From a virus: 64,000 bases of DNA. Positions within the stretch are counted from its first letter, which is position 1. Each line of letters opens with the position of its first letter. Under the pieces are notes generated by a model. That model searched no databases. It was not told the origin of the DNA and saw only the letters and a program-made list of their open reading frames with translations. Positions 1-64,000 of this stretch are shown piece after piece. The stretch lies in UHGV virus genome UHGV-1558314. The stretch is one strand, 5' to 3'. The position numbers were made by a program, and so were the translations under genes.

Positions 1-47
1 TTGCAGAAATTCCGATTTTGCAATATCATCTGAAATGACTACTTTTA

Positions 48-1031
48 ATGTCAATTTATACAAACCTTAAAAACGCAGTTATGATTAAAAAGATGATTTG
101 CATTGCGGTATGTACTTGGATGTGTGCATGCTGTGAGAAAAATGACGGGGGAGGGGTATTCGATGAGCCGGTAGAACCTCCTGTTGAAAAGCCGACTACT
201 CCGCCGTCAACCGAAGATTTAAGAACAATCAATATTAACGATGAGATTATGGCAGTAGTTGGTACAAAAACTTGGAGAAGCATTGCATATGGTAATGGCA
301 TATATGTAGTAGTTGGTTTAGACGGTTATACTGCATATTCTACGGATGGAGAAAATTGGACAAGAAAAACTGTTGGAACAGAGTCTTGGTATGCTATTGC
401 GTTCGGTAATGGCAAATTCGTTGCCGTAGGTAAATCGAGAAAGATTACAACCACTACCGATGGTAAAACATGGACTACAGTTAAACAAGTAGGAACAAGC
501 GCAGTTGGGAACTGGCTGGCTATTACGTATGCTGATGGCAAATTTATCACATCCAGTTCTAAAGGGTATGGCGCAATATCCATCGATGGTGTGAATTGGA
601 CAAATATGCGAATAGCTTCAGATTATACTTGGTCTTTATCTACTATTGCATATGGAAATGGTAGATTCATTGCGTCTGGTATGTCTAATACTTATAAATC
701 TACAGATGGTGAAACATGGGTAAAGTGTGCTAATCATGTGGCGTGTAATGCCATGACATATGGGGCTGGCAAATTTGTTTCAGTCCATATTGAGAGCGGA
801 GCTTATTCAACCGATAACGGTGAAACATGGACTGACGTGCCAATTACCGGTGGCTCTTATAATTGGCTCGGAATAACATATGCCAACGGTTTATTTGTGG
901 CTGGTGGCCAAGATGGTTACATAACTACTTCCATAGATGGAGTTACATGGAGTCAGCCAGTACAAGTAATACCGAAAGGAACGGGGACTACTAATGACAA
1001 TGCGATATATGACATTGTAAAGATGAATTAG
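48..1031 (+). CDS. BNR/Asp-box repeat lipoprotein (predicted beta-propeller)
   Basis: N-terminal hydrophobic stretch with Cys cluster (CTWMCACC) suggests a lipoprotein signal; six Asp-box-like repeats S/T-x-D-G-x-x-W-T (STDGENWT, TTDGKTWT, SIDGVNWT, STDGETWV, TDNGETWT, SIDGVTWS). One of very few plus-strand genes. Confidence 0.6.
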   Translation: MSIYTNLKNAVMIKKMICIAVCTWMCACCEKNDGGGVFDEPVEPPVEKPTTPPSTEDLRTININDEIMAVVGTKTWRSIAYGNGIYVVVGLDGYTAYSTDGENWTRKTVGTESWYAIAFGNGKFVAVGKSRKITTTTDGKTWTTVKQVGTSAVGNWLAITYADGKFITSSSKGYGAISIDGVNWTNMRIASDYTWSLSTIAYGNGRFIASGMSNTYKSTDGETWVKCANHVACNAMTYGAGKFVSVHIESGAYSTDNGETWTDVPITGGSYNWLGITYANGLFVAGGQDGYITTSIDGVTWSQPVQVIPKGTGTTNDNAIYDIVKMN

Positions 1032-1110
1032 GGGAATGTTGTAACAAGTACATTATATGCTATTATAGCAGCCCAATAATTTCCAAAAATATAAAAACGA
1101 AATAATATGA

Positions 1111-1140
1111 AAAGCAGCATGAATTTCATGCTGCTTTTAT
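1111..1140. terminator. bidirectional rho-independent terminator hairpin
   Basis: Perfect inverted repeat aaagcagcatga / tcatgctgcttt flanked by A-run and T-run, between convergent genes. Confidence 0.55.
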
Positions 1141-1187
1141 TGTATAAATACTTAAAATTCTTATATTTGCATATGAGACATCCTATT

Positions 1188-1802
1188 CTAAGTTTGGTAC
1201 ATTAAAGTATATAGATGTCTGCCAAATTTGTTGCCATATCGTTTCTGTTTAGTTTCAAGTGCTTTGTCAATATTTATGATGCCTCTTGTACCATGTTCTT
1301 TTTCACGTTTAGCTAAAATTGTTTGCATGTCGCCAAGTTTGTTGCCATATCGTTGCAATTTAGTTTCATGCATTTTTGCAATATTTGTCCAACTATCACC
1401 ATAATGTTGTCTATGTGTTGCAGCGCAACGTGCTTTGTCACCAAACATGTGTCCAAACTTTGCTAAACGACGCTCAACAAATTTTTGCATGTCACCCATG
1501 CCATTACCATATCGTTTCTGCTTAGTTGCAACAGCCTTTTGCATATTGACACCTCGATAGCCATAACGCATTTCTATTGTTGTAGTAATTTTATCACTGA
1601 TGACTTTTGATTGCTGAGCATACTCAAAACCATATTTACGCAAGCAGCCAATTCGCTTATTATATTTCAAACGAATTTTACCATGAGATGTTTGCTTTGG
1701 GGCATACCATTCATATGGCGTTTCTGCAATCAATTTATCGCGTTCAGCTTCAAGTTCTTTTATTCGAGCTTCAAGAGCATCGCCAGTTAGTCGTTCAGCC
1801 AT
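1188..1802 (-). CDS. paralog family member A (tandem basic repeat protein, lacks the C-terminal domain)
   Basis: N-terminus MAERLTGDALEARIKELEAERDKL is near-identical to the ORF at 14031..15398; repeats K-x-x-RYGN-x-x-GDMQ; start taken at internal Met to avoid overlap with terminase. Confidence 0.5.
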   Translation of the reverse strand: MAERLTGDALEARIKELEAERDKLIAETPYEWYAPKQTSHGKIRLKYNKRIGCLRKYGFEYAQQSKVISDKITTTIEMRYGYRGVNMQKAVATKQKRYGNGMGDMQKFVERRLAKFGHMFGDKARCAATHRQHYGDSWTNIAKMHETKLQRYGNKLGDMQTILAKREKEHGTRGIINIDKALETKQKRYGNKFGRHLYTLMYQT

Positions 1803-1869
1803 TGTGTATGAATGTTCAGAATGTAAATTCACTATATGTACATATAACACGAATATTCAAGTTAGATGC

Positions 1870-3861
1870 ATGGCTGAAGTCAAGAATCAAGTGTTTAATC
1901 CAGTAGCACAATTCAAATCTGCTGAAGAAAAAGAAGCTGCGAAAGTTATATGGTGCAGTGAATCAGTCGCAATGGCATATGCTGCAGTTGACCAAGGCTT
2001 GCCACTTAGAGCAAATCCGTGGTTCTTTGGCAATATTGCACTGCGTAAGCCCGGATTGCTATACAGATACACTGACATAGAATTGCGTGAATGGCTTAGA
2101 TGCAAGTATGACATATTATATTTTGCTGACACATGGTGTCAGATTTTAACTCCAGATGGCACAAGAAAGCATTTTAATTTGAGACCATATCAACGCAAAA
2201 TGCTGCGTGCATATCAACGACAAAAGTATACGATAGTTCTTACTGGGCGACAAGTAGGCAAAACGGTCGTTACATCAGTATTTCTTGCTTGGGCTGTCAT
2301 TTTCAATCGTGAGCTCAACATAGCAGTACTTGGCGACCGCTTGGCTACATCAAGCGAAAACCTGAACAAAACAAAAGACATCATAAACAATCTACCATTC
2401 TTTATGAAGCCTGGTGTATTTGTTTGGAATGGGGGAATGGTTGCATTTGACAATGGTTGCAAAATTATCACAGGCACTGCTCAAAAGTCATCACTTGTCG
2501 GTAAAACAATTCACATCTTGTATCTTGATGAGCTCGCAATTCCGCCTGCTCAGCAATCAAAGACTCTTGTAGACTATGCATTACCAACAATTGCATCATT
2601 GCCAACTGGCAAAGTTATTGTAACATCTACGCCATCTGGTGATAATGTGTTCAAGACTTTGTGGCTTGGCGCAATTAACAAAACAAATGGCTTCTTTCCA
2701 ATTCAAGTAAACTGGTGGGACATACCAGGTCGTGATGAAAAATGGAAAGCTGAACAAATTGCAATTCTTGGTGAAGACGCTTTCAATGAGCAATACAACT
2801 GTGTGTTCTTGTCAGGTGCAACATCAATCTTCAATTCAAGAGCAATTGATGATATTGCAAGACGGCAGCAAAAGTACGAATTTGTTGCTGATGAGCATCT
2901 TGAATCGCTGCTCAGATTTTTCATTGCTGATTCAGATGTTGGCACTGAACCTGAGCCGCATTCATTTATGACTTGGCGTGCAGATATTGACCCAGCAACA
3001 CTTAAAAATGAAACATGCATCATCAACATCGACATTGCTGAAGGTTTATCTGGCGACTTTTCTGTCATACATGTGCATCGTATAGTTGACATTGCAAAAG
3101 ACACTGAACTTGAGCTTGATGCAAGCAATCTGTACGATATGTTTGATGACGACAAAAAATCACTATTTGCAAAAGCTGTTGAAATGCAACGTCAAATGTC
3201 AGCAACGCAAACTCAAGATGATGACGATGATGACGATGACGATTGGTTTGGTGCAGACGATGATGTTGCTCAAGGCGTCGATGCATATCAAGATTATGCA
3301 AATGCTGCAGTAGAAGAGATTGGCTTGTGGCGTTCAAATGTGACATCAATCAAAGTCATGGCTCTATATTTGCAGTTCTTAATGACATATGTGTTTGACG
3401 CAAACAAAACAAAGATTATCTATGAACGCAACAAATATGGCGGAGAGTTTCGTTCATATTGTTTGTCTGAACGTGCACGCAATATTGCAATTGATGAAGA
3501 GAGCTTCGTAAGCTTCCAACGAACGCTTGGTTCAGAACAACTTGCACCAGGCTGTTCAATTACACCGGGCACAAAGCCAGTGTATGTAAGACAGCTCAAA
3601 GACCTTGTTGAAACTGGTAAGATTCTTGAAAACAATGCAGACACACAAAGAGAGCTTACATATTTTGGCGGTGTCAAAGGCAAGAATGGGCACGTGTCAT
3701 ATCAGGCGTCGCCTGGCTTCCATGATGACATTGCAATGACTCTTGTATCTCTTGCAGCGTTTATGGACACTCGATGCAATGACTGGCTTGAACTGCTTGA
3801 TGTGTTCTACAATGGAAGCAGCCAAACAAGTTCTGATGATGACGATGACGATTGGATTTGA
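1870..3861 (+). CDS. terminase large subunit
   Basis: Walker A-like VLTGRQVGKT and Walker B-like HILYLDE as in T4 gp17-type terminases; two poly-Asp tracts (DDDDDDDDD internal, DDDDDD near C-terminus). Confidence 0.85.
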   Translation: MAEVKNQVFNPVAQFKSAEEKEAAKVIWCSESVAMAYAAVDQGLPLRANPWFFGNIALRKPGLLYRYTDIELREWLRCKYDILYFADTWCQILTPDGTRKHFNLRPYQRKMLRAYQRQKYTIVLTGRQVGKTVVTSVFLAWAVIFNRELNIAVLGDRLATSSENLNKTKDIINNLPFFMKPGVFVWNGGMVAFDNGCKIITGTAQKSSLVGKTIHILYLDELAIPPAQQSKTLVDYALPTIASLPTGKVIVTSTPSGDNVFKTLWLGAINKTNGFFPIQVNWWDIPGRDEKWKAEQIAILGEDAFNEQYNCVFLSGATSIFNSRAIDDIARRQQKYEFVADEHLESLLRFFIADSDVGTEPEPHSFMTWRADIDPATLKNETCIINIDIAEGLSGDFSVIHVHRIVDIAKDTELELDASNLYDMFDDDKKSLFAKAVEMQRQMSATQTQDDDDDDDDDWFGADDDVAQGVDAYQDYANAAVEEIGLWRSNVTSIKVMALYLQFLMTYVFDANKTKIIYERNKYGGEFRSYCLSERARNIAIDEESFVSFQRTLGSEQLAPGCSITPGTKPVYVRQLKDLVETGKILENNADTQRELTYFGGVKGKNGHVSYQASPGFHDDIAMTLVSLAAFMDTRCNDWLELLDVFYNGSSQTSSDDDDDDWI

Positions 3862-3927
3862 TTTGACACGTCATCACAAAACAAGCCAGCAGACAATTCT
3901 GCTGGCTTGTTTTGTGATGCCTTGCTG

Positions 3928-4431
3928 TCATCGTTTTCGATGGAAGACTTTGAATTTGTATCGCAATGTTCTGTCATTATCTGTGTATGTGTACAGAGCA
4001 GACTCAGATTTTTTAGTCCACATTCGCCAATTGACTGCAGGAAATCGAACGTCGCCTTCAACATAATTGTCAATCATCGTCAAGTACATTCTGTCTGCAT
4101 AAATCATTGCTTCTTCAAACAACTTAGAACCACCGATGATAAACATATTAGATGCAAATGCAGACTTGCAATATGCTATTGCATTGGCTAGCGTGCTAAA
4201 TACGAAATAGTCGCTTGTTGGCTGCAATGTAGAACTTATAATAATGTTAATTCTATCTGGCAAGGGCTTGCAATTCATCGACTCAAAAGTCTTACGACCC
4301 ATGATGACAATGTGATTCTTTGTGAGTTTCTTGAAGTGCTGCAAGTCATGTGGAATATGCCAGGGCAAATCACCATTGCGACCTATGACATTGTTATTTG
4401 ATACTGCTGCTATGATATTGATGTATTGCAT
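3928..4431 (-). CDS. dihydrofolate reductase
   Basis: IAAVSNNNVIGRNGDLPWHIPHDLQHFKKLT...IMGRKTFES matches the DHFR N-terminal signature. Confidence 0.85.
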   Translation of the reverse strand: MQYINIIAAVSNNNVIGRNGDLPWHIPHDLQHFKKLTKNHIVIMGRKTFESMNCKPLPDRINIIISSTLQPTSDYFVFSTLANAIAYCKSAFASNMFIIGGSKLFEEAMIYADRMYLTMIDNYVEGDVRFPAVNWRMWTKKSESALYTYTDNDRTLRYKFKVFHRKR

Positions 4432-4446
4432 TGTTGATGAAGTTGT

Positions 4447-4755
4447 TTATAATGAGTCAGACACTACAGATGCATATTGCAAGACCTGTTTGCGAATATC
4501 ACTGCCAATCAGTCGTTCATATTGCAGACGCAGTTCTGTAACTGTCATATTATCTGGCAGCTCTTTGACTTTGATAAAGATGCCTGCAGTGTCGCCTTTA
4601 GCAATGTAGCCGCTTTTCTCGCACATGTTACGCAAACAGTCAATATATGAATGTCGCTCAGATTTGACTGCGCATAGCATTTGCTGTCTGCTAAATGACT
4701 CGCCTACTGCAATGCCTGCAATGAACTGCTTAAACGCATACCAACGTGTCATCAC
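4447..4755 (-). CDS. hypothetical protein
   Basis: ORF in minus-strand gene array; no recognisable motif. Confidence 0.4.
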   Translation of the reverse strand: MMTRWYAFKQFIAGIAVGESFSRQQMLCAVKSERHSYIDCLRNMCEKSGYIAKGDTAGIFIKVKELPDNMTVTELRLQYERLIGSDIRKQVLQYASVVSDSL

Positions 4756-5207
4756 AGATTTGATTTGTATGTTTCACAACGTTTCCAATCTGTTGCAGCT
4801 TTAAGACCCTTCAAGTATTCTACATACATTGGATGTTCCCATGCAGGGTCATCAGTTACAGCAACATAACCTTTGCTGTGCTTATCTTTGTCAATAAGCA
4901 TCTCTGCATATTTTGGCGCAAGCAGTCGTTTGTTTGCAGCCCAAGCAAAATGACATTTGATAAAGTGTCGCGTAATTCTTGTGTATGCCGCTTTGACAGA
5001 CTTTAGCATATCAAGGTCTGCAATAACATCTGCCAAATTCTGTGGCGCTGCTGCAATGAAAACTGCTTCACAATCTTTGTGCTTTGCAGCAATTTGCTGC
5101 AGCAAATCTTCATGCGAATTAAGATGCAGAATTGTTGAACAGATGACTACAATGTCTGTTGCAGGTTCTATTCGCTTTGCTTGTTCTTTAAGAGATGGTT
5201 GTTCCAT
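4752..5207 (-). CDS. hypothetical protein
   Basis: ORF tightly packed with neighbours; no recognisable motif. Confidence 0.4.
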   Translation of the reverse strand: MEQPSLKEQAKRIEPATDIVVICSTILHLNSHEDLLQQIAAKHKDCEAVFIAAAPQNLADVIADLDMLKSVKAAYTRITRHFIKCHFAWAANKRLLAPKYAEMLIDKDKHSKGYVAVTDDPAWEHPMYVEYLKGLKAATDWKRCETYKSNL

Positions 5208-5213
5208 GTTGTG

Positions 5214-5483
5214 TCAGATTTTGATATGTCGTAGCAAAATTTTATGCAAATTCAACAATGATTGCGCTGCATATGCTGTATTTGGTTGAAGCTCTTTGCA
5301 GTTGTCGCATTTCAATGACTGCTCAGTTATTTGAGCATCTGTGTCAATGTTAATTGCAGTTTGGCAAACTACACATTGCCATTTAAGCGTATGTGTATGC
5401 AAGTTGTCTACGAACAATGTAGAGCCAAACTTATCTTGCCAGTCTTCTGCGCATTTTGGATGAAACATTGTCAATGAGCCCAA
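5214..5483 (-). CDS. hypothetical zinc-ribbon protein
   Basis: Cys pairs CxxC ... CxxC. Confidence 0.35.
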   Translation of the reverse strand: MGSLTMFHPKCAEDWQDKFGSTLFVDNLHTHTLKWQCVVCQTAINIDTDAQITEQSLKCDNCKELQPNTAYAAQSLLNLHKILLRHIKI

Positions 5484-6472
5484 TTAAGCCATACGTCATC
5501 AATTGATTGCGTAGTATATTCACAATCATACAAGAAATCTACAAGAGCATCATAATTGCGTCTGCCCCACAATTTGTGCTTCAGACTGCCGATTTCTTCG
5601 TCTTTCTTGTAATTGTTGTAGATTCGTTCAAGCATTGCTGAAGAGCCTGCTTTTGTGTCGTACTCTGCCTCAAACAAACAGCCACAACTTGCTTTCTTAA
5701 CAATTATGCGGTCATACATTGACACTACTGCTCGTAAAATGCTCTTTGACTGTAATCGTAGTGTGTCAAGTTTATTGCATTGAGACTCCCATTTTTTGTA
5801 CAATGTGTTGAATGATGGATTGTCAAGTAGCTTGTCTGCAATTGCATACGCAAATGACATTGCATGCCAATCATCTGTTCTGAAGTCCTCTGTATTATGC
5901 TTGTTGTAATATGCGCCAGTCGGTGCACAGCCAATAAATGCTTCAAGCTGTCCAGAATCATTTCGTAATATGCGCAATGAATGCTTATTAAAAAATGACA
6001 CCCATATGCGATTATGCGCAACTATCACAGAATACTTGTTTTCACATTTTGCTGCAGCATCGCTTATTGAACGACAATCAATCTGCTTGCAAATTGATGT
6101 TATGAATGCTGCAAACTCTTCATGCTTCTTGAGCTTGTTTTGTGTGACGTCATACAGATGCAACAGACCATTGACAACAGAGTCAAGCTTAGCTTCATCA
6201 GACTCAAAACTGCCAAATGTTTCAAAGACTCGCATCTCTTTGTCAACAAGCGTTTCTACAATTGCATCAATATCTTTGCTAAGTAGTGTTTTGGGTTCTA
6301 ACGTTGCATGCATAAATGTCAATTGAAGCAATGCATTTGCAGTTTGCTCAGACAACACGTCATTTGCGCGTGCAATGTCGATTGCAGCTTTAAGTTCTGT
6401 TCGTTTGACTTCAAAATATCGTTGCAGCTGTAGTTTAAGTTGCTGAGAGTAGACGTTATTTGGTCTGAGCAT
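5471..6472 (-). CDS. hypothetical protein
   Basis: 333-aa ORF; no recognisable motif. Confidence 0.5.
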   Translation of the reverse strand: MLRPNNVYSQQLKLQLQRYFEVKRTELKAAIDIARANDVLSEQTANALLQLTFMHATLEPKTLLSKDIDAIVETLVDKEMRVFETFGSFESDEAKLDSVVNGLLHLYDVTQNKLKKHEEFAAFITSICKQIDCRSISDAAAKCENKYSVIVAHNRIWVSFFNKHSLRILRNDSGQLEAFIGCAPTGAYYNKHNTEDFRTDDWHAMSFAYAIADKLLDNPSFNTLYKKWESQCNKLDTLRLQSKSILRAVVSMYDRIIVKKASCGCLFEAEYDTKAGSSAMLERIYNNYKKDEEIGSLKHKLWGRRNYDALVDFLYDCEYTTQSIDDVWLNWAH

Positions 6473-6575
6473 ATTTGGGATGGACTCTTACGTTTATTTA
6501 AGAATAAAGTACCACAAGTTGTCAAGTTTTGCTAACTTTGACGATTTGTGGTACGTCTGTTTTGTGCATGCGCAG

Positions 6576-6944
6576 TTATTTGATTGCACGTTCAAACATT
6601 CTGCAGCACCAGTCTTTATATGCAGGATTGCCCTTAACATCTGCTCGGAATGCACAGTTGATAAGAGTCTTCTCTTCATCAACAAAGCATGCATAACGAC
6701 AGTTTGCACAGCAACGAGCATCTTCATGTTTCATACAGAATGCTGCGCATGTCATGTCATCTTCTGTGTTGCGAATTGTTTTTGTTGGCGTGTATTCATA
6801 AGTGCACTGACAAATGCCATTATGCTCACGATGAAAGAAGCAATTTTTGCAAACATGTGCAACTTCTTCAACTGGCGCTGATGCTGCATATGTTTGTTCT
6901 TGCTCTACTGCAGGCTGTGCAGCAGCTTTAGTCTTTTTTGCCAT
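6576..6944 (-). CDS. cysteine-rich small protein (possible metal-binding regulator)
   Basis: Start taken at MAKKTKAAA; the longer ORF-track N-terminus translates the intergenic tandem repeat. About 16 Cys in 123 aa. Confidence 0.5.
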   Translation of the reverse strand: MAKKTKAAAQPAVEQEQTYAASAPVEEVAHVCKNCFFHREHNGICQCTYEYTPTKTIRNTEDDMTCAAFCMKHEDARCCANCRYACFVDEEKTLINCAFRADVKGNPAYKDWCCRMFERAIK

Positions 6945-6975
6945 TGTATCAAATGTTTGTATTTGTATTTGTAAG

Positions 6976-7080
6976 TTGTTTTGATGCAAAATGCAAAACA
7001 ATATAAAATTGTTTTGATGCAAAATGCAAAACAATATAAAATTGTTTTGATGCAAAATGCAAAACAATATGTTGTTTTGA
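6976..7080. repeat. 33-bp direct repeat array (about 3.3 copies)
   Basis: ttgttttgatgcaaaatgcaaaacaatataaaa repeated head to tail; unit is partly palindromic (ttgttttg...caaaacaa); immediately upstream of the Cys-rich gene. Confidence 0.8.
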
Positions 7081-7083
7081 TAT

Positions 7084-8988
7084 CTACAAAGATTTGAACA
7101 ATTCCTCGTACGTTACAATTTTCTTGTCTTTTGCAAGTGCAGCTTTCATTTTATTCGACAGTTTGTTGGGGTCATTTGTAACAACATAGTCGCATGCATC
7201 AATGTTTGCACCGACATCTTCAAGCTTACCATTTGCAGCGTCAATAAATGCACCCTTTGTTGCCCAAGTAGGCTTAGGCGAGCCTGTCATGACAACCTTG
7301 ATTGTATCAGCGTTCGTAGATGCTTCTTTGTGCATTTCATTGAACATTACGAAGCATTGCGGGTATTGTTTGAGCAATCTTTGAATGACATTCAACTTTA
7401 TGAGCTTATCAATGGGTTCCATGCTCAAGCCCTTAAAGTCATATTGACAATTGCTGAAGTACGCAGATAACTGATACGCTGCTTTGCTGCCAAGACCAGG
7501 AATCTGCATGCATTCAATGAAATGCGATAAGTGAATGCTATTGAAGCGTTCACGTAAGCCTGTAATGACTGTACGGTCATTTTTGCTGTTCATGTCAAAC
7601 TGTAGCAGCTCAAACAATCGTTCATTGTCAACTTCTTGCACAATGCAGAACAAGTCTTCAATTGTTGGCGCATCAGAGAATGTCAACATGACATCAAGAT
7701 TGTCTTGTGCAATAAGCAAAGCCTCGCAAATTTTCGTAGCATAAACCCAACCAAGCCCATCGATGTTAAGCTTGCAAACGCCTTTGATAAACCTCGTGCA
7801 TCTTGCAAATTCCTCAGGCATCATCAAGTGAATGCCATCGACATATGCATGCACAGGAATGTCAGCTTTGCTGATATCACCAGGTTCAATACATTCTTGA
7901 ATGTCTGGAATAATGTCACCACCCTTTTCAATACGAACAAGAGCACCTGGCCAGATACCATTTGCATGCAAAAAGCCGTAGTGAAATGCAGATGCAGCCT
8001 TGACTGTAGTGCCATCAAGCTCAACAGGCTCAAGTTCAACTCTGGGAAAGAGTTCACCATTGATTCGTTGACGCCAATCAATTCGAATCACTCGAGTTAC
8101 AGCAGACATTGCGTCAAGCTTCAATGCAACCATGTTTGCATATTCTGCTGCATTTGCAAACTGCTGCTCAATCCACAAGTCATCTGCAAAAGGCTTGACT
8201 ACAATGCCATCAATGCGATATTTGAATTCTGAGCGCTCATTGGCAATTTTTGTGCAAGTTTCTGCAAACTCATTGTAATCAGTGACTTCAAAGACTTCTG
8301 CAATAAATTCTGCGGGCCAGCCAACTTTTGCAAGAGCATCTGCAGGATTGGTTTGCTCATATATTTTGTCATCAAGTGTGTCAGTTAGCATGTATGCCAT
8401 AGGGTCAATGTCTTCCATACCACACATATCTAATGACTTCACAAATGCCGCAGCAGTATTGCGCTCATTTTTGTATTTGACTGAGCCATCAGAGTTGAAG
8501 TGATATTTTTGCGCAAAAACGTCTTTTGCAATGACAGCTTCAAAGCGAATCTGATATGGCTGTTCTGCTGCAGCAAGCTGCATCGGCACTTTGCCTGCTA
8601 CGACAAATTTGCGTGTGACATCATAGCCCGTGTAGCCATCACCACGAGTAACAACTTTCAGCAATCTGCCATCAGTGTCGTAATGTGCTTCACAGCCCAT
8701 GCCGTCATACTTGTGCATAAGCAGCATTTCATGACCAACAATGTTGCACACAGTATCATGCAACGCAGTCGTAAACTGTGATTTTGTATGAATTGCAGCA
8801 AGACTCAATGCAGGTGTAAGATGCTTAACTTCTTGCTTATTTGACTCTTCAAAGCGAATCTTATGTTTGATGTCGCTATTTGCAAGAAGCTGCTGTTCAA
8901 GAGCATCAAATGCCTCATCAGACATTATCGGATTGCCTGCATAATACGCAGCTATTGCGTCATGGTACATATTGAGTGTATCAGTCAT
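7084..8988 (-). CDS. ligA: NAD-dependent DNA ligase
   Basis: Adenylation motif HKYDGMG followed by TRGDGYTGYDVT (LigA K-x-D-G ... TRGDG..GEDVT pattern); helix-hairpin-helix-like IPGLGSKAAYQL. Confidence 0.8.
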   Translation of the reverse strand: MTDTLNMYHDAIAAYYAGNPIMSDEAFDALEQQLLANSDIKHKIRFEESNKQEVKHLTPALSLAAIHTKSQFTTALHDTVCNIVGHEMLLMHKYDGMGCEAHYDTDGRLLKVVTRGDGYTGYDVTRKFVVAGKVPMQLAAAEQPYQIRFEAVIAKDVFAQKYHFNSDGSVKYKNERNTAAAFVKSLDMCGMEDIDPMAYMLTDTLDDKIYEQTNPADALAKVGWPAEFIAEVFEVTDYNEFAETCTKIANERSEFKYRIDGIVVKPFADDLWIEQQFANAAEYANMVALKLDAMSAVTRVIRIDWRQRINGELFPRVELEPVELDGTTVKAASAFHYGFLHANGIWPGALVRIEKGGDIIPDIQECIEPGDISKADIPVHAYVDGIHLMMPEEFARCTRFIKGVCKLNIDGLGWVYATKICEALLIAQDNLDVMLTFSDAPTIEDLFCIVQEVDNERLFELLQFDMNSKNDRTVITGLRERFNSIHLSHFIECMQIPGLGSKAAYQLSAYFSNCQYDFKGLSMEPIDKLIKLNVIQRLLKQYPQCFVMFNEMHKEASTNADTIKVVMTGSPKPTWATKGAFIDAANGKLEDVGANIDACDYVVTNDPNKLSNKMKAALAKDKKIVTYEELFKSL

Positions 8989-9220
8989 CGTCTTCTTCTG
9001 TTAAATCATTTTCTTCTACCAATGTGTCAGTTGTGTCAATATCTGGAAATTCGTAGTTATTAGGTCGTTTTACGCTAATGTTATGCAAATGCTTCATAAG
9101 TTCATCACGAGTCATAAAGAACGTGTTATTATTGTCATTTGCATACATTAAGGGTTTTGCTGTAGATTCATATGTAGTTGCCGTGCACACATACAACGGC
9201 GAGCCATTTAGTGTTGGCAT
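8981..9220 (-). CDS. hypothetical protein, acidic C-terminus
   Basis: Short ORF in operon context. Confidence 0.3.
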   Translation of the reverse strand: MPTLNGSPLYVCTATTYESTAKPLMYANDNNNTFFMTRDELMKHLHNISVKRPNNYEFPDIDTTDTLVEENDLTEEDDD

Positions 9221-9221
9221 T

Positions 9222-9665
9222 TCATTGCAATTGTTTTTGATACGCTATTAATTCATTAAGCAATTCATCTGCATGACATTGAACAAGCAGTTGCCACGTT
9301 TTTGAATCAATGTCTTCAGTTTGCATGTACAAGTCTACTACTCGTTTGTCAAACTTATTTATTGCATCTACAGTAGCATTACTTGCAGGTTTGTCAACTT
9401 TCTTACCGCTGATAAAAGACCATTTTGGTTGTCTTGCGTTGCCAAGTTCTCTATGATAAGCATTCATAACTTGTGTCATGTCCATACCGAGTTTGTTGAA
9501 TGCTTGAGCAATCTGCGGAAAGGCTATGGCAACATTGCGATTTGTCATGAATGCATTGTCTGCTTTTTGTTTTGCAGTCAACTTATCATAATCGCTATCA
9601 CGAACATACAGCAACTCCTTGAATTTGAAGAAGTCTACTTTTTGTGTGATGAATTGTTCTGCCAT
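9222..9665 (-). CDS. hypothetical protein
   Basis: ORF preceded by the promoter-like motif. Confidence 0.45.
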   Translation of the reverse strand: MAEQFITQKVDFFKFKELLYVRDSDYDKLTAKQKADNAFMTNRNVAIAFPQIAQAFNKLGMDMTQVMNAYHRELGNARQPKWSFISGKKVDKPASNATVDAINKFDKRVVDLYMQTEDIDSKTWQLLVQCHADELLNELIAYQKQLQ

Positions 9666-9688
9666 TGAAGTTTATTGTTATATAATGA

Positions 9689-9717
9689 TATAGTACAACA
9701 AAGTTCCCAAATTTGCA
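9689..9717 (-). promoter_or_regulatory. recurrent bipartite promoter-like motif
   Basis: atagtacaacaaagttcccaaatttgcac; gene-sense reading GTGCAAA then ~13 nt then TTGTTGTACTAT, about 20 nt upstream of the start codon. Confidence 0.5.
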
Positions 9718-9719
9718 CC

Positions 9720-10217
9720 CTATGATGGCTTTTTGTCATCAAATTTGAAAATGACTGGCATTGCAGAATCAGGTTTTATGTCGCCTTTGTTAACTGCGTC
9801 ATTTAAGCATTCTACAATCTTTTTGCCAAAATCTTTTACTTCTGCAGGAATTTTCTCGTATGGCACATTTGACGATAATTGAGGTTCATTTTGCTGAGGC
9901 TCGTTTTGTTGAAGCTCTGCTGTTTCAGATAGCTGCTTATCAATTCGAGTAAACATCAATTCATCATGTGCATCAATGAATTCTTGAATTGCTTGCAGCT
10001 GCTCAATGCTGCATATTACAATGCATTGCAACAAATTTGACGCGTCATAGAATGACATGCCAACAATTCGTGTAGTATCATAATCGATGTCTTTCAATGT
10101 GTCCATAAACGACATTGATAAGTCTTCAATGCTTGATACATCTGCAATGCTGAATACAAATTGTGTGCTGCCGACACATTCATGCTTGTCTGAAAATATG
10201 AGCTTATCTACTGTCAT
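9720..10217 (-). CDS. hypothetical protein
   Basis: ORF; no recognisable motif. Confidence 0.45.
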   Translation of the reverse strand: MTVDKLIFSDKHECVGSTQFVFSIADVSSIEDLSMSFMDTLKDIDYDTTRIVGMSFYDASNLLQCIVICSIEQLQAIQEFIDAHDELMFTRIDKQLSETAELQQNEPQQNEPQLSSNVPYEKIPAEVKDFGKKIVECLNDAVNKGDIKPDSAMPVIFKFDDKKPS

Positions 10218-10429
10218 TTCGTAGTTGCTTTTGTAATGATGCCCTTTGCAAGCATCTTTTTGTATGTGTCATAGCCGATAATGTCAATTGTTATGTCGTT
10301 TACTCGCCGAACAATCAACTCTGCTTTATCTGCAGCAGACATGATGTTATCTGCAGCTTCTTTGTTTGCAGTGATAGCAGACCACTTACCATTACCGAGC
10401 TTAGTTATGTTTGCTTTGATTGATGCCAT
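10214..10429 (-). CDS. hypothetical protein
   Basis: Short ORF overlapping neighbours by 4 nt. Confidence 0.35.
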   Translation of the reverse strand: MASIKANITKLGNGKWSAITANKEAADNIMSAADKAELIVRRVNDITIDIIGYDTYKKMLAKGIITKATTK

Positions 10430-10434
10430 TGTTG

Positions 10435-11778
10435 TCAGAATTGAAACATGTTGTTGATAAACGTATCGCCAAACTGCGCATCTGCAGCTTTTGACGTTAT
10501 GTCATACGTTGCTGCATTGATGCCAAGCGCAGTTATTGTTGATTGCGCATCTACAAGTTCATACACTTTGCAGCTTGGCTTTGTAATGTCTGTAAATGAC
10601 ATTGTGTACATGAAGTTTTCAAAGATATGTCTTGGTACTTCACGTGCATTTAAGCATGCAAGCTGTCTATTTTCTGCAAATCGTGCTTTGAGCCATTCAA
10701 AGTCATCTGCAGGTACTGAGTCAACATTCATGAATGTCTTATATGCTGCAGTCAAAAACATTGTAATGACTTCGTCATCATACAAATCTTCACCAAGCAT
10801 ATATCGCATGCCAGGTTCCAACTGTTTTGCATTGTTAGTTTCAATGCCAAGAGACTTCAATGCATCGTAGATTTGGCCTACAGATAAATGCGACCAATTG
10901 TTGCCACGTTTCTTGAGCATGCCAAACAATTCTGGGATGTTGTCGCCAGCGTCGCCAAGTACAATCTTATAAAACAAGAAACTTGGTACATGCTCACGAA
11001 TCTCAGCGTCAACATACTCAAGCAGTGCTGCATATGGGTTGTCAAGTATACGAGTTTTGACTTGGGCGCCAGCAAAGCTGTCGAAGATACTGCTGCCAAC
11101 ATTCTGTGACTTTTCACCAGCAAGTTCTTTGATGTGTTCAAGCACAAACTTGTCGCCCATCAATACTCGAGACTTCTGCCAGCCATTTGCTTTGCAGCCA
11201 TTTTTGATGATTGCATATGCTGAACATGCGCCAGTATAAGTATCGACACAAACACATTGAGTCAAGTCTTTATCAGTGCCTTGATACAGCACATTGCGGC
11301 CTTTTGACGTTGCATATCTGCTAAGCATGAAGATGACATCATCAGCTTCTGCTTCAGAAAGCTTAATGTGACGAATGCCATGCGCTTCTTGCATCAACTT
11401 CAACCATTCAAAGTATACACCATAAACTTTGAGCCAGTTGATTGTCTGGTCATACGTTCGAGTGCCTTTGTAACCAGCATCTTCACCTTGTTCAAAGCCC
11501 TCTCTTGTCAAGTATTGATGCTTTGAGCGCCACAAATTCGACTTTTTGTCATCGACAGCAATGATGACATCATCAACGACATCTTCAAGTCTACGAAGCT
11601 CATTACAAAGGTCGAGTGTTAGCTTGGATATCAAAGACAGTCTTGATGCATTCTCATTCTTTTCAAATGACAAGTCTGTACCTGATTTTGCTAATACTGG
11701 CACTCTGCTCTTCAACCACCAGCTTCCATCAATTACGTAGATGAACTTGTGATTATGAGTATTGTCAAGCTTTGTCAT
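10435..11778 (-). CDS. 5'-3' exonuclease / flap endonuclease (RNase H-like)
   Basis: FIYVIDGSWWL near N-terminus and GDAGDNIPELFG (GDxxDNIPGV-type motif of the FEN / 5' nuclease family). Confidence 0.7.
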   Translation of the reverse strand: MTKLDNTHNHKFIYVIDGSWWLKSRVPVLAKSGTDLSFEKNENASRLSLISKLTLDLCNELRRLEDVVDDVIIAVDDKKSNLWRSKHQYLTREGFEQGEDAGYKGTRTYDQTINWLKVYGVYFEWLKLMQEAHGIRHIKLSEAEADDVIFMLSRYATSKGRNVLYQGTDKDLTQCVCVDTYTGACSAYAIIKNGCKANGWQKSRVLMGDKFVLEHIKELAGEKSQNVGSSIFDSFAGAQVKTRILDNPYAALLEYVDAEIREHVPSFLFYKIVLGDAGDNIPELFGMLKKRGNNWSHLSVGQIYDALKSLGIETNNAKQLEPGMRYMLGEDLYDDEVITMFLTAAYKTFMNVDSVPADDFEWLKARFAENRQLACLNAREVPRHIFENFMYTMSFTDITKPSCKVYELVDAQSTITALGINAATYDITSKAADAQFGDTFINNMFQF

Positions 11779-12027
11779 TGTCTGAATGCTTTTGCAATTA
11801 CTGATGTTGAGAGCATTGGCACACTACCATTTTTGAAGCGAGGCTTTTTGTTTGACAACGACCACTTTTGTTTATGCCACTTCGAGCAACTTGTGCCACG
11901 ATTTGTTACATCTGCGCCGGACCTTGAGCATTTGAGTCGAAAGTCTTGTGCAGATGTACCATGCTTCTTTATTGAATGCTGACAATTATAGCAGCATTTA
12001 TCGTGCGGTTCTACTGGATATCTCATG

Positions 12028-12495
12028 TCATTCAATGATAAGTGTATGACCGACTTCTTTCGCAAATGACACAATGCAACCAAACAATTGCGGGTCACAC
12101 CAAGGCTTGATGAACTGCTGCCACCAGTGAACATCAGATGATACCATCATTTCTTTGACAAGGTCTTCCTTTTCCCTGTCAAGATATGCAATGTCGCCCA
12201 ACGCAAACATTGACTTCAAGATGTTATCATCACTCATGTCAAACTTGCCAAGCCCTTGTTCGTCAACTTTTCGTGCAACCTTGATTGCATCAGGCAGCTT
12301 ACATGCACCATTTGCGCATAAACATGCTGCAAGAATTACAAATGCAGGCTTTTTGTCCTGTGCAAGTCTGTATGCCCAATTGCGTGTTGCAGGAAAGTTT
12401 GGTACCCTGATGTCTACACCTTGAGGCAGATTTGATTCTTTAACTGCTTTGAGCTTGGCATCACTGCCAACCATGCCCATCTTTATTTGTGTCAT
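12028..12495 (-). CDS. hypothetical protein
   Basis: ORF; no recognisable motif. Confidence 0.4.
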   Translation of the reverse strand: MTQIKMGMVGSDAKLKAVKESNLPQGVDIRVPNFPATRNWAYRLAQDKKPAFVILAACLCANGACKLPDAIKVARKVDEQGLGKFDMSDDNILKSMFALGDIAYLDREKEDLVKEMMVSSDVHWWQQFIKPWCDPQLFGCIVSFAKEVGHTLIIE

Positions 12496-12622
12496 ATGTC
12501 AATCTTGGTCAAGAAATTGTTCTTCGTCATTTGGCTGTTTCTTTGTCGACTCATCGACATTGTCTGCATCAAGCCACTGGTCATCTTGCTTGACTGTTCC
12601 AGTATCTGGTACGTTCATATCG

Positions 12623-13018
12623 TTATCGATTCTTTGAAAATGAAACTTGTGTTGATTGCTGTGGTCGTATGTCAACAAACACTGAATCTACTGCATCAAA
12701 CTTAAGCGTAGCAAGTGAATCAATTGTTTGTCTTGCTTTTTGCAAATTGCGTGCTTTGATGCCTGATACTGTTGCAGACTTTTCAAGCAGATATGCATCA
12801 CGAGGCGTCCAGTAACGAGCTTGCCAACGCATATGCATAGAGTCGACAATCAGATTTTCTGCTGCAGCATCAATAATTGCTGCAGTTGATTGCTGAGTTG
12901 CATCAAGTCGTTGCTGTAACACCGCCAATTGTTTTGTGTGCTGTTGCTGTTGTTTGAACACTACGCTGATTGCGCCAAATAAAAGAAACCACGCAATAAA
13001 ATGCAAAAATGACTTCAT
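12623..13018 (-). CDS. hypothetical membrane-anchored protein
   Basis: N-terminal hydrophobic segment FIAWFLLFGAISVVF followed by Q-rich region. Confidence 0.4.
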   Translation of the reverse strand: MKSFLHFIAWFLLFGAISVVFKQQQQHTKQLAVLQQRLDATQQSTAAIIDAAAENLIVDSMHMRWQARYWTPRDAYLLEKSATVSGIKARNLQKARQTIDSLATLKFDAVDSVFVDIRPQQSTQVSFSKNR

Positions 13019-13989
13019 GATTGCTGCACGAATTTTGAGAGCTCGAATGATAATGCGAGCATTGTTATGAATTGGTCAATTGATTGTTTCGACTCTACGC
13101 CATATTTGTGAGCTGCAATGACAATGTCTCCAAGTCGTGCAACAAAACCAGGCGTGTTCTTTGATAGCTTTGCATAGCACCAATTTGCAAAGTCAGTTGA
13201 GAGAGCATTGATGACTTCGGTTTCACGACCTTTGTATTGTGACAGTGTTTTGTAAAATTCACGTGGGTCTTTGCATGCAACAATGAAATCATACAGCTCT
13301 TCAAACTTTGCTGACATGCCCTTTGTGACATGCTCAAGCGTTATATGACGCTCACCTTGATTGAAGACAAAGTAGCAAATGTTCAGAATTTTACGGAAGT
13401 CTGGGTAGTTATCTTGAATAAGCTTGATGAGCGCTTCTTTTTCAATGGTACATTCATTTTCCTTCAAGATATTGTAGACGCGAACCATGCATTTCTTCAT
13501 CAACTGTTCTGCGACATCATCAGAAAAGTCGAATGATAACATTTTGAGACGAGATTGAGCAATTGATGCATCAATGCGGTCTGGATAGTTGCAAGTTGCA
13601 ATGAAAAACGCAATGCCTGCAAACTCTTCAATGGTGCCTCTTAAAGCCATCTGACTTTGCGTCGATAAAAAATCCATCTCATCAAGCAGTACCACCTTTA
13701 CGCCACTTGACGACAATGACATATGCTGACAGAATTCTGAAATTGTGTTGCGAACTGTGTCAATGCCAGAATTCTTTGAGCAGTTGATTTGCAGAATTGA
13801 ACGTCTATCAGTCCACTTCAATGCCAATGCTCTTGCTGCGGTTGTTTTTCCACTTCCTGGTGCTCCTGCGAACAAATAATTTTGCGGTTGACCATTAAAT
13901 GCTGCAGCATAATCATCAGGCACAATTAACTCTTCGACTTTTGTTGGCCTGTAGCGTTCTAACCAAGTTCTATCTTTAAGGGATGTCAT
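13015..13989 (-). CDS. sliding clamp loader subunit (gp44 / RFC-like AAA+)
   Basis: WLERYRPTKVEEL, Walker A GAPGSGKTT, Walker B VVLLDEMD, and NYPDFRKILN resembling T4 gp44. Confidence 0.85.
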   Translation of the reverse strand: MTSLKDRTWLERYRPTKVEELIVPDDYAAAFNGQPQNYLFAGAPGSGKTTAARALALKWTDRRSILQINCSKNSGIDTVRNTISEFCQHMSLSSSGVKVVLLDEMDFLSTQSQMALRGTIEEFAGIAFFIATCNYPDRIDASIAQSRLKMLSFDFSDDVAEQLMKKCMVRVYNILKENECTIEKEALIKLIQDNYPDFRKILNICYFVFNQGERHITLEHVTKGMSAKFEELYDFIVACKDPREFYKTLSQYKGRETEVINALSTDFANWCYAKLSKNTPGFVARLGDIVIAAHKYGVESKQSIDQFITMLALSFELSKFVQQS

Positions 13990-14014
13990 TTGTTGTTTGT
14001 TAAATATGAGTATA

Positions 14015-14043
14015 TAATACTACTGACTTGTCAATTTTGCACA
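14015..14043 (-). promoter_or_regulatory. recurrent bipartite promoter-like motif
   Basis: ataatactactgacttgtcaattttgcac upstream of the clamp loader start. Confidence 0.45.
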
Positions 14044-15398
14044 GCATGACCACAGTCATAAACTGCAACATAGCCAGCATCAATCATCTCTTGCTCATCT
14101 TGTCCGCAGTCTTCAATATGTTTGCCTGTCTTGTAATTATGCCAATGCTTATGTATTACATAGTCTTTTGCAAAGTGGGGATTTTTTGACATATCTGTAC
14201 TATCAATTGGTAAATGTTCGATATGTCTACGAATAATATCAATAACGTAGTCTACATTATCCCAATCCCATATTGATACGCAAACAAAACCGTGCTGCAA
14301 TGCAACTAATGTTTTTGTTAAATGATATGTTGGCTGCTTTAGATGCAATGGATTATTGTAATTTGTGCGACCCACACTATATTGAAATGTATATGTGCTA
14401 TTATGTGTAAATGACGGATTGACTTCTATTAACAATTTGCATGTCTGTGTAATATATGACAAATCATATGTGTATGCGTTTATATGAAAGCTGTCAAGTT
14501 CAAATGTAATGCCAAGCGCTTGCTGTAATTTTGATTGCCACCATTTGTTAATTGCAGAAGTCATGCGCCCATTATGTTTAATGCATTGAGGCAATTGGCA
14601 TGCCCAATCAACGCCATACAATGTTTTACATGTCTGTGTAGCTGTACGCATATTAAATGCTCTATAGCCATACAATTTGTGTCGTGTTTGACAACCCTGT
14701 TCATGGTTTACATATAATGGGTTGCCATAACGTTCAAGTTTTGTTTGCTCAATTTTGTGTTTATCGCCAAACGCATTGCCATATTTGCGCAATTTTGTAT
14801 GAATTTGTTTATCTACAGGGCCTTGCGGATAGCCATGTCGCTCAATGTTTGTTTTACGACACTTGTCGACATTGTATTTAGACTTACCATATCGTTCAAG
14901 CTTTGTTTGCTGAATTTTATCAATGTCGCCAAACGCATTGCCGTATTTTTGCTGCTTTGTTTGCAACATTTGTTTAACATTGCCTTGCGGATAGCCATAC
15001 TTTAGCATATTCTTTTGTCTAATCTTAGATTTATCACCAAAGATTGAGCCATCATACAATACGCGTTTAGTTGCCATCATTTGTTGCACATTGCCGCTTT
15101 TATTGCCATACTTTTCAATCTTCGTATTAAGCATTTTTTGAACATTGCCATGTCCGCTGCCATAACGCGCTTTTCGTGTATCAATCATTTGCACTTTAAC
15201 TGTGTCAATTTGCAATGGATTTTCAACACCGTGTTTGCGCAAGCAGCCAATACGTTTGTTGAAAGCTAAACGAATTTTGCCATGCGACGTTTTACATGGC
15301 GCATATCTCACAAAGGGTGTTTCTGCAAGCAATCTGTCTCTTTCCTCTTCAAGTTCTTTTATGCGAGCTTCAAGAGCTTCTCCAGTTAATGGTTCCAT
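14031..15398 (-). CDS. paralog family member B (repeat array plus conserved C-terminal domain)
   Basis: About ten ~19-aa repeats K-x-x-(R/K)YGN-x-x-G-(D/N); C-terminal motifs LLIEVNPSFTHNST, VSIWDWD, VYDCGH shared with the ORFs at 55475..56494, 56599..57621 and 59771..61060. Confidence 0.6.
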   Translation of the reverse strand: MEPLTGEALEARIKELEEERDRLLAETPFVRYAPCKTSHGKIRLAFNKRIGCLRKHGVENPLQIDTVKVQMIDTRKARYGSGHGNVQKMLNTKIEKYGNKSGNVQQMMATKRVLYDGSIFGDKSKIRQKNMLKYGYPQGNVKQMLQTKQQKYGNAFGDIDKIQQTKLERYGKSKYNVDKCRKTNIERHGYPQGPVDKQIHTKLRKYGNAFGDKHKIEQTKLERYGNPLYVNHEQGCQTRHKLYGYRAFNMRTATQTCKTLYGVDWACQLPQCIKHNGRMTSAINKWWQSKLQQALGITFELDSFHINAYTYDLSYITQTCKLLIEVNPSFTHNSTYTFQYSVGRTNYNNPLHLKQPTYHLTKTLVALQHGFVCVSIWDWDNVDYVIDIIRRHIEHLPIDSTDMSKNPHFAKDYVIHKHWHNYKTGKHIEDCGQDEQEMIDAGYVAVYDCGHAVQN

Positions 15399-15632
15399 AT
15401 GTCATTTGTGTAAATATCAACAAAAATAGCGCAGCAGTATAATCTCACGACTAACTGCTGCGCTTGAACATTGTGCTATGAAAGAATGACCATCCCAAAC
15501 ACCCAAACAAGCACAAATGTTCCGACACAAGAAAACGGAAGAACCCGAAAGAAGCGAGGAGCACGCTTTGTTTGTGACTGGATTGTTATCAATGTATGTA
15601 CTTATAGGGTGTTTGTTCGTGGGTTCTTGTCA

Positions 15633-18600
15633 TCAAAAGCCTCGATTCATCAGTTCATCAGCAAGTCGTTCAAGTTCAGTAGCAGCCTTTTGTCGCTTGG
15701 CTTCTCTTTCAGCTTCAACATCTGCTTTGCTAACTGGCGATTCCAAGTCTTTTGCAGGCGCATCTTCAATAACAGTCAAATTGCTGTCATCAAACTTGTT
15801 GTCAATGTCAACTCGTTTGAATGATATGATGCCTGATGACACCTGAGCTTCTGCTTGCTGTTTGTCAAATACAAGACTGCTAATCGTTGATTGCAGTTTT
15901 GCAGATGCCAGCAATCGTTCTGTGTTATCTGCAAAAATGTCATCAGTAAACAATACATGCAGCATTTGAGCAATTGAATCACGACTTCTACTGTAACCAC
16001 TGTCAAATGCTGGCAGCTGCTTAATTGCGTAGATATCGCCATCATGTACTGTAATTGCATTGAACATACGTCTTGCAATTGATGCCACAGAATCAAGTAC
16101 GTCTGGTGATTGTGGCGTGTAGCCTCGTGAATCGAAGTATATGAGTGCAGAGTTCTTAACAATTTGGTCGACAACTTCTGATGCAATTGAAACTGCATCT
16201 TTGCTATTGTTGAAGACATCATTCAGCATATATGACACAATCTTGATGTTTGATTCATGCATTGTGCCACTTGAGCCTGCATCAAATATTGACACTGCGT
16301 CTTTGATTGATTTGAGTCTTGCAAGTCGATACATGTCTTTGTTGTCAATGACATACATATCGATAGTCTTCATGATTGTGTCAAACAAGTAATGATGCGA
16401 TAATGTTCGCAATGCATGTCGCCAATCATCAAATACTCGTCTGTCTTCTACAAGATATGTAAGCTTGCCATTTTTCTTGACAAGTTCAAATCTGTCTGAT
16501 TCTTGAACTTGCTCTGCTGGCAAATTCATGATAACTTCGAATGTAGCCTGATTGACAAATGATGCAAACATTTTGCCAATCTTGCTGTTCTTTTCTTGAC
16601 GGTACTCTGCTCGAGCTTCTTTTGCAGCATTGAGAACTTGAGCAATCATCATGTCATCTGCAACAACATCTTGCACGACTTTGCATTCATAGCCATACGA
16701 TGACAATGTGTTCTGAATGATGACAAGCTGAGTAGCCCATTGTCGCCATTTCTGCTCAAACATATTGAGCTTATACGCAGTCAAGTGAATCTTGATTTCA
16801 CCTGTGTACGGGTCACGATAAAAGTACGGTGCATTGAATGCCCATTCAAAGAAATCAAAGAGACTTCTTGAGTCATTGCGCTTTGTCTGCATTTGCAAAA
16901 TGTCCCAGAATGTCAACTTTTCAACATTTGTTAATGTCAAGTCAAGCTCGTCATATGCAGTAATGTTTCGCGGGTCACCATTCGCTTTTGTCATGCTGAA
17001 ATACACATATGACTGAATGGATATTTTGCGAAGCCGTGAATTGAACTGTTCGATTTCTTGACCTGTGAATGCCTCGTCATAAATGACATCAAATTCATAG
17101 CTGTCATTGATATCAATGCCAACTGACAAGTAATTTGTGCAGAATAGCAGTTCAATATCACCGATTGTGCCAGATTCATTGATTGACTGAACAAAGTCAT
17201 GCATTGCATTGTCACGCTTGTAGTACTTGACTTTTGGATTTCTGCCAAGCATCATTCGAACTGCACCAACAATTGCATGAGTAAATGCGTCGCCTTTGTT
17301 TGTTGGGAACAGAATTCGTTTGCCTGCTTTAATTGCTGTTGAGATATGTGATGCAAGTTTTGTAATCTTGTCGCCGTCATGTTTGCAGCAGACAAATCTG
17401 ACACCTTTGTTGTAATTAAGCGGCTTGTCGCAGAATATGACAGTGTCAAAATGACAGAACATGTGTTCAGCTACAGGTGTGCCTGTCATCAAAATGACTT
17501 TTGTCTGCAACTTTGTTAAGTTGTCAATTACATTTGCAGGCACAACATCACGATATGCAGACATTGTCAACAAGTGTGACTCGTCGACGACAACGTAGTC
17601 ATATAAAATTGATACTTCCTCTGGGTCAGCTAATGTAAACTTATCGAATGTCAAAGCTACATTGACATGCTTAGACAATTCAAGACCGCGCTGACCAAAT
17701 GAGCAATACATGCCAAGGTCTGACATCTCAATCTTTGATTGCAAGATTGATGTGTATGGTTCAATCAGCATGACTCGTTTTCCATCACGAGTAAGCTGCT
17801 TGATAAATTCTGTCTTGCCTGAGCCTGGCCGTGCAATCAAGTAATTGATGCCAGTTACAAATGCTTCTTCAAGTTCATGCTTGTATGTTGACAAGTATTC
17901 ATTTTCTGCAAGTTTGAAGACATGCGTATGTCGAAGTTCAAAGTCTTTTTGCTGTGCAACTTTCGACATAATGTACTGACTGATTGCATCTTCTGTATTG
18001 TGTTCAGCAATCAGTTCATTGACAGTTACAGATGACTTGTTAGCAAACTTAAATTTGAAGCCATGCTTTTCACGAAGTTCTTTGACAGATGACCATACGC
18101 ACGGACAAGTACCTGCTGCATTACGTTCAACTGCAGACCTGAATGAGTTTGCCCAGCTGTTATGCTCTGCATTGAACTTTGGATTGCCCGAACACATTTG
18201 CAAGAACATTTGCAACACATGTTCATATTGACCACCTGTAGTTGACTTCAAATCATATAGCCATGCAAGTGTATAGGCCAAGCGATATCTACCAGTGTTA
18301 TCGTAGTTTTGTGGAGTGATTGTGAGCATTGTGCCCTCTTCAATCATTGTGATGTCGTCACGTTGAGTAAAGACTTGCTCGCCGTCAGTCATTGCAGTCA
18401 TATGAGACTTCGGTGCATAATCAAAACGACCTCGAAGTCTATCAAACATTGTCTTTAGTTTGTCGATGCAGAATTTTGCATCAACTGAAGCATAGATGCT
18501 AACATCAAACTCTGGTTGCTCAATGAATTGCGCGTTTTGATTGATGATGACATCTTTATCTCGTGCAACAAACAGTGGCTGACTAATTTTGCAAACGGAT

Positions 18601-19232
18601 GCATCGACTACTCGAGATTCAGACATTTGTCCAGACTTTTCAAGTCGTCTTGACAACGTGTTATTTACAGGATGCACTTCTCGAGCCATGTCATGATTGC
18701 CCTCTGATTCAAGCTGGTCACTCAGCAACACAAGGCATTTCCAAATGACATACAGTTTTGCTTCATATGCATCAAGATATGTTTTCTTTGCTGCAGAAGC
18801 ATTTTCAGATGACACAAATACAGCGTCTTCAGTTTGAATTGACAGAGGCTTTGAGATTGTGTAGACGTGCAAGCCTGAACCAGAAGTTGACTTAAGCACA
18901 GCAACACACCACGGATATTTGCAAAGCATTGCAGCCAAACGTGGTTTGATGACTTCTACAAGTTCTTTTGAGTGAAAGTCCAAATCGACTGGTTGTAGAC
19001 CTGACCAAGTCAAGTAGTCATGAACTTGCTGTTTTGGTCGAGCAAACATTGTCGATTGCGACACAAAGGGACGATGCGCTTTATCTACTGTGTCAAGTGA
19101 CTCATCATTTGCAACTTTCATGATGAGGTCATACAATGAAATTTGTTGCTTATTGACAGTGTCTTCTGTTTTACGAACACTGTCGCCCATCATGAACTTT
19201 ATGCCACTGAGCAAATCTTTGACGTTTGACAT
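15633..19232 (-). CDS. large SF2 helicase-domain protein (possible replicative helicase/primase)
   Basis: Walker A LIARPGSGKTEF, DExH box VVVDESHLL, motif III-like LMTGTP; about 480-aa N-terminal domain of unknown function. Confidence 0.6.
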   Translation of the reverse strand: MSNVKDLLSGIKFMMGDSVRKTEDTVNKQQISLYDLIMKVANDESLDTVDKAHRPFVSQSTMFARPKQQVHDYLTWSGLQPVDLDFHSKELVEVIKPRLAAMLCKYPWCVAVLKSTSGSGLHVYTISKPLSIQTEDAVFVSSENASAAKKTYLDAYEAKLYVIWKCLVLLSDQLESEGNHDMAREVHPVNNTLSRRLEKSGQMSESRVVDASVCKISQPLFVARDKDVIINQNAQFIEQPEFDVSIYASVDAKFCIDKLKTMFDRLRGRFDYAPKSHMTAMTDGEQVFTQRDDITMIEEGTMLTITPQNYDNTGRYRLAYTLAWLYDLKSTTGGQYEHVLQMFLQMCSGNPKFNAEHNSWANSFRSAVERNAAGTCPCVWSSVKELREKHGFKFKFANKSSVTVNELIAEHNTEDAISQYIMSKVAQQKDFELRHTHVFKLAENEYLSTYKHELEEAFVTGINYLIARPGSGKTEFIKQLTRDGKRVMLIEPYTSILQSKIEMSDLGMYCSFGQRGLELSKHVNVALTFDKFTLADPEEVSILYDYVVVDESHLLTMSAYRDVVPANVIDNLTKLQTKVILMTGTPVAEHMFCHFDTVIFCDKPLNYNKGVRFVCCKHDGDKITKLASHISTAIKAGKRILFPTNKGDAFTHAIVGAVRMMLGRNPKVKYYKRDNAMHDFVQSINESGTIGDIELLFCTNYLSVGIDINDSYEFDVIYDEAFTGQEIEQFNSRLRKISIQSYVYFSMTKANGDPRNITAYDELDLTLTNVEKLTFWDILQMQTKRNDSRSLFDFFEWAFNAPYFYRDPYTGEIKIHLTAYKLNMFEQKWRQWATQLVIIQNTLSSYGYECKVVQDVVADDMMIAQVLNAAKEARAEYRQEKNSKIGKMFASFVNQATFEVIMNLPAEQVQESDRFELVKKNGKLTYLVEDRRVFDDWRHALRTLSHHYLFDTIMKTIDMYVIDNKDMYRLARLKSIKDAVSIFDAGSSGTMHESNIKIVSYMLNDVFNNSKDAVSIASEVVDQIVKNSALIYFDSRGYTPQSPDVLDSVASIARRMFNAITVHDGDIYAIKQLPAFDSGYSRSRDSIAQMLHVLFTDDIFADNTERLLASAKLQSTISSLVFDKQQAEAQVSSGIISFKRVDIDNKFDDSNLTVIEDAPAKDLESPVSKADVEAEREAKRQKAATELERLADELMNRGF

Positions 19233-19259
19233 ATTTTGTTGTTGCTTTTTGTTTGGTCA

Positions 19260-19314
19260 AAATTATATTGAATATGATGCAAAATGCATATTCAAATTAT
19301 ATTGAATATGATAC
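19260..19314. repeat. direct repeats aattatattgaatatgat (2 copies) flanking tgcaaaatgca
   Basis: Seen in the intergenic region upstream of the helicase gene. Confidence 0.6.
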
Positions 19315-19334
19315 AACACTTGTGACATTTTTGC

Positions 19335-19976
19335 TTAGAATGCGACACCGACATGTGCGCCAATCATAGCAGCTTTTGAGTCAACTTGCTTCATGCAGCC
19401 TGCATCAAGACCGATACGCCATTGTAAACTACCCTGGCCAAATTGACGAGTGTATGATAGCCAATACATGTCAATTGATTGCTTGTTAAATGTTCCAAAT
19501 GCATAGTGAAAGTCTACATTATTTCGTGGCGCATCATGGTCAATGACTTTGATTGTCGTAGTTTGCACTTCACGAATAACTGTGTCTGCTTTGAACATTA
19601 AAACGTCCCAATCACGTTGCTTGATTGTGTTTTGCGTAATGTAGTCTTTTATTGCTATTTGCAGTTTGTCTGACTTCAATGTGTCTGCGTACTCATATTG
19701 CGCAAAGTAGTCATTGACATATTGCATGAGCATTGTTGTATCGATGTCAACTACAAGTGTAGTGTCACGATACACTGGCACTGGCACAGTTTTGCCTGGC
19801 AATCTTATTGTGTCATGCTTAATGAACGTATCTACTTTGAATGTTGGTTCTGCATTTATAGCGTCTTGATATGTTTGCCAGTCTTTTGGACTAACAAAAT
19901 GCCAATCTTTGAAAATCATGACAGCAGTCAATACAATGACTGTTGTCATGACTATGATTTTGAGTGTCTTCAACAT
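19335..19976 (-). CDS. hypothetical membrane-anchored protein
   Basis: N-terminal TM helix IIVMTTVIVLTAVMIF. Confidence 0.45.
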   Translation of the reverse strand: MLKTLKIIVMTTVIVLTAVMIFKDWHFVSPKDWQTYQDAINAEPTFKVDTFIKHDTIRLPGKTVPVPVYRDTTLVVDIDTTMLMQYVNDYFAQYEYADTLKSDKLQIAIKDYITQNTIKQRDWDVLMFKADTVIREVQTTTIKVIDHDAPRNNVDFHYAFGTFNKQSIDMYWLSYTRQFGQGSLQWRIGLDAGCMKQVDSKAAMIGAHVGVAF

Positions 19977-19982
19977 GGTTGC

Positions 19983-21578
19983 TTATGCTTTTGCAGTTAC
20001 AGATGATAAGACAATTCGCTGTAGGAAATTGCCCGTGGTGTCCATGATGTCCCAAGTAGTACTTGAGCCCTCATTGTTTGACAATGTAAATCTGATGTAA
20101 TTCGATGTTCTTGTCAATTCATCGCAAATGATATTGTTGCCTGAACGTGCAATGTAACTACCAAATTTCTGCAATGCAATTTGAGCATTGTCTGTGTCAA
20201 GCAATGCAATTGATATGTCTACAGAAGAGCCTTTTGGACAGTTAATTGTCTTGACAACGAACAATGATTGAGCATCATCATTTATCACAAGCTTGCTAAT
20301 AAGCGTAGGCACTGGTCTGTCAATCTGCAAGACTCTATCTACGCCCGCTTTTGCATTGCCAATGACTGTCTTTTGATTGATGACTTTATGCACAATGTCA
20401 TATGATTCAAATTTGACTTGAGGCTTACGATGCCAGCAAAGCATTGCAATGTCGTCTTCAGACAGAATCAATTGCATTGAACGACTTATGCGTACTTGTC
20501 CAAGAGTCGACACGTAATCAAGCACAGCAGTAACATATACAAGAGCCATTTTTGGCTTGTTATCTGGATTGTCATCATCTACAATGATGGGCGACCATTC
20601 AACTGCTTGTGTCGCATTGTCAACATTTGCAAACTGCATGTGTCGTATGCTTGAGTCTATGAGAGCGCCCTCTGCATTGTACGCTTGCAAGATGACGTCA
20701 TACGTGACATTCGCATCATCAATCAACTCAAGTCTTGAAATCCAATCTGACAGTTGCATTGTGCGATGCTTCATCTGCATTTCAATGCATGCAGGCGCAA
20801 ATTCGGATTCTTGTCGCAGTACTACATCTGCATACAAAGTCTCATCTTCATTGCCAGTCAATAGCAATGCTTGTTTGATTTCTCGAAGAGCAAACTGAGT
20901 AAATGTTCTGACTGCGCCAGATACAAGTGACTGCTCAAATGAGTAAACTTTGTCATCATACACAAGGCCAATCTCCACATTGATATTTGATTGCAGTGCT
21001 CGTCTTGTAGACGTGCCAAACACAAACTCACGAACTTTAGACATTTCATCACTGTTCATTGAACATAAGAAGTCAATATCGACAATCTTGAATTCAATTT
21101 CAGTAGTGAATTGCTCATTGTCAATGACGACAATCTTGTTTTTGACAGGTGTAAACAATGAACGTGCTTTGATGTCAAACAATGACATCAAACTGTACTT
21201 GACATCATCAATGTCAATTGACAGTCGAAGCCAAACGCCGACAACATTTGATGCATAACGAAATCCACTGACTGCATATAATCTGCATGTCAGATATTGC
21301 AGTTTGTCAAGTGATGTCGTCTTATATGCTGAATCTGCAAAATTTGCAACAATTGTGTCTGTGTATGAGTCTGGTGTCAGATATGTCGGCACCTGATATA
21401 TAGTGTTTTGTGCAACTGAACTATATTCACGAACATTGTGTGTTTCTGCACCATCGGCATTCAATAAATGCACAACACCACCACTTGCAATCTTATGCAA
21501 GGGCACGTCTGTCATGTCGTAGACACTTGAATCACCAATCTCAAGTGCAAAGTCTTCAGTCAGTCTCAGTCGTTGCAT
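19983..21578 (-). CDS. hypothetical protein
   Basis: 531-aa ORF; no recognisable motif. Confidence 0.5.
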   Translation of the reverse strand: MQRLRLTEDFALEIGDSSVYDMTDVPLHKIASGGVVHLLNADGAETHNVREYSSVAQNTIYQVPTYLTPDSYTDTIVANFADSAYKTTSLDKLQYLTCRLYAVSGFRYASNVVGVWLRLSIDIDDVKYSLMSLFDIKARSLFTPVKNKIVVIDNEQFTTEIEFKIVDIDFLCSMNSDEMSKVREFVFGTSTRRALQSNINVEIGLVYDDKVYSFEQSLVSGAVRTFTQFALREIKQALLLTGNEDETLYADVVLRQESEFAPACIEMQMKHRTMQLSDWISRLELIDDANVTYDVILQAYNAEGALIDSSIRHMQFANVDNATQAVEWSPIIVDDDNPDNKPKMALVYVTAVLDYVSTLGQVRISRSMQLILSEDDIAMLCWHRKPQVKFESYDIVHKVINQKTVIGNAKAGVDRVLQIDRPVPTLISKLVINDDAQSLFVVKTINCPKGSSVDISIALLDTDNAQIALQKFGSYIARSGNNIICDELTRTSNYIRFTLSNNEGSSTTWDIMDTTGNFLQRIVLSSVTAKA

Positions 21579-21645
21579 ATTGTCGAAATCTTGTTTGTGT
21601 TATATGTACACAAAACTGCACCAGCAAAATTGCTGGTGCAGCTGG

Positions 21646-21903
21646 TTAATTGTTGAGATACTGTTGAAGTTCTACTTCTGTTGCAAGTCTGCATTGCTTA
21701 ACATTGAACACTGTCACAGCATTGCAACACTTACATTTATGCCAAATTTCAGCTACAGCAGTTTGTTCGTTCTTTGGCAATGAATGTCTGTACTTGACAA
21801 TGTCTGTAGTGCCGCAGCATTTACATGTGCCAAGCACTACATACAATTTTGAGTTAGTCGCGCTCAATTGTGACATGTCTAACTTTTGCTTCTTCATAGC
21901 CAT
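21646..21903 (-). CDS. hypothetical zinc-ribbon protein
   Basis: CKCCG ... CKCCN Cys clusters. Confidence 0.35.
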   Translation of the reverse strand: MAMKKQKLDMSQLSATNSKLYVVLGTCKCCGTTDIVKYRHSLPKNEQTAVAEIWHKCKCCNAVTVFNVKQCRLATEVELQQYLNN

Positions 21904-23275
21904 GCTCTCTTAGCTTTTCAATGAGTGCTTCAACATCTGCTCGATAAGTGTCACGATTGTCAGAACGTTCAACTACTTTGTACTCTTTCTTAAGTTCTAC
22001 AATCTTTGCTTTAAGCTTTTTCTGCTCATCTTGAGTCAATCTGCTGACTGCAATTTCAAGAACTTTGTGATTGATTGAATGCTCATCAAGAATAGACTTG
22101 ACTTGTTTAGTAGTCATCTTATGCAGTACAATGACTTCGTCAAGCACAAGTTGAATGAACTTCATGATGTCTTCATACCACTGAATTGTAGTACGAATGT
22201 CTTCAAGTCGTTTTTGCTTGCGAATTTCATAGAATTGCAAACGCCACTCGACAAATCGCATAATGAGTGAACCGACTGTTTTGTATCGACGAATCTTGTC
22301 ATCGAAGTCAATAACAGTCAAGTTGTCACGTTCAATTCTGCAGAACATTGCAAGAGTCCAGTATAATGAATCTTTTGCAAGCAGTTCAGCAAGTTTTGCT
22401 TTCGTGAACTTTATTTCATACAGAATCTTATCTTTATGCGAGTAGTTTGTCCATGCTTCAATAATGTCGCGGTCAAGCAACATATTGAGATGATTTTCAT
22501 AGCCATCGAATGTGTTGTTGTATGGGATTGCAGTTACATTGACTGTAGTGTCATCAACAACTTCCATTCGACCATGATGCTCATATACACCGTTGACAAG
22601 TTGCCATTCTCCTTGCAAGCCTTTGACATATGGCGTAATTTTACGTTCAGAAATATCTTCGCCATCAAGAGCATCAATAACAGCATTGCAAACTTCAATT
22701 GGATTACGATTGATAATTGTGCTTGAATAGCCAACCGCGATGCCCATAATTGAGTTTAGCAAAATTGTGGGCACAATTGGCAGATAAAATTGCGGCTCAA
22801 CTTCAATGCCCTCTTGCCAACGATTTGTAAGCAGCTCATTGTCTTTCATGAGCAGCTCAAATGCATCTGATAATCGAACAAAGATGTATCGAGGCGCACC
22901 TGCATATGGGCTGTAGAACGTACCAAATTGGCCTTCACCAATGAAATATGGAATGTTCTGCTTAAAGTCCTGAGACATGATTGTTATATTGCCCTCAAGA
23001 CTTGTCTGGCCATGTTCATAGCCGCCCTCTGCTTTCACATAACCCGCAAATGCACCTACAGTTTGCTTAACGCCACCTTTAAGACGCTTAAGTGCAACAT
23101 ACATGATTTTTCGTGCAGTAGGCTTAAAGCCATCACGAACATCAGGTATTGCACGTTCAAATGCTGTGTGTAATGCGTACTCTTTATATCGAGTGTTCAA
23201 AAATTCCGCAATGGAAATTTGAATATCTTGTTCTGTCAATGGTTCTGTATAGACTTCTTGTTTTCGTCGTGCCAT
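21854..23275 (-). CDS. DNA topoisomerase II, DNA-cleavage subunit (GyrA / gp52-like)
   Basis: AIPDVRDGFKPTARKIMYVA matches the GyrA-type signature around the active site; start taken at MARRKQ (ATG at 23275). Confidence 0.85.
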   Translation of the reverse strand: MARRKQEVYTEPLTEQDIQISIAEFLNTRYKEYALHTAFERAIPDVRDGFKPTARKIMYVALKRLKGGVKQTVGAFAGYVKAEGGYEHGQTSLEGNITIMSQDFKQNIPYFIGEGQFGTFYSPYAGAPRYIFVRLSDAFELLMKDNELLTNRWQEGIEVEPQFYLPIVPTILLNSIMGIAVGYSSTIINRNPIEVCNAVIDALDGEDISERKITPYVKGLQGEWQLVNGVYEHHGRMEVVDDTTVNVTAIPYNNTFDGYENHLNMLLDRDIIEAWTNYSHKDKILYEIKFTKAKLAELLAKDSLYWTLAMFCRIERDNLTVIDFDDKIRRYKTVGSLIMRFVEWRLQFYEIRKQKRLEDIRTTIQWYEDIMKFIQLVLDEVIVLHKMTTKQVKSILDEHSINHKVLEIAVSRLTQDEQKKLKAKIVELKKEYKVVERSDNRDTYRADVEALIEKLREHGYEEAKVRHVTIERD

Positions 23276-23305
23276 TGTAGCTAATTTGATTTTATTTCCT
23301 ATATT

Positions 23306-23334
23306 ATTGTACAACATGCAAAACGAGTTTGCAC
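23306..23334 (-). promoter_or_regulatory. recurrent bipartite promoter-like motif
   Basis: attgtacaacatgcaaaacgagtttgcac upstream of the topo II gene. Confidence 0.5.
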
Positions 23335-23544
23335 TGTTTTGATACAACGATGTTATCAGATTTGCACCATTTGAATATCTTCAAATCTGCAAAGCTGTGC
23401 AGTAGACTGAATACGGAATACTAAGAACACACCGCAATCAGTGACACGTTTAACAAGTGCATCTTCATTTGTAGGCGTATACAGTACAACATCCCAAGGT
23501 TCGAGTTGTTTTGCTTCTTCTGCTGTCATATTTGTAGTAATGTT

Positions 23545-24513
23545 TTAGTCGAGCCAATGCAGCATATTCTCGTCATCAAAACGAGATTCAAGCTCAGCAG
23601 TTGTAATGAATGCAAGTTTGTTCAGCATATACTGCTGCAATTCACGTTTGCGAATTGATTCAAATCTGACAAATGTTTCAGGCACTTCAAGTTCACCATC
23701 AGCATCATATGTTGCAACAGAAGTGTCAACATTGATATTGTGAATCTTTTCACATGAAACTCTGTACTTTGTCAAGTCAAAGCCTGGCATGCCATCATTA
23801 CGAGGCAGCAAACTCCACATAGCAAAGTTTTCTACAGCTTCAGCAACAAATGCAAGAGCTTCATGCATGTCAACACTGTAGTCTTCTATAAGATTTGCGT
23901 ATAGTGTAGCTACAATGTTTTGATGTGTTGCAAGGTCAAGCTTATTGCTAATTGCATGCTCAAAAATGTCTTTGAAGTTCTCATACATAGTAAAGTTCTT
24001 CAAGACAAGTCGCTGTAATGCTGTGCGGTCTTCAAGAGCTGCATATGCAGCATCATCATGCATTGCAGAAGCTGCTGCTTGCTGAGCATTCAGTACAACT
24101 GATACATCATGAATGACAAATTTTGAGTCAATCAGCACTGACACTGCAATAAACGGCGCAACAGACTTTGAGTCTTTTTGAGCAAAATCAATTTCAATGT
24201 GAAACGAATTGCCTTGCCGTGACTGCACTGAATGATAAATTTCGTAGTCATTGACGTACAGCTTAAAGTGCTGTTTGATTGCATCATTGACTGCGGTAAT
24301 GCCTGCGTCATAAATGTTGCCGATCACTTCAAGTGCACGAGTGTTAAGTGTATGCGCAAGAAATGCTACATTTTGATAATTGACAAGTTTGTAAGACAAA
24401 TCAGTCGTGTTGTTAAGTTGTCTCATCAAATCATGCAGTGCATCATATGACAATTTGATGTCATCTAATGTGTTGCACTCATGTATTGCGTTAATTTGCT
24501 GTGTCAGAGTCAT
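23545..24513 (-). CDS. hypothetical protein
   Basis: 322-aa ORF. Confidence 0.5.
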   Translation of the reverse strand: MTLTQQINAIHECNTLDDIKLSYDALHDLMRQLNNTTDLSYKLVNYQNVAFLAHTLNTRALEVIGNIYDAGITAVNDAIKQHFKLYVNDYEIYHSVQSRQGNSFHIEIDFAQKDSKSVAPFIAVSVLIDSKFVIHDVSVVLNAQQAAASAMHDDAAYAALEDRTALQRLVLKNFTMYENFKDIFEHAISNKLDLATHQNIVATLYANLIEDYSVDMHEALAFVAEAVENFAMWSLLPRNDGMPGFDLTKYRVSCEKIHNINVDTSVATYDADGELEVPETFVRFESIRKRELQQYMLNKLAFITTAELESRFDDENMLHWLD

Positions 24514-24757
24514 TTTGTGTATGTTGTTGATTTGCTTGTTCTGCTAAGTTGTTTATGAATGCTTTGAGCAATGTAATGATTGTTGTTAGCAACTGAATTT
24601 GAAACAATACAATGCTAAACACGACAATTGCTACAACGCAAAATGAAATGAAGAGCATATTGATGTCAAATTTGTTTGCTATCAATGTTTGCAGCCAAGT
24701 TATGACTGCAAACATTGAAATCAGTATGAATACTTTGTGCTGTGATAACGATTTCAT
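24491..24757 (-). CDS. small hydrophobic membrane protein
   Basis: Two predicted TM segments (FILISMFAVITWL; FISFCVVAIVVFSIVLF). Confidence 0.35.
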   Translation of the reverse strand: MKSLSQHKVFILISMFAVITWLQTLIANKFDINMLFISFCVVAIVVFSIVLFQIQLLTTIITLLKAFINNLAEQANQQHTQNDSDTAN

Positions 24758-25473
24758 TTGAAATGTGCGGATGTCGGATTAGTGTCGGTCATTCTAATGT
24801 GCCAGTCATAAATGAACCATCTTGCGAGGTCATCATTTTTGATGTTATGAGTTTTGACATACTGTTCAGGACCTAATGCCTCGCCGGTTTCAGGATTGAC
24901 TGCGAAGTGGGATTCATCTACATTAGTAGACTTGTTTTTGATGTTTGAGATTCGGAGCTTTGTATGCAGTTCAGTGCCATCAGATTGCAGTGTTTTGACA
25001 TAGAATGCAGTTTTTGTCGTTGCTTCATTGTCAAGCCATACTCCAAACTTAACTCCGTGTGATTTCCAATATGCATTGTCAGCATCCCTGATTGCTTTGA
25101 AGTTCGGGTCATCAAGCCAAAGCTTGAAGACATATACAGCATGTTGTTCCTTTCGAGTGATTTCGCCTTTGCCTTCACAAACTGTATGATACAGCCGCAT
25201 TGCAGTTTCTTCATCGAAATAGTAAGTCAGATTGCCTGGCTTATCGAATGTGCCAAACTGCTGACCATCGATTACGAGAATGAATGTGTAATGTGAATCC
25301 TTGAAGAACTCTACTCGTACAGGTTGTTTGTGCTGTCTGCTGTTAAGCAGTCTGTCAATTGTAATTACTGCCCAGTTGGTGCCTGTCTTTGTTTTGTTGC
25401 CGTGAAACAGTTCAGGATATGAAACTGTGTAAGGCAATGCTTTGTACTTCCAATGTTCATTAAAGCTTTTCAT
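24754..25473 (-). CDS. hypothetical protein
   Basis: 239-aa ORF directly downstream of the 16-bp repeat array. Confidence 0.5.
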   Translation of the reverse strand: MKSFNEHWKYKALPYTVSYPELFHGNKTKTGTNWAVITIDRLLNSRQHKQPVRVEFFKDSHYTFILVIDGQQFGTFDKPGNLTYYFDEETAMRLYHTVCEGKGEITRKEQHAVYVFKLWLDDPNFKAIRDADNAYWKSHGVKFGVWLDNEATTKTAFYVKTLQSDGTELHTKLRISNIKNKSTNVDESHFAVNPETGEALGPEQYVKTHNIKNDDLARWFIYDWHIRMTDTNPTSAHFK

Positions 25474-25496
25474 ATGTAGAGATTTTTGTAGTTTGT

Positions 25497-25592
25497 ATCA
25501 ATTGCATTCTATATCAATTGCATTCTATATCAATTGCATTCTATATCAATTGCATTCTATATCAATTGCATTCTATATCAATTGTATCTTGT
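25497..25592. repeat. 16-bp tandem repeat array (5 perfect plus degenerate copies)
   Basis: atcaattgcattctat repeated head to tail; unit contains the palindrome caattg. Confidence 0.85.
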
Positions 25593-25820
25593 ATCAAATA
25601 CATTATATTGATATATGATAATTGTACTACAAAAATCCCAAATTTGCACACTTTGATAATCAAAAGTGCAAACAAAATTCAAAGTTATATTGTACATCAT
25701 AAAGTGCAAATTTGCACTTTATGATGCTAAAATGCCACAATTTATAACTCTGCAAAATGTCTGCATAAAATAAGCAGCTTAGATTGCTAAGCTGCTGTCA
25801 TTGTATGCATGCAGTCACTG

Positions 25821-26306
25821 TCATTTGTAGTGTTCAGTTATGTATGCAGAGCATAGCAAAACAACTGATACGCAAATGACAATGTATGTTGGCGTAATCA
25901 GTGTCACATTGAATAGCAATGCAGTCAATGCGCATACTGTTACTGATATGAGTGTTGAAATGAATGCAGCATATGCACTAAATTCGCCTTTTAACAAACG
26001 TTCGATGATATATGTTGTCGCAACAGACAGTAAGACTACGCATGCAAATAACAACAGCCAAGTTGAGTTTGACGTTGTCGGCTCTTCAATAAATTGCAAT
26101 GTTGCTGATGGCACTTCAATGTTGTTTGGCGCTTGTAATGTGCCACTCACTGCATCTGCATACATCACAGTTAAGTAGTGTCGTTGAATTTCTGCTGCGT
26201 CTACTTTATAGATTCTATGCCATGCAACATCTGATATGATGTATGTTGCAACCATAAATGCGGCAATGCATAGCATATAAGAGCCAAACTTTGCAATCGG
26301 TTTCAT
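25821..26306 (-). CDS. hypothetical polytopic membrane protein
   Basis: Several hydrophobic segments; start uncertain. Confidence 0.4.
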   Translation of the reverse strand: MKPIAKFGSYMLCIAAFMVATYIISDVAWHRIYKVDAAEIQRHYLTVMYADAVSGTLQAPNNIEVPSATLQFIEEPTTSNSTWLLLFACVVLLSVATTYIIERLLKGEFSAYAAFISTLISVTVCALTALLFNVTLITPTYIVICVSVVLLCSAYITEHYK

Positions 26307-26340
26307 GCAAATATATTTTTGTTTGTATATGTACATAAAA

Positions 26341-26370
26341 GAGCAAGTTCTCAATGTGGAGAACTTGCTC
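26341..26370 (-). terminator. hairpin terminator at the end of the tRNA cluster
   Basis: Perfect 12-bp stem gagcaagttctc / gagaacttgctc with 6-nt loop; T-run follows on the minus strand. Confidence 0.5.
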
Positions 26371-26759
26371 AGCTGACCTGTTGCCAGGTGAAAGCGTGGT
26401 GCAGCACCTTGTGCTGCAATGGCTATGCTGCCATCGCCATAACGGGCTGAGCATTGCCCAGCATCATTACACGACCAGCTGCGTTAAGCGTACGCTTTGC
26501 TTTGTTGAAAAATTTGCCAGTTATTGGCTATACACATCTGTTCGTACACGTTCATAAGCCGTCAAATACCTGTCACCCCCAATGCTTGGACAGTTGTCAG
26601 TCAGTTGTCCAGCTGACTGCAGTCTTTCTGAGTGTATCAAGTTCAGCGATTCTGCATCTAAAATGACAATGGTTCAAAATGTGGAGGTGCCGCCATCGAA
26701 GGCGGGTCCGTGCAAACTACGTTACGACTTCTTGCTTTCGCAACTTGTCGACATGCATT

Positions 26760-26830
26760 GCAATACGACAGGACTCGAACCTGCGACCTCGGATTGGACG
26801 TCCGCGCTCTTACCGCTGAGCTACGTATTC
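26760..26830 (-). tRNA. tRNA-like, possibly Gly(TCC); non-canonical anticodon arm
   Basis: Canonical D-arm TAGCTCAGCGGTAAGAGC and T-arm GCAGG-TTCGAGT-CCTGT, but the anticodon stem pairs poorly (loop CGTCCAA) and there is a G-G at 1:72. May be a degenerate tRNA. Confidence 0.4.
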
Positions 26831-26920
26831 TTATCAATTGACTGCACTGCAATGCAATCAATCGCGCCAATGACACCTGACGCATAATTGCAGTTATGCG
26901 TAACAATTCAAATGTCATTG

Positions 26921-26993
26921 AGCCAACTGCAGGAATCGAACCTGTAACCTGCTGATTACAAATCAGCTGCTCTGCCAATTGAGCTAAGTTGGC
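26921..26993 (-). tRNA. tRNA-Thr (anticodon TGT)
   Basis: Folded by hand: acceptor GCCAACT/AGTTGGC, D-arm GCTC-AATTGGCA-GAGC, anticodon stem GCTGA/TCAGC with loop TTTGTAA, T-loop TTCGATT. Confidence 0.8.
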
Positions 26994-27075
26994 ATAAAGT
27001 CGTTGGGCCATTGCAACCCAAACCTATCATCTTTGCATAGCCAAAGATGCAAGCGCTCTCTTACACCACGACTTG

Positions 27076-27147
27076 TAGCCGAACTTGGAGTCGAACCAAG
27101 CTTTCGAGAATGAAAATCTCGCGTCCTAACCGATAGACGAAACGGCC
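27076..27147 (-). tRNA. tRNA-Glu (anticodon TTC)
   Basis: D-arm TTCGTCTATCGGTTAGGAC resembles bacterial tRNA-Glu; anticodon stem CGAGA/TCTCG with loop TTTTCAT; T-arm CTTGG-TTCGACT-CCAAG; two T-T mismatches at the base of the acceptor stem. Confidence 0.6.
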
Positions 27148-27330
27148 AAGAGCAGTTCAAGTCTGCAGCATTGAACTGCGGAAGCAATGCCTGTACGGGC
27201 AACCAATTGTGCAGATACAGCGACATTGCAAAATCACACCGAACCAAGTTTGTGGCTCTTCTGTCTCATAAAAACAGTAATCATTACACTTGGCACCAAT
27301 GATTCTGATGTAAAAATCGGTGTGTTATGC

Positions 27331-27413
27331 GGAAAGCGGAGGTGTCGATCCCCATACGCGAACGTACTCACGGTTTTCAAGACCGGATTTGCAGCCGTGC
27401 AAATTCACTTTCC
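27331..27413 (-). tRNA. tRNA-Ser-like (anticodon TGA), long variable arm, atypical D-arm and T-loop
   Basis: Acceptor GGAAAGT/GCTTTCC; anticodon arm CCGGTCTTGAAAACCG identical to E. coli tRNA-Ser(UGA); variable-arm hairpin GTACG-TTCG-CGTAT; T-loop ATCGACA. Confidence 0.45.
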
Positions 27414-27608
27414 ATAAAACATTGCATAAGCATTCTTATCTCTTGATGAGACCAAGTAGCTAATTTGGCAAGTTTGTTATATCTATCGTGACTGTTGCAG
27501 TTTATTTGTCACTCAATACACAAAATTTTCGAACATTCATTGACAGCACTGCAATATCGCTTTTTTAAGCTCAGCCATCAATGTATTTATGCAATGTATA
27601 ACAATTCG

Positions 27609-27690
27609 TAGCCAAACCGGGACTTGAACCCAGACTCCTAATGGAACAACATTTTGAGTGTTGCGTGTCTACCAATTCCACCATTTGGCC
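27609..27690 (-). tRNA. tRNA-Leu (anticodon CAA)
   Basis: Acceptor GGCCAAA/TTTGGCT, D-arm GTG-GAATTGGTAGA-CAC typical of tRNA-Leu, anticodon stem CAACA/TGTTG with loop CTCAAAA, long variable arm, T-loop TTCAAGT. Confidence 0.8.
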
Positions 27691-27794
27691 ATTTGCAAAT
27701 GCAAGCTGTTTCATAACTGTTTGCATTTGCTGTCGTAAATTTGTATTGTTTAGCCTCTAAAACATGATTCAACTAATCAAAAACCAGAGAATTG

Positions 27795-27867
27795 TCGAGA
27801 ATGTGCGATTTGAACGCCAATTATACGTCCCAAACGTATCGTGTTACCGGATTACACTACATTCTCG
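27795..27867 (-). tRNA. tRNA-Pro (anticodon TGG)
   Basis: Perfect anticodon stem ATACG/CGTAT with loop TTTGGGA; D-loop AATCCGGTAA; T-loop TTCAAAT; ends uncertain by 1 nt. Confidence 0.65.
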
Positions 27868-27874
27868 TTAATTG

Positions 27875-27946
27875 TTGAACCGTCTGGACTCGAACCAGAA
27901 ATGGCTGAACCAAAATCAGCTGTGTTACCGATTACACCACGATTCA
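27875..27946 (-). tRNA. tRNA-Gln (anticodon TTG)
   Basis: Acceptor TGAATCG/CGGTTCA (one G-T), D-arm GTGT-AATCGGTA-ACAC, anticodon stem GCTGA/TCAGC with loop TTTTGGT, T-arm TCTGG-TTCGAGT-CCAGA. Confidence 0.75.
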
Positions 27947-28077
27947 ATCGATGCAAATCTTTGTAAGGCGTTTGCAATCCTGTAATTTGTTTATGTATTT
28001 TTGTTTGTTTAGTAATTATATGAATATATTACTACAAACATTTATGATTTGCACCATATACTGCAACTTTGTATCAC

Positions 28078-28440
28078 TTAGTTGTACAATGTGACTTTGT
28101 CTTTGATTTTGTGCATATGCAACGTACTTGCAATGTCTACAGGCAGTTTATATGACCCATCAGATATTGCAAATGCAGCAAGTTGCATAACTAAATCAGC
28201 ATTGTCTGTAAGAACTTCTGCAAATTTACTGGCATCACAGCATGCACAATATTTGCGTATTGTTGCAGTGTGTTTCTGTATGATGATTCGTACATACACA
28301 GTTTGAGCAATGATTGCACGTCGTAAATCGACTTTGACAATACACATAGTGTCATCGTGGTCATTTATGACATGTCGCCATACGCCGTCATTGCAAATGC
28401 CATGCTGCGCTATAAGTGATTTTGTGATATCAGACATCAT
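28078..28440 (-). CDS. hypothetical protein
   Basis: 120-aa ORF. Confidence 0.4.
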   Translation of the reverse strand: MMSDITKSLIAQHGICNDGVWRHVINDHDDTMCIVKVDLRRAIIAQTVYVRIIIQKHTATIRKYCACCDASKFAEVLTDNADLVMQLAAFAISDGSYKLPVDIASTLHMHKIKDKVTLYN

Positions 28441-28485
28441 CTCTGCTCAAATATAATTTTTTGATAATAAAATTCCATACAAACA

Positions 28486-28986
28486 TCATTCGATGTTACC
28501 AGATAGTATCTGAATGGCATCCAATGCATTTTCGCGTATTAAGCCAAACTTACCTATAACTTGAACAAAATGTTTGTCATTTTCAAATGCTGAGTCATCA
28601 AGAATGACATATTGTTTGATGTCATATTTCTCAACAAGTGCAGGCACTGCATCAAATCTGTCATAAAAGCCCTCAGCGTAAATTGATGGCAACAAATAGC
28701 CTGGCATATTACGCTTAAGCCACATTGTCTTGCAGTCATCAAGAATAGCCCAACTACTTATCAAGCATATTGCACCAACATCTGACATCTGACAAATGTA
28801 TCTCAACCAGCCAACACATCGTTCATCAAACAATTGGCCAAACTCATCTCTTGACTGCACATCCATGTTTGCACGATGCTTTGACATGTGCAACATATTG
28901 AGATTATCTTGGCTATTCAGAACACCATCAATGTCCAAGAATATCACTTTGTCAGGCCAAATCACTTTGCTTGTTGTGTTGTTCAT
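28486..28986 (-). CDS. HAD-superfamily phosphatase (possible 5'(3')-deoxyribonucleotidase-like)
   Basis: HAD motif I FLDIDGVL, Ser/Thr motif ISSW, acidic motif ILDD. Confidence 0.5.
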   Translation of the reverse strand: MNNTTSKVIWPDKVIFLDIDGVLNSQDNLNMLHMSKHRANMDVQSRDEFGQLFDERCVGWLRYICQMSDVGAICLISSWAILDDCKTMWLKRNMPGYLLPSIYAEGFYDRFDAVPALVEKYDIKQYVILDDSAFENDKHFVQVIGKFGLIRENALDAIQILSGNIE

Positions 28987-29851
28987 TACGATGTTTTGTT
29001 ATGTCTTCTACTGTTAGCTTGAGTTCAGGCCAAGTGTCAAAAATCTTTTGCAGCTGCTCATCTGACTTGTTAAGAAGCTTCTTATATGTAGTGCTCAATG
29101 ACTGATAATTAGCATCAATAGCTTTGCTGATGTGCACAAGTGGTATTTGCAAATGCACAACGCAATGCAGTATGAATGCTTGTTTACGAAGTCTTTGAAT
29201 GCCGCCATCTAAGCGCCATTGTTGCAATATGCCAGCATTCAATGCATCTTCATACAATGACTGTACAACTTGTATGTTATGCTCTGCTGTAGCACGTCTG
29301 TTATCGCGCTTTGCTATTGCAAGCGACTTACGTGAATCTGGCGCGTTGTCTTGTGTGCTTAGTAGTCTGTACTGTGACATTATTGATATGACTATGAGTT
29401 TCTCAACATCAATGAATTCAGTACGATGTTCTTTTGCTGCAGTTTTTCGTCTGCCAAGTATATGTTTGTCATACACTTGTTCTTGCAGTCGTTCAGACAA
29501 CTCTGCTTGCAAATCTGCAACTTGTTTGCGTAATGTAACATTCTGCGCAGATTGCTGTGCTGCAATATCTGCAACAGACATAATATCAAAGACGGTGTTG
29601 AGCTGCAGCCATACGTTATATGCGCATTCTACAATATGACGTTTGGCTGCATCAATTGTTGCAAATTGCTCACGGGTCTTAAATGCATCAAGCATTGTGC
29701 TTATGACATACACATGCTCACGTTGAATTATTGTGATATTGATGCCGCCAATTGTTGCAGTCCATTGCATTGGCGCAGATAACTGCACATTGACAGATGC
29801 ATCAATAGACTTGCGTAATGAATCAAACATGGTTGCTTGGGGGGTCATCAT
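28952..29851 (-). CDS. hypothetical protein
   Basis: 299-aa ORF. Confidence 0.45.
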   Translation of the reverse strand: MMTPQATMFDSLRKSIDASVNVQLSAPMQWTATIGGINITIIQREHVYVISTMLDAFKTREQFATIDAAKRHIVECAYNVWLQLNTVFDIMSVADIAAQQSAQNVTLRKQVADLQAELSERLQEQVYDKHILGRRKTAAKEHRTEFIDVEKLIVISIMSQYRLLSTQDNAPDSRKSLAIAKRDNRRATAEHNIQVVQSLYEDALNAGILQQWRLDGGIQRLRKQAFILHCVVHLQIPLVHISKAIDANYQSLSTTYKKLLNKSDEQLQKIFDTWPELKLTVEDITKHRNEQHNKQSDLA

Positions 29852-30357
29852 AACATTATGTGTTGTTGACGTGCTTGCATCTGCTCAATGCAATCATCAC
29901 CTGTTATGCACAAATACTGAGGCAACTTGTCAAGTGAAATGAGCGTGCAAATGTATGGGTCAAAGAACTTATTTGTTGATGCAAGCAAATCGTAAAATAG
30001 ACATGCTTGTTCTGCGTCAAGTCGAGTAACAACAAGTCTATTGTATCCAGGCGCGTCAAACCCGCATTTGAGCAAATGTCTACCGACATGTATGTCATTA
30101 CCCATTGTCAATGTGGCTGCAAGCATGCTGTTACATTCTACTGCAGGTTCTGAGTAATGCCAGTTAATCGATGCATATGCTGTTAACACATACATGCCAG
30201 CAACAACATCATATTCAGACTCTGCAATAATTGCCCATGTGCGCTTGCCATTATGTTCAATTTCGACAAAGTCACCTCTTGTGAATGAATCTACAAGCTT
30301 TGCAGTTATCAGATATTGCAGTTGTTCTGTGCTATTGTATTTGATGCAAGTTTTCAT
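29848..30357 (-). CDS. hypothetical protein
   Basis: 169-aa ORF. Confidence 0.4.
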   Translation of the reverse strand: MKTCIKYNSTEQLQYLITAKLVDSFTRGDFVEIEHNGKRTWAIIAESEYDVVAGMYVLTAYASINWHYSEPAVECNSMLAATLTMGNDIHVGRHLLKCGFDAPGYNRLVVTRLDAEQACLFYDLLASTNKFFDPYICTLISLDKLPQYLCITGDDCIEQMQARQQHIML

Positions 30358-30652
30358 AATCTGTCAATATAAAGCATCGTACAAGTCTTGAAATGAGTCG
30401 TTTATGACCCGTCTCAACTCGTATCATATGCTTGGTGAATAGTGGACCTGCTGCTGTTGCACAATGTCTGTCAAGGGCATTTAATACTTTGTTCATTGCA
30501 ATCAATGGGTGCAAATGACTATTCGGCCAGCATTCTTCTGCAATGTATGTCAAAATGCCATCGCCATATGACACGACTGCGCATTTATCTGCAATAAGAC
30601 GCTTCTTAGCAATCTCTGCAACTTTCTGTGTAGAACAACGCATAGCAATCAA
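30332..30652 (-). CDS. hypothetical protein
   Basis: 106-aa ORF. Confidence 0.35.
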   Translation of the reverse strand: MIAMRCSTQKVAEIAKKRLIADKCAVVSYGDGILTYIAEECWPNSHLHPLIAMNKVLNALDRHCATAAGPLFTKHMIRVETGHKRLISRLVRCFILTDYENLHQIQ

Positions 30653-32643
30653 TCATCTGCAGCATCGCCATCGAAGCCCATAAGTACTTTGCGTACATGT
30701 GCATTGCCGCCAAGCCATGCATTGATTGCATCCCATGAGTCTTCTTTAGCGACTACTTGTTCGAGTACAGGTGCAGACATAATGTCTTCAAACTCTGTAG
30801 AAGTCAATGATGCAAGACCCTTCTTATGATTGACTTCCCAGTCTTTGCTGCCGTTGAATTTGTCTGCGACTTTATTGTAATCATCATAGAAGTAGAACTT
30901 TCGTTCTTCACCAGTTTTGCGATTGTTGCAGATGATGATTGGCGTGACTACATTGTACACAAGACCCATGTCAAACAACTCAGGCCAGAACTTGTAGAAG
31001 AACAGCTGCAACAATGATGAAATGCTGTAGCCATCAACATCAGCATCGGTCAAAATGCAAATCTTGCCATAGCGCAATTTACGTGGGTCTGCTTTTTCAT
31101 TGAATCGCAAGCCAAGTGACTGCATCAAACCAGCAATTTCAGGCTTTTCTATGAGTTTCTTTGGATTGTCATAGTAGCAATTGCCGATTGACTTACCACG
31201 AATACAGTAGAAGCCTTGTGTAAGCGCGTTTCGATTGACTCGAATACCTTGTGATGCAGAATCACCTTCTACAATGAACAGCATGCATTCATTACGATTT
31301 GTCTTTTGTGCAGCATCTACAAGTTTATTGACGTGAAACTGCTTTGTCTTGACTTCAAGTTTCTTATTGAGCTCCTTGGCTTCTTTGGCTTTCTCTTTCT
31401 CTTCTTCAATCTGTTTCTTGATTTTGCAGTCCATCAAGATGCGGTCAAGAATTTCAGTTTTTGTCAAGTATTTCTTGAGCTTATCTGAAATGAGAATTGG
31501 AAAGCCGAACTTTTGCGTCTTTGTAGCTAATTTGTCTTTGACCTGCGCATCGAATTCAGGATTAGGAATTTTCCACATTGACAAGATTGACATGTGCTTG
31601 AACACGTCTTTCTTTGCTGGTTCAAATCCATATTTGTTTTTGATGTGGCCAATCAAAAAGTCTGCACATACATTCGCAATGAAGTCCATATGCGTGCCAT
31701 AGTCACATCTAATTGAGTTGACTATTGCAAAGCTTTCAAAGAAGCCTGCTCTGCTTGGGCCAATCTCGAAACTGTAGTTCTCGTTTTCATCACCACGAAA
31801 TTCTTTGGTGTGTTCCCACAAGTCTTTGTACTCCCAGAAGTGTTTGAACTTGAACTCATAGTTTTCACCAGTGACTTCATTGTGCCATTCAACTACAAGT
31901 GGATTGTTCACATCACAACCCATGACTGCGACTTCAATTGCTCGTGACAACCACTTGTCTACAGTGTCATCTGGAATATGGTCAAGCGGCGCTGCGTTAA
32001 TCCACTCCCATCTACCAAGGTCAAGATGCGCCTCGATGTATGTAAAGTGTTCAGACTTACGACATTTGCTGACTTTTGCATCATCATGTCGACCCATATT
32101 GTCATACCAGCAAATTTCAAGTTTTTTGCCATCTTTTGCTGTGATGACTTTGAATGACTTAGACATCACATTGACAAGTGATGCACCAAGCCCATTAGTG
32201 CCAGACAATGCGCCGCGGTCAGCAACAAAATTTGAACCAGACCTCAATGAGCCAAACACCATCTGCGGTATGTACTCATTGTACTCTGGATGCATCACTA
32301 CAGGAATACCACCGTTGTCCCATACTGCAAGCTTGCCTGTTTTAGGATTGACTGTGACTGATATGCGATTGACTACTTCTTGTGCATGACTTTGAATGTT
32401 ACGTTGACGCTCATCAAAACTGTTATTTATGCACTCATTAAACATTGTGTTCAAGCCAATTGACTGATATGTGTCATAGACACGTCGAATCGGTCTTTCA
32501 GCATCTTCATATGGACGATACAACTCACATTCTTGTTCCGCAAGAAATTCAAGCGAACCTATGTACATGCCAGGCTTCAGTAGACAATGCTCGCGCGATG
32601 AAAGTTTTTTGAATTTTTCTGTCAGATTGTTTATGTCAGACAT
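30649..32643 (-). CDS. DNA topoisomerase II, ATPase/TOPRIM subunit (GyrB / gp39-like)
   Basis: GHKL ATPase-like N-terminus, GLGASLVNVMS, TOPRIM motif MLFIVEGDSASQG; start taken at MSDINNL (ATG at 32643), downstream of the promoter-like motif at about 32680. Confidence 0.85.
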   Translation of the reverse strand: MSDINNLTEKFKKLSSREHCLLKPGMYIGSLEFLAEQECELYRPYEDAERPIRRVYDTYQSIGLNTMFNECINNSFDERQRNIQSHAQEVVNRISVTVNPKTGKLAVWDNGGIPVVMHPEYNEYIPQMVFGSLRSGSNFVADRGALSGTNGLGASLVNVMSKSFKVITAKDGKKLEICWYDNMGRHDDAKVSKCRKSEHFTYIEAHLDLGRWEWINAAPLDHIPDDTVDKWLSRAIEVAVMGCDVNNPLVVEWHNEVTGENYEFKFKHFWEYKDLWEHTKEFRGDENENYSFEIGPSRAGFFESFAIVNSIRCDYGTHMDFIANVCADFLIGHIKNKYGFEPAKKDVFKHMSILSMWKIPNPEFDAQVKDKLATKTQKFGFPILISDKLKKYLTKTEILDRILMDCKIKKQIEEEKEKAKEAKELNKKLEVKTKQFHVNKLVDAAQKTNRNECMLFIVEGDSASQGIRVNRNALTQGFYCIRGKSIGNCYYDNPKKLIEKPEIAGLMQSLGLRFNEKADPRKLRYGKICILTDADVDGYSISSLLQLFFYKFWPELFDMGLVYNVVTPIIICNNRKTGEERKFYFYDDYNKVADKFNGSKDWEVNHKKGLASLTSTEFEDIMSAPVLEQVVAKEDSWDAINAWLGGNAHVRKVLMGFDGDAADD

Positions 32644-32830
32644 ATCTGTAAATTGAGATGTTTGTATATGTATATTGTACAACAAGAATGCAAAACTTGC
32701 ACTGAAAATATACACATTTTCACATAACAGCAAGCATAATGCCAAGCACTACTGCAAGACATATCAAACCTATGCCAAGAACAATAAAGTCCAGTATAGA
32801 ATACGTGTCATTAGACTGTTTCATAAGTAG

Positions 32831-33757
32831 TTATCGCAATTGATTCTTTGCAATGAATGCATTGATGTGCTCTGGCTTGCATACAGCACGATAGTAGAGT
32901 TCAAATACTCGTTTAGCAGATGGCAATTTGCATGCAGTCAAATCTTTATCTTGCATTACAACACCAGTAATGTACTTAATGTCATGCAGCTCAATGTCTG
33001 AACAATGATGCTTTGCTGCAAACTCAAATGCTTGCTTAACAATTTTTGAGCATTCTGCTGTAGTACATTGCTGAAATGCTGCACAAAACTCTGCATAAGT
33101 GCTGCAGTCATTTTGCAGATGTAATGTAACAGATGATTTCAACATTGCTTCTGTTAAGTACTTTGGCAGCTTGCACAAAAATTTGACATATCTGCACTTG
33201 TCATCTGTCACATGCACATAGCCAGACACTGCAAGCATTCTAACATATCGAACAAGTTCTCTATGCTGTAGCACTGTGCGCAATATGACATTGTTTTGCA
33301 GCAAAATCTCATTGTCAACTGTGCAGTTAAGTGGCAATGTATTGTATGCTACTTTAAGATATGATAGCTTCGTTAATTGTTGTAAGCCATCATAGCCAAC
33401 AAAATCTGCTGGCACAATCAGTGGCAGACTGGCAACAACTTGTCGATTATTTCTGTCAACAATTGTGATTGCTGGGTTTTGCAAGTCAAGCACAGATTTT
33501 GAGCAAAACACTTGCATTGTGTCTTGAACTATGACAAATCCGAAGTTCTTGCACAATTGCATATTGCATGTACGAGCTTCTGCTGCGCTAATTGTTGCAA
33601 TGGGCAATCGTTTGTCGCTACACACATGCATTGGAGTTGGCCATATTGGGTCTGCTCTCAATACAAACACGTGTTTATTGCGGTCATATATTGCAGCAAA
33701 ATCTGCAAGATTGCTGATGTATCTTAAAGTAGTGTTACAAATCCCATTCATATGCAT
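32831..33757 (-). CDS. hypothetical protein
   Basis: ORF track gives 32831..33973 but that overlaps the upstream gene by about 240 nt; internal start more likely. Confidence 0.4.
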   Translation of the reverse strand: MHMNGICNTTLRYISNLADFAAIYDRNKHVFVLRADPIWPTPMHVCSDKRLPIATISAAEARTCNMQLCKNFGFVIVQDTMQVFCSKSVLDLQNPAITIVDRNNRQVVASLPLIVPADFVGYDGLQQLTKLSYLKVAYNTLPLNCTVDNEILLQNNVILRTVLQHRELVRYVRMLAVSGYVHVTDDKCRYVKFLCKLPKYLTEAMLKSSVTLHLQNDCSTYAEFCAAFQQCTTAECSKIVKQAFEFAAKHHCSDIELHDIKYITGVVMQDKDLTACKLPSAKRVFELYYRAVCKPEHINAFIAKNQLR

Positions 33758-34568
33758 TGTCTTGTACAGGTCCGCTAATTTGAACATCGAGGCCAAAGCG
33801 CTCAAGATAGCCATCGCAGAAATCAAGCCCATATTTGTTGCACTGTCTGAATGCATACTGGAACTTATCCAAGATTGCCCATAGATAAGGCTTTGAGCCT
33901 TCTGTGGGATATCCACCCTTTCTGTAATGCCACCAGCGCATGATATCATGAAACTCCCAATCTTCTGCTTCACATTCTACTGTAAAGCAGTCATGATATT
34001 TTGCCATCTGAGGCCAGAGTTCAGTATTGATGCGTTGACGAGTTGCTGCGCAGTCATCAAGCAACTCAAGAAACTCTTCAGGCGCATCAATCATGGGCAG
34101 ATTTGCTTCATTGACATCGATTTCTGCATCATTCGACAGCAGCTTTGTGATACGACCATTGTGCTCCGCGATGTCCTCGTAGACTTTTTTGCGTGTTGCA
34201 TCCATAGTCGCAGTCCACTTCGTGCCCTCTTCAATTTTCGGAAGTTGCTTGTCTTTGTTTTCGTTCCATTCAGGTGACTGGTCGAATATCGCCTTGCGAC
34301 GAATGTCTACAAGCTCCAAAAAGAAGGGCTTCGTCAACATAACAGCGTCACCCAGAATTTCTTTTGCTTGTTCAAAGCCCTCAATTTTGATTGAGTCTGC
34401 TGCAGCACAAATCTGCTCCTGAATTTTGTCTGCAGCTTCAAGAATGATGCGAGCTTTTGTTTTGATGTCATAAGATGCAGAATGTAAGCCAAGCTGCTCT
34501 GCGATTTCTACGGAATTTTGAAGACGAGCCTGCATGGCTTCTTCATTGTTCTTCTTTCCTCGTGCCAT
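33735..34568 (-). CDS. hypothetical protein
   Basis: 277-aa ORF. Confidence 0.5.
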   Translation of the reverse strand: MARGKKNNEEAMQARLQNSVEIAEQLGLHSASYDIKTKARIILEAADKIQEQICAAADSIKIEGFEQAKEILGDAVMLTKPFFLELVDIRRKAIFDQSPEWNENKDKQLPKIEEGTKWTATMDATRKKVYEDIAEHNGRITKLLSNDAEIDVNEANLPMIDAPEEFLELLDDCAATRQRINTELWPQMAKYHDCFTVECEAEDWEFHDIMRWWHYRKGGYPTEGSKPYLWAILDKFQYAFRQCNKYGLDFCDGYLERFGLDVQISGPVQDNAYEWDL

Positions 34569-35111
34569 AATATTGTTGTTTTGCTATATGAGACTTGTTA
34601 TGACTTCAAGCACATGTTCTTTTGAATAGCACTTATCAAACTTATGCTTGAAGTCAATTAGTGACTCAAGCTTTGTTAAGTACCATTGATTGTCATACTT
34701 GAACCAGACTCGAGCATTTGCCGAACATATTGCATGCATTGCAGCATTCTGGTCTTCTTCAGGATTACGTCACTTAGACCCAAAGTAATATTGCAATGTA
34801 ATGCCACATTTATGAATTTCGTGCAATTTCATTTTTATGCTTACTAAAATGTTAACTGTAATGACTTGATATTGACGCATTCAATTTTTAACATGACAAG
34901 CTTATCATGTGCAGCCATTGCGTCATATTTGATGTTTGCAATTTCAAGCTTCTGTGCAATTTTGTATGCAGAGACGCCATCAGTAGATATGCAGATACAG
35001 TTGCCAATGACTACATTTGCTGCATCTGTTATGTTAACTTTGCATGCATTATCATTGTTATCAATGACTTCTATGCATTTGATTGAGCTAAAGTCCATAT
35101 TGCGAATGCTT

Positions 35112-35342
35112 TTATTGTGCTGATTTTGCTACATTTGCATATACCATGCCATGACAGCATGGGCATGTCCAATATGCTTCGGGTTCTTCATATGCAGGAC
35201 CTGGTATAGGATTGCCAAGCGTCATGTGTAAATCAGAAGCTTCGATTTCTATAATAGAATTGCACATATAGCAGACCTTTCTGCCAAGTCGTTTATCTAT
35301 TTGTTGCGTAGGTGCTTTGTAGTTGTTTTCAATGATTTTCAT
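35112..35342 (-). CDS. hypothetical zinc-finger protein
   Basis: CYMC ... CPCC Cys pairs. Confidence 0.35.
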   Translation of the reverse strand: MKIIENNYKAPTQQIDKRLGRKVCYMCNSIIEIEASDLHMTLGNPIPGPAYEEPEAYWTCPCCHGMVYANVAKSAQ

Positions 35343-35574
35343 AGATGTAGAGGTTTAGTATATTTGATAGTATATTATTTATAGATATATAATACTACAC
35401 ACTTGCAGATTTTGCACTTAGTTGATAAATAATTTGTAAACATTTTCACAAACTTTTAACAGCTCTTTCGCTTATGAAAACTACTCAACTCTGGTTTGAA
35501 CGCCAGCAGTCAATCGCGGGTGGGCTCTTCGTGCTCCTATCACTACTATTGATGTCAGACTGTATGACTATGAT

Positions 35575-36225
35575 ATGCCGACAAAGGCATACACGACTGG
35601 GACTCATAGCATCGTAGTATACTATGATGGCGGAATTGTTGCAAATGGCAACACACAAAATGGGCGTTGGTACTCATCTCGACTTCAGCTTCAGCAATCA
35701 AAGGGCGCAGTTATCACTATAGCATTGCAAGATGCAAGCATTAGCGGCGTTGGTTGTGCTACTGTGTCATTTTACGCAGATGATGCAAAGATACAAAATG
35801 GCACTATGCATGTCAAACTATATTGTCGTACACAATATGAGTTTGTATGGCCACAAGCATACATGACTCAGTATGTGAATGATTTAATGTATGCTGTTTA
35901 TGTAGAGCCAAGTGACGTAAGATTTAATACAAGAGCTTTTGTCAATTGTTGCGGTTGTGGTCAAGCATTGACTGACAACTTTAATGGAGAACTCTGGGAT
36001 AATGGCTATTCAATTGAAGACACTGACATTATGCAAGCTGACGCAGACGAATGGTGGCCAATGATTAGTAATGCCTATGCAGAATTTCCATACACTGTCA
36101 TAGCATCAAACATTCCGGAAGAGTCTATGGCATCTGGACTTGCAGCTTTTCTGCAAAGTGCTGGTGTTGGCAGTGTTTTCTATGTACAAGCATTGCAGCT
36201 TGGTGAACTTGTAAGTTCATTTTAG
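35575..36225 (+). CDS. hypothetical protein (isolated plus-strand gene)
   Basis: 216-aa ORF on the opposite strand to all neighbours, followed directly by a strong bidirectional terminator. Confidence 0.5.
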   Translation: MPTKAYTTGTHSIVVYYDGGIVANGNTQNGRWYSSRLQLQQSKGAVITIALQDASISGVGCATVSFYADDAKIQNGTMHVKLYCRTQYEFVWPQAYMTQYVNDLMYAVYVEPSDVRFNTRAFVNCCGCGQALTDNFNGELWDNGYSIEDTDIMQADADEWWPMISNAYAEFPYTVIASNIPEESMASGLAAFLQSAGVGSVFYVQALQLGELVSSF

Positions 36226-36242
36226 ACTGTAGCATGATACAA

Positions 36243-36287
36243 AAAGAAAGCCGAACTGAATTTCAGTTCGGCTTTCTTTTTTGCATA
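36243..36287. terminator. bidirectional rho-independent terminator
   Basis: About 15-bp perfect stem agaaagccgaactgaa / ttcagttcggctttct flanked by A-run and T-run between convergent genes. Confidence 0.65.
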
Positions 36288-36300
36288 CGCTTATGCTATG

Positions 36301-39300
36301 TTAGAACAGAGCAATGATGTTGTCAACAAACATAAAGCACTTTTGCAGCAATTCAGCTGTCGGCGTCATCTCATATGCTTTGCCATCATACATAAATCGC
36401 ACAGTGACAATGGGTGACACTTCGTCTTTGAATGCAAGCACAGGAACATCTACACCTGCAGTCAATTGCACTTCAACATCCTTGTCAGCTGCTACATCTT
36501 TAGCAATCACTGCAATATCTTGACAACGACCAGCAGCTACTGCATATCTAACGTTTGTCAATGTAGCAGACATGTCAGCAAGAGCTTGCATGATTTGCTG
36601 TTGAGTAAATTGCTCAACCGACTTCTTTGCAGCCTTGACAGCTTCGATATCTTGCGTATTTGCAAGAATCAATGCTACCACTGCAGGGTCAGAAGTAGTC
36701 CACCAACGACCATCAATTGCAAGCCACAGTCGATTGCCATTGACGTCAATTGCATATGCATATTGAGTGTTTGGCGCCAATGTGACTTTTCGAGTGTTCT
36801 TTAAGAACTCTGCTGCATCAGGTGCTGCAACAATGTTCTTGACAAATGACGGCAGCATTTCAGCTTCAAATGTTTGTGTAGCTTCAAAGACACCGCCACG
36901 TGCATCGTCATCAATTCTGCCTGCAAAGCGTTTGCAGATTTGAATGATTGTAGCCATGCCTACTGTTGGAACGACTTGACGTTTCATTGCAGGCATTTGC
37001 AGAGGCATTGTATCTTGCGCAATGTACAATGATGTCGCATCAACAGTGTCAAGTACTCGTGCAATGTCTGCAGTATCAACAATTACAAACCAGTCGCCAT
37101 CATGGCAGACAATGAGTTGCTTGCTGTCATTTGCATATGTCAGCAATACTGCAATGTCATTTTTGATTGAGATTGCAGGAATCCATGCTTGTTGCAGAGG
37201 TAAGTCAAGATTTGGTGTGCCGCATGGATAAAGCGCAGATGGCTGCATAATTGAGCGGCAATCAAAACCTATTGAACTTACAAGCTGCAGAACTTCGCCA
37301 CGAATGCAAGCATTACTTTGATTCTGTGTCATGTCATATGCAAGCCAACTGCAAATTGCTTTGATTGATGACACTGGAAATGCTACGCCAATTGTGCTGT
37401 ATGCAATCTTGCCGTCTGCTGACAATGACTCATCAACTGCAATGCCAGCATCATTGAACAATGACATATCAATTGAACAATGGAATTCGCCACCAGGCAT
37501 TGGACCTGCAGCAATGCCATAGCCATGACCAAGTGACAGCCATTCTTTCATTGCATCTGAATTGTATGACGAGAACTTGTACAGCACATATGACTTATGC
37601 GGGTCACTAACTGACTTGCGAATCTCCATCTTGGCGCCTGCTTTCTTTGCAATTGCTTTAATGTTATCGGCATGCTTTTTTGCCTCAGACTTGTCAAATT
37701 TGCCTTCATCAAGTTGAGCAATCTTGCCAAGCGCATAAGCAGTCCATGCAATTAACAATTGATTCAGTGCACCAACTTCTGACCACGACTTTTCTGCAAA
37801 CCATGAGCCAAGACCAGATTTGTCAAGGGTTTCTTTGCGTTCAGCTTTTGTTGTGCTGTCCCACCACTTGCCAGTCGCAGGCAATACAATGTCTTTGATT
37901 TGCTCCTTACGAAGCTCATTGACACCAATTTTGCCCTCATGAACATGCGCATTTGCATGATATGCTCTAAGAGCAGCCAACGCAGCATCATATGAGTCAT
38001 AGTCTTGCGGCCAGAATTCCCCATTCTTGCCAATGATGCCCCATACACCCTTTGACTTTTCTTGGATGACAGAGTCTTTGTCACCGGCAGCTTCATTGAC
38101 AAATGCCGTGTTAAGATATGCAATGACATGCTGAAGCTCTTTGTCGTCTGCAGACTCATTGACGTTCTTAGCGTAATCACCAAGAATTGATTCAACTTTG
38201 CCACGCAAATTGCTTGGCATATCATCAAGGTCAAGATTGCCGTACTTCGTAACTTCTGGTTGAGACAATCCAAGCAATTTCAACACCTTATCGCGGTACT
38301 TATTTGCAAGCTTCTTCCAAATCCAGCGGAATGTTACAGCGCCAATCAAGAATTTGATGAGGCCCTCATCAAGTACATGTTGTTCACGCAAATATGCTGT
38401 AATGCATGAACGTTGACCATCAGTCAAGTCAACCCACATTTTATCAAGCAATATTGAATCTGGGTTGCTTGCAATGCCAGCGCCGCTGCGGTTGTACACA
38501 TTCATTCTGTCAATTGCTGGTGTTGCGTCATTGTCCCACCAAGCTTGTGCATATGAACATCCAGCAGGATTTGAGATTGCTTCATTAATGTACATGACAT
38601 TGAAGATTTCGCAAAGACGCTTGCGACATTCAGGTGACATAACTTGCCATTGTGTTGCAATTTTGTCTTCTGACCACTGCAACAGCATGTCTGCAAATTC
38701 TTTACCTGCGCATTGCTCAACTGCACCATGTTTCGAACGCCAATAATTGTCAGGCTCAATTTGTGCAATTGCATGAACAAATGAAGTCAGATTGTATGAC
38801 GCAGATTCGCAAATGCAATGCTGTTCAATGTAGCTACGAACAGCAAGTGCAGTGTCTTCCGGCAAGTTGCTATATGGTGACTCATAGATGTTTGCTTGCT
38901 GATTGAGCATATGTGGAGCAACTTCTGCAATGATTTGTTTGCGAACATTCAATGGCCATGCATTCCATGAAGATTCTACAGATTCATCAAGATGCATGCC
39001 AATTGCATCCATAACTGCATCAGCATCTTTGCCCGACAGTTCGTCAAACAATTTGTCTACTACTGCATAATCATATCGCAAATTTGGCTGAGCCTTTGCA
39101 AGAGCGTCCATCATTGCTTTGCGTTCTTGTTTTGACGCATTATTCCATGTGCCAGCATACAATTCTGCTGTCGCGCTTTCACAGACAATATCTGCAGCAG
39201 CATATGCTTGCTTCATAATGTCCATGAAGATTGACTTCATTTTTGGATGCATCACATGATACTTTTCATTGTAGATGTCAAGTACGCCATAAACATCTTT

Positions 39301-39507
39301 CAATGGTCGAATGCTTTCTGATGAGCCGAATGATGGCTTCAAAATTGAATTGCATACACGTTCAACGGTGCCACGCATAAACTTGACATCACTTCGCTTG
39401 TCACTGATAGACATAAATGCATCAATGACAGACTTGATGTTGTCATCTGCAGCTTCATTGACAAAGCCTACTGGTCGACCGCCAAACTTGTTTGTTTGTG
39501 TTGTCAT
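36301..39507 (-). CDS. large hypothetical protein (1068 aa)
   Basis: Long uninterrupted ORF; no recognisable catalytic motif by eye. Confidence 0.55.
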   Translation of the reverse strand: MTTQTNKFGGRPVGFVNEAADDNIKSVIDAFMSISDKRSDVKFMRGTVERVCNSILKPSFGSSESIRPLKDVYGVLDIYNEKYHVMHPKMKSIFMDIMKQAYAAADIVCESATAELYAGTWNNASKQERKAMMDALAKAQPNLRYDYAVVDKLFDELSGKDADAVMDAIGMHLDESVESSWNAWPLNVRKQIIAEVAPHMLNQQANIYESPYSNLPEDTALAVRSYIEQHCICESASYNLTSFVHAIAQIEPDNYWRSKHGAVEQCAGKEFADMLLQWSEDKIATQWQVMSPECRKRLCEIFNVMYINEAISNPAGCSYAQAWWDNDATPAIDRMNVYNRSGAGIASNPDSILLDKMWVDLTDGQRSCITAYLREQHVLDEGLIKFLIGAVTFRWIWKKLANKYRDKVLKLLGLSQPEVTKYGNLDLDDMPSNLRGKVESILGDYAKNVNESADDKELQHVIAYLNTAFVNEAAGDKDSVIQEKSKGVWGIIGKNGEFWPQDYDSYDAALAALRAYHANAHVHEGKIGVNELRKEQIKDIVLPATGKWWDSTTKAERKETLDKSGLGSWFAEKSWSEVGALNQLLIAWTAYALGKIAQLDEGKFDKSEAKKHADNIKAIAKKAGAKMEIRKSVSDPHKSYVLYKFSSYNSDAMKEWLSLGHGYGIAAGPMPGGEFHCSIDMSLFNDAGIAVDESLSADGKIAYSTIGVAFPVSSIKAICSWLAYDMTQNQSNACIRGEVLQLVSSIGFDCRSIMQPSALYPCGTPNLDLPLQQAWIPAISIKNDIAVLLTYANDSKQLIVCHDGDWFVIVDTADIARVLDTVDATSLYIAQDTMPLQMPAMKRQVVPTVGMATIIQICKRFAGRIDDDARGGVFEATQTFEAEMLPSFVKNIVAAPDAAEFLKNTRKVTLAPNTQYAYAIDVNGNRLWLAIDGRWWTTSDPAVVALILANTQDIEAVKAAKKSVEQFTQQQIMQALADMSATLTNVRYAVAAGRCQDIAVIAKDVAADKDVEVQLTAGVDVPVLAFKDEVSPIVTVRFMYDGKAYEMTPTAELLQKCFMFVDNIIALF

Positions 39508-39570
39508 ATATCAACTATTTTGATTGTCAATCAATTGATTTGTTTGTTATATGTATGCAACAATGCAAAA

Positions 39571-39605
39571 TGAACCTGCAAATTTCTTCGCAGGTTCATT
39601 TTGAG
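39571..39605 (-). terminator. hairpin terminator downstream of the ribonucleotide reductase gene
   Basis: Stem aatgaacctgc / gcaggttcatt with about 10-nt loop, T-rich tail on the minus strand. Confidence 0.5.
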
Positions 39606-39619
39606 TGTGTCATGCAACA

Positions 39620-42600
39620 TCAATTGCATGCTGAATGTCCGCAGTTGGTGCATCGAACACAGCCGTCAAACTTGACCATGTCACCACCGCATTCAGGGCA
39701 CTTTGCATACATTTTTGAGCCATCTTGAATATGCAGTTTCAATGCACGACCAATTGCTTTGCAGAATGTTCCGACAGATGCAAAGCTTTTTGCAGTTTGG
39801 TCGACAATTTCGCCAAGGTCAATACCATTGCGAAGCATCGTTGAGTATAGTCGAGTAATTGTTTGTTGCTCATCTGAACCAAGACGTTCTGATATATTGT
39901 CATAGTGCTGCAAGAATGACAAATTGTCACCAAGCTTGTAGTGCTTCTTATCAGTCTTTGTGATTGTCGTTTGTTCAATGCCTTGCAACTTGTCGAATTC
40001 ATCTTTGTCAAGTTCAAATGCAAAGATTTCATAAGGTCGACCGTCATCACAGCCTACAAGAATACACCACTTGCGCTTATACACTGACACGCAATACACT
40101 GCAGCAGGCAATACTGGTTTTCGTTTTGAGCGATGACCAGATTGCAAGATGTGCGACTTGTCTTTTGACTGCTTGTCATCTTTTACGAGAACACCTGCAC
40201 GTGAGCCGTCTCGATAAATTGTGCAGCCCTTGCAGCCAGATTTCCATGCAGTCATATAAATTTCACGAACGAGTTCTTTTGTTGCAGAGTTTGGAATGTT
40301 GACCGTTACAGAAATTGACGAGTCAATGTATTTTTGCAATGCACCTTGCAGTTTCACCTTGCCAATCCAGTCAACATCTTCAGTAGTTGCCTTGTAGTAT
40401 GGTGATTGAACAAGCAACTCATCAATGACTGCTTGTGGAGCATTTGATAGCCAAGCTTTGATACGAGACATTTCTGCTTCTGACCATTCAATGCCAGTAT
40501 CTTTGACAAGAGTAAATTTGCCATCGCCAAGCTGCAATCGTTTACAAATCCACTGCATCAATGGGTAGTGAACTACAGCATATTCAATGAACTTGTCACC
40601 AGTAGTCTCATCAATGAAGTTGATGTCAGCTTCATTATCAACTGCAGTAGGCTTGCGACGACGTTTATGCAGCGGCATAAAGACAGGTTCAATGCCAGAC
40701 GTTGTCTGAGTCATCAAAGCTGTAGTGCCTGTTGGCGCAATTGTGGTCGTGTTAATGTTTCGACGGCCAAATTGCTGATAAGTTTTGATATGCTCATCAT
40801 CAATCGGTTCAGATAGCATACGCTGTACGAACTTTGACTGCACATCTGTGTCATAGTCGAATATTGCAAATGCGCCACGAATCTTTGCTAAGTCAATCGA
40901 TGCTTCATAAGTAGCCTTTACAAGCCATTGTTGCATAGTGACTGCGAAGTCAATTGACTCTTGTGAACCATAGCGCAAGCCAAGCATTGCCATTGCATCG
41001 CCAAGTGCAAGGAAGCCCATGCCATATCTACGAGTATTTGTCAATTTGTCATAGACTTTGTGCCACAAGTCAAGTTCAGTCTTTTTGATGTCAAAGTCTT
41101 CTTTGTCTGACTGTACCTTTGCAATGATTCGTTGCACTGCTTCAATTTCAAGCTGTACAAGGTCATCCATGATGACTGCACAATCATACGTGTCTTTATA
41201 GAATGTCTCAAAGTCAAATGACGCATCAGCAGTCCAAGGATTAAGCACGTATGCAGTCAAATTGCGATGTGACAAAATGCAGCTTGCATATGCTGCAAGA
41301 GGTTGTTCACCACAATTTAATGTATTGACTACTTGCTTGTCATTGACTGCAATAAAGAAATTGTGGAAGTCTTCTACTGTACCATTGTACACATCTGCTT
41401 TGTTCATGTGACGTGTTGCAACGACTTTGACAATTGTATCACCAGTAGTGTCAATGTCTGCATATTTGCTGCAGCCACCTAATGCTGCACAAGCTTCACA
41501 GCAATATGACTGTTCACGATTGTCATAAGAGATTTCGAATTCTTTACCACAGCACTCGCATTGTTTGATAACTGTATTTCGTTCTGTTTTTACAAGCTCA
41601 TCAGTCTTCAATGCAATTGATAGCTTATCTGCGCTTGGCATATCAATTGCCCACAACGTGTCATTTGTCGCAAGGTCAATTGCATACTTGAAATCACCAT
41701 TAGCAAGTCTGAACTCATGATTTGCTGTGCAATTGATGACATGACCATCATCAAGCACAATCTGAATGATTTGTGCATTGTGTGCAGTCAATCTTGGTCG
41801 ACGCATTGTACGCACAACAAGCTTGCCATTAGCGTCAAGACAATACACTGGAATGTCTTCGCCGTTATCAGCAAGCTCTTTGAATGTCTTCAAGCCTGAG
41901 CCATCAGCAACAAGCACTTTTGTGTCACCAGTGAAGCATGGATTTGTTGAGCGCTCTTCATACATTTTGCCGTATGCTTTCGAGTTCGACTCTTCCATAA
42001 TGCGGTCCCAAAAGAATACACCAGGTTCTGCAGATGCCCATACATTATCAACAATTTTGTCAAACAATGCTTTTGCATCTGATGTCTTATGCAGCTCTTG
42101 ACCATTAGAGCCACGCCAAACATGCTCAAACTGTTGTTCTGCAAGCACTGCACGCATAAATGCATCAGTAAGCTTGATGGAAATGTTTGCGCATGTGATT
42201 TTCGTCAAGTCCTTTTTTGCATCAATGAACTTATCTGCATCAGGATGCTCAATTGACAATGACAACATCAATGCGCCACGCCTGCCATTTTGTGCAACTT
42301 CTTTTGTCGATGTTGAAAAACGTTCCATAAATGACACTACACCAGACGTCGTAACAGCACTGTTATGCACTTCTACGCCTTCTGGACGAATATGTGACAA
42401 ATCATGGCCGACACCACCACGACGTTTCATCAACTGAACTTGTTCTTCATCTATTTTGAAGATGCCGCCATATGAGTCTGCATCATTGCCTATTACATAG
42501 CAATTTGACATTGATGTGTAACCGCCAAGACCAATACCAGCCATTGGAGAACCACCAAGTACAAATCGCTTAAATGGCTCAAGCAAATATGCAAGTCGCT

Positions 42601-42841
42601 CTTTTGACAATACACGTTTGCCTGTCTGTTCTTCAAATTGTGATTCTATACGGTCAAATTCATTGACCCAGCGTTCATGCATATCAGACAATGAGTGTTC
42701 ATACAGATTGTCTTTGTCATGATGCAAGTATTTTGACATGCATATGTCAGCAGCCATTGAGTCGCCTGTAAATTCATGTGTCAGTGTAGTGTGCACTTCA
42801 GCATATTCAGGCGACCCAATTTGAATAGGACGTTTTGTCAT
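39620..42841 (-). CDS. ribonucleotide reductase catalytic subunit (probably class II NrdJ-like), intein-containing
   Basis: Active-site NPCGE is split (…ERSTNP | intein | CGEQPL…); C-terminal zinc ribbon CPECGG...CVRCTNCGH; start taken at MTKRP (ATG at 42841). Confidence 0.8.
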   Translation of the reverse strand: MTKRPIQIGSPEYAEVHTTLTHEFTGDSMAADICMSKYLHHDKDNLYEHSLSDMHERWVNEFDRIESQFEEQTGKRVLSKERLAYLLEPFKRFVLGGSPMAGIGLGGYTSMSNCYVIGNDADSYGGIFKIDEEQVQLMKRRGGVGHDLSHIRPEGVEVHNSAVTTSGVVSFMERFSTSTKEVAQNGRRGALMLSLSIEHPDADKFIDAKKDLTKITCANISIKLTDAFMRAVLAEQQFEHVWRGSNGQELHKTSDAKALFDKIVDNVWASAEPGVFFWDRIMEESNSKAYGKMYEERSTNPCFTGDTKVLVADGSGLKTFKELADNGEDIPVYCLDANGKLVVRTMRRPRLTAHNAQIIQIVLDDGHVINCTANHEFRLANGDFKYAIDLATNDTLWAIDMPSADKLSIALKTDELVKTERNTVIKQCECCGKEFEISYDNREQSYCCEACAALGGCSKYADIDTTGDTIVKVVATRHMNKADVYNGTVEDFHNFFIAVNDKQVVNTLNCGEQPLAAYASCILSHRNLTAYVLNPWTADASFDFETFYKDTYDCAVIMDDLVQLEIEAVQRIIAKVQSDKEDFDIKKTELDLWHKVYDKLTNTRRYGMGFLALGDAMAMLGLRYGSQESIDFAVTMQQWLVKATYEASIDLAKIRGAFAIFDYDTDVQSKFVQRMLSEPIDDEHIKTYQQFGRRNINTTTIAPTGTTALMTQTTSGIEPVFMPLHKRRRKPTAVDNEADINFIDETTGDKFIEYAVVHYPLMQWICKRLQLGDGKFTLVKDTGIEWSEAEMSRIKAWLSNAPQAVIDELLVQSPYYKATTEDVDWIGKVKLQGALQKYIDSSISVTVNIPNSATKELVREIYMTAWKSGCKGCTIYRDGSRAGVLVKDDKQSKDKSHILQSGHRSKRKPVLPAAVYCVSVYKRKWCILVGCDDGRPYEIFAFELDKDEFDKLQGIEQTTITKTDKKHYKLGDNLSFLQHYDNISERLGSDEQQTITRLYSTMLRNGIDLGEIVDQTAKSFASVGTFCKAIGRALKLHIQDGSKMYAKCPECGGDMVKFDGCVRCTNCGHSACN
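41315..41938 (-). mobile_element. mini-intein (208 aa) inside the ribonucleotide reductase gene
   Basis: Begins CFTGDTKVLV (block A), contains NCTANHEF (block B) and VYNGTVEDFHNFF (block G-like), ends ...VVNTLN followed by extein Cys; precise excision restores NPCGE. No LAGLIDADG or HNH domain; carries a Cys-rich insert CECCGKEF...CCEACAALGGC. Confidence 0.75.
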
Positions 42842-42908
42842 TGTAACAGTGCATTTAAGTGTTTTAACAGTTTTATGTATAAATTGTACAACAATGGGCA
42901 AAATTTTG

Positions 42909-42958
42909 CATCAACTCAAAACAGCCAAGCAATGAATTGCTTGGCTGTTTTGAGTTGA
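42909..42958 (-). terminator. long perfect hairpin (about 22-bp stem)
   Basis: tcaactcaaaacagccaagcaa / ttgcttggctgttttgagttga with loop tgaa, upstream of the ribonucleotide reductase promoter-like motif. Confidence 0.5.
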
Positions 42959-43149
42959 TGCGCACCTGCTATTTTACTTGAACAGCTTCTGCAAGAATGA
43001 AACTGCAATCTACTACATCATCTTCTTCGCATTTAGAATTGAAGTACTGCTGAGCATCCTTGGCATTGTCAAATGCTTCATACCATCGATGGTCAATGTA
43101 GTCTACTAATACAAGATAGTGTTTCATAGTTAGTTGCAGTTAGTTGTAG

Positions 43150-43605
43150 TTATTGTGCTTTGCCAGTATAATAAGTGATTGCGTCAATGTAAGGCTGTTC
43201 TTTAGACATTAGCCAATCAATGCCAAATACTGTATCTTGGCGAAATCTTCGTTGTGCAATCATTTGAACTTCTATAGGCATATCTACGTCCTTGCCAAAT
43301 CTTATTGTATTTGCAAGTTCTGTGATTGCATATCTGAGAATTTTATCAGTGCTCATTGTTAATGTACTTTCCGGCAATTGCCAGTAGCGTTCTTGGAATG
43401 CTCGATTTGCTGAGTAAGTCCAAAGTTCAAGTCTTGCATTTCTGCAATCATATGAAACAATCAGACTTAATCCTTTTGTCCAGCAATGTGCTATCTTAAT
43501 GATAGGGTTGTTGTCATTGATTGATGACATTGCTTGCAGTTTTTCGAAATCTTTAACATATCTGTTATCATTCGAAAGCTGTTCCATTATTTCACCGTAA
43601 GTCAT
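43150..43605 (-). CDS. hypothetical protein
   Basis: 151-aa ORF. Confidence 0.45.
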   Translation of the reverse strand: MTYGEIMEQLSNDNRYVKDFEKLQAMSSINDNNPIIKIAHCWTKGLSLIVSYDCRNARLELWTYSANRAFQERYWQLPESTLTMSTDKILRYAITELANTIRFGKDVDMPIEVQMIAQRRFRQDTVFGIDWLMSKEQPYIDAITYYTGKAQ

Positions 43606-43639
43606 TGTAGTAGAGGTTAAAATATATTAATATATAATA

Positions 43640-43667
43640 ATTATACTACAAAGTTGCCAGATTTGCA
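43640..43667 (-). promoter_or_regulatory. recurrent bipartite promoter-like motif
   Basis: ttatactacaaagttgccagatttgcac upstream of the 43150..43605 gene. Confidence 0.45.
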
Positions 43668-43780
43668 CCAGAATGTATAACAAGTTCACACAAAATTACA
43701 AACAAAAACAAGCAGACTGCAATTACAGCCTGCTTGCACCAAAACAGAAAAAGATGATAACTTAACCCAAAAACCTAACT

Positions 43781-45322
43781 TTATCTACTTACAGAATCTC
43801 GCATTGAAATCATAACTTGCTCTTGAATTGACATAGGTATGATGTTGAAGTCTGACACTTCAGCAACGTCATCAACATCAAGTGCTCTTAATGTGTCTGT
43901 GTTACAGCAAGTCACTATGATTGACTTGCGAACATACTCATCAGCAACATTCCACAACAGCTGACAAATTGCTCGATTGTCAAGACAAATTTCATTGACT
44001 GTGCGGACAAGGCTGTACCATGCAGTCACATTATTGCGCTTCAGAGTTTCAAGCATATATCGTGCAAGCCCAAAACCTGCTACATATGACCCAGTCTGCT
44101 TATTGAATGACTCAATTGCGTATGCATCAAACAATGCTTCTGTCATCAAGGGCATTGCAGCGGTCATTCGGTAGTATCGATAGTCAACACATACAATCAA
44201 CCAGTTAACATATGAATTGACTGCGTATGCATGCGCTTTGAACCCAAGGTCATTCAAGATTTTGCAGATGGCATTGTAAGTCGATTCATCAGCATTGCCA
44301 AAGTTTGCAAGCAGCTTAACTTTAAGAATGTCTTCACCAATTGCATTTCTTGTAGCAGTGAATGATGGTATGCATGCAAAGCTTCTTTTGCAGATGTCTG
44401 TGATAAGTTGCTGTGCATCATTCACAAGCTGTCTTGCAGCCTCAGCACGCTTTTCAGACTGTGCTTGATATTTTGGCCGCAACTGTGATGAGCCAGTTGC
44501 AGCACCATATCGCATAGCAGCTTGCCAGTCCTTGAGATTATTTTGCAATTCACGAACATAGTCTGCAGCGACCATTGCAGATGGAGTTCTTTGCTGTTCG
44601 ATGAGTTTGTTGATGTTTGCAAGCACATCTGATGCAAACATATCTTTTGGTTTGACTTTCGCAATTTCAGCAAGCACTGCAGGTACACGAGCAATGCCAC
44701 GAGGCTCATTTGAAACTACTACTGCATAATCTACAAGTGCCTCACATACAAGCTGTTCATCGACAAAGTACTCAGGATTCTGCACAGCGTCTTCAACAAC
44801 TGCAATCAATGTTGCTATACGATTGCCGTCAGGCTTATTGCCAAACAGCTCAATGTACAACATATCTGCTTGTTGGTCTGTCATTGAACCTGCAATGTCA
44901 ATTGACTTTGCCAGCTTATTAAGCAGTTCAGCTTGCTTACTCGACAATCTGACTTTGTATGATGACTCTACAGCTTCTTTGACTGCTTTGAGTTTTCTAT
45001 CAATGTCAAGACTACTTTCATTGACATTCATACCAACAATGCCAGCAGCGTCAGTGTTAAATTGCTCAACAGTTTCTGCTGCAGTTATTGGCGATGACAC
45101 AATAGATTGTTTTGCATTTGCTGCAAGCTGATTGAGTCGAGTGACTGCTTCAGAATCTTGCGCAACTGCAAGATATCTTACGCACAGCTCATCAATCTGT
45201 GAAAGATAACTTTGGGTCATGTTTATCGAAAAATTGTTGTTTCTTGACGAATAGCTGTTGGATGCAATTTGCAGAAACACTTCGACATTTCTAAGTTCCG
45301 ATGATGACAACAATGTTTCCAT
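43781..45322 (-). CDS. hypothetical protein
   Basis: 513-aa ORF. Confidence 0.5.
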   Translation of the reverse strand: METLLSSSELRNVEVFLQIASNSYSSRNNNFSINMTQSYLSQIDELCVRYLAVAQDSEAVTRLNQLAANAKQSIVSSPITAAETVEQFNTDAAGIVGMNVNESSLDIDRKLKAVKEAVESSYKVRLSSKQAELLNKLAKSIDIAGSMTDQQADMLYIELFGNKPDGNRIATLIAVVEDAVQNPEYFVDEQLVCEALVDYAVVVSNEPRGIARVPAVLAEIAKVKPKDMFASDVLANINKLIEQQRTPSAMVAADYVRELQNNLKDWQAAMRYGAATGSSQLRPKYQAQSEKRAEAARQLVNDAQQLITDICKRSFACIPSFTATRNAIGEDILKVKLLANFGNADESTYNAICKILNDLGFKAHAYAVNSYVNWLIVCVDYRYYRMTAAMPLMTEALFDAYAIESFNKQTGSYVAGFGLARYMLETLKRNNVTAWYSLVRTVNEICLDNRAICQLLWNVADEYVRKSIIVTCCNTDTLRALDVDDVAEVSDFNIIPMSIQEQVMISMRDSVSR

Positions 45323-45334
45323 GTGATATGTATT

Positions 45335-45943
45335 TTAGCCTGCAAACTCATTGATTTTTAGGTCATTTGTCGTAACTGCAAAGCAATCAATGTGCAGCCA
45401 TGTGACGTCTTTTTCTATACGACAACGATGCGGCAATTCATCTGCATGTTCTTTAATGAGCTTTCGCATTTCTGCAGCAGTCATATCTGCAGACTGACAA
45501 TCAATTGCTGCACCATTACAATGTGCACTCAAATAAAGCTTGTTTGCAAGTGTCTTGTCTTTTGGGATTTGACAGATATTGCATCGTAAGCCACGTTGAC
45601 TCATTGTGCCGCCTTTAGCCCAATTATTGACACATAACGGCACTTTCAGCACAAATTTGCGTAATGCAAGCAGCAAGTCAAGCAGTTCTCTGTCAAGAAA
45701 CTGCCAAGAATTATCGCCAAACTTGTCATAGCAATGTTTGCATACAAGTTCTTTTATGCTGAAATATTGCTTAAGCTCTGCAATGACAGAGTCTCTTGAA
45801 GCACTTGCAATATCTGCAATGTTAGCTATGCTGTTGTTGCTGTTGTTCATGTTGTCTATCAAGTTCTTTGCATTTGCACTCATTTCGTTCACCCATGACT
45901 TTTGTAATGCCCGCAGTTGCAAACATGCCTGCGACTGCGCCAA
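45335..45943 (-). CDS. endolysin, peptidase M15 family (L-alanyl-D-glutamate peptidase-like)
   Basis: Zn-binding signature SAHCNGAAID (S-x-H-x-x-G-x-A-x-D) and downstream WLHID; start uncertain, probably an internal Met. Confidence 0.65.
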   Translation of the reverse strand: MAQSQACLQLRALQKSWVNEMSANAKNLIDNMNNSNNSIANIADIASASRDSVIAELKQYFSIKELVCKHCYDKFGDNSWQFLDRELLDLLLALRKFVLKVPLCVNNWAKGGTMSQRGLRCNICQIPKDKTLANKLYLSAHCNGAAIDCQSADMTAAEMRKLIKEHADELPHRCRIEKDVTWLHIDCFAVTTNDLKINEFAG

Positions 45944-46133
45944 TTATGCCTGCAACTGCGCCAAGTTGCTCAGTTGTTTTGCCAGTTGCTACGACTTCCC
46001 ATATGATAGCAAAACAAACAACGAGCAATATAAAGATGCCTATAAAAGTCACAGCTACAACAAAAAATGATTTGACTGACACACCAGTGTCATTCGTCAC
46101 TAAGTTGCGCATTGTAAATTTGTTGTTATTCAT
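45822..46133 (-). CDS. holin-like small membrane protein
   Basis: Two hydrophobic helices (FFVVAVTFIGIFILLVVCFAII; LGAVAGIIGAVAGMFATAGI), charged Q-rich C-terminus, immediately upstream of and overlapping the endolysin. Confidence 0.45.
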   Translation of the reverse strand: MNNNKFTMRNLVTNDTGVSVKSFFVVAVTFIGIFILLVVCFAIIWEVVATGKTTEQLGAVAGIIGAVAGMFATAGITKVMGERNECKCKELDRQHEQQQQQHS

Positions 46134-46145
46134 ATGGATGGCGAA

Positions 46146-46175
46146 CTGTACACATTGTACACATTGTACACACTT
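46146..46175. repeat. 9-bp tandem repeat tgtacacat x3
   Basis: ctgtacacattgtacacattgtacacac upstream of the holin-like gene. Confidence 0.7.
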
Positions 46176-46293
46176 ATATTGTATGTGTTTGTATATGTAT
46201 TTTAACAGGCATTAGCAAACAATACAAAAATGCAAAATGAAAGTGGCTCAGATGTATATCTGAGCCACTTTCATTTGTCATATGAGTTGTCTA

Positions 46294-47949
46294 TTATGCA
46301 AGCAATGTTTGCAGCATGTAGCAGCCTTTTGCATATGCGACAATTGCTTTTGCAGGATTGTTCTTGATGTATGCAGGCAACTTGAGCCAAATCAGTGCTA
46401 CAAGAACTTTCTGTCGCAGCGTTAAATCAAGTTCATCAATGTTGTAGCCAATGACTTTTGCTCTGACATCGCCATCAACATAATCGAATTGCTGATATGC
46501 TGACTGATTGAATGCATCATAGCCAGACAAGCCATATGCAAACTTTGCAATGTCATAATCGATGTCACCAGTCATCTTGACGTCACCAAAGTAGCCTCTT
46601 GGGTCAATGAACATGCATTTTGATGAATCTGCACTGAACATTGTATTTGACGTATTCGGGTCACCATGAATGAATGACCAATTTTCGCATGCATAGTCAA
46701 TTGAATCTTCTTGTGACAAGAAGAATCTTAACTTGCTCATCAGTTCATCGAATGGCATCAATGCAATACCATTGAATGATTTGATGCCTGCTACAAGTGA
46801 CTTGACTTCAGCATATCTTGCAATAGTAGTCTCAATGTACTCTTTGCGCATTGCGTCAATCATTTGCTGTCTGCTAACTGGCCAAATCTCGTCATTGTCA
46901 AGATTACTTGCATGCAATTCATTGATTGACTGTTTGAATGTTGTCATGCAGCCACGAGCAATTGCAGCATATCTACGCTCAATATCAACTTTGTTGAGGA
47001 ACTGATGTACAGTCACTCCGTTAATTTTCGACATTTTGATGAAGTCTTCACCAGTTTCAAATATCGATGGAATGACTGTCGATTCTGCATTCATAGCATG
47101 ACGATACCATTCTTGTTCTTTCTGAATGAGTGCCAAACCACGAGCATTTGTAGCAGATTTCGTAACAATATCGCCATCAATGCTAATGCTATTGAAATAC
47201 CGCACTTCATTATCACGTGCAGCCTTGACTGCTTCACTGACAAATGCTCCGCGTTCGCCATATGAATGACAGCCAGCAATTTCATATCTGTCTACAAATG
47301 TAACGTTGGTCATTAAATCAGCAAAATCAGCATTGTTATCATTATGCTGCATATCAATGACATTGTTATGAAACGCTGCAGGTACATAATATGCGCCAAC
47401 AATGCCACTATGATATGTAGACTCATACAAATGGTCGAGCACATATGCTTCTGCATCTGCATAAGACCCTACTTTGTAGAATGCATCAGTAGGAATGAGA
47501 TGCAGTCTGCAATCAATGTCATTTGACGTGCAACAAGTTATGCAGCCATTTTTGAATTCTGCAAACGGCAATTCAATATCGCCAAGCCACACATCAGACC
47601 AATGATAGAATACATTGCAATCACCAATGTTGTTAGCAACAAACATTGCTACATCTGCGCATGCTTTTGCTGAGCCATCAGCTTTGTCATGCACAATAGT
47701 TGATAACTTGATATCTGGTGCAAATGCTGCAGCATGTTCATGAATCATTGCTACATGAGTGTCATTTGCACATGCAACAATGACTTCATCAAACTGTCGA
47801 GCATAGGATGTCAAAATCTTTGCAAGCACTGTTTGTTTGCCTGCATTTACAAGAGTTTTAGGGATGTAATTGTTGCCGGTCATTGTTGACATGCGAGTGC
47901 CCAACCCACATGCAATGATTGCTAACACATTTGGATATTGATGAGACAT
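46294..47949 (-). CDS. bifunctional sugar-phosphate nucleotidyltransferase / APH-choline-kinase-fold kinase
   Basis: N-terminal AIIACGLGTRM...IPKTL (G-x-G-T-R nucleotidyltransferase signature); C-terminal FIHGDPNTSN and FIDPRGY (kinase H-x-D...N and D-x-x-G-type motifs). Confidence 0.6.
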   Translation of the reverse strand: MSHQYPNVLAIIACGLGTRMSTMTGNNYIPKTLVNAGKQTVLAKILTSYARQFDEVIVACANDTHVAMIHEHAAAFAPDIKLSTIVHDKADGSAKACADVAMFVANNIGDCNVFYHWSDVWLGDIELPFAEFKNGCITCCTSNDIDCRLHLIPTDAFYKVGSYADAEAYVLDHLYESTYHSGIVGAYYVPAAFHNNVIDMQHNDNNADFADLMTNVTFVDRYEIAGCHSYGERGAFVSEAVKAARDNEVRYFNSISIDGDIVTKSATNARGLALIQKEQEWYRHAMNAESTVIPSIFETGEDFIKMSKINGVTVHQFLNKVDIERRYAAIARGCMTTFKQSINELHASNLDNDEIWPVSRQQMIDAMRKEYIETTIARYAEVKSLVAGIKSFNGIALMPFDELMSKLRFFLSQEDSIDYACENWSFIHGDPNTSNTMFSADSSKCMFIDPRGYFGDVKMTGDIDYDIAKFAYGLSGYDAFNQSAYQQFDYVDGDVRAKVIGYNIDELDLTLRQKVLVALIWLKLPAYIKNNPAKAIVAYAKGCYMLQTLLA

Positions 47950-47990
47950 TGTGTAGTATTGTTTATATGAATATTGTACAATATGCATTG

Positions 47991-48248
47991 CTATTTTGCA
48001 AGATGACAATGCTTACGCCATACTGCAATTTCAACATCTGTAGCAAAATCAAAGTGCAAGCCATGCAATTGTTTCATGTCATATTGACGTCTTGCAATAT
48101 ACTTATTGCCAACTCGCTCAACAACAGAACCAATTTCTACTACATTTTTAGAATGTCGTGGCTCATGTAATGGCACTCTGAATATGTATCTGCCATCTAA
48201 TGTTGACATTATGTCACCATTGTCAATTATGCCTGTTTGCCTGCTCAT
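47991..48248 (-). CDS. hypothetical protein
   Basis: 85-aa ORF. Confidence 0.3.
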   Translation of the reverse strand: MSRQTGIIDNGDIMSTLDGRYIFRVPLHEPRHSKNVVEIGSVVERVGNKYIARRQYDMKQLHGLHFDFATDVEIAVWRKHCHLAK

Positions 48249-48263
48249 TGTTAAAGCATCAAG

Positions 48264-48938
48264 TTATTTTTGAATGTCTACAAGTTCTGCTGCAATTCTA
48301 TCATATGCTAGCATGTGCTTAATTGCGTCATCAAGCAGCTTGTTAAATTCAAGATACTGCTGCAGCACTTTGTCATTCTGCAATGACTGCTCAAGCGCAG
48401 CATAATCACCTGCAAACGGGCGATTCATTGACAGGCCAAAGTTCTTCGCACATTTAGCATAAAATGCATTGTACTCTGCAGCATCAATTGGTGTCGCGTC
48501 ATGAGCTTTAAGCGCACTTTCACTGAGCAACGGGATGGTTTGCTTTCTGCAACGAGTAAACTCGTCTTTGTCAACATACAACACAGAACAACGAACGACA
48601 TTGTCTTCTGCATTCATACCACCTGTCAACAAATCCATTTCCCAATCGAAGCAAATGTTGTAGATGTACAGCATCACAGTTCGATGCTTGTTATCAACAA
48701 ACTTCCAATATCGAGACTTTTTGCAGATAGCTTTGATATGCTGCAAGTCATGCATAAACTTATCATGCGATATCGCATCAAAGCGAGGCAATGATTTGTT
48801 GTCAATGAATGTGTTTGCTGCATCTGCACAACGTTTGAATTCTGCTTGATGCATATTCAGCTCTTCTATGCGCTTTGCTACAAGCGCTTCATATTCTGCT
48901 TTTGCAAGAGCAAGTCTTGCTTCATACAAACTTTGCAT
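48264..48938 (-). CDS. hypothetical protein
   Basis: 224-aa ORF. Confidence 0.45.
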   Translation of the reverse strand: MQSLYEARLALAKAEYEALVAKRIEELNMHQAEFKRCADAANTFIDNKSLPRFDAISHDKFMHDLQHIKAICKKSRYWKFVDNKHRTVMLYIYNICFDWEMDLLTGGMNAEDNVVRCSVLYVDKDEFTRCRKQTIPLLSESALKAHDATPIDAAEYNAFYAKCAKNFGLSMNRPFAGDYAALEQSLQNDKVLQQYLEFNKLLDDAIKHMLAYDRIAAELVDIQK

Positions 48939-48963
48939 ATTTGTGTATGTTTATGAGTTTCTG

Positions 48964-49420
48964 TTAAAATTTGCCATCTGCTACTTGAAAACATTGATAG
49001 CCAAGCTCTCGCCATTTAGCGACCATGGAATCGCGGTCTTCAAGCACAAATGCAATTTGTTGCAGTTCGTCTTCAGACAATGTTTCTACAAGCAATTCAG
49101 GTTTGACAAGCGTATCATGACGTTTATCACCATCTTTTCGCATAAGAATTTGCGGATTGACGATTCTGCCATCTGTATGCTGTGCAAGCCAAACTTCTGT
49201 CATCTGTCTGCAGCTTTCACGACGACCTGTGCAGAATATGATTCTGTAGCCAACTTGCTGCAAATCGCAAAGCAAGTCAAGCACAGTCATAATAGGCTTG
49301 TCTTCATAACAGTGTGCATAAAATGCATCCCCAATCTTTGTTTGATTGTTGAAGATATTTTAGACGGTCGCCAACTTTTGAAATTGTTCCGTCAATGTCG
49401 CATATGATGATATTTGCCAT
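48964..49420 (-). pseudogene. HAD-superfamily phosphatase interrupted by a +1 frameshift
   Basis: ATG at 49420 opens MANIIICDIDGTISKVGDRLKYLQQSNKDW (HAD motif I) and stops after 38 codons; the rest (DAFYAHCYEDKPI...IIFCTGRRE...) continues in the +1 frame; removing one base from the cccc run at 49329..49332 fuses both parts. Confidence 0.5.
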
Positions 49421-49444
49421 GATATGTATGCTTATGAAAGGAAG

Positions 49445-49470
49445 AGCTCAATTGAGCTCTTCCTGATAGT
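49445..49470 (-). terminator. perfect palindromic hairpin
   Basis: aggaagagctcaa / ttgagctcttcct downstream of the 49495..50367 gene. Confidence 0.5.
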
Positions 49471-49494
49471 CAACTTGATAAACCTCTACGAAAA

Positions 49495-50367
49495 TCAAGC
49501 CTGACTACTTTTGTTGATTACGAGATACTTGTATCGTTCTTTGATTGTGATGTTCTTTGATTTTGCTGCCTCGAGTTCTTTACGTTCCTTGGAGGAATAG
49601 TTGAACTTGATGTAGTCGGAGAACAATTCGGGCTTATCTGCTACTTCATTGTTCTTGACTTCTTTTACAAGAGTTTGCTGAAACTCATTGATTGTAGTGA
49701 AACCAAGGAATGACTGGAACTTGTTAAGCGGAAACAACTTATCTGTGTTGTCCTCGAATGTCGGGAATTCGTCGGAATACGTAATTTCGATTTGGTCTAC
49801 GAAATATCTAAGTTTTTCCCAAGGTTCCTTGCCAATGAGGAGAATGTTCTGATGGTCAAGTTTTTCCTCGAACATTTCCAGGAGGCATTCGTATGATTTT
49901 ACGAGACGAACTCCAGGATATGTAATTGATGCAATTGAACGAGGTTTGTGAGTTGTCTTGACTTCTTTATTGTACGTTTCCTCATCAATGCAATAGATGT
50001 ATCGCTTGACCTTGTCGTATTCTTTCGGAAGATAGTTGTTGTCAAGGAATTGCTTGTCAACTACAATGAAACTGAAAGGATAGAGTTCATTGAATCGTTG
50101 ACGAAGCTGTTCTGTTGCAAGGAAGAAATGCGAGCCATCTTTTGCTGCAAATTCCATATTTGAATTGCATCCTGCATATGCAATGTATCTGTTTCGCTTC
50201 CATTTAAGGAATCGACTTACCAGATTCTTTTCGAAGATATCCTTGTATTTGAAGTTAGTGTCCCAGTACTCCTTAACAATTCCATCTTGCATTTTTCTTG
50301 ACAATTTTGAATTGTCTACCGGCCTATCAGTAAAAACTGAAGGTTTGTTTGCATTGTATAATCCCAT
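49495..50367 (-). CDS. hypothetical protein with atypical nucleotide composition
   Basis: Start taken at MGLYNANK (ATG at 50367) just downstream of a promoter-like motif; sequence visibly richer in gg/tcgg/ggaa than neighbouring genes. Confidence 0.5.
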   Translation of the reverse strand: MGLYNANKPSVFTDRPVDNSKLSRKMQDGIVKEYWDTNFKYKDIFEKNLVSRFLKWKRNRYIAYAGCNSNMEFAAKDGSHFFLATEQLRQRFNELYPFSFIVVDKQFLDNNYLPKEYDKVKRYIYCIDEETYNKEVKTTHKPRSIASITYPGVRLVKSYECLLEMFEEKLDHQNILLIGKEPWEKLRYFVDQIEITYSDEFPTFEDNTDKLFPLNKFQSFLGFTTINEFQQTLVKEVKNNEVADKPELFSDYIKFNYSSKERKELEAAKSKNITIKERYKYLVINKSSQA

Positions 50368-50407
50368 TGTAGTAGAGGTTTTTGTTAAATTTATTATATA
50401 TGTATAT

Positions 50408-50434
50408 ATTACAACGACAGTGCAAAATTTGCAC
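50408..50434 (-). promoter_or_regulatory. recurrent bipartite promoter-like motif
   Basis: attacaacgacagtgcaaaatttgcac (contains the palindrome cagtgcaaaatttgcactg). Confidence 0.5.
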
Positions 50435-50461
50435 TGTCGTAGCATAAAAGTTTACACATTT

Positions 50462-50812
50462 TTACAAATATGAGTACAGTTTGTTCATAACTCGTTCAAT
50501 TGCAAATTCAACACCATATTGCAACAACTGTTCAGTGCTAAATGTCTTTGCTGCATGTGCATGCGCAACAATATGCTTTGTCTGTGCATATAATATCCAA
50601 GTATCAGTTGGCCTGTCATAAGTTACTGTCAGTCTACATGTTTGCAACACAAACTCTTGACTAAAGTATTCTCTTCGCCAAAACTCTGGTTCTGCAATAT
50701 GCAAATCAAGCCAAGCAAACTCAAACAGAATTTGTTTAAGTTGACGTTGATGCTTACGTTCAGCACGATATGAGTTGCTGAATAGCCATTTAATGATGTT
50801 CATCATTTGCAA
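50462..50812 (-). CDS. hypothetical protein
   Basis: 116-aa ORF. Confidence 0.4.
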   Translation of the reverse strand: MQMMNIIKWLFSNSYRAERKHQRQLKQILFEFAWLDLHIAEPEFWRREYFSQEFVLQTCRLTVTYDRPTDTWILYAQTKHIVAHAHAAKTFSTEQLLQYGVEFAIERVMNKLYSYL

Positions 50813-51519
50813 TCATTATGCTGAGTATGAATTGCGTTGCCCTGTGAATCCAAGCGAATCGCAGTTTGCATTGCGACTTCAGATTGTGTTTGTTCTGCTT
50901 GACGAGCTCTTTGAAGTCCACCTCCAGGGTGACATGTGTAAAATCTATCAAAGTCAGTGCCAAGCTGTTCAGCAACAGACAACATGATGTTATCACCAAT
51001 GAGCTGAGATGCTAGCAGAGAATTCGTCGGAATTCGTGGATTGCGTGAGTCCTCGTCAATTGCTGGCAATGATACAAGCAAGTCTGCCCAAGCATTCATA
51101 TCAGTGACCTTGCCACCAGCAAAGTTAATGCCGATGATTTGGCAATTCGGTGCAAGCAATTCACGATGTTCACGAAGATATGTCATTGCAGTTGCAAGTT
51201 CAGATGTGTTGCCTGTTTTGCTGAATGCTACAATAACATCATTGTTTCGAATCATACCAAAGTCACCATGCATTGCATGTACTGCATCAAAGAACGCAGC
51301 ATCAAGTGAAATTGAATAGCATGTTGCAGCAAGTTTTTCACAGCAATGCACATTTTTGCCAATGCCAGTGAACAATACTTTGCCATCAGACTTCAATGCA
51401 TTTGCAATAATGTCTGCTGCAATGCCAAGAACATCATATTGCGCATCTGAAATGTTGTTGTGCCATGCTACAAGCGACTCGACTGATGCAGCAATGCCTT
51501 TGTGTACAAGTGTTTTCAT
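50803..51519 (-). CDS. SIS-domain sugar-phosphate isomerase (arabinose-5-phosphate isomerase-like)
   Basis: DGKVLFTGIGKNVHCCEKLAAT and VIVAFSKTGNTSEL match the KdsD/KpsF-type SIS signature; no CBS domains. Confidence 0.7.
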   Translation of the reverse strand: MKTLVHKGIAASVESLVAWHNNISDAQYDVLGIAADIIANALKSDGKVLFTGIGKNVHCCEKLAATCYSISLDAAFFDAVHAMHGDFGMIRNNDVIVAFSKTGNTSELATAMTYLREHRELLAPNCQIIGINFAGGKVTDMNAWADLLVSLPAIDEDSRNPRIPTNSLLASQLIGDNIMLSVAEQLGTDFDRFYTCHPGGGLQRARQAEQTQSEVAMQTAIRLDSQGNAIHTQHNDCK

Positions 51520-51537
51520 TTTGTGATGTTTGAAGGT

Positions 51538-52221
51538 TCAAAGAAACTTGAGTTTTGACAGCATTTCAGTGTCTTGTTCTGTGTTGATGCCAAGCTCTTG
51601 CATGACATCAAGCAACGCAGACCATAATTGCTCATATGATTGCCCACCCCCATTCATGACAACTGCATCAACGAACAACTCGTCGATGTGCTGCTCACTT
51701 GAATGATTGATGTTTTGCATGACATCATCATTAACAATCTTTATGAGTTTGAAGCCTCTTGAGCGCAATGCGGTCGCTTCATTTGGATATCGACAGTCAC
51801 CAACACAAATGAGAGCTTCATTATGACAGTTGTCAAGTCGATACAACAAACTATTGACAAAGAAGTCTTCACCATACAGTTTCTTGAGCACATCTGAAAC
51901 ATCAAGATGCACATTGCGAATCGATGAACCTGCAAACTCTACAAAGTGTTTTTGTTTGAATGCATTGTTATGCAAGTCTTGCAAATTGTAGCCCAGTGTA
52001 CTTGCAATAAATGCTTTCAGTGGCTTTGCAAAGCACTCATATGCAAGATTGCAGCCACATGACCAGTATGGATTTGCTTCAATTTGCTGCAAAGTTGATG
52101 TGTAAATGCTATCAATTACAGTGAACTTGCATTTAGTCATGACTCGAATCATCGCCCAAGCCAAATCTTTGCCTACGCCTGCATGACCAACAAGCGCAAT
52201 TTTTGTTATGTCATCATTCAT
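51538..52221 (-). CDS. deoxynucleoside monophosphate kinase (T4 gene 1-like)
   Basis: P-loop ALVGHAGVGKD (G-x-x-G-K-D variant typical of phage dNMP kinases). Confidence 0.55.
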   Translation of the reverse strand: MNDDITKIALVGHAGVGKDLAWAMIRVMTKCKFTVIDSIYTSTLQQIEANPYWSCGCNLAYECFAKPLKAFIASTLGYNLQDLHNNAFKQKHFVEFAGSSIRNVHLDVSDVLKKLYGEDFFVNSLLYRLDNCHNEALICVGDCRYPNEATALRSRGFKLIKIVNDDVMQNINHSSEQHIDELFVDAVVMNGGGQSYEQLWSALLDVMQELGINTEQDTEMLSKLKFL

Positions 52222-52696
52222 TGCACCACTGTTTAAGAGTCACAAAATTGTTGAAGTCTGCATAAAAGTCATCGCCACCGTTAAGCATTGCGACATTCTC
52301 AAGTTCATTGAGAATGATTTGCTTATCAATGACTATTGCAAGAGCGTCAAAGTCTTCTTTTGATTGCAAATCAAGTAGCACAGGATGACCTTTGAGTCTT
52401 GTAGTTAATGTTGTTGGCAGTCTATGCACAGACTTCTTTTTCTTTGACTGCGTAGGATGTTTTGAGCGCTTTCTTGTAGCAGTCAGCTGAATATCATAGT
52501 CAATTTCAAGCAAACCTGCATCTTGCATTACAAAGTTGAGATTGACATACACAGGATGCTTTTGCTGAATGTCTATGAATTCTTGTAATTTGTCGTTTAT
52601 CATTTGAAATGCATTTGTATATGATAATTGTACCACGTATGCATCAACTTTGCACACAAAACAAGACCAACTCAATTGAGCTGGTCTTGCGGTCAT
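52214..52696 (-). CDS. hypothetical protein
   Basis: 160-aa ORF. Confidence 0.4.
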   Translation of the reverse strand: MTARPAQLSWSCFVCKVDAYVVQLSYTNAFQMINDKLQEFIDIQQKHPVYVNLNFVMQDAGLLEIDYDIQLTATRKRSKHPTQSKKKKSVHRLPTTLTTRLKGHPVLLDLQSKEDFDALAIVIDKQIILNELENVAMLNGGDDFYADFNNFVTLKQWCNE

Positions 52697-52707
52697 ATGT
52701 AGACTTC

Positions 52708-53265
52708 TTAAAATTTGGATAGACTCGTAGTTGAATCAATGCGCAAAGAATCTGCTATAGGTGCGCAATCATCAATTGGGCGACTTGCAGGCTTAACTTT
52801 GAGCATGTACATTCTGCAGTTGCCAATATCTATAAGGGAACCAGAACGTGTCATATAATCACAACCCAAAATGCCAACAACTTCATGACCAAGTGCTTTG
52901 CTAAGCTGAACTAAAATAGGCGAAATGTCGTCAATAAACATGTCCAGCTGTACAGAACCATTTGCGATAGTAATGTCTGCATCTATTGCATGAGATACTT
53001 GAAGAGCTCCTGTGACATATGATAGTCGCTTAACTGAACGCTCTTTGCCAACCATGTCATGAGTTGCAACAAATGTGCTGTCAATCAATGACAATGATGC
53101 GCCAGTGTCAAGCAAAAGCCATGTGTCGACACCATTGACATTTGCATGCACAAATGGCAGGCTCTTCAAAACAATCGGTGACTGTGATTGCTGCAATGCT
53201 TCATTACACATTGTCAGCGTCATAATCGCAAGTAGCGATATAAGAAACAATTTGAATGTTTTCAT
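52708..53265 (-). CDS. secreted/lipoprotein retropepsin-like aspartic protease
   Basis: Signal peptide with LTMC lipobox-like cleavage site; active-site signature LLLDTGAS (hydrophobic-D-T-G-A-S). Confidence 0.6.
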   Translation of the reverse strand: MKTFKLFLISLLAIMTLTMCNEALQQSQSPIVLKSLPFVHANVNGVDTWLLLDTGASLSLIDSTFVATHDMVGKERSVKRLSYVTGALQVSHAIDADITIANGSVQLDMFIDDISPILVQLSKALGHEVVGILGCDYMTRSGSLIDIGNCRMYMLKVKPASRPIDDCAPIADSLRIDSTTSLSKF

Positions 53266-53269
53266 AAGG

Positions 53270-55222
53270 CTACTCTGCTTTTGTTGCTTGCATCAGTTCA
53301 GCAAAGCTTACAGTGTAAGCATCTTCACCAACAGTCACATATGCTGCATCAACATTGGAGTCATTGCCTGTGTATGTAACCAAGGTGCCTGCAGGAATTT
53401 CTACACCGTCAATTGTTCGCATCGAATTGACAAGCTTATATGTCTTGTTGTCTTCGAAGTTCTCATTGACATATGCGGCAGCAATCATTGTTGAACGCTT
53501 ACGAGATGCAGACTCATTGACAAAGCTTGCGCCAACAAGTTCTGACAGCTTCTTCTTTGTTGCTGCAGAACACTTGTCATATGCAATGTCAATTGCAAGG
53601 TCTACATCGCCAAGTTCCTTTGCAATGAGTTCATCAATCTGAGACAGCTTCTTGTCATCTTTGACAGCGACAAAATTCATTGCAAACTTGCGAGCGTTGT
53701 CTGACAATGATTCATCAATGTTCCACTGTTTCATCAATGTCTGCTTCAGTACCTTGTCAAGTTCCGACCAGTCCTTATCTGCAAGAGTAGTTGCATCAAA
53801 GTCTTCATTGCTGAACTGCTTCAGCACTTTGACTTTGTCATCATGTGACAATGCTGACCACTTGTTTGCAGCGTCTTCAGCAGATTCAAGCAGAGGCTTG
53901 ATTGCATCTTTGAGTTCTTGCGGCCAAGTTTCAGGCGCTTTGAGCAGCATCTCAGATGAGTTGTACTTAAGCATGTCGGTCATGATTGCAAGCTTAACAT
54001 TGTTAGCTTTCTCCTCAGGTGACAGAGCTTTGAACTTTTCAGCCCAGTCTTCAGATTCAGTCACGATTGATACTGGCTTTGCAAAACCAGCGACAAAGAC
54101 AAGCTTATACATGATGTTCGTCATGAATGAACAAACTGCATCAATATCAGACTGAGTTGCTGCAGATTGAGCATCACGAATGTTAAGCAATGCTTGACGA
54201 AGAGACATAATGCCTACAACAGGGTCAGACCATGTCAATACAACTGAACTATCGATTGTGATGCCCTTGTCAAATCGCATATTTTCTGCAATGCGGTCAG
54301 CAAGTTCAGGCAGTTCAGTGTAGTACTGCTCAAGTGCTGCATGTGTAGCAGGAATAGAAACTTTTGCAGCATCAAATGGGTTATTGATGTGCATAACATG
54401 TGCAGTTTGAATTGACTGCATCAGCATCGACACTACTGCAGATTCTATTGCAACATCATCTGCAGCAGCTTCATCAAGATTTGCAATTTTTAGCAATGCC
54501 TTTTTGTCTGCATCTGACAATCGCAGCCAAATGTATTCCCATTGACTGTTTGCATCATAGCCACGGTCAGTAGCAAACTTGGTGAGTTCTGCAGATTTCT
54601 TTGCTGCGTCATCGTCATCAAGCCAATCCAAGAATGCTTTCAGTTTGTCGTCAAATGCTTCATTGACAAATGACGCCATCGCATTTTGCAACAAATATTG
54701 ATGGTCTCGTACTGGTGACTCAACAATTTCAAAGCCTTCAAGAGACTTTGGCGAGTCAGTTGCTGAACCAGCTTCAAGACACTTCTTTGATGCATTGTCA
54801 ATGACAAACCACATCTTTTGTGCTTTGAGTGCAATGTAAGTCTTGTCTTTTGATTGCTGAACAGTCATGTTGTCAAGAGCCAATGCACTGATTGGCAAAT
54901 TCTTGACTGCTGACTTGTCAAGTGCTTCATTGACTGCTACATTGTCATCACTCATTAACTGAGTATTTGCAGCAAATGTTGCAGAATCAATGCTAAGCTC
55001 TTTGCCATCGGGCATAGCGAACTTAACTGCATCTGCAACATCAAGCACTTGCACCATGGTGCCTGCTTCGACTTTGTCGTCACCAACAGCGAACTCAGTT
55101 ACAACCTGATATGCTTTGTTAGCTTCAACAGTCTCAACAGACTCCATAATGAACTTTGCTGTGCTGCAAGAGATTTTGTGCTTTTTCATGTTCATGTATG
55201 AATTTGAGTGTTTGTTGTTCAT
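53270..55222 (-). CDS. hypothetical acidic protein (possible prohead scaffold or other virion protein)
   Basis: 650-aa D/E/K/A-rich ORF located in the capsid gene neighbourhood. Confidence 0.45.
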   Translation of the reverse strand: MNNKHSNSYMNMKKHKISCSTAKFIMESVETVEANKAYQVVTEFAVGDDKVEAGTMVQVLDVADAVKFAMPDGKELSIDSATFAANTQLMSDDNVAVNEALDKSAVKNLPISALALDNMTVQQSKDKTYIALKAQKMWFVIDNASKKCLEAGSATDSPKSLEGFEIVESPVRDHQYLLQNAMASFVNEAFDDKLKAFLDWLDDDDAAKKSAELTKFATDRGYDANSQWEYIWLRLSDADKKALLKIANLDEAAADDVAIESAVVSMLMQSIQTAHVMHINNPFDAAKVSIPATHAALEQYYTELPELADRIAENMRFDKGITIDSSVVLTWSDPVVGIMSLRQALLNIRDAQSAATQSDIDAVCSFMTNIMYKLVFVAGFAKPVSIVTESEDWAEKFKALSPEEKANNVKLAIMTDMLKYNSSEMLLKAPETWPQELKDAIKPLLESAEDAANKWSALSHDDKVKVLKQFSNEDFDATTLADKDWSELDKVLKQTLMKQWNIDESLSDNARKFAMNFVAVKDDKKLSQIDELIAKELGDVDLAIDIAYDKCSAATKKKLSELVGASFVNESASRKRSTMIAAAYVNENFEDNKTYKLVNSMRTIDGVEIPAGTLVTYTGNDSNVDAAYVTVGEDAYTVSFAELMQATKAE

Positions 55223-55277
55223 ATGATATGATATATATCAAGTGCAGCAATTGAACAGATTGCAAAAACAATGCTCA

Positions 55278-55307
55278 GACTGTAAAGTCTGAGCATTGAA
55301 CGACTAA
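55278..55307 (-). terminator. hairpin terminator
   Basis: caatgctcagact / gtctgagcattg with T-run on the minus strand. Confidence 0.5.
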
Positions 55308-55474
55308 ATTGTGCATCTTCCACAATGATATAGAATCATTGTTAATATTGTATTGATATTGTACAACATGCATTGCATATTTGCAATGATACAACATGCA
55401 AAATGCGCTTGCACTTTGATGCAAAGTGCTGCGTATACAACATGCATCGCGTATTCGCATTTGATGCAATGTCA

Positions 55475-56494
55475 CTATTGCTTATGCCAGCCATATGATG
55501 CCTGACCAGCATCATACACTTCTACAAAACCATGGTCGTACATAAAATCTTCATTACGAGTGCCCTTGCCCCCATTAGTACCAAGAATACGGTCTGCACC
55601 ATGCATAAGCAGCATATTATTTGTGATATGTTGCTTTGTCAGCATATTGAACCAATGTTTGCTATATGACAAGCCAAGACCATCAAAGCCCAGCTTTGTG
55701 TACACGCCACCATCAAACTTGCTCAAATCACAATACGACAACACAGATTCAGGGTCATATGTCTTGATAAAGTGCTTGAATATGCGTTCGGCGCCACCTA
55801 CGACTTTTGTTGCTGCACAAAGACGCAGTAGTTCATACTGATATCGCTTATTGTATCGTGGACGACCAAATGTCATAAGCTGATGTATGACATAGCCGCC
55901 AAGCAATTCAAGTGGATGGCCTTCAATCAACGCAAGATTGATAAAATTGCCTGAGCACTTGCCTTGCAAATGATGTTCAATCAAAAATTGATTTGCAGTA
56001 TACTTGTCAATTTCAACAACTTTAAGCTTGCGAGCATATACAATCTTTGATTTGTCTACGATTTGATGCTTGATGTGATTGATAACTTTCTTGGCGTCAT
56101 CCCAATCCCACACATGAATGCAATGAAAGCCTGCAGCTTTTGCAATGTCTGTTTTCTTTGCATGAATATCACAAGGCAAATGCGAATCTTTTGCAGCATG
56201 CATAAATAGATGCTCAAATGAATGCGTGCTATTATGTGAAAATGTGGGATTGATGTTGATGACGATGTTGTCATGTCTAAAATCGAAGACTTCATCACCA
56301 ATAACAAAGTTGCGCTCAAAATCTATACCGACATGTTTGAGTAATACTTGATGCCACACATCTTTATAGGCTGATTCAAGATTGCTTAGCTCATCACAGT
56401 TTGCAATATTTTTGTAACGTTGAATAGCAGCATCAAAGTCAAGATTGACTTCAGCGTAGTCTGCATTTTTATCGTAGTGAAATTTTGAGCTCAT
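55475..56494 (-). CDS. paralog family member C (conserved domain without the repeat array, extra inserted region)
   Basis: NINPTFSHNST, CIHVWDWDD, FVEVYDAGQ; FLIEHHLQG region between them; start taken at MSSKFHYD (ATG at 56494). Confidence 0.55.
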   Translation of the reverse strand: MSSKFHYDKNADYAEVNLDFDAAIQRYKNIANCDELSNLESAYKDVWHQVLLKHVGIDFERNFVIGDEVFDFRHDNIVININPTFSHNSTHSFEHLFMHAAKDSHLPCDIHAKKTDIAKAAGFHCIHVWDWDDAKKVINHIKHQIVDKSKIVYARKLKVVEIDKYTANQFLIEHHLQGKCSGNFINLALIEGHPLELLGGYVIHQLMTFGRPRYNKRYQYELLRLCAATKVVGGAERIFKHFIKTYDPESVLSYCDLSKFDGGVYTKLGFDGLGLSYSKHWFNMLTKQHITNNMLLMHGADRILGTNGGKGTRNEDFMYDHGFVEVYDAGQASYGWHKQ

Positions 56495-56598
56495 GTGTAT
56501 AATTTGTATGAGATTATTGTACAACATGCAAATGCATGTTGCATTTGATGCAAAGTACTGCGTACACAACATAAAGTACAAGTTTGCTTTTGACAGAC

Positions 56599-57621
56599 TT
56601 ACTTTGTATTGCTACGCGTCATTGTTAAATGACCGCAATCATACACATCAACTTCTGTTTTGCCAAGCATGCATGTATGACAATTTATTTTGAAATCTAC
56701 TGCAGTGTAGTCAGGATAGTTTAGCGGAGATTCTTTTGACAAATCAATTTCAATTGTGTCAGTAGTTTTAAGTTGTTCAGTGCCTGCAATGATATCTGCA
56801 ATGAGATTGATAACATCTTCTTGTGAATCCCAGTCAAACACAGTTATGCAACGATAGCCTGCATCAAGCGCAAGTTTTGTTTTGTTGTAATGGTATTGCG
56901 CATCAAGTGGCTCATTTTTGTCAGACAATTTTGTTGCATATCGAAACCCAAGCGTGCTGTTATGCGATACGGTAGGATTGATTTCTACAAGCAATTTATG
57001 TGTGCCATCAATATCATATGACAAATCATATGAATAACGTTGAATTCTAACTGCGTCAAGCTGCATGTCAATGTGTAAATGACGCAATATTATTGCATGC
57101 CAATGCTTGTTGATGCCCGATATTATATTTGCAGCTTCCATGCATTTTGGATGCATTACAAAATACGGCACGCCAAAGCGTTCTTGTATTGTTTTGTATG
57201 CTTTTGCATTAGAATCTTTACCATAAATGCTGCCATAACGCTTAAGCTTTGTAGCAATCAACTTGTCTATGTCACCCATAGCATTGCCAAAGCGCTCAAT
57301 CTTATGCTGTTTAATGGCATCTTTGTCGCCAAACATATGACCATATCGAGACATCTTTGTTGCTTTGACTGCATTGATGTTGCAACCTGCACCATATCGA
57401 GCATGCATAGTTTGCATGCGTTTAGCAATGTGCTCTTGTGATTGCTTAATTTGTTCGGTGCCAAATTTGCGCAAATTATTGATACGCTTAGTAACATCTT
57501 GTTTAATGACTGAATGCGTGGTTGTTCGCTTGCCAAGTCTTACACATTCTGTAGTTTTGAGCAATGTATCTCGTTCAAACTCAATTTGTGCAATTCGTGC
57601 AACAATTTCTTTAGATGTCAT
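56599..57621 (-). CDS. paralog family member D
   Basis: Repeats KxxRYG...GD plus LLVEINPTVSHNST, CITVFDWD, VDVYDCGH; start taken at MTSKEIVARI (ATG at 57621). Confidence 0.6.
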   Translation of the reverse strand: MTSKEIVARIAQIEFERDTLLKTTECVRLGKRTTTHSVIKQDVTKRINNLRKFGTEQIKQSQEHIAKRMQTMHARYGAGCNINAVKATKMSRYGHMFGDKDAIKQHKIERFGNAMGDIDKLIATKLKRYGSIYGKDSNAKAYKTIQERFGVPYFVMHPKCMEAANIISGINKHWHAIILRHLHIDMQLDAVRIQRYSYDLSYDIDGTHKLLVEINPTVSHNSTLGFRYATKLSDKNEPLDAQYHYNKTKLALDAGYRCITVFDWDSQEDVINLIADIIAGTEQLKTTDTIEIDLSKESPLNYPDYTAVDFKINCHTCMLGKTEVDVYDCGHLTMTRSNTK

Positions 57622-57706
57622 TTTTAATAGCATATTGATAATTATACAACATACAAATGAGTTTTGCATTTTTGATGTAGCAATTGCTTGCACAGTTTGC
57701 AAAAAA

Positions 57707-57738
57707 GAACCGCTTGCAATCTAATTGCAAGCGGTTCA
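57707..57738 (-). terminator. rho-independent terminator
   Basis: gaaccgcttgcaat / attgcaagcggttc followed by T6 on the minus strand. Confidence 0.6.
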
Positions 57739-57966
57739 ATGAATACGTTTGTCAGAAACTGTCAATGGTGCAATCGCTTGAAGAGTTAACTGAACAACTT
57801 GTTGATGCGATTGCTGCATTGGTGACTACCAAGCAGCCCATTGAACATTGGATTCGACATCAACGTCTTTGTGGTTGTTGTTGAACTCCCCAAGCCAGCA
57901 AGTATCATTTAGCAAGTTTCCAAACTTAACGTACTTGTCGTTCCCCGGCTTGGGTGGTGCAGGTTG

Positions 57967-59682
57967 TCAAATCCAGCCGTAGTCGCTGTGGATAGCGAAG
58001 GTGAGGTAAGCCAACTCGGGATACATACCCGTCTCCGCGAGAGCGTAATCCGACTCAATCAGCAACTTTGGCGCTGCTGTTCCTTCGGCTGTTAATTCCA
58101 CACTTGATGCAAGGTCATATGGCATGAATACACATCCCTGGTTGACATTCTCTACGTCAACACCGTCAGCAGTCTTGTTCGTACGAAGAACGAGAACAGT
58201 GTTGTCGTTCAGCGGCTGCTTAGGATTGCAATAGATTTTAATGCCAGCAAGGTCACCTGCGTAATACAGGTTTTTGTTGTCCTGTACCAGCGTATTGTCA
58301 AGAGCTGCAACAAAGTTTTTCTGAGCCTTAATTGCAACCAAGGCAATCGTATTGACCACAGCAGCATCACCAGCACCGAAACGCGACAGGTTGCCAATGA
58401 TTGCCGAAGCAGCCAGGATACGCGTTGCGATACGAGCCTGACGGGTAATCTGGTTCTCAGCCGAGCTGTTCGATTCAGCGTTCGGAACCATGCCGAATTC
58501 AGCCGTACGGTCTACACCCATCTTGTCGACAAATGCAGGAGCTTGGAATTCCGAGAATGCCTTGGCAGTCGAACCAGCGTAGCCAATGTACAAGTTCAGG
58601 TTGTAGCCCTGAGCAGCCAACAGCTGAGCATGTGTCGTAACACCAAGTGCACGCATGCGCTTCAGACCATTGTCATTGATTGACTGCGTGATTTCATTCT
58701 GCATTGCATTCTTGATGATTGCAACTGCATCCAAACCGCGAGCACGGAGGTCCTTAACCTGGCGACGAGTCAGAGCGCCCCAAGTCTGGTACGTCTTAAC
58801 TTCGATAGCCTTTGAGAAGGTGCGGAGCTCCAGCATGTTCGGGTTGCCAGCCTCAGCCTCAGAACGAGACATTGGGTTGCCGTCAAGGTCATCCATTGCA
58901 GCGAAGCCGTGGATGTGTTCGTCACCAGCCGAAACCAGGTCGAACATAACCTCAGTCATACCAGTCAGCAAGTCAGTTACAGCACCTGCAGCGTCAACCG
59001 AGTAGATTTTCGATGCAGCCATTGCAACATCAGCCAACGACTTGTCAGGAGCAACAGTCATTGCGCCACCTGCGCCTACAGTGTACACGCCCTCATTGCG
59101 AACTACGAGGTAGCCTGCAACACGCGATACCTGTACAAACGTTACTTTGGCAGCAAGCTCACCAGCAGCTGAACCGCCGATGTACAGAACTTGACCCTTC
59201 TTGAGGCCACGAACCATTGTCTGCGAAGCAACATTGTACAGTTCCTTCCACTTGATGAGGAAGTAGCGAGGACCCTTGGCAACATTCAGCTTGCCGCCAC
59301 CATACACGTAGTCTACATAGTCCAGCTGAACCAGCGGGCTGTAAACAGGAATGGTCGGGAGCAGGTCGAACAGAATCGTGTTGGCTGCGATGTTCATGTT
59401 CAGAGCCAGAACATTGGCAGCTACATCGATTGAACCACGCTTACGCGACGGGTCATGGAACTGTGCTTGCGTGCCTGGGTCAGCAGGGAAAGCGACCGGA
59501 CCTACGCCATTGAGATTCTGCGAATACGTCGACTCAAACGACTCGTTCATATACTGAACGTTCTGAGCGATTGATGCGAGCAGATACTTCTTAGCGGGCG
59601 AGAGCTTGGAGTCAAACGACTCATCAAGAACAGGGCCCCACTTTTTCAGCAATGCATCAATCTGTGTACGTTTTGCGTTCAT
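57967..59682 (-). CDS. major capsid protein (T4 gp23-like)
   Basis: Several segments resemble T4 gp23 as recalled from memory (DALLKKWGPVLDES vs ELLNKWKPLLEGEG; ...IPVYSPLVQLDYVDYVYG; FSKAIEVKTYQ...AVAIIKNAMQNEI); nucleotide composition visibly more GC-rich than neighbours, consistent with a highly expressed gene. Confidence 0.8.
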   Translation of the reverse strand: MNAKRTQIDALLKKWGPVLDESFDSKLSPAKKYLLASIAQNVQYMNESFESTYSQNLNGVGPVAFPADPGTQAQFHDPSRKRGSIDVAANVLALNMNIAANTILFDLLPTIPVYSPLVQLDYVDYVYGGGKLNVAKGPRYFLIKWKELYNVASQTMVRGLKKGQVLYIGGSAAGELAAKVTFVQVSRVAGYLVVRNEGVYTVGAGGAMTVAPDKSLADVAMAASKIYSVDAAGAVTDLLTGMTEVMFDLVSAGDEHIHGFAAMDDLDGNPMSRSEAEAGNPNMLELRTFSKAIEVKTYQTWGALTRRQVKDLRARGLDAVAIIKNAMQNEITQSINDNGLKRMRALGVTTHAQLLAAQGYNLNLYIGYAGSTAKAFSEFQAPAFVDKMGVDRTAEFGMVPNAESNSSAENQITRQARIATRILAASAIIGNLSRFGAGDAAVVNTIALVAIKAQKNFVAALDNTLVQDNKNLYYAGDLAGIKIYCNPKQPLNDNTVLVLRTNKTADGVDVENVNQGCVFMPYDLASSVELTAEGTAAPKLLIESDYALAETGMYPELAYLTFAIHSDYGWI

Positions 59683-59770
59683 GATTGAATTTGTTTGTTA
59701 TTGAAAGTGAAACATATATTTCTGTATAATATGTATAGAACTACTGATATTGATTGAATTGTGAAAATGG

Positions 59771-61060
59771 TCATTTTTCAATCTTTTTGAGCAATGCATG
59801 ACCGCAATCATAGACTTCGACGAAGCCTGAAGCAATCAATGAGTCAACATCTATAGAAGACGTTCGTATAATATGTTCGTGTGTCTTGATATTGTATAGA
59901 TGACACTGAACCCATGTTTTGACGACTTCATAATTTGGATACAATCGAGGGTCTTCTTTTGACAAATCAAGTTCTATGACATCATCAGTTTTGAGCTGCT
60001 CAGTTTTGTTTATGACATCTCTAATGTGCAGCAACATATCATATCTACAATCCCAGTCAAATATTGTTATACATCGATAGCCATTGCGTGCTGCAACATC
60101 TGTTTTGAATTTGTGAGCATACGCAGGTTTGGCGTCATTATCAACAGAATGCCCAGTTATGTAACCAAAGCCCTTTGTTGCATTGTGTGTAACAGTTGGA
60201 TTGATTTCAATTACAACAGCATCTTTTCGCAAATCATATAACAAGTTCTCAATAGGATGCTCAGTAACAAAATCAAGATTGCAAGAATGTTTCAAATCCC
60301 ATTGCCACGACATATTGATGTTTGATGTCAACCTTGCAGATGCTTGCGGCAATTGCAATGCATGTTCTACACCATAGCGTTCACGTAATGTTGCATGAGC
60401 CCTTTGCATATTTTGCATTGCGGGACCCCAATGCTCAAATTTTGTAGCATTTATCTTTGCAATTTTGTCTGGTAGCTTATTTGTACTATCTACACCATAT
60501 TTAATAAGACAACTGATGCGAATATTGTATTGTCGTTTTATTCGAGAATGTGACGTAGCACATCTACTAAATCGTTCAAATGGTGTTGATGCAATCAATG
60601 CATCTCGTTCTGACTCAAGAGCTTTGACATGTTCAAGCACTTCTGCTGGTACATTATCATAGTCAATCACATATTGCTGACGTGGTTGCGTTACATGAGT
60701 TTTGCCGTGTGTCTTAAGCTTATTGATTTGTATGCTATACTTTCTGCGTATATGTGGATGTCTTGATGCATCAGATTGCGCAATTTCATGCTCTCGTTGC
60801 TCTTCAAGTTTAGCTATTTGCTCAACAATAGCTGGTTCAATGTCTGGTTTGTCTGATATGACTATGTTTTTAAGCTCATCAAGACGCTTGTTGAGATATT
60901 TGACACGTCTTGTATATGTTATCTTTGCAACTTGATGGTTTGTATGATGCTTGCCTACTTGCTGTTCTGGTTGATTCAGCGTGTCATCAAGGCGTTGCTT
61001 AGCGAGCTCAAATTCATTATCAAGCCATGCTTTATGCGCATCAAATTCATCTTGTGTCAT
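59771..61060 (-). CDS. paralog family member E
   Basis: N-terminal coiled segment plus VIEINPTVTHNAT, CITIFDWD, FVEVYDCGH. Confidence 0.6.
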   Translation of the reverse strand: MTQDEFDAHKAWLDNEFELAKQRLDDTLNQPEQQVGKHHTNHQVAKITYTRRVKYLNKRLDELKNIVISDKPDIEPAIVEQIAKLEEQREHEIAQSDASRHPHIRRKYSIQINKLKTHGKTHVTQPRQQYVIDYDNVPAEVLEHVKALESERDALIASTPFERFSRCATSHSRIKRQYNIRISCLIKYGVDSTNKLPDKIAKINATKFEHWGPAMQNMQRAHATLRERYGVEHALQLPQASARLTSNINMSWQWDLKHSCNLDFVTEHPIENLLYDLRKDAVVIEINPTVTHNATKGFGYITGHSVDNDAKPAYAHKFKTDVAARNGYRCITIFDWDCRYDMLLHIRDVINKTEQLKTDDVIELDLSKEDPRLYPNYEVVKTWVQCHLYNIKTHEHIIRTSSIDVDSLIASGFVEVYDCGHALLKKIEK

Positions 61061-61127
61061 ATGTGTGTGTAGTGCTTGTTAATCATGTTATATATCATAT
61101 GACAAATTACTACTTTGCATATAACAA

Positions 61128-61154
61128 AAAAGAAGCCAAGTCGTTTTGACTTGG
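61128..61154 (-). terminator. rho-independent terminator
   Basis: gaagccaagtc / gacttggcttc preceded by a6 on the plus strand (T-run on minus). Confidence 0.55.
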
Positions 61155-61189
61155 CTTCAAATTATTCTAACTTATTGATAGTTAATAAG

Positions 61190-61765
61190 TTAAAATTGAG
61201 AACCTACGACACGTGGCACTGCAAGTTCGCTGGTAAGAACGGCTTGACAAGTGTAAATGTCGTCACTATTCTTGTCATGTGAATCGACTGCGCTGATAGG
61301 ACCCTTAGGGAATCCATTCTTGTACGACGTTACTCTCCAGGCTGTTCCAACCTGATTATTTTCAACGAGAATCCAAGAACCCACATAGTTTTTCTTGAGA
61401 CCCATGGCTCCCGTGAGAGGATTCCTGCGTTTCGCATTCCAACTTTGGAATGCATTGTAAATCACAGGGTCATTGGTGTCTGGTCCATGCAAGTTCAGAT
61501 TCATTGTGATAGTCAGGTTGTGAATGTTGCTGACTGTCAATGCTGAGAACTGACGAGACTGATTTTGCGCAACTTTTTGTGAAACCACATCAGGCGCATT
61601 GTCAAGTGTGCCCAAACCTGAAATTGACTGAATTTGCTCATCAATTGTATCTGGAATCACAACGCCTGCAGGTGGCATAAGTGTGAGCTCGAACAATGAA
61701 CTGAACACGGGTTCAGCATATTCGGCAGTCACTTCGCTGTTTTTGATATGCGGTAACTTCGGCAT
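61190..61765 (-). CDS. hypothetical virion-associated protein
   Basis: 191-aa ORF in the structural neighbourhood; no confident match. Confidence 0.45.
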   Translation of the reverse strand: MPKLPHIKNSEVTAEYAEPVFSSLFELTLMPPAGVVIPDTIDEQIQSISGLGTLDNAPDVVSQKVAQNQSRQFSALTVSNIHNLTITMNLNLHGPDTNDPVIYNAFQSWNAKRRNPLTGAMGLKKNYVGSWILVENNQVGTAWRVTSYKNGFPKGPISAVDSHDKNSDDIYTCQAVLTSELAVPRVVGSQF

Positions 61766-61806
61766 GATTGTAATGTGTTATTAAATTGTTCTTGTTTTGT
61801 TATGCG

Positions 61807-62556
61807 TCATCGTACAGTGAATGACTTATCATCATCTTCTGTAGTAGTCGGGTCATCAATTACATCGTGGCCAATGCCTGACTCTGGTTCTGGTTCTGGT
61901 TCCGGTTCCGGTTCCGGTTCTGGTTCTGGTTCCGGTTCTGGTTCCGGTTCTGGTTCCGGTTCTGGTTCCGGTTCTGGTTCCGGTTCTGGTTCAGGTTCTG
62001 GTTCCGGTTCCGGTTCTGGTTCTGGTTCCGGTTCTGGTTCCGGCTTGGGCTCTGGCTTGGGCTCTGGCTTGGGCTTCGATGAATAATCAAACATCTTATG
62101 AATCCATTTGCACCACCATTTGCGACATACATGTGTGCCATCATGATAATACGCTTGCAGCTCCATTGGAATTGCATGATATGCTTTGTCATGTGACATA
62201 CCTTTGAATACTCGCAAGTACACATAGCACAAGCAATATGCAATGTAGTACATAAGCGGTGATGCAAGCAGCCACCACCAGCTAAGCACATTGCATGCTG
62301 CAAGCACAATAAGTACAAGCAACGTCGCAAGTGTTACGAAGATGAATTGCTTTGCATGCACAGCTTCATGCTTCAATGTCTCAGAATATCTACTAAGTGT
62401 GTCATCATATGACTTATCACTTCTTATGAAGCACATTGCACACAACGACATTGCATAATAATGTGAAAATGGAATGTATGGCTGGTCGATGACAAGCATT
62501 GGTCCAGCAAACCACAGTCGCCACTGAGATTTCTTTGGCAGTGTTGCAGTTTTCAT
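61807..62556 (-). CDS. membrane protein with HExxH metallopeptidase-like motif and C-terminal (EP)n repeat
   Basis: HEAVHAKQ motif, hydrophobic segments, and about 60 residues of KPEPEPEP... encoded by a hexanucleotide repeat. Confidence 0.5.
61883..62085. repeat. hexanucleotide simple-sequence repeat (ggttc[ct])n inside a CDS
   Basis: About 200 bp of ggttctggttccggttcc... encoding (EP)n on the minus strand; the plus-strand GS-repeat ORF is its frame artefact. Confidence 0.85.
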
Positions 62557-62619
62557 AAAATGATGTTTATTGTTGATGATGAAGACTGAAGAGCTTTGGC
62601 TCTTCAGTCTATCAATTTG

Positions 62620-64000
62620 CTACTCTGCAGATGCGCCTTGCAGTGACAATGTTGTACGATGTACACCAATTCGAATGCCTTGAGCATTGATAATTTCAGT
62701 GTCAAGTACAATGAATCCGCGAGCAATCGTTTCATCATCATTGTTGCTGCTATCACAGACATTCGTGTACGAAACTGCGCCACCGGCTGCAACGATGCCA
62801 TCCATGAAATTGTCTGCTTTAGTCTTAACCTGCAAACGAACATTTGCAGTGTTTCGCTTGTACTGGGCAGACTTCAAGTATGGCTCGATGTTGTCAGCGA
62901 CGTAGATGAGCAACTCGAGATTTTCGATGTAGCTGAATGCGCTGGTGTAAGCTACTTGTGCAGAACGAGATGTCAGCATTGTGATGACGCCTTGGTCTGA
63001 ACGAGCAAGCATATTCCAACCTGCAGGTTCAAGGTCATCCATATCAGACCCTTCACCTTGTGAGACAATCATGTCAATGTCGGTTACGCCAACACCAGAC
63101 AGTGGCCACTCATCACCAGCAACGACGTCAAAGACATGCTTGCCTGCTTCTATATGCTTTCTCATGAAGACATTCGACAAGATACCTGTTGCAGGAATCG
63201 TCATATCATCAATGCCATCATTGTAGCGAACATTGGCTACATATGTGATGAACGGTGCGCCATCAGTTTGACCTGCGAAGCTGAACAACTTGCTGTATGG
63301 TTTATCGGTGTTACCACCTGCAGCACAGTACTTAGACTCAATTGGGTCACCTGCATTGTCCTTGAAGTACGGGTCAGTTGAGCGGAACAAGTCATACTTG
63401 GTTGGCAGAGCAGAGAATGCGATTGCACGTTTTGAATCATTGCAAATCTTTGCAAACTCGTACTTTTGATTTGCTGCAATGTATGTCTTGAATGGGTCAA
63501 CTACGTAACGCCATTGACATTGATTGTGGTCCATCAAGCTACGATAAACGCCGCCTGAAATGAGAGCTTGCAGTACTTCTGTCTGACGTGCAGATGTGCC
63601 ATCAACAAATTGAGTTGCACGAAGAGCTACGCCATGCAGATATGCGCCCTTGAAGAACTTAACTTGGTCAACAAGCTTCGTCAATGACCAAACAGACGCC
63701 TGCGAGGCGTACTTCATCATTGAGCCATCTGCAAGTTCAAATTCGCCTTCAGCACCCGCAGCTTTGTATGCCAATGCACCAGTGAATTGATATTCAATCA
63801 ACACTTTGTTTTCTGCAAATGCATCGTAGACATTCTTCTTCTCAAGTGGCGACAAATCAGCTTCAGTGATTGTGATTGGCATGCCACCATACTTGAGCGG
63901 CTTATCCAACGGCAGACCATTAGAATCATATTCAACAAGGTCACCACCATATGAAATTGTCTCACCTGCAGCTCTTGCTTTACGAGCTTTCGTTGATGAA
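62620..64000 (-). CDS. hypothetical structural protein, 5'-partial at window edge
   Basis: ORF-track start at 63909 is a TTG codon and the reading frame stays open upstream to the window end. Confidence 0.5.
   Translation of the reverse strand, partial: SSTKARKARAAGETISYGGDLVEYDSNGLPLDKPLKYGGMPITITEADLSPLEKKNVYDAFAENKVLIEYQFTGALAYKAAGAEGEFELADGSMMKYASQASVWSLTKLVDQVKFFKGAYLHGVALRATQFVDGTSARQTEVLQALISGGVYRSLMDHNQCQWRYVVDPFKTYIAANQKYEFAKICNDSKRAIAFSALPTKYDLFRSTDPYFKDNAGDPIESKYCAAGGNTDKPYSKLFSFAGQTDGAPFITYVANVRYNDGIDDMTIPATGILSNVFMRKHIEAGKHVFDVVAGDEWPLSGVGVTDIDMIVSQGEGSDMDDLEPAGWNMLARSDQGVITMLTSRSAQVAYTSAFSYIENLELLIYVADNIEPYLKSAQYKRNTANVRLQVKTKADNFMDGIVAAGGAVSYTNVCDSSNNDDETIARGFIVLDTEIINAQGIRIGVHRTTLSLQGASAE

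What the first reader, a model, noticed from the sequence alone, without database searches (positions are those of the whole stretch)
41315..41938. Mini-intein with a Cys-rich insert splitting the NPCGE active site of ribonucleotide reductase
The ribonucleotide reductase ORF contains a 208-aa insertion that starts with Cys (CFTGDTKVLV), has a TxxH block (NCTANHEF) and ends ...NTLN immediately before Cys. Removing it joins ...ERSTNP to CGEQPL, restoring the radical-site NPCGE motif of class I/II reductases. No homing endonuclease domain is visible, but there is a CxCC...CCxxC segment (CECCGKEF...CCEACAALGGC) where one would normally sit. The terminal residue pair is TLN rather than the usual HN.
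Basis: partly seen in the sequence, partly recalled or inferred. Interest (0 to 1): 0.7.

Follow-up and report, generated by a model that had tools for sequence, protein, structure and literature searches.

The report
Zinc-finger mini-intein in phage ribonucleotide reductase
A phage gene for the enzyme that makes DNA building blocks is interrupted at its catalytic cysteine by a small self-excising protein element (an intein) that has lost its DNA-cutting domain but kept a small zinc finger; the element type and its insertion site are well known, and only the retained zinc finger is unusual.

Summary
Window 41315-41938 encodes a 208-aa in-frame insertion (CFTGDTKV...VVNTLN) in a class II (NrdJ) ribonucleotide reductase gene (39620-42841) of an uncultured ~175-kb phage. 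Removing it restores STNP|CGEQPL, so the +1 residue is the thiyl-radical cysteine.

The Cys-rich segment is a C-x2-C-x15-C-x3-C treble-clef, FCS-like zinc finger (C127, C130, C146, C150); the other cysteines vary. It is not peculiar to this intein. At least 118 representative NrdJ inteins at this site form one family. Most members carry an HNH nuclease plus this zinc finger, and 18 minis have lost the HNH but kept the finger.

The terminal "LN" is normal for the family: Leu is the commonest penultimate residue and His occurs in 1 of 118. The intein is under purifying selection (dN/dS 0.085).

Verdict: an ordinary intein at the most common RNR site, with a modestly novel architecture. Splicing and zinc binding are untested.

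The parts
39620..42841 (-). nrdJ precursor gene (1073 codons plus stop): class II ribonucleotide reductase interrupted by the intein
   Evidence: Pfam Ribonuc_red_lgC 1.5e-74. Best solved relative is T. maritima B12-dependent RNR, E 1e-50. The same 1073-aa product is called on three independent contigs.
41939..42841 (-). N-extein (301 aa), ending ...YEERSTNP
   Evidence: Translation. 96.5% nt identity to sibling phage L006 right up to the intein border.
41315..41938 (-). Mini-intein, 208 aa, from Cys1 to Asn208
   Evidence: Homology to the sibling genome breaks exactly at 41936 and 41314.
41642..41938 (-). N-terminal HINT lobe (aa 1-99), with Cys1 and block B T71-A-N-H74 (41717-41728)
   Evidence: Matches DnaE inteins over aa 4-83. 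C1, T71 and H74 are invariant in the 18-sequence alignment. pLDDT 88-98.
41441..41641 (-). Insert at the canonical endonuclease / split-site position (aa 100-166): linker, zinc finger, linker
41474..41581 (-). Zinc-finger core RNTVIKQCECCGKEFEISYDNREQSYCCEACAALGG (aa 120-155). Predicted ligands are C127 (41558-41560), C130 (41549-41551), C146 (41501-41503) and C150 (41489-41491).
   Evidence: C13, C16, R27, C32 and C36 are invariant in 52 family fingers. Modelled as strand-knuckle-strand-helix with pLDDT 92-94. Weak Pfam hits to zf-FCS and a treble-clef family. The ligands are invariant and the extra Cys variable among close variants.
41315..41440 (-). C-terminal HINT lobe (aa 167-208): block F DVYNGTVEDFHNFFI (41351-41395) and block G VVNTLN
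   Evidence: Aligns to DnaE intein block F. V183, Y184, G186, T187, V188 and H192 are invariant.
39620..41314 (-). C-extein (564 aa plus stop), beginning with Cys+1 (41312-41314). This Cys is the thiyl-radical cysteine of NPCGE.
   Evidence: Aligns to C322 in STNPCGEIGL of T. maritima NrdJ. The identity of C322 as the radical site comes from my own knowledge of that enzyme.
39623..39700 (-). C-terminal CxxC...CxxC zinc ribbon of NrdJ (CPECGGDMVKFDGCVRCTNCGHSACN). It belongs to the extein, not the intein.
   Evidence: Translation. Many homologues end with the same motif.

Best explanation
This is a contiguous class-1-type mini-intein sitting immediately N-terminal to the thiyl-radical cysteine of a phage class II ribonucleotide reductase (NrdJ).

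Inferred mechanism. The 120.7-kDa precursor is translated whole and the two HINT lobes fold together. Cys1 undergoes an N-S acyl shift. Cys+1, the future radical cysteine, attacks the thioester. Asn208 then cyclises and releases the 23-kDa intein. An S-N shift leaves a native Pro-Cys bond and an active 97.7-kDa NrdJ.

The 67-aa insert is what remains of a homing-endonuclease module. Relatives carry an HNH_3 nuclease, helical DNA-binding segments and this same C4 zinc finger at the same place. Here the nuclease has been deleted and only the finger survives, as a folded zinc-binding knob on the splicing domain.

Without a nuclease the element cannot home on its own. It persists vertically because it occupies a site where imprecise loss would kill the enzyme, and because an occupied site cannot be cut by the HNH inteins circulating in sibling phages.

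Shown here: the insertion, the fold, the family membership, the absence of HNH, the conservation of the finger, purifying selection and the allele swap. Inferred: splicing activity, zinc binding, the origin of the finger as a DNA-binding part of the nuclease, and immunity to homing.
For: Anatomy and junction:
- Searches give the sequence and borders.
- The spliced extein aligns gaplessly to T. maritima NrdJ across STNPCGE.

Fold:
- pLDDT 89.7, pTM 0.85.

Family:
- 118 representative NrdJ inteins sit at NP|C...[N/Q]|C[G/S]E.
- 76 are full-length with HNH plus finger. 18 minis (<=270 aa) have the finger and no HNH.
- HNH_3 passes the Pfam cut-off in 4 of 5 full-length relatives tested.
- PHROG 15471 'HNH endonuclease' matches the HNH of relatives at profile positions 30-107 and, weakly, this finger at 93-129.

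The ending is the family norm:
- Penultimate Leu in 49 of 118, His in 1 of 118.
- Terminal Gln in 67 and Asn in 51.
- Asn at the block-F 'VYD' position in 115 of 118.
- Inteins lacking the penultimate His, or ending in Gln, are known to splice (PMC4031507).

Selection:
- Against a 98%-identical allele, intein dN/dS is 0.085 (19 synonymous and 7 non-synonymous codon differences). The exteins give 0.045.
- Among the 15 listed of 35 variants, all 1073 aa, the catalytic residues and the four ligands never vary.

Discrete element:
- Sibling phage L006 is 95-96% nt identical over 22 kb. Homology stops at the intein borders, where L006 has a 463-aa HNH-plus-finger intein that is only about 50% identical in the splicing lobes.
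- A third relative, P0153, has a canonical ...VHN mini-intein at the same site.

Site:
Against: - Splicing was not tested.
- Two residues that usually assist catalysis are absent: the penultimate His (Leu207 here) and the block-F Asp (Asn185 here). Activity therefore rests on family-wide conservation and purifying selection rather than on canonical chemistry.
- Assigning the finger to the endonuclease's DNA-binding apparatus rests on co-occurrence with HNH and on weak PHROG matches (E about 0.01). No DNA-binding data exist.
- The finger is below the gathering threshold of every Pfam family and has no sequence relative among solved structures.
- Conservation of the finger in nuclease-less minis (E128 and R141 as well as the ligands) is more than expected for a decaying remnant. 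That leaves room for a current function.
- The neighbour-joining tree used to argue for repeated HNH loss has long, poorly resolved branches.
Confidence: 0.75

Rival explanations
1. The zinc finger is not a passive remnant. It has become necessary for the intein, either structurally (it nucleates or stabilises folding of the two HINT lobes) or as a regulator that makes splicing, and hence dNTP synthesis, depend on zinc or thiol redox state.
For: - 18 of 22 minis keep the finger after losing HNH.
- In several mini/full-length neighbour pairs, the full-length partner has about 100 aa between the finger and block F, while the mini has about 30. Sequence on both sides of the finger was therefore removed and the finger spared.
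- The non-ligand residues E128 and R141 are invariant in the minis.
- The finger is modelled with pLDDT 92-94, and the whole-chain pTM is 0.85.
- Zinc and redox control of splicing are documented for other inteins (references cited in PMC4031507).
Against: - Minis that lack the finger exist with intact reading frames. P0123 (178 aa) is 77% and 72% identical in its splicing lobes to the HNH-plus-finger intein P0013, and P0149 is only 140 aa. The finger is therefore dispensable at least in some lineages.
- No inter-domain contact data were available to me.
- No experiment bears on this.
Confidence: 0.17
2. The retained finger still binds the nrdJ homing-site DNA and helps the element spread in trans, using the HNH nuclease supplied by a co-infecting sibling phage's intein.
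For: - HNH-bearing and nuclease-less alleles occur in 95-96% identical phages assembled from neighbouring accessions: ERZ27260843/53 and ERR1136811/18.
- Zinc fingers of the HNH endonuclease I-TevIII are required for DNA binding (PMC1865063).
Against: - The two inteins are only about 50% identical and share no detectable nucleotide similarity.
- No clear co-conversion tract flanks the intein.
- A nuclease acting in trans would favour its own intein as the repair template.
Confidence: 0.05
3. The insertion is a dead, non-splicing intein remnant, and the reductase gene is a pseudogene or yields an inactive enzyme.
For: No penultimate His, no block-F Asp and no endonuclease.
Against: - The 1073-codon frame is intact and nucleotide-identical on three contigs from different sources.
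- All 15 listed members of the 35-member variant cluster are full length.
- Extein dN/dS is 0.045 and intein dN/dS is 0.085, which is incompatible with a gene whose product cannot function.
- The atypical residues are shared by more than 100 family members.
Confidence: 0.03

Closest known systems
Contiguous RNR ('RIR1') inteins inserted directly N-terminal to the thiyl-radical Cys, for example the intein in the NrdJ of Thermus phages G20c and P23-45
   Same: Same insertion point (NP|C). Dassa et al. call it the most frequent site for contiguous RNR inteins. The N-terminal splicing lobe is homologous: 43% identity over aa 1-103. Cys1 and Cys+1 are both present.
   Different: The G20c intein carries a LAGLIDADG-type endonuclease (LAYLIAWVIADG) and no zinc finger. 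The window's intein has no nuclease and an FCS-like finger.
NrdJ-1 naturally split intein (PDB 8ubs; Dassa et al. 2009)
   Different: NrdJ-1 is split, with a free-standing endonuclease gene between its halves. It is inserted one residue further C-terminal, it has no zinc finger, and sequence identity is only 22%.
In-frame HNH inteins (Dalgaard et al. 1997, as cited in bioRxiv 10.1101/2025.01.02.630785) and the full-length members of this family (P0152, P0008, P0010...)
   Same: Same family by sequence (E down to 1e-38), same site, same finger and the same atypical block F/G residues.
   Different: The window's copy lacks the HNH_3 domain and the helical segments around it: 208 aa against 370-514 aa.
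I-TevIII and I-TevI phage homing endonucleases
   Same: Both have a modular layout of nuclease, linker and small zinc finger. I-TevIII (HNH, in the nrdB intron) needs its CX2CX12-13HX3C fingers to bind DNA. The I-TevI finger orders the linker rather than binding DNA (PMC1865063).
   Different: They are intron-encoded and not part of an intein. The ligand pattern differs (C2HC against C4), and no sequence homology was shown here. This is a resemblance, not membership.
Chilo iridescent virus RNR intein and other inteins lacking His(G:6) or Asn(G:7)
   Same: [quoted passage not shown] 67 of 118 members of this family end in Gln.
   Different: The window's copy ends in Asn. Homology to the CIV intein was not tested.

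Membership tests
Intein (HINT-domain protein-splicing element, class 1) | In-frame insertion that is absent from homologues and whose removal restores a conserved host motif | tested here: met
   NP|CGE is restored. The spliced extein aligns gaplessly to 1xje. 93 of 120 homologues have a contiguous NPCGE.
Intein (HINT-domain protein-splicing element, class 1) | HINT fold | tested here: met
Intein (HINT-domain protein-splicing element, class 1) | Nucleophiles: Cys/Ser at position 1, C-terminal Asn (or Gln/Asp), and Cys/Ser/Thr at +1 | tested here: met
   Cys1, Asn208 and Cys+1. All are invariant in 15 close variants.
Intein (HINT-domain protein-splicing element, class 1) | Block B TxxH | tested here: met
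   T71-A-N-H74, invariant in A1. Present in 116 of 118 family members.
Intein (HINT-domain protein-splicing element, class 1) | Assisting residues: penultimate His (G:6) and block-F Asp (F:4). These are common but not obligatory. | tested here: not met
   Leu207 and Asn185. The whole family lacks them. Known inteins splice without His G:6.
Intein (HINT-domain protein-splicing element, class 1) | Demonstrated protein splicing | not testable with these tools
   Only indirect support: intein dN/dS 0.085 and extein dN/dS 0.045.
Mini-intein (no homing endonuclease) | No endonuclease domain in frame, in another frame or on the antisense strand | tested here: met
   Pfam finds no HNH, LAGLIDADG or GIY-YIG domain. 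The overlapping alternative-frame ORFs are 63-111 aa and have no significant family hit.
NrdJ NP|C intein family with HNH_3 plus zinc finger (defined here) | Sequence homology across both splicing lobes and the finger, at the same insertion site | tested here: met
   Single-stretch matches over aa 1-197/205 at E 1e-24 to 6e-38. Finger consensus CExCG..F...RE..FCSxxC.
NrdJ NP|C intein family with HNH_3 plus zinc finger (defined here) | HNH_3 nuclease domain | tested here: not met
   Absent here but present in 4 of 5 full-length relatives. The window's copy is therefore a deletion derivative.
Pfam zf-FCS (PF06467) | Score above the gathering threshold (22.4 bits) | tested here: not met
   10.8-12.8 bits, E 0.1-0.44. 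5 of 52 family fingers reach E<=0.01, best 8.7e-6. The C-x2-C...C-x3-C pattern is shared, so 'FCS-like' describes it but does not make it a member.
Class II ribonucleotide reductase (NrdJ) | RNR barrel with the NPCGE radical loop, closest to B12-dependent enzymes, and no separate radical-generating subunit needed | tested here: inconclusive
   Ribonuc_red_lgC 1.5e-74. The best solved relatives are B12-dependent RNRs, and phage homologues are annotated as B12-dependent. Cobalamin binding itself was not testable.
Split intein (NrdJ-1 type) | Two separately encoded halves | tested here: not met
   Single continuous ORF.

The most novel reading that the evidence does not exclude
The FCS-like zinc finger is a third, selectively maintained module of a large intein family that is so far known almost only from metagenomes. 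In nuclease-less copies such as this one it has been co-opted, either as a folding element the splicing domain now depends on, or as a zinc/thiol-redox switch that gates maturation of ribonucleotide reductase. The second case would link phage dNTP supply to the metal or redox state of the infected cell.
Probability: 0.12. Interest if true: 0.6.

Novelty: new variant of a known kind. Interest (0 to 1): 0.33.

Why it matters
Inteins at the RNR radical cysteine are textbook cases, so the core finding is ordinary. Three points add some value.

1. The work defines a large family of NrdJ inteins: at least 118 representatives at the 50%-identity level, found in phages and in Saprospiraceae chromosomes. 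The family combines an HNH nuclease with a conserved C4 zinc finger and systematically lacks both the penultimate His and the block-F Asp. I found no description of it in the searchable literature. No GenBank phage record matched the finger region, and NCBI labels the bacterial copies simply 'HNH endonuclease'.

2. The finger often survives loss of the nuclease. That offers a natural test of whether endonuclease-derived modules become integrated into splicing domains.

3. Near-identical sibling phages carry three different inteins at one site. This gives a tractable system for studying intein competition and the homing cycle. The small Cys1/Cys+1 inteins with unusual catalytic residues are also possible protein-engineering tools.

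Tried and rejected
- Word-indexed protein search with the intein and with the finger profile returned nothing. This reflects the limits of the index, because the exhaustive HMMER scan found thousands of relatives.
- Single-sequence AlphaFold gave an unusable model, pLDDT 36.5. It was replaced by the run built on an alignment.
- Megablast of the gene, and of 24 kb around it, against GenBank phages found no match.
- tblastn of a full-length relative's nuclease region found only one uncultured huge phage, represented by two records. I therefore could not show that the finger occurs in free-standing GenBank HNH genes. The only support is weak PHROG matches.
- The finger profile searched against PDB sequences gave only spurious 'CxxCGKxF' knuckle matches to C2H2 fingers.
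- Foldseek against PDB and BFVD returned only generic inteins, and none covered the finger.
- The AFDB library was not available.
- I checked for a hidden nuclease in another frame or on the antisense strand, as reported for actinophage inteins. None was found.
- I looked for a co-conversion tract around the intein against the sibling genome. There are 26 mismatches in the first 303 nt downstream, against 108 in 1695 nt overall. This is not convincing.
- There is no second intein in the window.
- Four literature searches for zinc-finger-bearing inteins found no description.
- The 'native RNR domain' idea was rejected.
Full report
**The observation**

The feature lies on the minus strand. The plus-strand translation of 41315-41938 is full of stops. 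The reverse complement reads as a continuous 208-aa segment, CFTGDTKVLV...NCTANHEF...KQCECCGKEFEISYDNREQSYCCEACAALGGC...DVYNGTVEDFHNFFIAVNDKQVVNTLN. It is embedded between ...YEERSTNP and CGEQPLAAY....

The host ORF is listed as 39620-42901 from a TTG. Three independent metagenome gene calls use the ATG at 42841, which gives a 1073-aa product. A perfect hairpin sits just upstream.

**The host gene**

Pfam finds the ribonucleotide reductase barrel across the whole protein (E 1.5e-74), with the intein splicing domain nested inside it. After the 208 aa are removed in silico, the 865-aa product aligns without a gap across 'STNPCGEQPL' to 'STNPCGEIGL' of the B12-dependent reductase of Thermotoga maritima (E 1e-50). 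In that enzyme this cysteine is the thiyl-radical residue; that assignment is from my own knowledge.

The best phage relatives are NrdJ genes of uncultured huge phages and crAss-like phages, at 36-44% identity. The window itself is phage DNA. It has a T4-type large terminase at 1804-3861 and a GyrB/topoisomerase II-like gene at 30649-32745. The exact gene occurs on contigs of about 175 kb. No GenBank phage is close at the DNA level.

**It is an intein**

- An exhaustive HMMER scan gave 2622 hits at E<=1e-3 and 31 at E<=1e-30.
- Solved DnaE inteins match both the N-terminal lobe (aa 4-83) and block F (aa 162-197).
- A single-sequence structure prediction failed.
- With an alignment of 18 related minis, the model reached pLDDT 89.7 and pTM 0.85.
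- Among the 120 best-listed whole-protein homologues, 93 have an uninterrupted NPCGE. The segment is therefore not a native domain.
- The insertion point, directly N-terminal to the radical cysteine, is described in the literature as the most frequent site of contiguous inteins in class I and II reductases. The split NrdJ-1 intein sits one residue further on (PMC2677866).

**The Cys-rich insert**

I located the intein borders in the 150 best representative hits. Of these, 118 are NrdJ inteins at NP|C...[N/Q]|C[G/S]E. Their lengths fall mainly into two groups.

| Class | Length | Count | HNH motif | Zinc finger |
|---|---|---|---|---|
| Full-length | 370-514 aa | 76 | yes | yes |
| Mini | <=270 aa | 18 | no | yes |
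| Mini | <=270 aa | 4 | 1 of 4 | no |

These counts come; the remaining 21 sequences of that tally, which included the window's own intein, are intermediate in length or carry other combinations. The zinc-finger consensus is xVxKxCExCGxxF-x6-RExx(F/Y)CSxxC. Pfam HNH_3 passes its cut-off in four of the five full-length relatives tested.

In a 52-sequence alignment of the finger, C13, C16, R27, C32 and C36 are invariant, and E14 and E28 nearly so. Among 15 close variants, C129 and C156 change to Tyr while the four ligands never change.

The model shows strand 122-126, knuckle, strand 133-137 and helix 148-154, at pLDDT 92-94. That is a treble-clef-like finger. Pfam matches are weak and below threshold: zf-FCS at 10.8-12.8 bits, and a 'probable treble clef' family at E 0.012. 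Only 5 of 52 family fingers reach E<=0.01 for zf-FCS. No solved structure is related by sequence, and no solved intein covers this region.

The PHROG family 15471 ('HNH endonuclease') matches the HNH part of full-length relatives at profile positions about 30-107, and weakly matches the window's finger at positions 93-129. This agrees with the finger belonging to the endonuclease module. The characterised HNH homing endonuclease I-TevIII likewise has small zinc fingers in its DNA-binding domain, whereas the I-TevI finger organises a linker (PMC1865063). These two are analogies, not demonstrated homology.

**The 'TLN' ending**

In the family, Leu is the commonest penultimate residue (49 of 118) and His occurs once. 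The last residue is Gln in 67 and Asn in 51. The Asp usually found in the block-F 'VYD' is Asn in 115 of 118. The window's intein is therefore typical of its family. Splicing without the penultimate His, and with a terminal Gln, is documented for other inteins (PMC4031507). How this family compensates for the missing block-F Asp is unknown.

**Population evidence**

The precursor belongs to a 90%-identity cluster of 35 sequence variants. All 15 listed are 1073 aa, and one was seen on 39 contigs. Against a 98%-identical allele (L008), the results are as follows.

| Region | Synonymous codon differences | Non-synonymous codon differences | dN/dS |
|---|---|---|---|
| Intein | 19 | 7 | 0.085 |
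| Exteins | 96 | 18 | 0.045 |

Catalytic residues and ligands are untouched in that comparison. Across the 15 variants, the intein has 31 variable sites in 208, against 71 in the 865 extein residues. It therefore evolves somewhat faster than the exteins but is clearly constrained.

A sibling phage (L006, a 181-kb contig from a neighbouring accession) is 95-96% identical in nucleotides over 22 kb. The alignment stops at window 41936 and resumes at 41314, exactly at the intein borders. In between, L006 carries a 463-aa intein with an intact HNH motif and the same type of finger. That intein is only about 50% and 57% identical in the two splicing lobes. A third relative (68% identity) has a canonical mini-intein ending ...VHN with a 'VYD' block F at the same site. 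The site is thus contested by different inteins within one phage lineage. No empty-site allele was seen among the close relatives.

**Is the finger just a remnant?**

For a current role:
- 18 of 22 minis keep the finger.
- Minis are scattered among HNH-bearing relatives in a neighbour-joining tree of the splicing lobes.
- The spacing from finger to block F is about 30 aa in minis but about 100 aa in many of their nearest full-length neighbours. This implies that sequence was removed on both sides of the finger.
- The non-ligand residues E128 and R141 are invariant.

Against:
- The tree is poorly resolved.
- Minis without the finger exist with intact frames. One (P0123, 178 aa) is 77% and 72% identical in its splicing lobes to a 500-aa HNH-plus-finger intein. 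The finger can therefore be lost.

I rate 'retained, folded module of endonuclease origin with at most a structural role' as most likely. I give a modest probability to a current functional role in folding, or in zinc/redox gating of splicing.

**Verdict**

The element is an ordinary kind of thing, a mini-intein at the commonest reductase site. Its architecture is modestly new: a finger-only derivative of an HNH-plus-zinc-finger intein family that I could not find described. No GenBank phage record matched the finger region. Splicing and zinc binding remain to be shown experimentally.

Noticed in passing
window 42908-42961: Perfect GC-containing hairpin (CATCAACTCAAAACAGCCAAGCAA-TTCA-TTGCTTGGCTGTTTTGAGTTGATG on the minus strand) between the upstream gene and the nrdJ start. 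It is conserved in the sibling phage and looks like a terminator or regulatory stem.
   Followed up: partly
window 50803-50930 versus L006:647-1881: The 95-96% identical sibling genome has an extra ~1.2-kb cassette here. It encodes a 328-aa protein with weak PD-(D/E)XK nuclease hits (Phage_endo_I and TnsA_N, E about 2e-4). This is a candidate free-standing homing endonuclease gene that is absent from the window.
   Followed up: partly
window 35538-36240 (ORF 35575-36225, + strand) versus L006:17367-18091: This is a non-alignable replacement cassette between the sibling genomes. The window has a 216-aa plus-strand ORF (weak CorA-like copper-binding hit, 3e-5) in an otherwise minus-strand block. 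The sibling has an unrelated 256-aa gene on the opposite strand relative to its neighbours.
   Followed up: partly
window 42961-43140 versus L006:9557-9881: A short stretch just upstream of nrdJ does not align between the two otherwise near-identical genomes. The sibling has a 101-aa ORF there.
   Followed up: no
window 36301-39507, 15633-19232, 43781-45322 (all minus strand): Three large ORFs (1068, 1199 and 513 aa) have no significant Pfam family. The 1068-aa gene immediately downstream of nrdJ is conserved in all related contigs.
   Followed up: partly
window 39623-39700: NrdJ ends in its own CxxC...CxxC zinc ribbon (CPECGG...CTNCGHSAC), preceded by a weak TSCPD-domain match. The precursor therefore carries two unrelated zinc-binding motifs, one in the extein and one in the intein.
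   Followed up: partly
window 41441-41641 (intein insert) versus L008: Synonymous divergence in the insert is low: 2 synonymous differences in 67 codons, against 17 in the 141 codons of the two HINT lobes. The numbers are too small to interpret. Possible causes are a recombination patch or a nucleotide-level constraint.
   Followed up: no
proteins P0154, P0156, P0171, P0184: The same HNH-plus-zinc-finger intein family interrupts NrdJ on >1-Mb contigs of Saprospiraceae and Phaeodactylibacter MAGs. NCBI names the whole reductase 'HNH endonuclease', which is a mis-annotation caused by the intein.
   Followed up: partly
protein P0004: One representative reductase carries two inteins. The first has an in-frame HNH with its own CxxC pairs, inserted after 'GGRA'. 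The second is a finger-only mini-intein at the NP|C site.
   Followed up: no
protein P0029: A 330-aa family member has no HNH but two tandem copies of the zinc finger. This recalls the tandem fingers of I-TevIII.
   Followed up: no

What the first reader, a model, noticed from the sequence alone, without database searches (positions are those of the whole stretch)
45335..46133. Lysis cassette: holin-like gene overlapping an M15 peptidase endolysin
A two-TM small protein overlaps the start region of an endolysin carrying the SxHxxGxAxD zinc signature. No spanin genes are obvious nearby, although two membrane-anchored proteins of unknown function elsewhere in the window (12623..13018 and 19335..19976) could serve that role.
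Basis: partly seen in the sequence, partly recalled or inferred. Interest (0 to 1): 0.35.

Follow-up and report, generated by a model that had tools for sequence, protein, structure and literature searches.

The report
Phage holin–endolysin lysis gene pair
This is an ordinary lysis cassette of a large phage of Bacteroidota: a small two-helix membrane protein (probable holin) overlaps a zinc M15-type cell-wall peptidase, and the missing outer-membrane-disrupting partner is probably a detached gene 26 kb away.

Summary
On the minus strand, a 103-aa ORF (45822..46133) with two hydrophobic helices overlaps a 182-aa ORF (45335..45883) that carries SAHCNGAAID. A better-conserved start at 45850 would give 171 aa and a 29-nt overlap.

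- **Real genes:** against a 71–78% identical relative, dN/dS is 0.11 and 0.07.
- **Peptidase:** it belongs to a ~330-member, mainly Bacteroidota and phage family with invariant His/Asp/His. It matches PHROG 894 "endolysin" and has an M15/LAS-like predicted fold. crAss-like and Bacteroides phage homologues are annotated as endolysin or peptidase.
- **Holin:** the small membrane protein has only three close homologues. However, the slot just upstream of this endolysin family usually holds a membrane protein, often a Pfam Phage_holin_4_1 member.
- **Spanins:** none flank the cassette. The family of 19335..19976 sits next to M15 endolysin genes in seven other loci and has an envelope-spanning architecture.

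Verdict: a correct but ordinary call, a new member of a known kind. The spanin-like family is the only modestly novel lead.

The parts
45822..46133 (-). Holin-like gene, 103 aa. It has a short basic N-terminus with two Mets (M1, M8) separated by K5. TM1 is ~residues 22-46 (nt ~45996..46070). A short loop follows. TM2 is ~residues 56-76 (nt ~45906..45968) with G58xxxG62 and G65xxxG69. The tail is charged and Gln-rich.
   Evidence: ORF, hydropathy, charges; 71% identity to L001 homologue; dN/dS 0.11; only 3 close homologues; Phage_holin_3_6 17.2 bits, below the 28.4 cut-off.
45335..45883 (-). Endolysin gene, an M15/LAS-type zinc peptidase closest to Pfam PF08291. It is 182 aa from ATG 45883. An alternative and better conserved start, ATG 45850, gives 171 aa. 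It has no signal peptide and no SAR segment.
   Evidence: start analysis.
45822..45883 (-). Overlap of the holin 3' end with the endolysin 5' end: 62 nt, or 29 nt (45822..45850) if M12 is the start. It is a CAA/CAG-rich tract read as poly-Gln in the holin frame and Asn/Ser in the endolysin frame. It is the least conserved part of both genes and varies in length between variants.
45500..45529 (-). Codons for S119-A-H121-C-N-G-A-A-I-D128 (SxHxxGxAxD). H121 and D128 are the inferred zinc ligands. The third, H164 within W-L-H-I-D, is at 45392..45394.
   Evidence: H121, D128, H164 and D166 invariant in 23 sequences.
46235..46276 (-). Terminator-like hairpin (19-bp stem, 4-nt loop, T-rich tail) after the upstream gene 46294..48009. 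It marks the 5' boundary of the lysis transcription unit.
   Evidence: z = -6.2. The Rfam hits there are only hairpin-type false positives.
46147..46173 (-). Three tandem 9-bp units (GTGTACAAT / GTGTACAAT / GTGTACAGT on the minus strand) 14 nt upstream of the holin ATG. This could be a regulatory site; its function is unknown.
   Evidence: exact copies only here in the window.
43781..45322 (-). 513-aa ORF of unknown function, 12 nt downstream of the endolysin stop on the same strand. It has no TM segment. It is conserved in the same position in L001, so it is probably co-transcribed.
43708..43737 (-). Terminator-like hairpin (13-bp stem plus T-run) after the 513-aa ORF. It is the probable 3' boundary of the unit.
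19335..19976 (-). Detached candidate outer-membrane-disruption (spanin-like) protein, 213 aa. It has an N-terminal TM helix (2-22), extended beta elements, and four C-terminal strands of 12-14 residues ending in Phe.
   Evidence: hhalign 95.7% to phrog_26448-type proteins; a family member lies between a Phage_holin_4_1 gene and 'peptidase M15' in phage MW202828.1; AF2, pLDDT 82.8; all seven HMM hits lie next to an M15 endolysin gene.

Best explanation
This is the holin-endolysin core of the lysis system of a ~175-kb myovirus-like phage of a Bacteroidota host. The proposed mechanism has the following steps.

- **Transcription (inferred).** The two genes, probably together with the following 513-aa ORF, form one unit bracketed by two terminator-like hairpins.
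- **Holin insertion (inferred from hydropathy and charge).** The 103-aa protein inserts into the inner membrane as an N-in/C-in helical hairpin. TM1 is very hydrophobic. TM2 is a Gly/Ala zipper.
- **Hole formation (inferred by analogy with class II holins).** The holin accumulates harmlessly, then oligomerises at a set time into holes.
- **Endolysin release (inferred).** The 171-182-aa endolysin has no signal or SAR sequence, so it accumulates folded in the cytoplasm. It reaches the murein only through those holes.
- **Cleavage (ligands shown conserved; bond specificity not determinable from sequence).** The endolysin cuts a peptide bond of the peptidoglycan stem or cross-link, using a zinc ion held by H121, D128 and H164.
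- **Start-site overlap (inferred).** The endolysin start lies inside the holin's 3' end, which would allow translational coupling.
- **Outer-membrane step (comparative association shown; function inferred).** This step is not encoded in the cassette. The best candidate is the detached gene 19335..19976, whose family sits next to M15 endolysin genes in other phages.
For: - **Anatomy and coding:**. Both genes are under purifying selection against relative L001 (dN/dS 0.11 and 0.07), and the gene order is kept there.
- **Endolysin by sequence:** PHROG 894 'endolysin' at 2.9e-16. 330 homologues, mostly Bacteroidota. Invariant H121, D128, H164, D166. Two of 23 relatives hit PF08291 at 2e-6.
- **Endolysin by structure:** AF2 pLDDT 91, pTM 0.85. 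The top PDB matches are 1lbu (Zn DD-peptidase), 5opz (ChiX) and 8q2g (LysECD7). BFVD matches are 'Peptidase M15' and 'M15A C-terminal' at E 1e-9 to 1e-4.
- **Endolysin by annotation:** homologues at 41-51% identity are annotated endolysin, peptidase or L-Ala-D-Glu endopeptidase in crAss-like phages cr115_1 and cr6_1, Bacteroides phage C3_41T2LP and csAssE-Sib.
- **Holin by position:** in 27 of 49 related genomic loci a TM protein lies immediately upstream, often overlapping by 4-61 nt. Six of 9 tested are Pfam Phage_holin_4_1 above the cut-off.
- **No export signal on the endolysin:**
- **Transcription-unit boundaries:**
- **Phage type:** clamp loader, topoisomerase II, ribonucleotide reductase, NAD ligase and terminase genes, plus a major capsid protein ~37% identical to those of jumbo phages of Bacteroidota hosts.
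- **Detached partner:**
Against: - The holin-like protein matches no holin family. Phage_holin_3_6 scores 17.2 bits against a cut-off of 28.4, and only three near-identical homologues exist. Its role therefore rests on position and topology alone.
- TM2 is only moderately hydrophobic (1.83), and no dedicated topology predictor was available.
- The window peptidase itself hits no Pfam M15 model and no PDB sequence. Foldseek E-values against PDB are weak (0.04-0.3, TM 0.4-0.5).
- At least one homologue sits in a bacterial chromosome among housekeeping genes with no phage genes nearby, so the family is not exclusively lytic.
- A second small two-TM protein (24491..24757) exists in the window and could be the holin or an antiholin.
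- No activity, timing or expression data exist.
Confidence: 0.78

Rival explanations
1. The peptidase is the endolysin, but the 103-aa membrane protein is not the hole-former. It would be an antiholin, a lysis regulator or an unrelated membrane protein such as a superinfection-exclusion factor. The real holin would lie elsewhere, as in T4-like phages with scattered lysis genes, for example the 88-aa two-TM ORF at 24491..24757.
For: There is no holin-family match and the family is tiny. The genome is T4-like in scale, with lysis genes apparently dispersed. A second small two-TM ORF exists. Kongari et al. 2018 (PMC6139136) note that lysis genes are not clustered in T4-like phages.
Against: In relatives of this endolysin, the immediately upstream overlapping slot is repeatedly a bona fide holin-family gene. 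The protein has the size, two TMs, GxxxG-rich TM2 and charged tail typical of class II holins. The pair is kept together in L001. The ORF 24491..24757 has no lysis-gene neighbours and no family hit.
Confidence: 0.13
2. The M15-like protein is not the lysis endolysin. It would instead be a cytoplasmic or virion-associated peptidase, for example one acting on peptidoglycan precursors or recycling products like VanX-type dipeptidases, or an entry-associated murein hydrolase. Its adjacency to a membrane protein would then be coincidental.
For: A homologue lies in a Paludibacteraceae chromosome between a Cupin_5 gene and metabolic genes, with no phage context and no signal peptide (L013). M15 enzymes include cytoplasmic dipeptidases (established knowledge of VanX, MEROPS M15D). 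No enzymatic data exist for this family.
Against: Most genomic homologues sit in three-gene units of the form TM/holin - peptidase - TM protein. Phage homologues are single-domain ~150-aa proteins in lysis positions. PHROG 894 is a lysis family. There are no structural-protein domains that would place it in the virion.
Confidence: 0.06
3. This is a pinholin/SAR-endolysin system. The small two-TM protein would make only small depolarising pores, and the endolysin would be exported by the Sec system and tethered by an N-terminal signal-anchor-release helix.
For: The two-TM topology and Gly-rich TM2 resemble the phage 21 S68 pinholin (established knowledge).
Against: The endolysin N-terminus (MSANAKNLIDNMNNSNNSIANIADIASAS...) is hydrophilic. 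The only hydrophobic window is an internal amphipathic helix at residues 67-85, so there is no SAR domain.
Confidence: 0.02

Closest known systems
Endolysins of crAss-like and other Bacteroides phages (cr115_1 gp04 'endolysin', cr6_1, Bacteroides phage C3_41T2LP 'peptidase', csAssE-Sib 'L-Ala D-Glu endopeptidase'); PHROG 894
   Same: They share 41-51% identity over ~80% of the protein, the same ~150-aa single-domain core, and the same invariant His/Asp/His and Cys residues. A small gene overlaps the start in cr115_1 by 26 nt.
   Different: The window protein has an extra ~20-30-residue, low-confidence N-terminal extension created by the overlap. It sits in a ~175-kb T4-like-scale genome rather than a crAss-like one. 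None of these homologues has been tested biochemically, as far as the held literature shows.
Peptidase M15 / LAS zinc peptidases: Pfam PF08291 Peptidase_M15_3 ('M15A C-terminal'), S. albus Zn DD-peptidase (1lbu), ChiX (5opz), LysECD7 (8q2g), phage T5 and Ply500 L-Ala-D-Glu peptidases
   Same: It has the H-x6-D ... H zinc triad inside SxHxxGxAxD and W-x-H-x-D. The fold matches are the best ones found in PDB and BFVD.
   Different: There is no significant sequence match to any solved structure and no Pfam hit for the window protein. TM-scores are only 0.4-0.54. The family has extra invariant residues C48, H50, C101 and C104. The bond cleaved is unknown.
Class II holins (two TMDs, N-in/C-in; for example the phage 21 S gene product), including dual-start holin/antiholin pairs such as lambda S105/S107
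   Same: It is ~100 aa with two TMDs, a short periplasmic loop and a charged C-terminal tail. Two in-frame Mets are separated by a Lys (M1...K5...M8; M1...M16 in L001). The gene lies directly upstream of the endolysin.
   Different: There is no sequence homology to any described holin family. The partner endolysin is soluble, so large holes rather than pinholes are required. Use of the dual start is untested.
Phage_holin_4_1 (PF05105) - M15 endolysin - membrane-protein cassettes of Bacteroidales prophages
   Same: The gene order is the same, and the holin stop overlaps the endolysin start.
   Different: The window's holin is a different, two-TM, unclassified protein. The third gene (u-spanin-like or phrog_26448-like) is absent from the cassette and is replaced by a 513-aa soluble protein.
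Unimolecular spanins (phage T1 gp11) and phrog_26448 proteins
   Same: 19335..19976 and its relatives are single polypeptides with one membrane anchor at the N-terminus and a second membrane-type element at the C-terminus. They are encoded next to endolysins in other phages.
   Different: T1 gp11 has an N-terminal lipoprotein anchor and a C-terminal TM helix. Here the N-terminus is a TM helix (a lipobox in distant relatives), and the C-terminus is a four-strand beta sheet ending in an aromatic residue. There is no sequence similarity to known spanins. In this genome the gene is 26 kb from the cassette. Its function is untested.

Membership tests
Peptidase M15 / LAS metallopeptidase superfamily | Zinc ligand triad H-x(3-6)-D plus a distal H, here within SxHxxGxAxD | tested here: met
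   H121 and D128 lie in SAHCNGAAID and H164 in WLHID. All three are invariant in 23 aligned family members.
Peptidase M15 / LAS metallopeptidase superfamily | Hedgehog/DD-peptidase fold | tested here: inconclusive
   The AF2 model has pLDDT 91. The best PDB matches are LAS enzymes (1lbu, 5opz, 8q2g, hedgehog N-domains), but at E 0.04-0.3 and TM 0.4-0.54. BFVD 'Peptidase M15 / M15A' matches have probability 1.00 and E down to 3e-9.
Pfam PF08291 Peptidase_M15_3 | Score above the Pfam gathering threshold | tested here: not met
   The window protein has no Pfam M15 hit at E <= 0.1. Only 2 of 23 relatives hit PF08291 (best 2e-6) and 1 hits PF05951. It is therefore a divergent sister branch, not a scored member.
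PHROG 894 (endolysin) | Significant profile match | tested here: met
   E = 2.9e-16, 60.4 bits, residues 44-187 of the 202-aa ORF.
Endolysin (functional class) | Peptidoglycan-degrading activity required for lysis | not testable with these tools
   This needs a zymogram, muropeptide analysis and a knock-out.
Canonical (holin-dependent) endolysin as opposed to SAR or signal-peptide endolysin | Absence of an N-terminal hydrophobic export or anchor segment | tested here: met
   There is no hydrophobic window in the first 60 residues.
Holin (functional class) | Small protein with at least one TMD and a charged, hydrophilic C-terminus, encoded next to the endolysin | tested here: met
   It is 103 aa with two hydrophobic segments. 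Its tail has 5 K/R and 5 D/E. Its 3' end overlaps the endolysin start.
Holin (functional class) | Timed, lethal hole formation in the cytoplasmic membrane | not testable with these tools
   This needs inducible expression and a release assay.
Described holin sequence families (Pfam Phage_holin_*, PHROG lysis families) | Profile match above threshold | tested here: not met
   The best hit is Phage_holin_3_6 at 17.2 bits against a cut-off of 28.4. No PHROG lysis family matches.
Class II holin topology | Two TMDs with N and C termini in the cytoplasm | tested here: inconclusive
   Hydropathy gives two segments. Net positive charge flanks both ends and the loop is neutral. No dedicated topology predictor or experiment was available.
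Dual-start holin/antiholin motif | Two in-frame start codons separated by a basic residue, both used | tested here: inconclusive
   M1-NNN-K5-FT-M8 occurs in the window and M1...K12...M16 in L001. Gene callers split between the 103-aa and 96-aa forms. Usage is not testable here.
Two-component spanin (i-spanin plus o-spanin) | Type II membrane protein with a periplasmic coiled coil, plus an adjacent, overlapping or embedded small lipoprotein gene | tested here: not met
   No lipobox ORF was found at 43000..46300 or 11700..13100. 12623..13018 has an N-terminal TM but no partner, no family hit, and neighbours that are replication genes.
Unimolecular spanin (T1 gp11 type) | N-terminal lipoprotein signal and C-terminal TM helix in one small protein | tested here: not met
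   No such ORF was found in the window. The type is common directly downstream of homologous endolysins in other Bacteroidota loci.
phrog_26448-like lysis-cassette proteins (for 19335..19976) | Homology to the family, and position next to an endolysin | tested here: inconclusive
   Profile-profile comparison gives probability 95.7% and E 8e-9, but over only 51 columns. An HMM of the 19335 family finds 7 ORFs among 2698 in fetched loci, all adjacent to an M15 endolysin gene. The window gene itself is not adjacent: it lies 26 kb away.

The most novel reading that the evidence does not exclude
The 19335..19976 protein and the related phrog_26448-type proteins would form an undescribed class of single-chain, envelope-spanning outer-membrane disruptors (functional spanins) of Bacteroidota phages. 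They would be anchored in the inner membrane by an N-terminal helix (or a lipid anchor in relatives) and in the outer membrane by a C-terminal OMP-like beta sheet, instead of the lipoprotein/TM-helix pair of T1 gp11. In this phage the gene has separated from the holin-endolysin pair.
Probability: 0.3. Interest if true: 0.6.

Novelty: new member of a known kind. Interest (0 to 1): 0.27.

Why it matters
The cassette itself adds little. It shows that a large, uncultured PAU/MA9V-like phage of Bacteroidota lyses its host with a canonical holin plus a soluble M15-type endolysin. It also provides one more unclassified holin sequence.

Two things have some practical value:

- **An untested endolysin branch.** This M15-like branch is widespread in gut Bacteroidales phages. 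It has no solved structure, no Pfam model that captures it and no biochemical test, so its bond specificity is open.
- **An approach to outer-membrane disruption.** How Bacteroidota phages breach the outer membrane is poorly known; Bacteroides phage B124-14 is listed as spanin-less in Kongari et al. 2018. The comparative data here point to two recurrent gene types next to this endolysin: u-spanin-like proteins and the phrog_26448/19335 family. Both could be tested directly.

Tried and rejected
- **DNA similarity.** A blastn search of 44000..48000 against GenBank phages found nothing.
- **PDB by sequence.** Searches with the window protein, with the family profile and with relative P0094 found nothing relevant.
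- **NCBIfam.** It gave nothing for either protein.
- **Holin homologues.** The large-database search returned only three near-identical proteins, so no profile could be built.
- **Neighbour genes against the window.** BLASTP of the upstream and downstream neighbours of homologous endolysins against all window ORFs gave no hit.
- **Small-profile tests of 19335..19976.** A 9-sequence HMM of class-b proteins hit it only at E 0.037, and a 3-sequence profile gave hhalign probability 30%. Only the deeper 22-sequence profile gave a convincing link.
- **Locus retrieval.** The search for related loci with the 19335-family alignments failed because they have no conserved 7-10-column stretch. tblastn of 19335..19976 against phages found nothing.
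- **Fold search of the 19335 model.** Foldseek against PDB gave no meaningful match (TM < 0.2).
- **Literature.** A search for tests of this endolysin family or for Bacteroides phage spanins found nothing specific.
- **Rfam.** The region gave only sub-threshold miRNA-type hits on the terminator hairpin.
- **The 513-aa downstream ORF.** It has no Pfam, PHROG or phage tblastn match.
- **SAR-endolysin/pinholin model.** It is rejected on the hydrophilic endolysin N-terminus.
- **12623..13018 as an i-spanin.** It is rejected for lack of any partner or family support.
Full report
**1. Observation**

The window carries two overlapping minus-strand ORFs at the stated coordinates.
- The first is 45822..46133: 103 aa, starting at an ATG.
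- The second is open from a TTG at 45943 down to the stop at 45335. Its first ATG (45883) gives a 182-aa product.
- That product is identical to a protein already called on several public metagenomic contigs, the longest of 175,395 bp.

The small protein has two hydrophobic segments.
- Residues ~22-46 reach a 19-residue Kyte-Doolittle mean of 3.17.
- Residues ~56-76 reach 1.83 and are Gly/Ala-rich, with G58xxxG62 and G65xxxG69.
- The N-terminus is net positive, the loop is 9 residues and neutral, and the C-terminal tail is charged and Gln-rich.

The larger protein contains S119-A-H-C-N-G-A-A-I-D128 at 45500..45529, which is exactly SxHxxGxAxD. It has no hydrophobic N-terminal segment.

**2. 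Are they real genes?**

A diverged relative on a 3.6-kb contig (L001) has the same pair in the same order. It too is followed by a homologue of the window's 513-aa downstream ORF.
- The holin-like proteins are 71% identical and the peptidases 78% identical.
- Nei-Gojobori dN/dS is 0.11 for the non-overlapping holin part and 0.07 for the peptidase core.
- Both are therefore protein-coding and under purifying selection.

**3. The overlap and the true start**

The overlap tract is the least conserved part of the locus, with indels between the window and L001.
- It is a CAA/CAG repeat, read as poly-Gln in the holin frame and Asn/Ser in the peptidase frame.
- It varies in length among near-identical variants.

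In the protein alignment, the window's M12 (ATG 45850) aligns with M22 of the L001 protein. In L001 that Met lies 4 nt after the holin stop.
- The segment just downstream (IADIASAS) is recognisably homologous in several other relatives.
- I therefore think ATG 45850 is the likelier start, giving 171 aa and a 29-nt overlap. Gene callers chose 45883, which gives a 62-nt overlap.
- No ATG/GTG/TTG exists in frame after the holin stop, so an overlap is obligatory in this genome. This is compatible with translational coupling (inference).

**4. What the peptidase is**

Sequence evidence:
- The window protein itself hits no Pfam model, no NCBIfam model and no PDB sequence.
- It hits PHROG 894 'endolysin' at 2.9e-16.
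- It has 330 homologues of ~150 aa.
- In 23 aligned homologues, H121, D128, H164 and D166 are invariant, as are C48, C101 and C104. H50 is nearly so.
- Two relatives reach Pfam PF08291 Peptidase_M15_3 at 2e-6.

Structural evidence:
- The AF2 model is confident (pLDDT 91, pTM 0.85), apart from the first ~20 residues.
- Its best PDB neighbours are the S. albus Zn DD-peptidase 1lbu, the L-Ala-D-Glu endopeptidase ChiX and the endolysin LysECD7. The statistics are weak (E 0.04-0.3, TM 0.4-0.54).
- Against predicted viral structures, the matches are 'Peptidase M15' and 'M15A C-terminal' proteins with probability 1.00.

Annotation evidence: homologues at 41-51% identity are annotated endolysin, peptidase or L-Ala-D-Glu endopeptidase in crAss-like phages cr115_1 and cr6_1, Bacteroides phage C3_41T2LP and phage csAssE-Sib.

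Conclusion: this is a divergent branch of the M15/LAS superfamily that serves as the endolysin of many Bacteroidota phages. The bond it cleaves cannot be read from the sequence. I found no biochemical study of the family.

**5. What the small membrane protein is**

It has only three close homologues and no significant holin-family match. Phage_holin_3_6 scores 17.2 bits against a cut-off of 28.4. The argument is therefore positional and architectural.

I fetched 71 genomic loci encoding relatives of the peptidase, almost all from Bacteroidota. I inspected the flanks of 49 of them.
- About 27 have a TM protein ending within a few nucleotides of the peptidase start, or overlapping it by 4-61 nt.
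- Of nine such proteins tested, six are Pfam Phage_holin_4_1 members above the gathering cut-off.

The slot occupied by 45822..46133 is thus the holin slot of this endolysin family. With its size, two TMs, glycine-zipper TM2 and charged tail, the protein is best read as a class II-type holin of an undescribed sequence family.

Two in-frame Mets separated by a Lys (M1/K5/M8) occur in the window protein, and a similar arrangement occurs in L001. This recalls dual-start holin/antiholin genes but is untested. Because the endolysin has no SAR or signal sequence, a pinholin model is rejected.

**6. Transcription unit**

- A strong terminator-like hairpin lies at 46235..46276 (19-bp stem, z = -6.2) after the upstream gene.
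- Three tandem 9-bp repeats (46147..46173) lie just before the holin ATG.
- A second terminator-like hairpin follows the 513-aa ORF at 43708..43737.

The unit thus appears to be holin - endolysin - 513-aa protein. The last has no TM segment and no detectable relatives of known function.

**7. Spanins**

No lipoprotein ORF and no i-spanin/o-spanin pair is present near the cassette. In relatives, the gene directly downstream of the endolysin is usually a membrane protein of one of two recurrent kinds:
- **Class (a):** an N-terminal lipobox plus a C-terminal TM helix, which is the unimolecular-spanin architecture.
- **Class (b):** an N-terminal TM plus a C-terminal 'RWGxGxxAGYG...F/W' segment. 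This is PHROG 26448, of unknown function.

The window has neither at that position.

It has no partner ORF and no family support.

The candidate 19335..19976 is different.
- A full HMMER scan found 23 distant homologues.
- Their profile matches the class (b) profile with hhalign probability 95.7% (E 8e-9), though over only 51 columns.
- The same profile, searched against 2698 ORFs of all fetched loci, hits seven ORFs, and every one lies immediately next to an M15 endolysin gene.
- One of these is in phage MW202828.1, where it sits between a Phage_holin_4_1 gene and a T5-like 'peptidase M15'.
- AF2 (pLDDT 82.8) predicts an N-terminal TM helix, long beta elements and four C-terminal strands of 12-14 residues ending in Phe.
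- One relative weakly hits Pfam OMP_b-brl.
- No PDB fold match exists.

I consider it more likely than not (~0.55) that this family is a lysis-cassette accessory. It is plausible (~0.3) that it acts as a single-chain envelope-spanning outer-membrane disruptor. In this T4-like-scale genome the gene would simply be unlinked from the cassette, as Kongari et al. 2018 note for T4-like phages (PMC6139136).

**8. Context**

The window encodes a clamp loader, topoisomerase II subunits, a ribonucleotide reductase with an intein, an NAD-dependent ligase, a large terminase and a major capsid protein. The capsid protein is ~37% identical to those of Chryseobacterium phage MA9V, Sphingomonas phage PAU and Tenacibaculum jumbo phages. 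GC content is 40%. The taxonomic spread of the endolysin family points to a Bacteroidota, probably Bacteroidales, host.

**9. Verdict**

The cassette is a new member of a well-known kind of system, with nothing mechanistically surprising.

The mildly interesting points are:
- The endolysin branch has never been characterised experimentally.
- The holin belongs to no described sequence family.
- There is comparative evidence that a detached gene family, to which 19335..19976 belongs, is lysis-associated in Bacteroidota phages.

Noticed in passing
window 46294..48009 (-), with 48964..49290, 50803..51519 and neighbours: Directly upstream of the lysis unit is a 571-aa fusion of a nucleotidyl-transferase domain (PF00483) and an APH/choline-kinase-like domain (phrog_4098, 3e-76). 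It sits in a run of genes that includes a SIS sugar isomerase and a HAD/PNKP-type phosphatase. This looks like a phage-encoded sugar-nucleotide (heptose-like) pathway.
   Followed up: partly
window 39620..42901 (-): The ribonucleotide reductase large subunit (phrog_84, 1e-92) has a weak Intein_splicing hit, so it is probably interrupted by an intein.
   Followed up: no
window 24491..24757 (-): A second small (88-aa) protein with two strong hydrophobic segments has no family hit. It could be an antiholin, an alternative holin or an unrelated membrane protein.
   Followed up: partly
window 45335..45883 (-), residues C48, H50, C101, C104: Besides the catalytic His/Asp/His, the endolysin family has C48, C101 and C104 invariant and H50 nearly so (C-x-H ... 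R-C-N-x-C). This suggests a second, structural metal site or a redox-sensitive cluster. Model coordinates could not be inspected.
   Followed up: no
L009/L013 (Paludibacteraceae chromosome OY760143.1, ~1.353 Mb): A 152-aa homologue of the endolysin (55% identity) lies in a 2.5-Mb bacterial chromosome. It overlaps a Cupin_5 gene by 4 nt and is flanked by methylmalonyl-CoA mutase and trehalose genes, with no phage genes in 10 kb. It may be a domesticated or housekeeping copy.
   Followed up: partly
L016, L017, L020, L022, L024, L034, L046, L062, L070 (just downstream of the endolysin match); L011:2971-3315 (Bacteroides phage C3_41T2LP gene 00024): Genes directly downstream of homologous endolysins encode an N-terminal lipobox plus a C-terminal TM helix, the unimolecular-spanin architecture. 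In the isolated phage C3_41T2LP the gene is annotated only as hypothetical.
   Followed up: partly
L018, L023, L028, L031, L033, L035, L039, L040, L012:3524-3976: PHROG 26448 proteins (unknown function) recur immediately downstream of this endolysin family. They have an N-terminal TM and a C-terminal 'RWGxGxxAGYG...[FW]' hairpin that resembles an OMP beta-signal.
   Followed up: partly
window 46147..46173 (-): Three tandem 9-bp units containing the palindrome TGTACA lie 14 nt upstream of the holin ATG. Exact copies occur nowhere else in the window. In one close variant the tract is read as an N-terminal extension of the holin ORF (P0121, 117 aa).
   Followed up: partly
L005:2760-2969, L010:2924-3829 (crAss-like contigs): Called genes next to the endolysin contain in-frame stop codons when translated with table 11, consistent with stop-codon recoding in these crAss-like phages.
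   Followed up: no
window 52708..53265 (-): This 185-aa protein has a lipoprotein-type signal (…LAIMTLTMC) and a weak retropepsin-like Asp_protease_2 hit, which is an unusual combination for a phage gene.
   Followed up: no

What the first reader, a model, noticed from the sequence alone, without database searches (positions are those of the whole stretch)
46294..52221. Sugar-nucleotide-type module next to dNMP kinase: candidate DNA hypermodification pathway
Within about 6 kb lie an SIS-domain isomerase with the arabinose-5-phosphate-isomerase GxGKS pattern (50803..51519), a fused nucleotidyltransferase plus APH/choline-kinase-fold kinase (46294..47949), a HAD phosphatase (48964..49420, frameshifted), an uncharacterised compositionally atypical gene (49495..50367), and a T4-gene-1-like dNMP kinase (51538..52221). 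Isomerase, kinase, nucleotidyltransferase and phosphatase together are what is needed to make an activated sugar from a pentose or heptose phosphate. In a phage that also carries DHFR and ribonucleotide reductase, the obvious hypothesis is glycosylation or other hypermodification of DNA bases, as in glucosyl- or arabinosyl-hydroxymethylcytosine phages. A role in modifying host surface polysaccharide is the alternative.
Basis: inference. Interest (0 to 1): 0.75.

Follow-up and report, generated by a model that had tools for sequence, protein, structure and literature searches.

The report
Phage arabinose-nucleotide module, likely DNA modification
An uncultured human-gut phage carries the sugar-activating enzymes that RB69-like phages use to coat their DNA cytosines with arabinose, here joined to a nucleotide kinase and a previously undescribed DHFR-shaped protein. 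The enzymes that would modify the base and attach the sugar were not found.

Summary
On the minus strand lie a T4-gp1-like dNMP kinase (51538-52221), a KdsD/GutQ-type arabinose-5-phosphate isomerase (50803-51519), a conserved unknown protein "p290" (49495-50367), a frameshifted HAD phosphatase (48964-49420) and a fused nucleotidyltransferase/kinase (46294-47949). A strong terminator closes the unit.

The isomerase and the fused enzyme are sequence homologues of RB69 gp55 and gp52:53. Those proteins belong to the published UDP-arabinofuranose pathway for arabinosyl-5-hydroxycytosine DNA.

- **HAD:** it is T4-Pnkp-type, not AfhF-type. One extra G breaks it here, and it is intact in a 95%-identical relative.
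- **p290:** it predicts as a DHFR fold, not a glycosyltransferase. It sits beside the fused enzyme in seven lineages, including cultured Chryseobacterium phages MA9V-1/2.
- **Missing parts:** no thymidylate-synthase homologue or glycosyltransferase was found in about 108 kb examined.

DNA hypermodification is the best explanation (about 0.55), but the acceptor side is unknown. I rate it a new variant of a known kind.

The parts
51538..52221 (-). T4-gp1-like dNMP kinase, first gene of the unit (P-loop GHAGVGKD)
   Evidence: PHROG 139 E 4.3e-25; Pfam DNMK 24.8 bits, below its 27.1-bit cut-off. Homologues lie next to p290 or the fused enzyme in L014, L034, L035 and L036.
50803..51519 (-). Single-SIS-domain arabinose-5-phosphate isomerase (KdsD/GutQ/KpsF type, no CBS domains)
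   Evidence: Pfam SIS 2.1e-8; PHROG 5670 2e-28; NCBIfam kpsF 3.3e-21; PDB 5uqi, 3etn and 2xhz; RB69 gp55 E 1e-16. GIGKN, HAMHGD and HPGG are conserved.
50462..50812 (-). 116-aa ORF of unknown function, specific to this phage species
   Evidence: No family hit. Its only homologue is in the 95% relative L004.
49495..50367 (-). p290: a rare, conserved protein family with a predicted DHFR-like fold, the constant partner of the fused enzyme
   Evidence: No Pfam, PHROG, NCBIfam or PDB-sequence hit. Only 16 representatives among 1.84 billion proteins. AlphaFold model pLDDT 74, core about 90. Foldseek returns only DHFRs: PDB E 1.6e-8 with TM 0.75, BFVD E 2.9e-10. Adjacent to the fused enzyme in L011, L014, L034-L036 and MA9V-2.
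49440..49463 (-). Perfect hairpin GGAAGAGCTC-AATT-GAGCTCTTCC between p290 and the HAD gene
   Evidence: Read directly from the sequence. The terminator scan did not flag it because the T tail is short.
48964..49420 (-). HAD phosphatase of the T4 Pnkp 3'-phosphatase type, interrupted by a +1 frameshift (GGGG at 49329-49332)
   Evidence: Pfam HAD_PNKP 1.9e-23. Three-frame translation shows the break. An intact 151-aa orthologue with GGG is in L004. PDB 4xrp, 5uj0 and 1ltq. The same GGGG appears in three assemblies.
48264..48938 (-). 224-aa ORF of unknown function, specific to this phage species
   Evidence: No family hit. Its only homologue is in L004.
47991..48248 (-). 85-aa ORF of unknown function, specific to this phage species
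   Evidence: No family hit. Its only homologue is in L004.
46294..47949 (-). AfhE-like bifunctional enzyme: N-terminal sugar-1-phosphate nucleotidyltransferase plus C-terminal APH/choline-kinase-fold kinase
   Evidence: Pfam NTP_transferase 4.7e-5; PHROG 4098 2.7e-76. RB69 gp52 E 1.5e-29 and gp53 E 5e-6. Homologues in 372 phage records. GxGTR, IPK, HGDxxxxN and IDPRG are invariant.
46235..46276 (-). Intrinsic-terminator-like hairpin (19-bp stem plus T run) 18 nt after the stop of the fused gene; end of the transcription unit
   Evidence: Terminator scan.

Best explanation
This is a phage-encoded unit that makes an activated pentose, most likely UDP-D-arabinofuranose, and is coupled to nucleotide metabolism. 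The likely end use is glycosylation of a non-canonical pyrimidine in the phage's own DNA.

**Proposed steps**
1. The isomerase converts ribulose-5-phosphate to arabinose-5-phosphate.
2. The kinase half of the fused enzyme phosphorylates C1.
3. A phosphatase removes the 5-phosphate. This could be the Pnkp-type HAD where it is intact, or otherwise a host or unidentified enzyme.
4. The nucleotidyltransferase half joins arabinose-1-phosphate to UTP.
5. The neighbouring gp1-like kinase phosphorylates the modified dNMP so that it can be polymerised.
6. A transferase then decorates the DNA.

**Shown here:** gene content, homology to RB69 gp55 and gp52:53, catalytic motifs, and conserved linkage of the kinase, p290 and the fused enzyme.

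**Inferred:** the identity of the sugar and nucleotide (identity to characterised proteins is only 28-31%), that DNA is the acceptor, and any role for p290. p290 could be the missing acceptor-side enzyme or a reductase that alters the pentose.
For: - **Homology:** the fused enzyme and the isomerase match the RB69 proteins. The published pathway covers RB69, DLP3 and HY126 (PMC13326640). Deleting the homologue TH1_060 in Shewanella phage Thanatos, which carries a pentose on cytosine, nearly abolishes propagation (PMC12838424).
- **Distribution:** homologues of the fused enzyme occur in 372 phage records, mostly RB69/JS98-like and Acinetobacter T4-likes. A pattern scan of 185,579 bacterial and archaeal genomes found none.
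- **Link to nucleotide metabolism:** the gp1-like kinase, p290 and the fused enzyme are adjacent in L034, L035, L036 and L014. A dCTP-deaminase/dUTPase-fold gene follows the fused gene in L036 and lies nearby in L014. A weak MazG-like ORF follows it in L011.
- **Pool-sanitising genes in the relative:** the 95%-identical relative has a DCD/dUTPase-like ORF and a MazG-motif ORF between the two halves of its DNA polymerase.
- **Cultured phages:** MA9V-1/2 share p290, the isomerase and the fused enzyme. They also carry a second thymidylate-synthase homologue beside a TMP-kinase-like gene. It keeps the catalytic Cys and has the cytosine-type N177D change.
- **Operon structure:** all genes are on one strand and end at a strong terminator.
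Against: - No thymidylate-synthase homologue, glycosyltransferase homologue or dCTPase lies in the 64-kb window.
- No thymidylate-synthase homologue was found in about 44 kb more of the 95% relative. A database search produced no candidate on a contig of this genome's size. About 67 kb of the genome could not be read.
- The HAD is Pnkp-type, not AfhF-type, and is frameshifted here.
- The isomerase is absent from the module in most gut relatives.
- p290 does not look like any known glycosyltransferase.
- There are no chemical data for this phage or for MA9V or PAU.
Confidence: 0.55

Rival explanations
1. The module makes an activated sugar for a non-DNA acceptor. Candidates are host lipopolysaccharide or capsule (arabinose-5-phosphate is also the Kdo precursor), or glycosylation of virion proteins.
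For: - The isomerase family is the Kdo/capsule enzyme KdsD/GutQ/KpsF, and PHROG files it under auxiliary metabolic genes.
- MA9V-2 has an annotated LpxD-like acyltransferase about 4 kb upstream of the module.
- An endolysin-like gene lies just downstream of the fused gene here, in L034/L035 and in PAU.
- No DNA glycosyltransferase was found.
Against: - Every characterised homologue of the fused enzyme serves DNA arabinosylation (PMC13326640).
- Linkage is to a dNMP kinase and dUTPase-fold genes, not to glycan-assembly genes.
- No homologue turned up in bacterial genomes, where polysaccharide loci would be expected to hold one. The pattern search has limited sensitivity.
Confidence: 0.15
2. The genes are neighbours without a shared pathway. 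The HAD would be a Pnkp-type nucleic-acid 3'-phosphatase for RNA or DNA repair, the kinase ordinary dNTP supply, the isomerase a stand-alone metabolic gene, and the fused enzyme and p290 something else.
For: - The HAD's closest solved relatives are Pnkp1 and the T4 polynucleotide-kinase phosphatase domain.
- The HAD and the isomerase are absent from the module in most relatives.
- A hairpin separates p290 from the HAD gene.
- A second RNA-repair-type HAD lies elsewhere in the window, at 28486-28986.
Against: - The isomerase and the fused enzyme co-occur in RB69-like phages, MA9V and PAU.
- The kinase, p290 and the fused enzyme stay together across lineages that share little else in the interval.
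- The genes share one strand and one terminator.
Confidence: 0.12
3. The product acts as a free nucleotide or small molecule. Examples are an arabino-nucleotide or an NDP-pentose derivative reduced by the DHFR-fold protein, used for host takeover or counter-defence rather than polymer decoration.
For: - The constant partners of the fused enzyme are a DHFR-fold protein and a dNMP kinase, both enzymes of small-molecule substrates.
- No polymer transferase was found.
Against: There is no precedent among homologues of the fused enzyme. This reading rests only on negative evidence.
Confidence: 0.1
4. The fused enzyme activates a non-sugar alcohol, in the manner of LicA/LicC (choline to CDP-choline) or aminoglycoside kinases.
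For: The published structural neighbours of the RB69 and DLP3 homologues include CTP:phosphocholine cytidylyltransferase, choline kinase and aminoglycoside phosphotransferase (PMC13326640 Table 1).
Against: - Sequence homology is to the arabinose-pathway enzymes, not to choline-kinase or APH families, which gave no Pfam hit at E 0.01.
- A pentose-phosphate isomerase lies in the same unit.
Confidence: 0.04

Closest known systems
UDP-arabinofuranose module of arabinosyl-5-hydroxycytosine phages (RB69 gp55, gp52:53, gp51; DLP3 gp81-83; HY126 AfhE/AfhF)
   Same: A KdsD-type single-SIS isomerase and a fused nucleotidyltransferase/APH-fold kinase that are sequence homologues (E 1e-16, 1.5e-29, 5e-6). 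They lie in one operon of a T4-like phage next to nucleotide-metabolism genes.
   Different: - Identity is only 28-31%, and the host phage is a very distant T4-like phage from the human gut (MCP Pfam E 4e-11).
- The phosphatase is Pnkp-type, not gp51/AfhF-type, and is frameshifted.
- The cluster has no thymidylate-synthase homologue, GT-B transferase, TMP-kinase-like gene or U32-like gene.
- It has a DHFR-fold protein that RB69-like phages lack.
Module in Bacteroidota jumbo phages MA9V-1/2 (Chryseobacterium) and PAU (Sphingobacterium host), uncharacterised
   Same: These hold the closest homologues of the fused enzyme (31% identity, E 3e-55) and of the isomerase. MA9V is the only GenBank phage with a p290 homologue. 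The MA9V-2 gene order is p290-like, x, DHFR, isomerase, x, fused enzyme. In PAU it is gp211, isomerase gp212, x, x, fused enzyme gp215, x, endolysin.
   Different: - The MA9V p290 homologue is longer (427 aa).
- There is no gp1-like kinase or HAD in that locus.
- These phages are about 215 kb.
- Nothing is known about their DNA chemistry.
T4 glucosyl-hydroxymethylcytosine system (gp42, gp56, gp1, alpha/beta-glucosyltransferases)
   Same: The logic of a modified dNMP made at the nucleotide level, phosphorylated by a gp1-type dNMP kinase and glycosylated after replication. A gp1-like kinase is present here.
   Different: T4 uses host UDP-glucose and needs no sugar-activation genes. Homologues of gp42, gp56 and the glucosyltransferases were not found in the window.
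Bifunctional salvage enzymes such as Bacteroides L-fucokinase/GDP-fucose pyrophosphorylase (from general knowledge, not tested)
   Same: The same design principle: an anomeric sugar kinase fused to a sugar-1-phosphate nucleotidyltransferase.
   Different: Different kinase fold family and domain order. No sequence relationship was examined here.
Dihydrofolate reductase / RibD C-terminal reductase superfamily (for p290)
   Same: Predicted fold: Foldseek probability 1.00 and TM up to 0.75 to DfrA1 and other DHFRs, plus RibD 2hxv.
   Different: - No sequence-family match. hhalign against a DHFR alignment gave 1.9% probability.
- The GGG NADPH loop reads IGKEP and the GRxT loop reads VDKQF.
- It has about 130 extra residues.
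- A canonical DHFR is encoded elsewhere, at 3928-4431.

Membership tests
Afh-type UDP-arabinofuranose synthesis module (RB69/DLP3/HY126) | KdsD/GutQ-type arabinose-5-phosphate isomerase | tested here: met
   NCBIfam kpsF 3.3e-21, GutQ 8.5e-20, KdsD 3.3e-19; PHROG 5670 2e-28; RB69 gp55 E 1e-16; PDB 5uqi, 3etn, 2xhz; conserved GxGK, HxxHGD and HPGG.
Afh-type UDP-arabinofuranose synthesis module (RB69/DLP3/HY126) | Single polypeptide with an N-terminal sugar-1-P nucleotidyltransferase and a C-terminal APH-fold kinase, homologous to AfhE / RB69 gp53+gp52 | tested here: met
   Pfam NTP_transferase on residues 11-122; PHROG 4098 over residues 10-550; phmmer against gp52 1.5e-29 and gp53 5e-6; catalytic motifs invariant.
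Afh-type UDP-arabinofuranose synthesis module (RB69/DLP3/HY126) | AfhF / RB69 gp51-type HAD phosphatase (arabinose-1,5-bisphosphate 5-phosphatase) | tested here: not met
   RB69 gp51 finds nothing in the window. The HAD present is HAD_PNKP (1.9e-23), closest to Pnkp1 and T4 Pnk. It is frameshifted here and absent from the module in relatives. An analogous role is not excluded.
Afh-type UDP-arabinofuranose synthesis module (RB69/DLP3/HY126) | [quoted passage not shown] | not testable with these tools
   Needs an enzyme assay. Inference rests on 28-31% identity to homologues.
Complete arabinosyl-5-hydroxycytosine DNA hypermodification system | Thymidylate-synthase homologue making 5-hydroxy-dCMP (Asn at E. 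coli ThyA position 169) | tested here: inconclusive
   There is no Thymidylat_synt hit among the ORFs of 100 aa or more that were scanned by Pfam (five ORFs of 102-120 aa were left unscanned). phmmer with RB69 gp48 and the MA9V ORF88 TS homologue over all six-frame ORFs of 40 aa or more found none. There is none in about 44 kb more of the 95% relative, and no hit on a contig of this genome's size. About 67 kb of the genome is unread. The MA9V homologue keeps D169 and has N177D.
Complete arabinosyl-5-hydroxycytosine DNA hypermodification system | GT-B DNA arabinosyltransferase(s) | tested here: inconclusive
   RB69 gp3, gp46 and gp47 find nothing. No glycosyltransferase Pfam or PHROG hit. Four unknown ORFs of 300-380 aa gave no PDB sequence hit. 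Their folds were not predicted.
Complete arabinosyl-5-hydroxycytosine DNA hypermodification system | dCTPase that removes canonical dCTP | tested here: inconclusive
   None in the window. RB69 gp28 finds nothing. The 95% relative has a DCD/dUTPase-like ORF (E 1e-10 to the L014 protein that carries Pfam DCD/dUTPase). Next to it is an ORF with the MazG LGLxGExGE motif and weak PDB hits at E 0.014.
Complete arabinosyl-5-hydroxycytosine DNA hypermodification system | Dedicated kinase for the modified dNMP | tested here: met
   The gp1-like dNMP kinase is the first gene of the unit. Its linkage is conserved. The RB69 gp45-type TMP-kinase-like gene was not found.
Complete arabinosyl-5-hydroxycytosine DNA hypermodification system | Pentosylated cytosine in virion DNA | not testable with these tools
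   Needs LC-MS or a restriction panel. GATC depletion was checked as a proxy and is uninformative, because RB69 shows it too.
Dihydrofolate reductase family (p290) | DHFR fold | tested here: met
   AlphaFold model pLDDT 74, core about 90. Foldseek against PDB gave 355 hits at E<=0.001, and the 50 best listed were DHFRs apart from one RibD. Foldseek against BFVD gave DHFRs. This is a prediction, not a solved structure.
Dihydrofolate reductase family (p290) | DHFR/RibD_C sequence signature and cofactor loops (GGG pyrophosphate loop, GRxT loop, pterin-binding acid) | tested here: not met
   No Pfam DHFR_1 or RibD_C hit. hhalign probability 1.9%. By inspection the loops read IGKEP and VDKQF. p290 should not be filed as a DHFR.
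T4 Pnkp-type HAD 3'-phosphatase (the HAD gene) | DxDGT nucleophile motif plus a HAD_PNKP domain in one intact ORF | tested here: not met
   The motif and domain are present, but a +1 G splits them between two frames in the window. They are intact in L004.
LicA/LicC-type choline activation | Sequence membership in the choline-kinase and phosphocholine-cytidylyltransferase families | tested here: not met
   No Choline_kinase or APH Pfam hit at E 0.01 for the window protein. Similarity is reported only at fold level for RB69/DLP3 homologues.

The most novel reading that the evidence does not exclude
In this clade of Bacteroidota phages, including abundant human-gut phages, the conserved trio makes a pentosylated DNA base by a route that does not use the thymidylate-synthase-type or GT-B enzymes of RB69. 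The trio is the gp1-like kinase, the DHFR-fold p290 and the AfhE-like enzyme. In this reading, p290 has been recruited as the missing acceptor-side enzyme. It could be a transferase that holds the NDP-pentose in the former NADPH site and a pyrimidine in the former pterin site. It could be a new C5-modifying enzyme. Or it could be a reductase that turns arabinose into a different sugar. The result would be a new hypermodified base and a new enzyme class.
Probability: 0.15. Interest if true: 0.85.

Novelty: new variant of a known kind. Interest (0 to 1): 0.55.

Why it matters
Arabinosylated cytosine blocks restriction enzymes and blunts CRISPR cleavage. So far it is documented only in Straboviridae of Proteobacteria (PMC13326640, PMC12838424).

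This locus suggests the same sugar-activation chemistry works in a deep-branching T4-like lineage of human-gut Bacteroidota phages. That would affect:
- how such phages evade defence systems;
- how their DNA behaves in sequencing and cloning;
- how they are counted in viromes.

The locus also singles out one small, uncharacterised protein family (p290, DHFR-like fold) as the constant partner of the sugar-activating enzyme. Cultured phages MA9V-1/2 and PAU carry the same genes, so the question can be tested directly at the bench.

Tried and rejected
- **DNA search:** near-identity search of the region against GenBank phages found nothing.
- **Finding the thymidylate-synthase homologue:**
  - phmmer and HMM searches of the window and of all fetched loci found none.
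  - The search for homologous proteins with the MA9V homologue gave no hit on a 175,395- or 174,628-bp contig.
  - The 178-kb candidate P0059 proved to be an unrelated phage.
  - P0031 is a MA9V-like phage.
  - Walking the IMG/VR relative with all eight scans reached only contig positions 26.6-134.3 kb. It found tail, baseplate, portal and DNA-polymerase genes but no TS homologue.
- **Walking limits:** walking by exact-protein look-up is limited to window proteins. The 249-aa (PE)n protein was not on record. The 327-aa left-end protein is absent from the relative.
- **p290 as a glycosyltransferase:** rejected on fold.
- **p290 as a true DHFR:** rejected on sequence.
- **p290 as a recent foreign insertion:** rejected, because its position is syntenic across lineages and its GC is near average.
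- **PAU gp211 as a p290 homologue:** not supported by sequence (hhalign 0.8%). It is only suggested by the 272-aa BFVD hit H9NC88, which has the same length.
- **PAU gp216 / MA9V ORF84 as a KdsC-type phosphatase:** no Pfam support.
- **GATC/CTAG depletion as an argument against cytosine modification:** rejected, because RB69 shows the same depletion.
- **Other unknown ORFs:** PDB sequence searches of four unknown ORFs of 300-380 aa found nothing.
- **Supplement:** the supplement of PMC13326640 is not held.

Full report
**1. What is in the sequence**

The region is a run of minus-strand genes. In transcription order they are:

| Coordinates | Product |
|---|---|
| 51538-52221 | dNMP kinase |
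| 50803-51519 | SIS isomerase |
| 50462-50812 | 116-aa unknown |
| 49495-50367 | p290 |
| 48964-49420 | HAD, frameshifted |
| 48264-48938 | 224-aa unknown |
| 47991-48248 | 85-aa unknown |
| 46294-47949 | fused nucleotidyltransferase/kinase |

A hairpin with a 19-bp stem and a T run lies at 46276-46235, 18 nt after the last stop codon.

- **Kinase.** It matches PHROG 139 (E 4e-25). It scores just under the Pfam DNMK threshold.
- **Isomerase.**
  - It fits the KpsF/GutQ/KdsD arabinose-5-phosphate isomerases far better than other SIS enzymes: NCBIfam E 3e-21 against 0.003 for sedoheptulose isomerase.
  - It also matches PHROG 5670 at E 2e-28 and PDB 5uqi, 3etn and 2xhz.
  - It keeps GxGK, HxxHGD and HPGG.
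- **Fused enzyme.** Its first ~120 residues match Pfam NTP_transferase, and PHROG 4098 covers its whole length (E 2.7e-76). GxGTR, IPK, HGDxxxxN and IDPRG are invariant across four lineages.
- **HAD.**
  - The nucleophile motif MANIIICDIDGT is in one frame and the rest of a HAD_PNKP domain (E 1.9e-23) is in another.
  - The break is a run of four G at 49329-49332. A 95%-identical IMG/VR contig has three G and an intact 151-aa ORF.
  - Three assemblies reproduce the four-G version (ENA megahit, a ZEEV15 scaffold and Logan ERR1136818). They probably come from one sample.
  - The frameshift therefore appears to be a real mutation in that phage population, not an assembler error.

**2. Whose genome it is**

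The window encodes these proteins:
- a weakly T4-like major capsid protein (Pfam Gp23, E 4e-11);
- a T4-type large terminase;
- a clamp loader;
- topoisomerase II subunits;
- an NAD-dependent ligase;
- DHFR;
- an intein-containing class II-like ribonucleotide reductase;
- an endolysin-like protein.

It also carries six tRNA genes.

- It has no near match among 50,697 GenBank phages.
- It is identical over 20.7 kb to human-gut metagenome contigs, the longest 175,395 bp.
- It is 95% identical to IMGVR_UViG_3300045988_152288, 174,628 bp.
- The nearest cultured phages for the module genes are Chryseobacterium phages MA9V-1/2 and phage PAU. PAU's host is really a Sphingobacterium (PMC3738902).

A Bacteroidota host is therefore likely. 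That is an inference.

**3. Relation to the known system**

PMC13326640 shows that RB69 and Acinetobacter phage DLP3 replace cytosine with mono- to tri-arabosylated 5-hydroxycytosine.
- A thymidylate-synthase homologue makes 5-hydroxy-dCMP. Its signature is Asn at E. coli ThyA position 169.
- GT-B transferases add arabinose on the DNA.
- UDP-arabinofuranose comes from three phage proteins:
  - an arabinose-5-phosphate isomerase (RB69 gp55);
  - a bifunctional kinase/pyrophosphorylase (gp52:53; HY126 AfhE, characterised biochemically according to that paper);
  - a HAD phosphatase (gp51; AfhF).

Local phmmer searches with the RB69 proteins gave hits for three:

| RB69 protein | E-value in window |
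|---|---|
| gp52 | 1.5e-29 |
| gp53 | 5e-6 |
| gp55 | 1e-16 |

RB69 gp51, gp48, gp45, gp46, gp47, gp3, gp50 and gp28 found nothing.

The fused enzyme has homologues in 372 phage records and the isomerase in 266. Most are RB69/JS98-like, Acinetobacter, Klebsiella, Serratia and similar T4-likes. In Shewanella phage Thanatos, which carries a pentose on cytosine, deleting the homologue TH1_060 nearly abolishes propagation (PMC12838424).

So the sugar-activating half of the known system is present by homology. The base-modifying and transferring half is not detectable in the window.

**4. The HAD is a different kind of phosphatase**

The intact orthologue's closest solved relatives are the phosphatase domains of Capnocytophaga Pnkp1 (E 6e-15) and T4 polynucleotide kinase (E 2.5e-8). 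These enzymes act on nucleic-acid 3'-phosphates. Three further points count against a core role:
- it is broken in this strain;
- no HAD occupies the module in the related gut phages or in MA9V;
- a hairpin separates it from p290.

It may substitute for AfhF, but that is not shown. It could equally be an unrelated repair enzyme.

**5. The conserved partner p290**

- **Sequence searches.** The 290-aa product has no Pfam, PHROG, NCBIfam or PDB-sequence match.
- **Rarity.** An exhaustive profile search of 1.84 billion representatives found only 16 relatives. Word-indexed searches found 9-11. Among GenBank phages only MA9V-1/2 have it.
- **Gene order around p290 in each lineage**:

| Lineage | Order |
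|---|---|
| L011 | p290, fused enzyme |
| L034, L035 | dNMP kinase, p290, one ORF, fused enzyme |
| L036 | p290, dNMP kinase, fused enzyme, DCD/dUTPase-fold gene |
| L014 | p290, three ORFs, dNMP kinase, fused enzyme |
| MA9V-2 | p290-like, one ORF, DHFR, isomerase, one ORF, fused enzyme |

- **What varies.** The small ORFs between these genes differ in every lineage. The isomerase appears only in the window species, MA9V and PAU. That is plausible because Gram-negative hosts already make arabinose-5-phosphate for Kdo (established knowledge).
- **Structure.**
  - A first AlphaFold model was weak (pLDDT 59).
  - Adding two distant members raised it to pLDDT 74, with the core near 90.
  - Both models retrieve dihydrofolate reductases almost exclusively, plus RibD:
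    - PDB: E 1.6e-8, probability 1.00, target-normalised TM 0.75.
    - BFVD: E 2.9e-10.
- **Sequence comparison with DHFR.**
  - Profile comparison with a small DHFR alignment is not significant (probability 1.9%).
  - It does align LLIGKEPWEKLRYFVDQIEITYSD...LFP with the DHFR segment IIGGxxxY...LTxID...GDxxFP.
  - The glycine-rich NADPH loop and the GRxT loop are not conserved.
  - A canonical DHFR is encoded elsewhere in the window.

I conclude that p290 has a DHFR-like fold (predicted), is not a DHFR by sequence, and is not a recognisable glycosyltransferase. Its activity is unknown. Its mild compositional oddity reflects a Lys/Asn/Phe/Tyr-rich protein, not recent import.

**6. Search for the missing acceptor-side genes**

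- **In the window.**
  - Pfam was run on most window ORFs of at least 100 aa. It found no thymidylate synthase, glycosyltransferase, MazG or DCD.
  - Five ORFs of 102-120 aa were not scanned by Pfam.
  - phmmer with the RB69 and MA9V proteins covered all six-frame ORFs of at least 40 aa and also found no TS homologue.
- **To the right of the window.** The ENA contig holds portal, protease-fusion and sheath genes.
- **Walking the relative.** Together with the window they covered contig positions 26.6-134.3 kb.
  - There are large tail-fibre-like ORFs to the left of the terminase.
  - Structural genes follow, then a family-B DNA polymerase split into two ORFs.
  - Between the polymerase halves lie a DCD/dUTPase-like ORF (E 1e-10 to the L014 protein that carries Pfam DCD/dUTPase) and an ORF with the MazG LGLxGExGE motif (weak PDB hits, E 0.014).
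  - A DUF488 homologue lies nearby, and baseplate-like genes follow.
  - No TS homologue appeared.
- **Database search.** A search with the MA9V TS homologue returned none on a contig of this genome's length.
- **Coverage.** About 67 kb remains unread, so absence is not established.
- **In MA9V-1.**
  - A second TS homologue (447 aa) sits beside a TMP-kinase-like gene, as in RB69 and RL38J1.
  - Aligned with E. coli ThyA and RB69 gp48, it keeps Cys146 and Asp169 and has Asn177 changed to Asp.
  - That is a cytosine-type enzyme without the 5-hydroxycytosine signature, which suggests a hydroxymethyl- or methyl-dCMP route in that phage.

**7. Mechanism and confidence**

The best-supported reading is a phage unit that makes an NDP-pentose, probably UDP-arabinofuranose, for decorating a modified pyrimidine in phage DNA. 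The adjacent gp1-like kinase would handle the modified dNMP.

Support:
- homology to characterised enzymes;
- conserved linkage to nucleotide-metabolism genes;
- an apparently phage-only distribution (no relative in 185,579 prokaryotic genomes by a pattern search of limited sensitivity);
- the parallel with MA9V.

Against:
- the base-modifying enzyme and the transferase are unidentified;
- the HAD is non-orthologous and broken;
- sequence identity is low;
- there is no chemistry.

I put this at about 0.55. The rivals are:

| Rival | Confidence |
|---|---|
| Non-DNA glycan acceptor | 0.15 |
| Unrelated neighbouring genes | 0.12 |
| Soluble nucleotide product | 0.10 |
| Non-sugar substrate | 0.04 |

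**8. Novelty**

The sugar-activation chemistry and its use in DNA arabinosylation are known (2018-2026 literature). The new elements are:
- its presence in a deep-branching, uncultured gut phage lineage;
- a different phosphatase family;
- the absence of the usual neighbours;
- a constant, uncharacterised DHFR-fold partner.

I classify it as a new variant of a known kind, with moderate interest (0.55). Interest would rise sharply if p290 proves to be the acceptor-side enzyme.

Noticed in passing
window 1-64000 (GATC only at 24322 and 27347; CTAG at 4188, 48308, 51012): Extreme depletion of some palindromes against a maximal-order Markov expectation. GATC has 2 sites against 178 expected, CTAG 3 against 64, TTTAAA 0 against 11, and CATG 370 against 628. 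Related gut-phage loci show the same. RB69, which is fully hypermodified, also has GATC at 21 against 146 in 40 kb, so this says nothing about modification.
   Followed up: partly
L044:3267-8358 (IMGVR_UViG_3300045988_152288, about 117-122 kb): The family-B DNA polymerase of the 95% relative is split into two ORFs. One (502 aa) carries the DIETE and DxxSLYPS motifs. The other (439 aa) carries KxxxNSxYG and YxDTDS. About 2.3 kb between them holds four ORFs, including a DCD/dUTPase-like and a MazG-motif protein.
   Followed up: partly
window 26760-27946: Cluster of six tRNA genes (Gly-TCC, Thr-TGT, Glu-TTC, Leu-CAA, Pro-TGG, Gln-TTG) on the minus strand. A second HAD of the RNA-repair 'Swiss Army Knife' type lies next to it at 28486-28986.
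   Followed up: no
window 39620-42901: The ribonucleotide reductase large subunit (1093 aa) contains an intein (Pfam Intein_splicing, residues 338-517) and a C-terminal TSCPD segment.
   Followed up: no
window 55475-56581: A homing/HNH endonuclease-like gene (PHROG 3339, E 7e-42) is inserted between the major capsid gene region and the DUF5856 gene.
   Followed up: no
window 48-1031 (+); L007: A 327-aa DUF6242-like protein at the left end also occurs, identical, on a 2.6-kb contig beside an IS1595 transposase. It is missing from the 95% relative. It is a variable, probably host-derived gene.
   Followed up: partly
window 61807-62556: A membrane-like 249-aa protein has a long (Pro-Glu)n / (Lys-Pro-Glu)n C-terminal repeat. 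Its exact product is not on record in other assemblies, which suggests variable repeat length or an assembly problem.
   Followed up: no
window 57967-59682: The major capsid gene is much more GC-rich (0.515, GC3 0.547) than the window average (0.405) and than all other genes examined.
   Followed up: no
L031:4445-11247 (ENA ERZ27247683 k141_4014911, 178 kb): An unrelated large phage with a DnaE-type polymerase has a thymidylate-synthase homologue in a run of nucleotide- and sugar-metabolism genes. The run includes dUTPase_2, UDP-glucose dehydrogenase, an NAD-dependent epimerase/dehydratase, a UDG-family protein, a methyltransferase and dCMP deaminase. This is another candidate base-hypermodification cluster.
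   Followed up: no
L011:8989-9423, L034:8428-8976, L044:2820-3251: A DUF488-N3a protein sits just upstream of the kinase/p290 genes in related gut phages, and elsewhere in the 95% relative. In the window, the unrelated 160-aa ORF at 52214-52696 occupies that slot.
   Followed up: partly
window 43781-45322; L011:13711-15741: The 513-aa protein two genes downstream of the module is homologous (E 3e-29) to a 676-aa protein in L011. That L011 protein has weak precomputed Acb1 / 2',5'-RNA-ligase (2H phosphoesterase) hits, so it may be an anti-CBASS-type enzyme. The window protein gave no Pfam hit.
   Followed up: no
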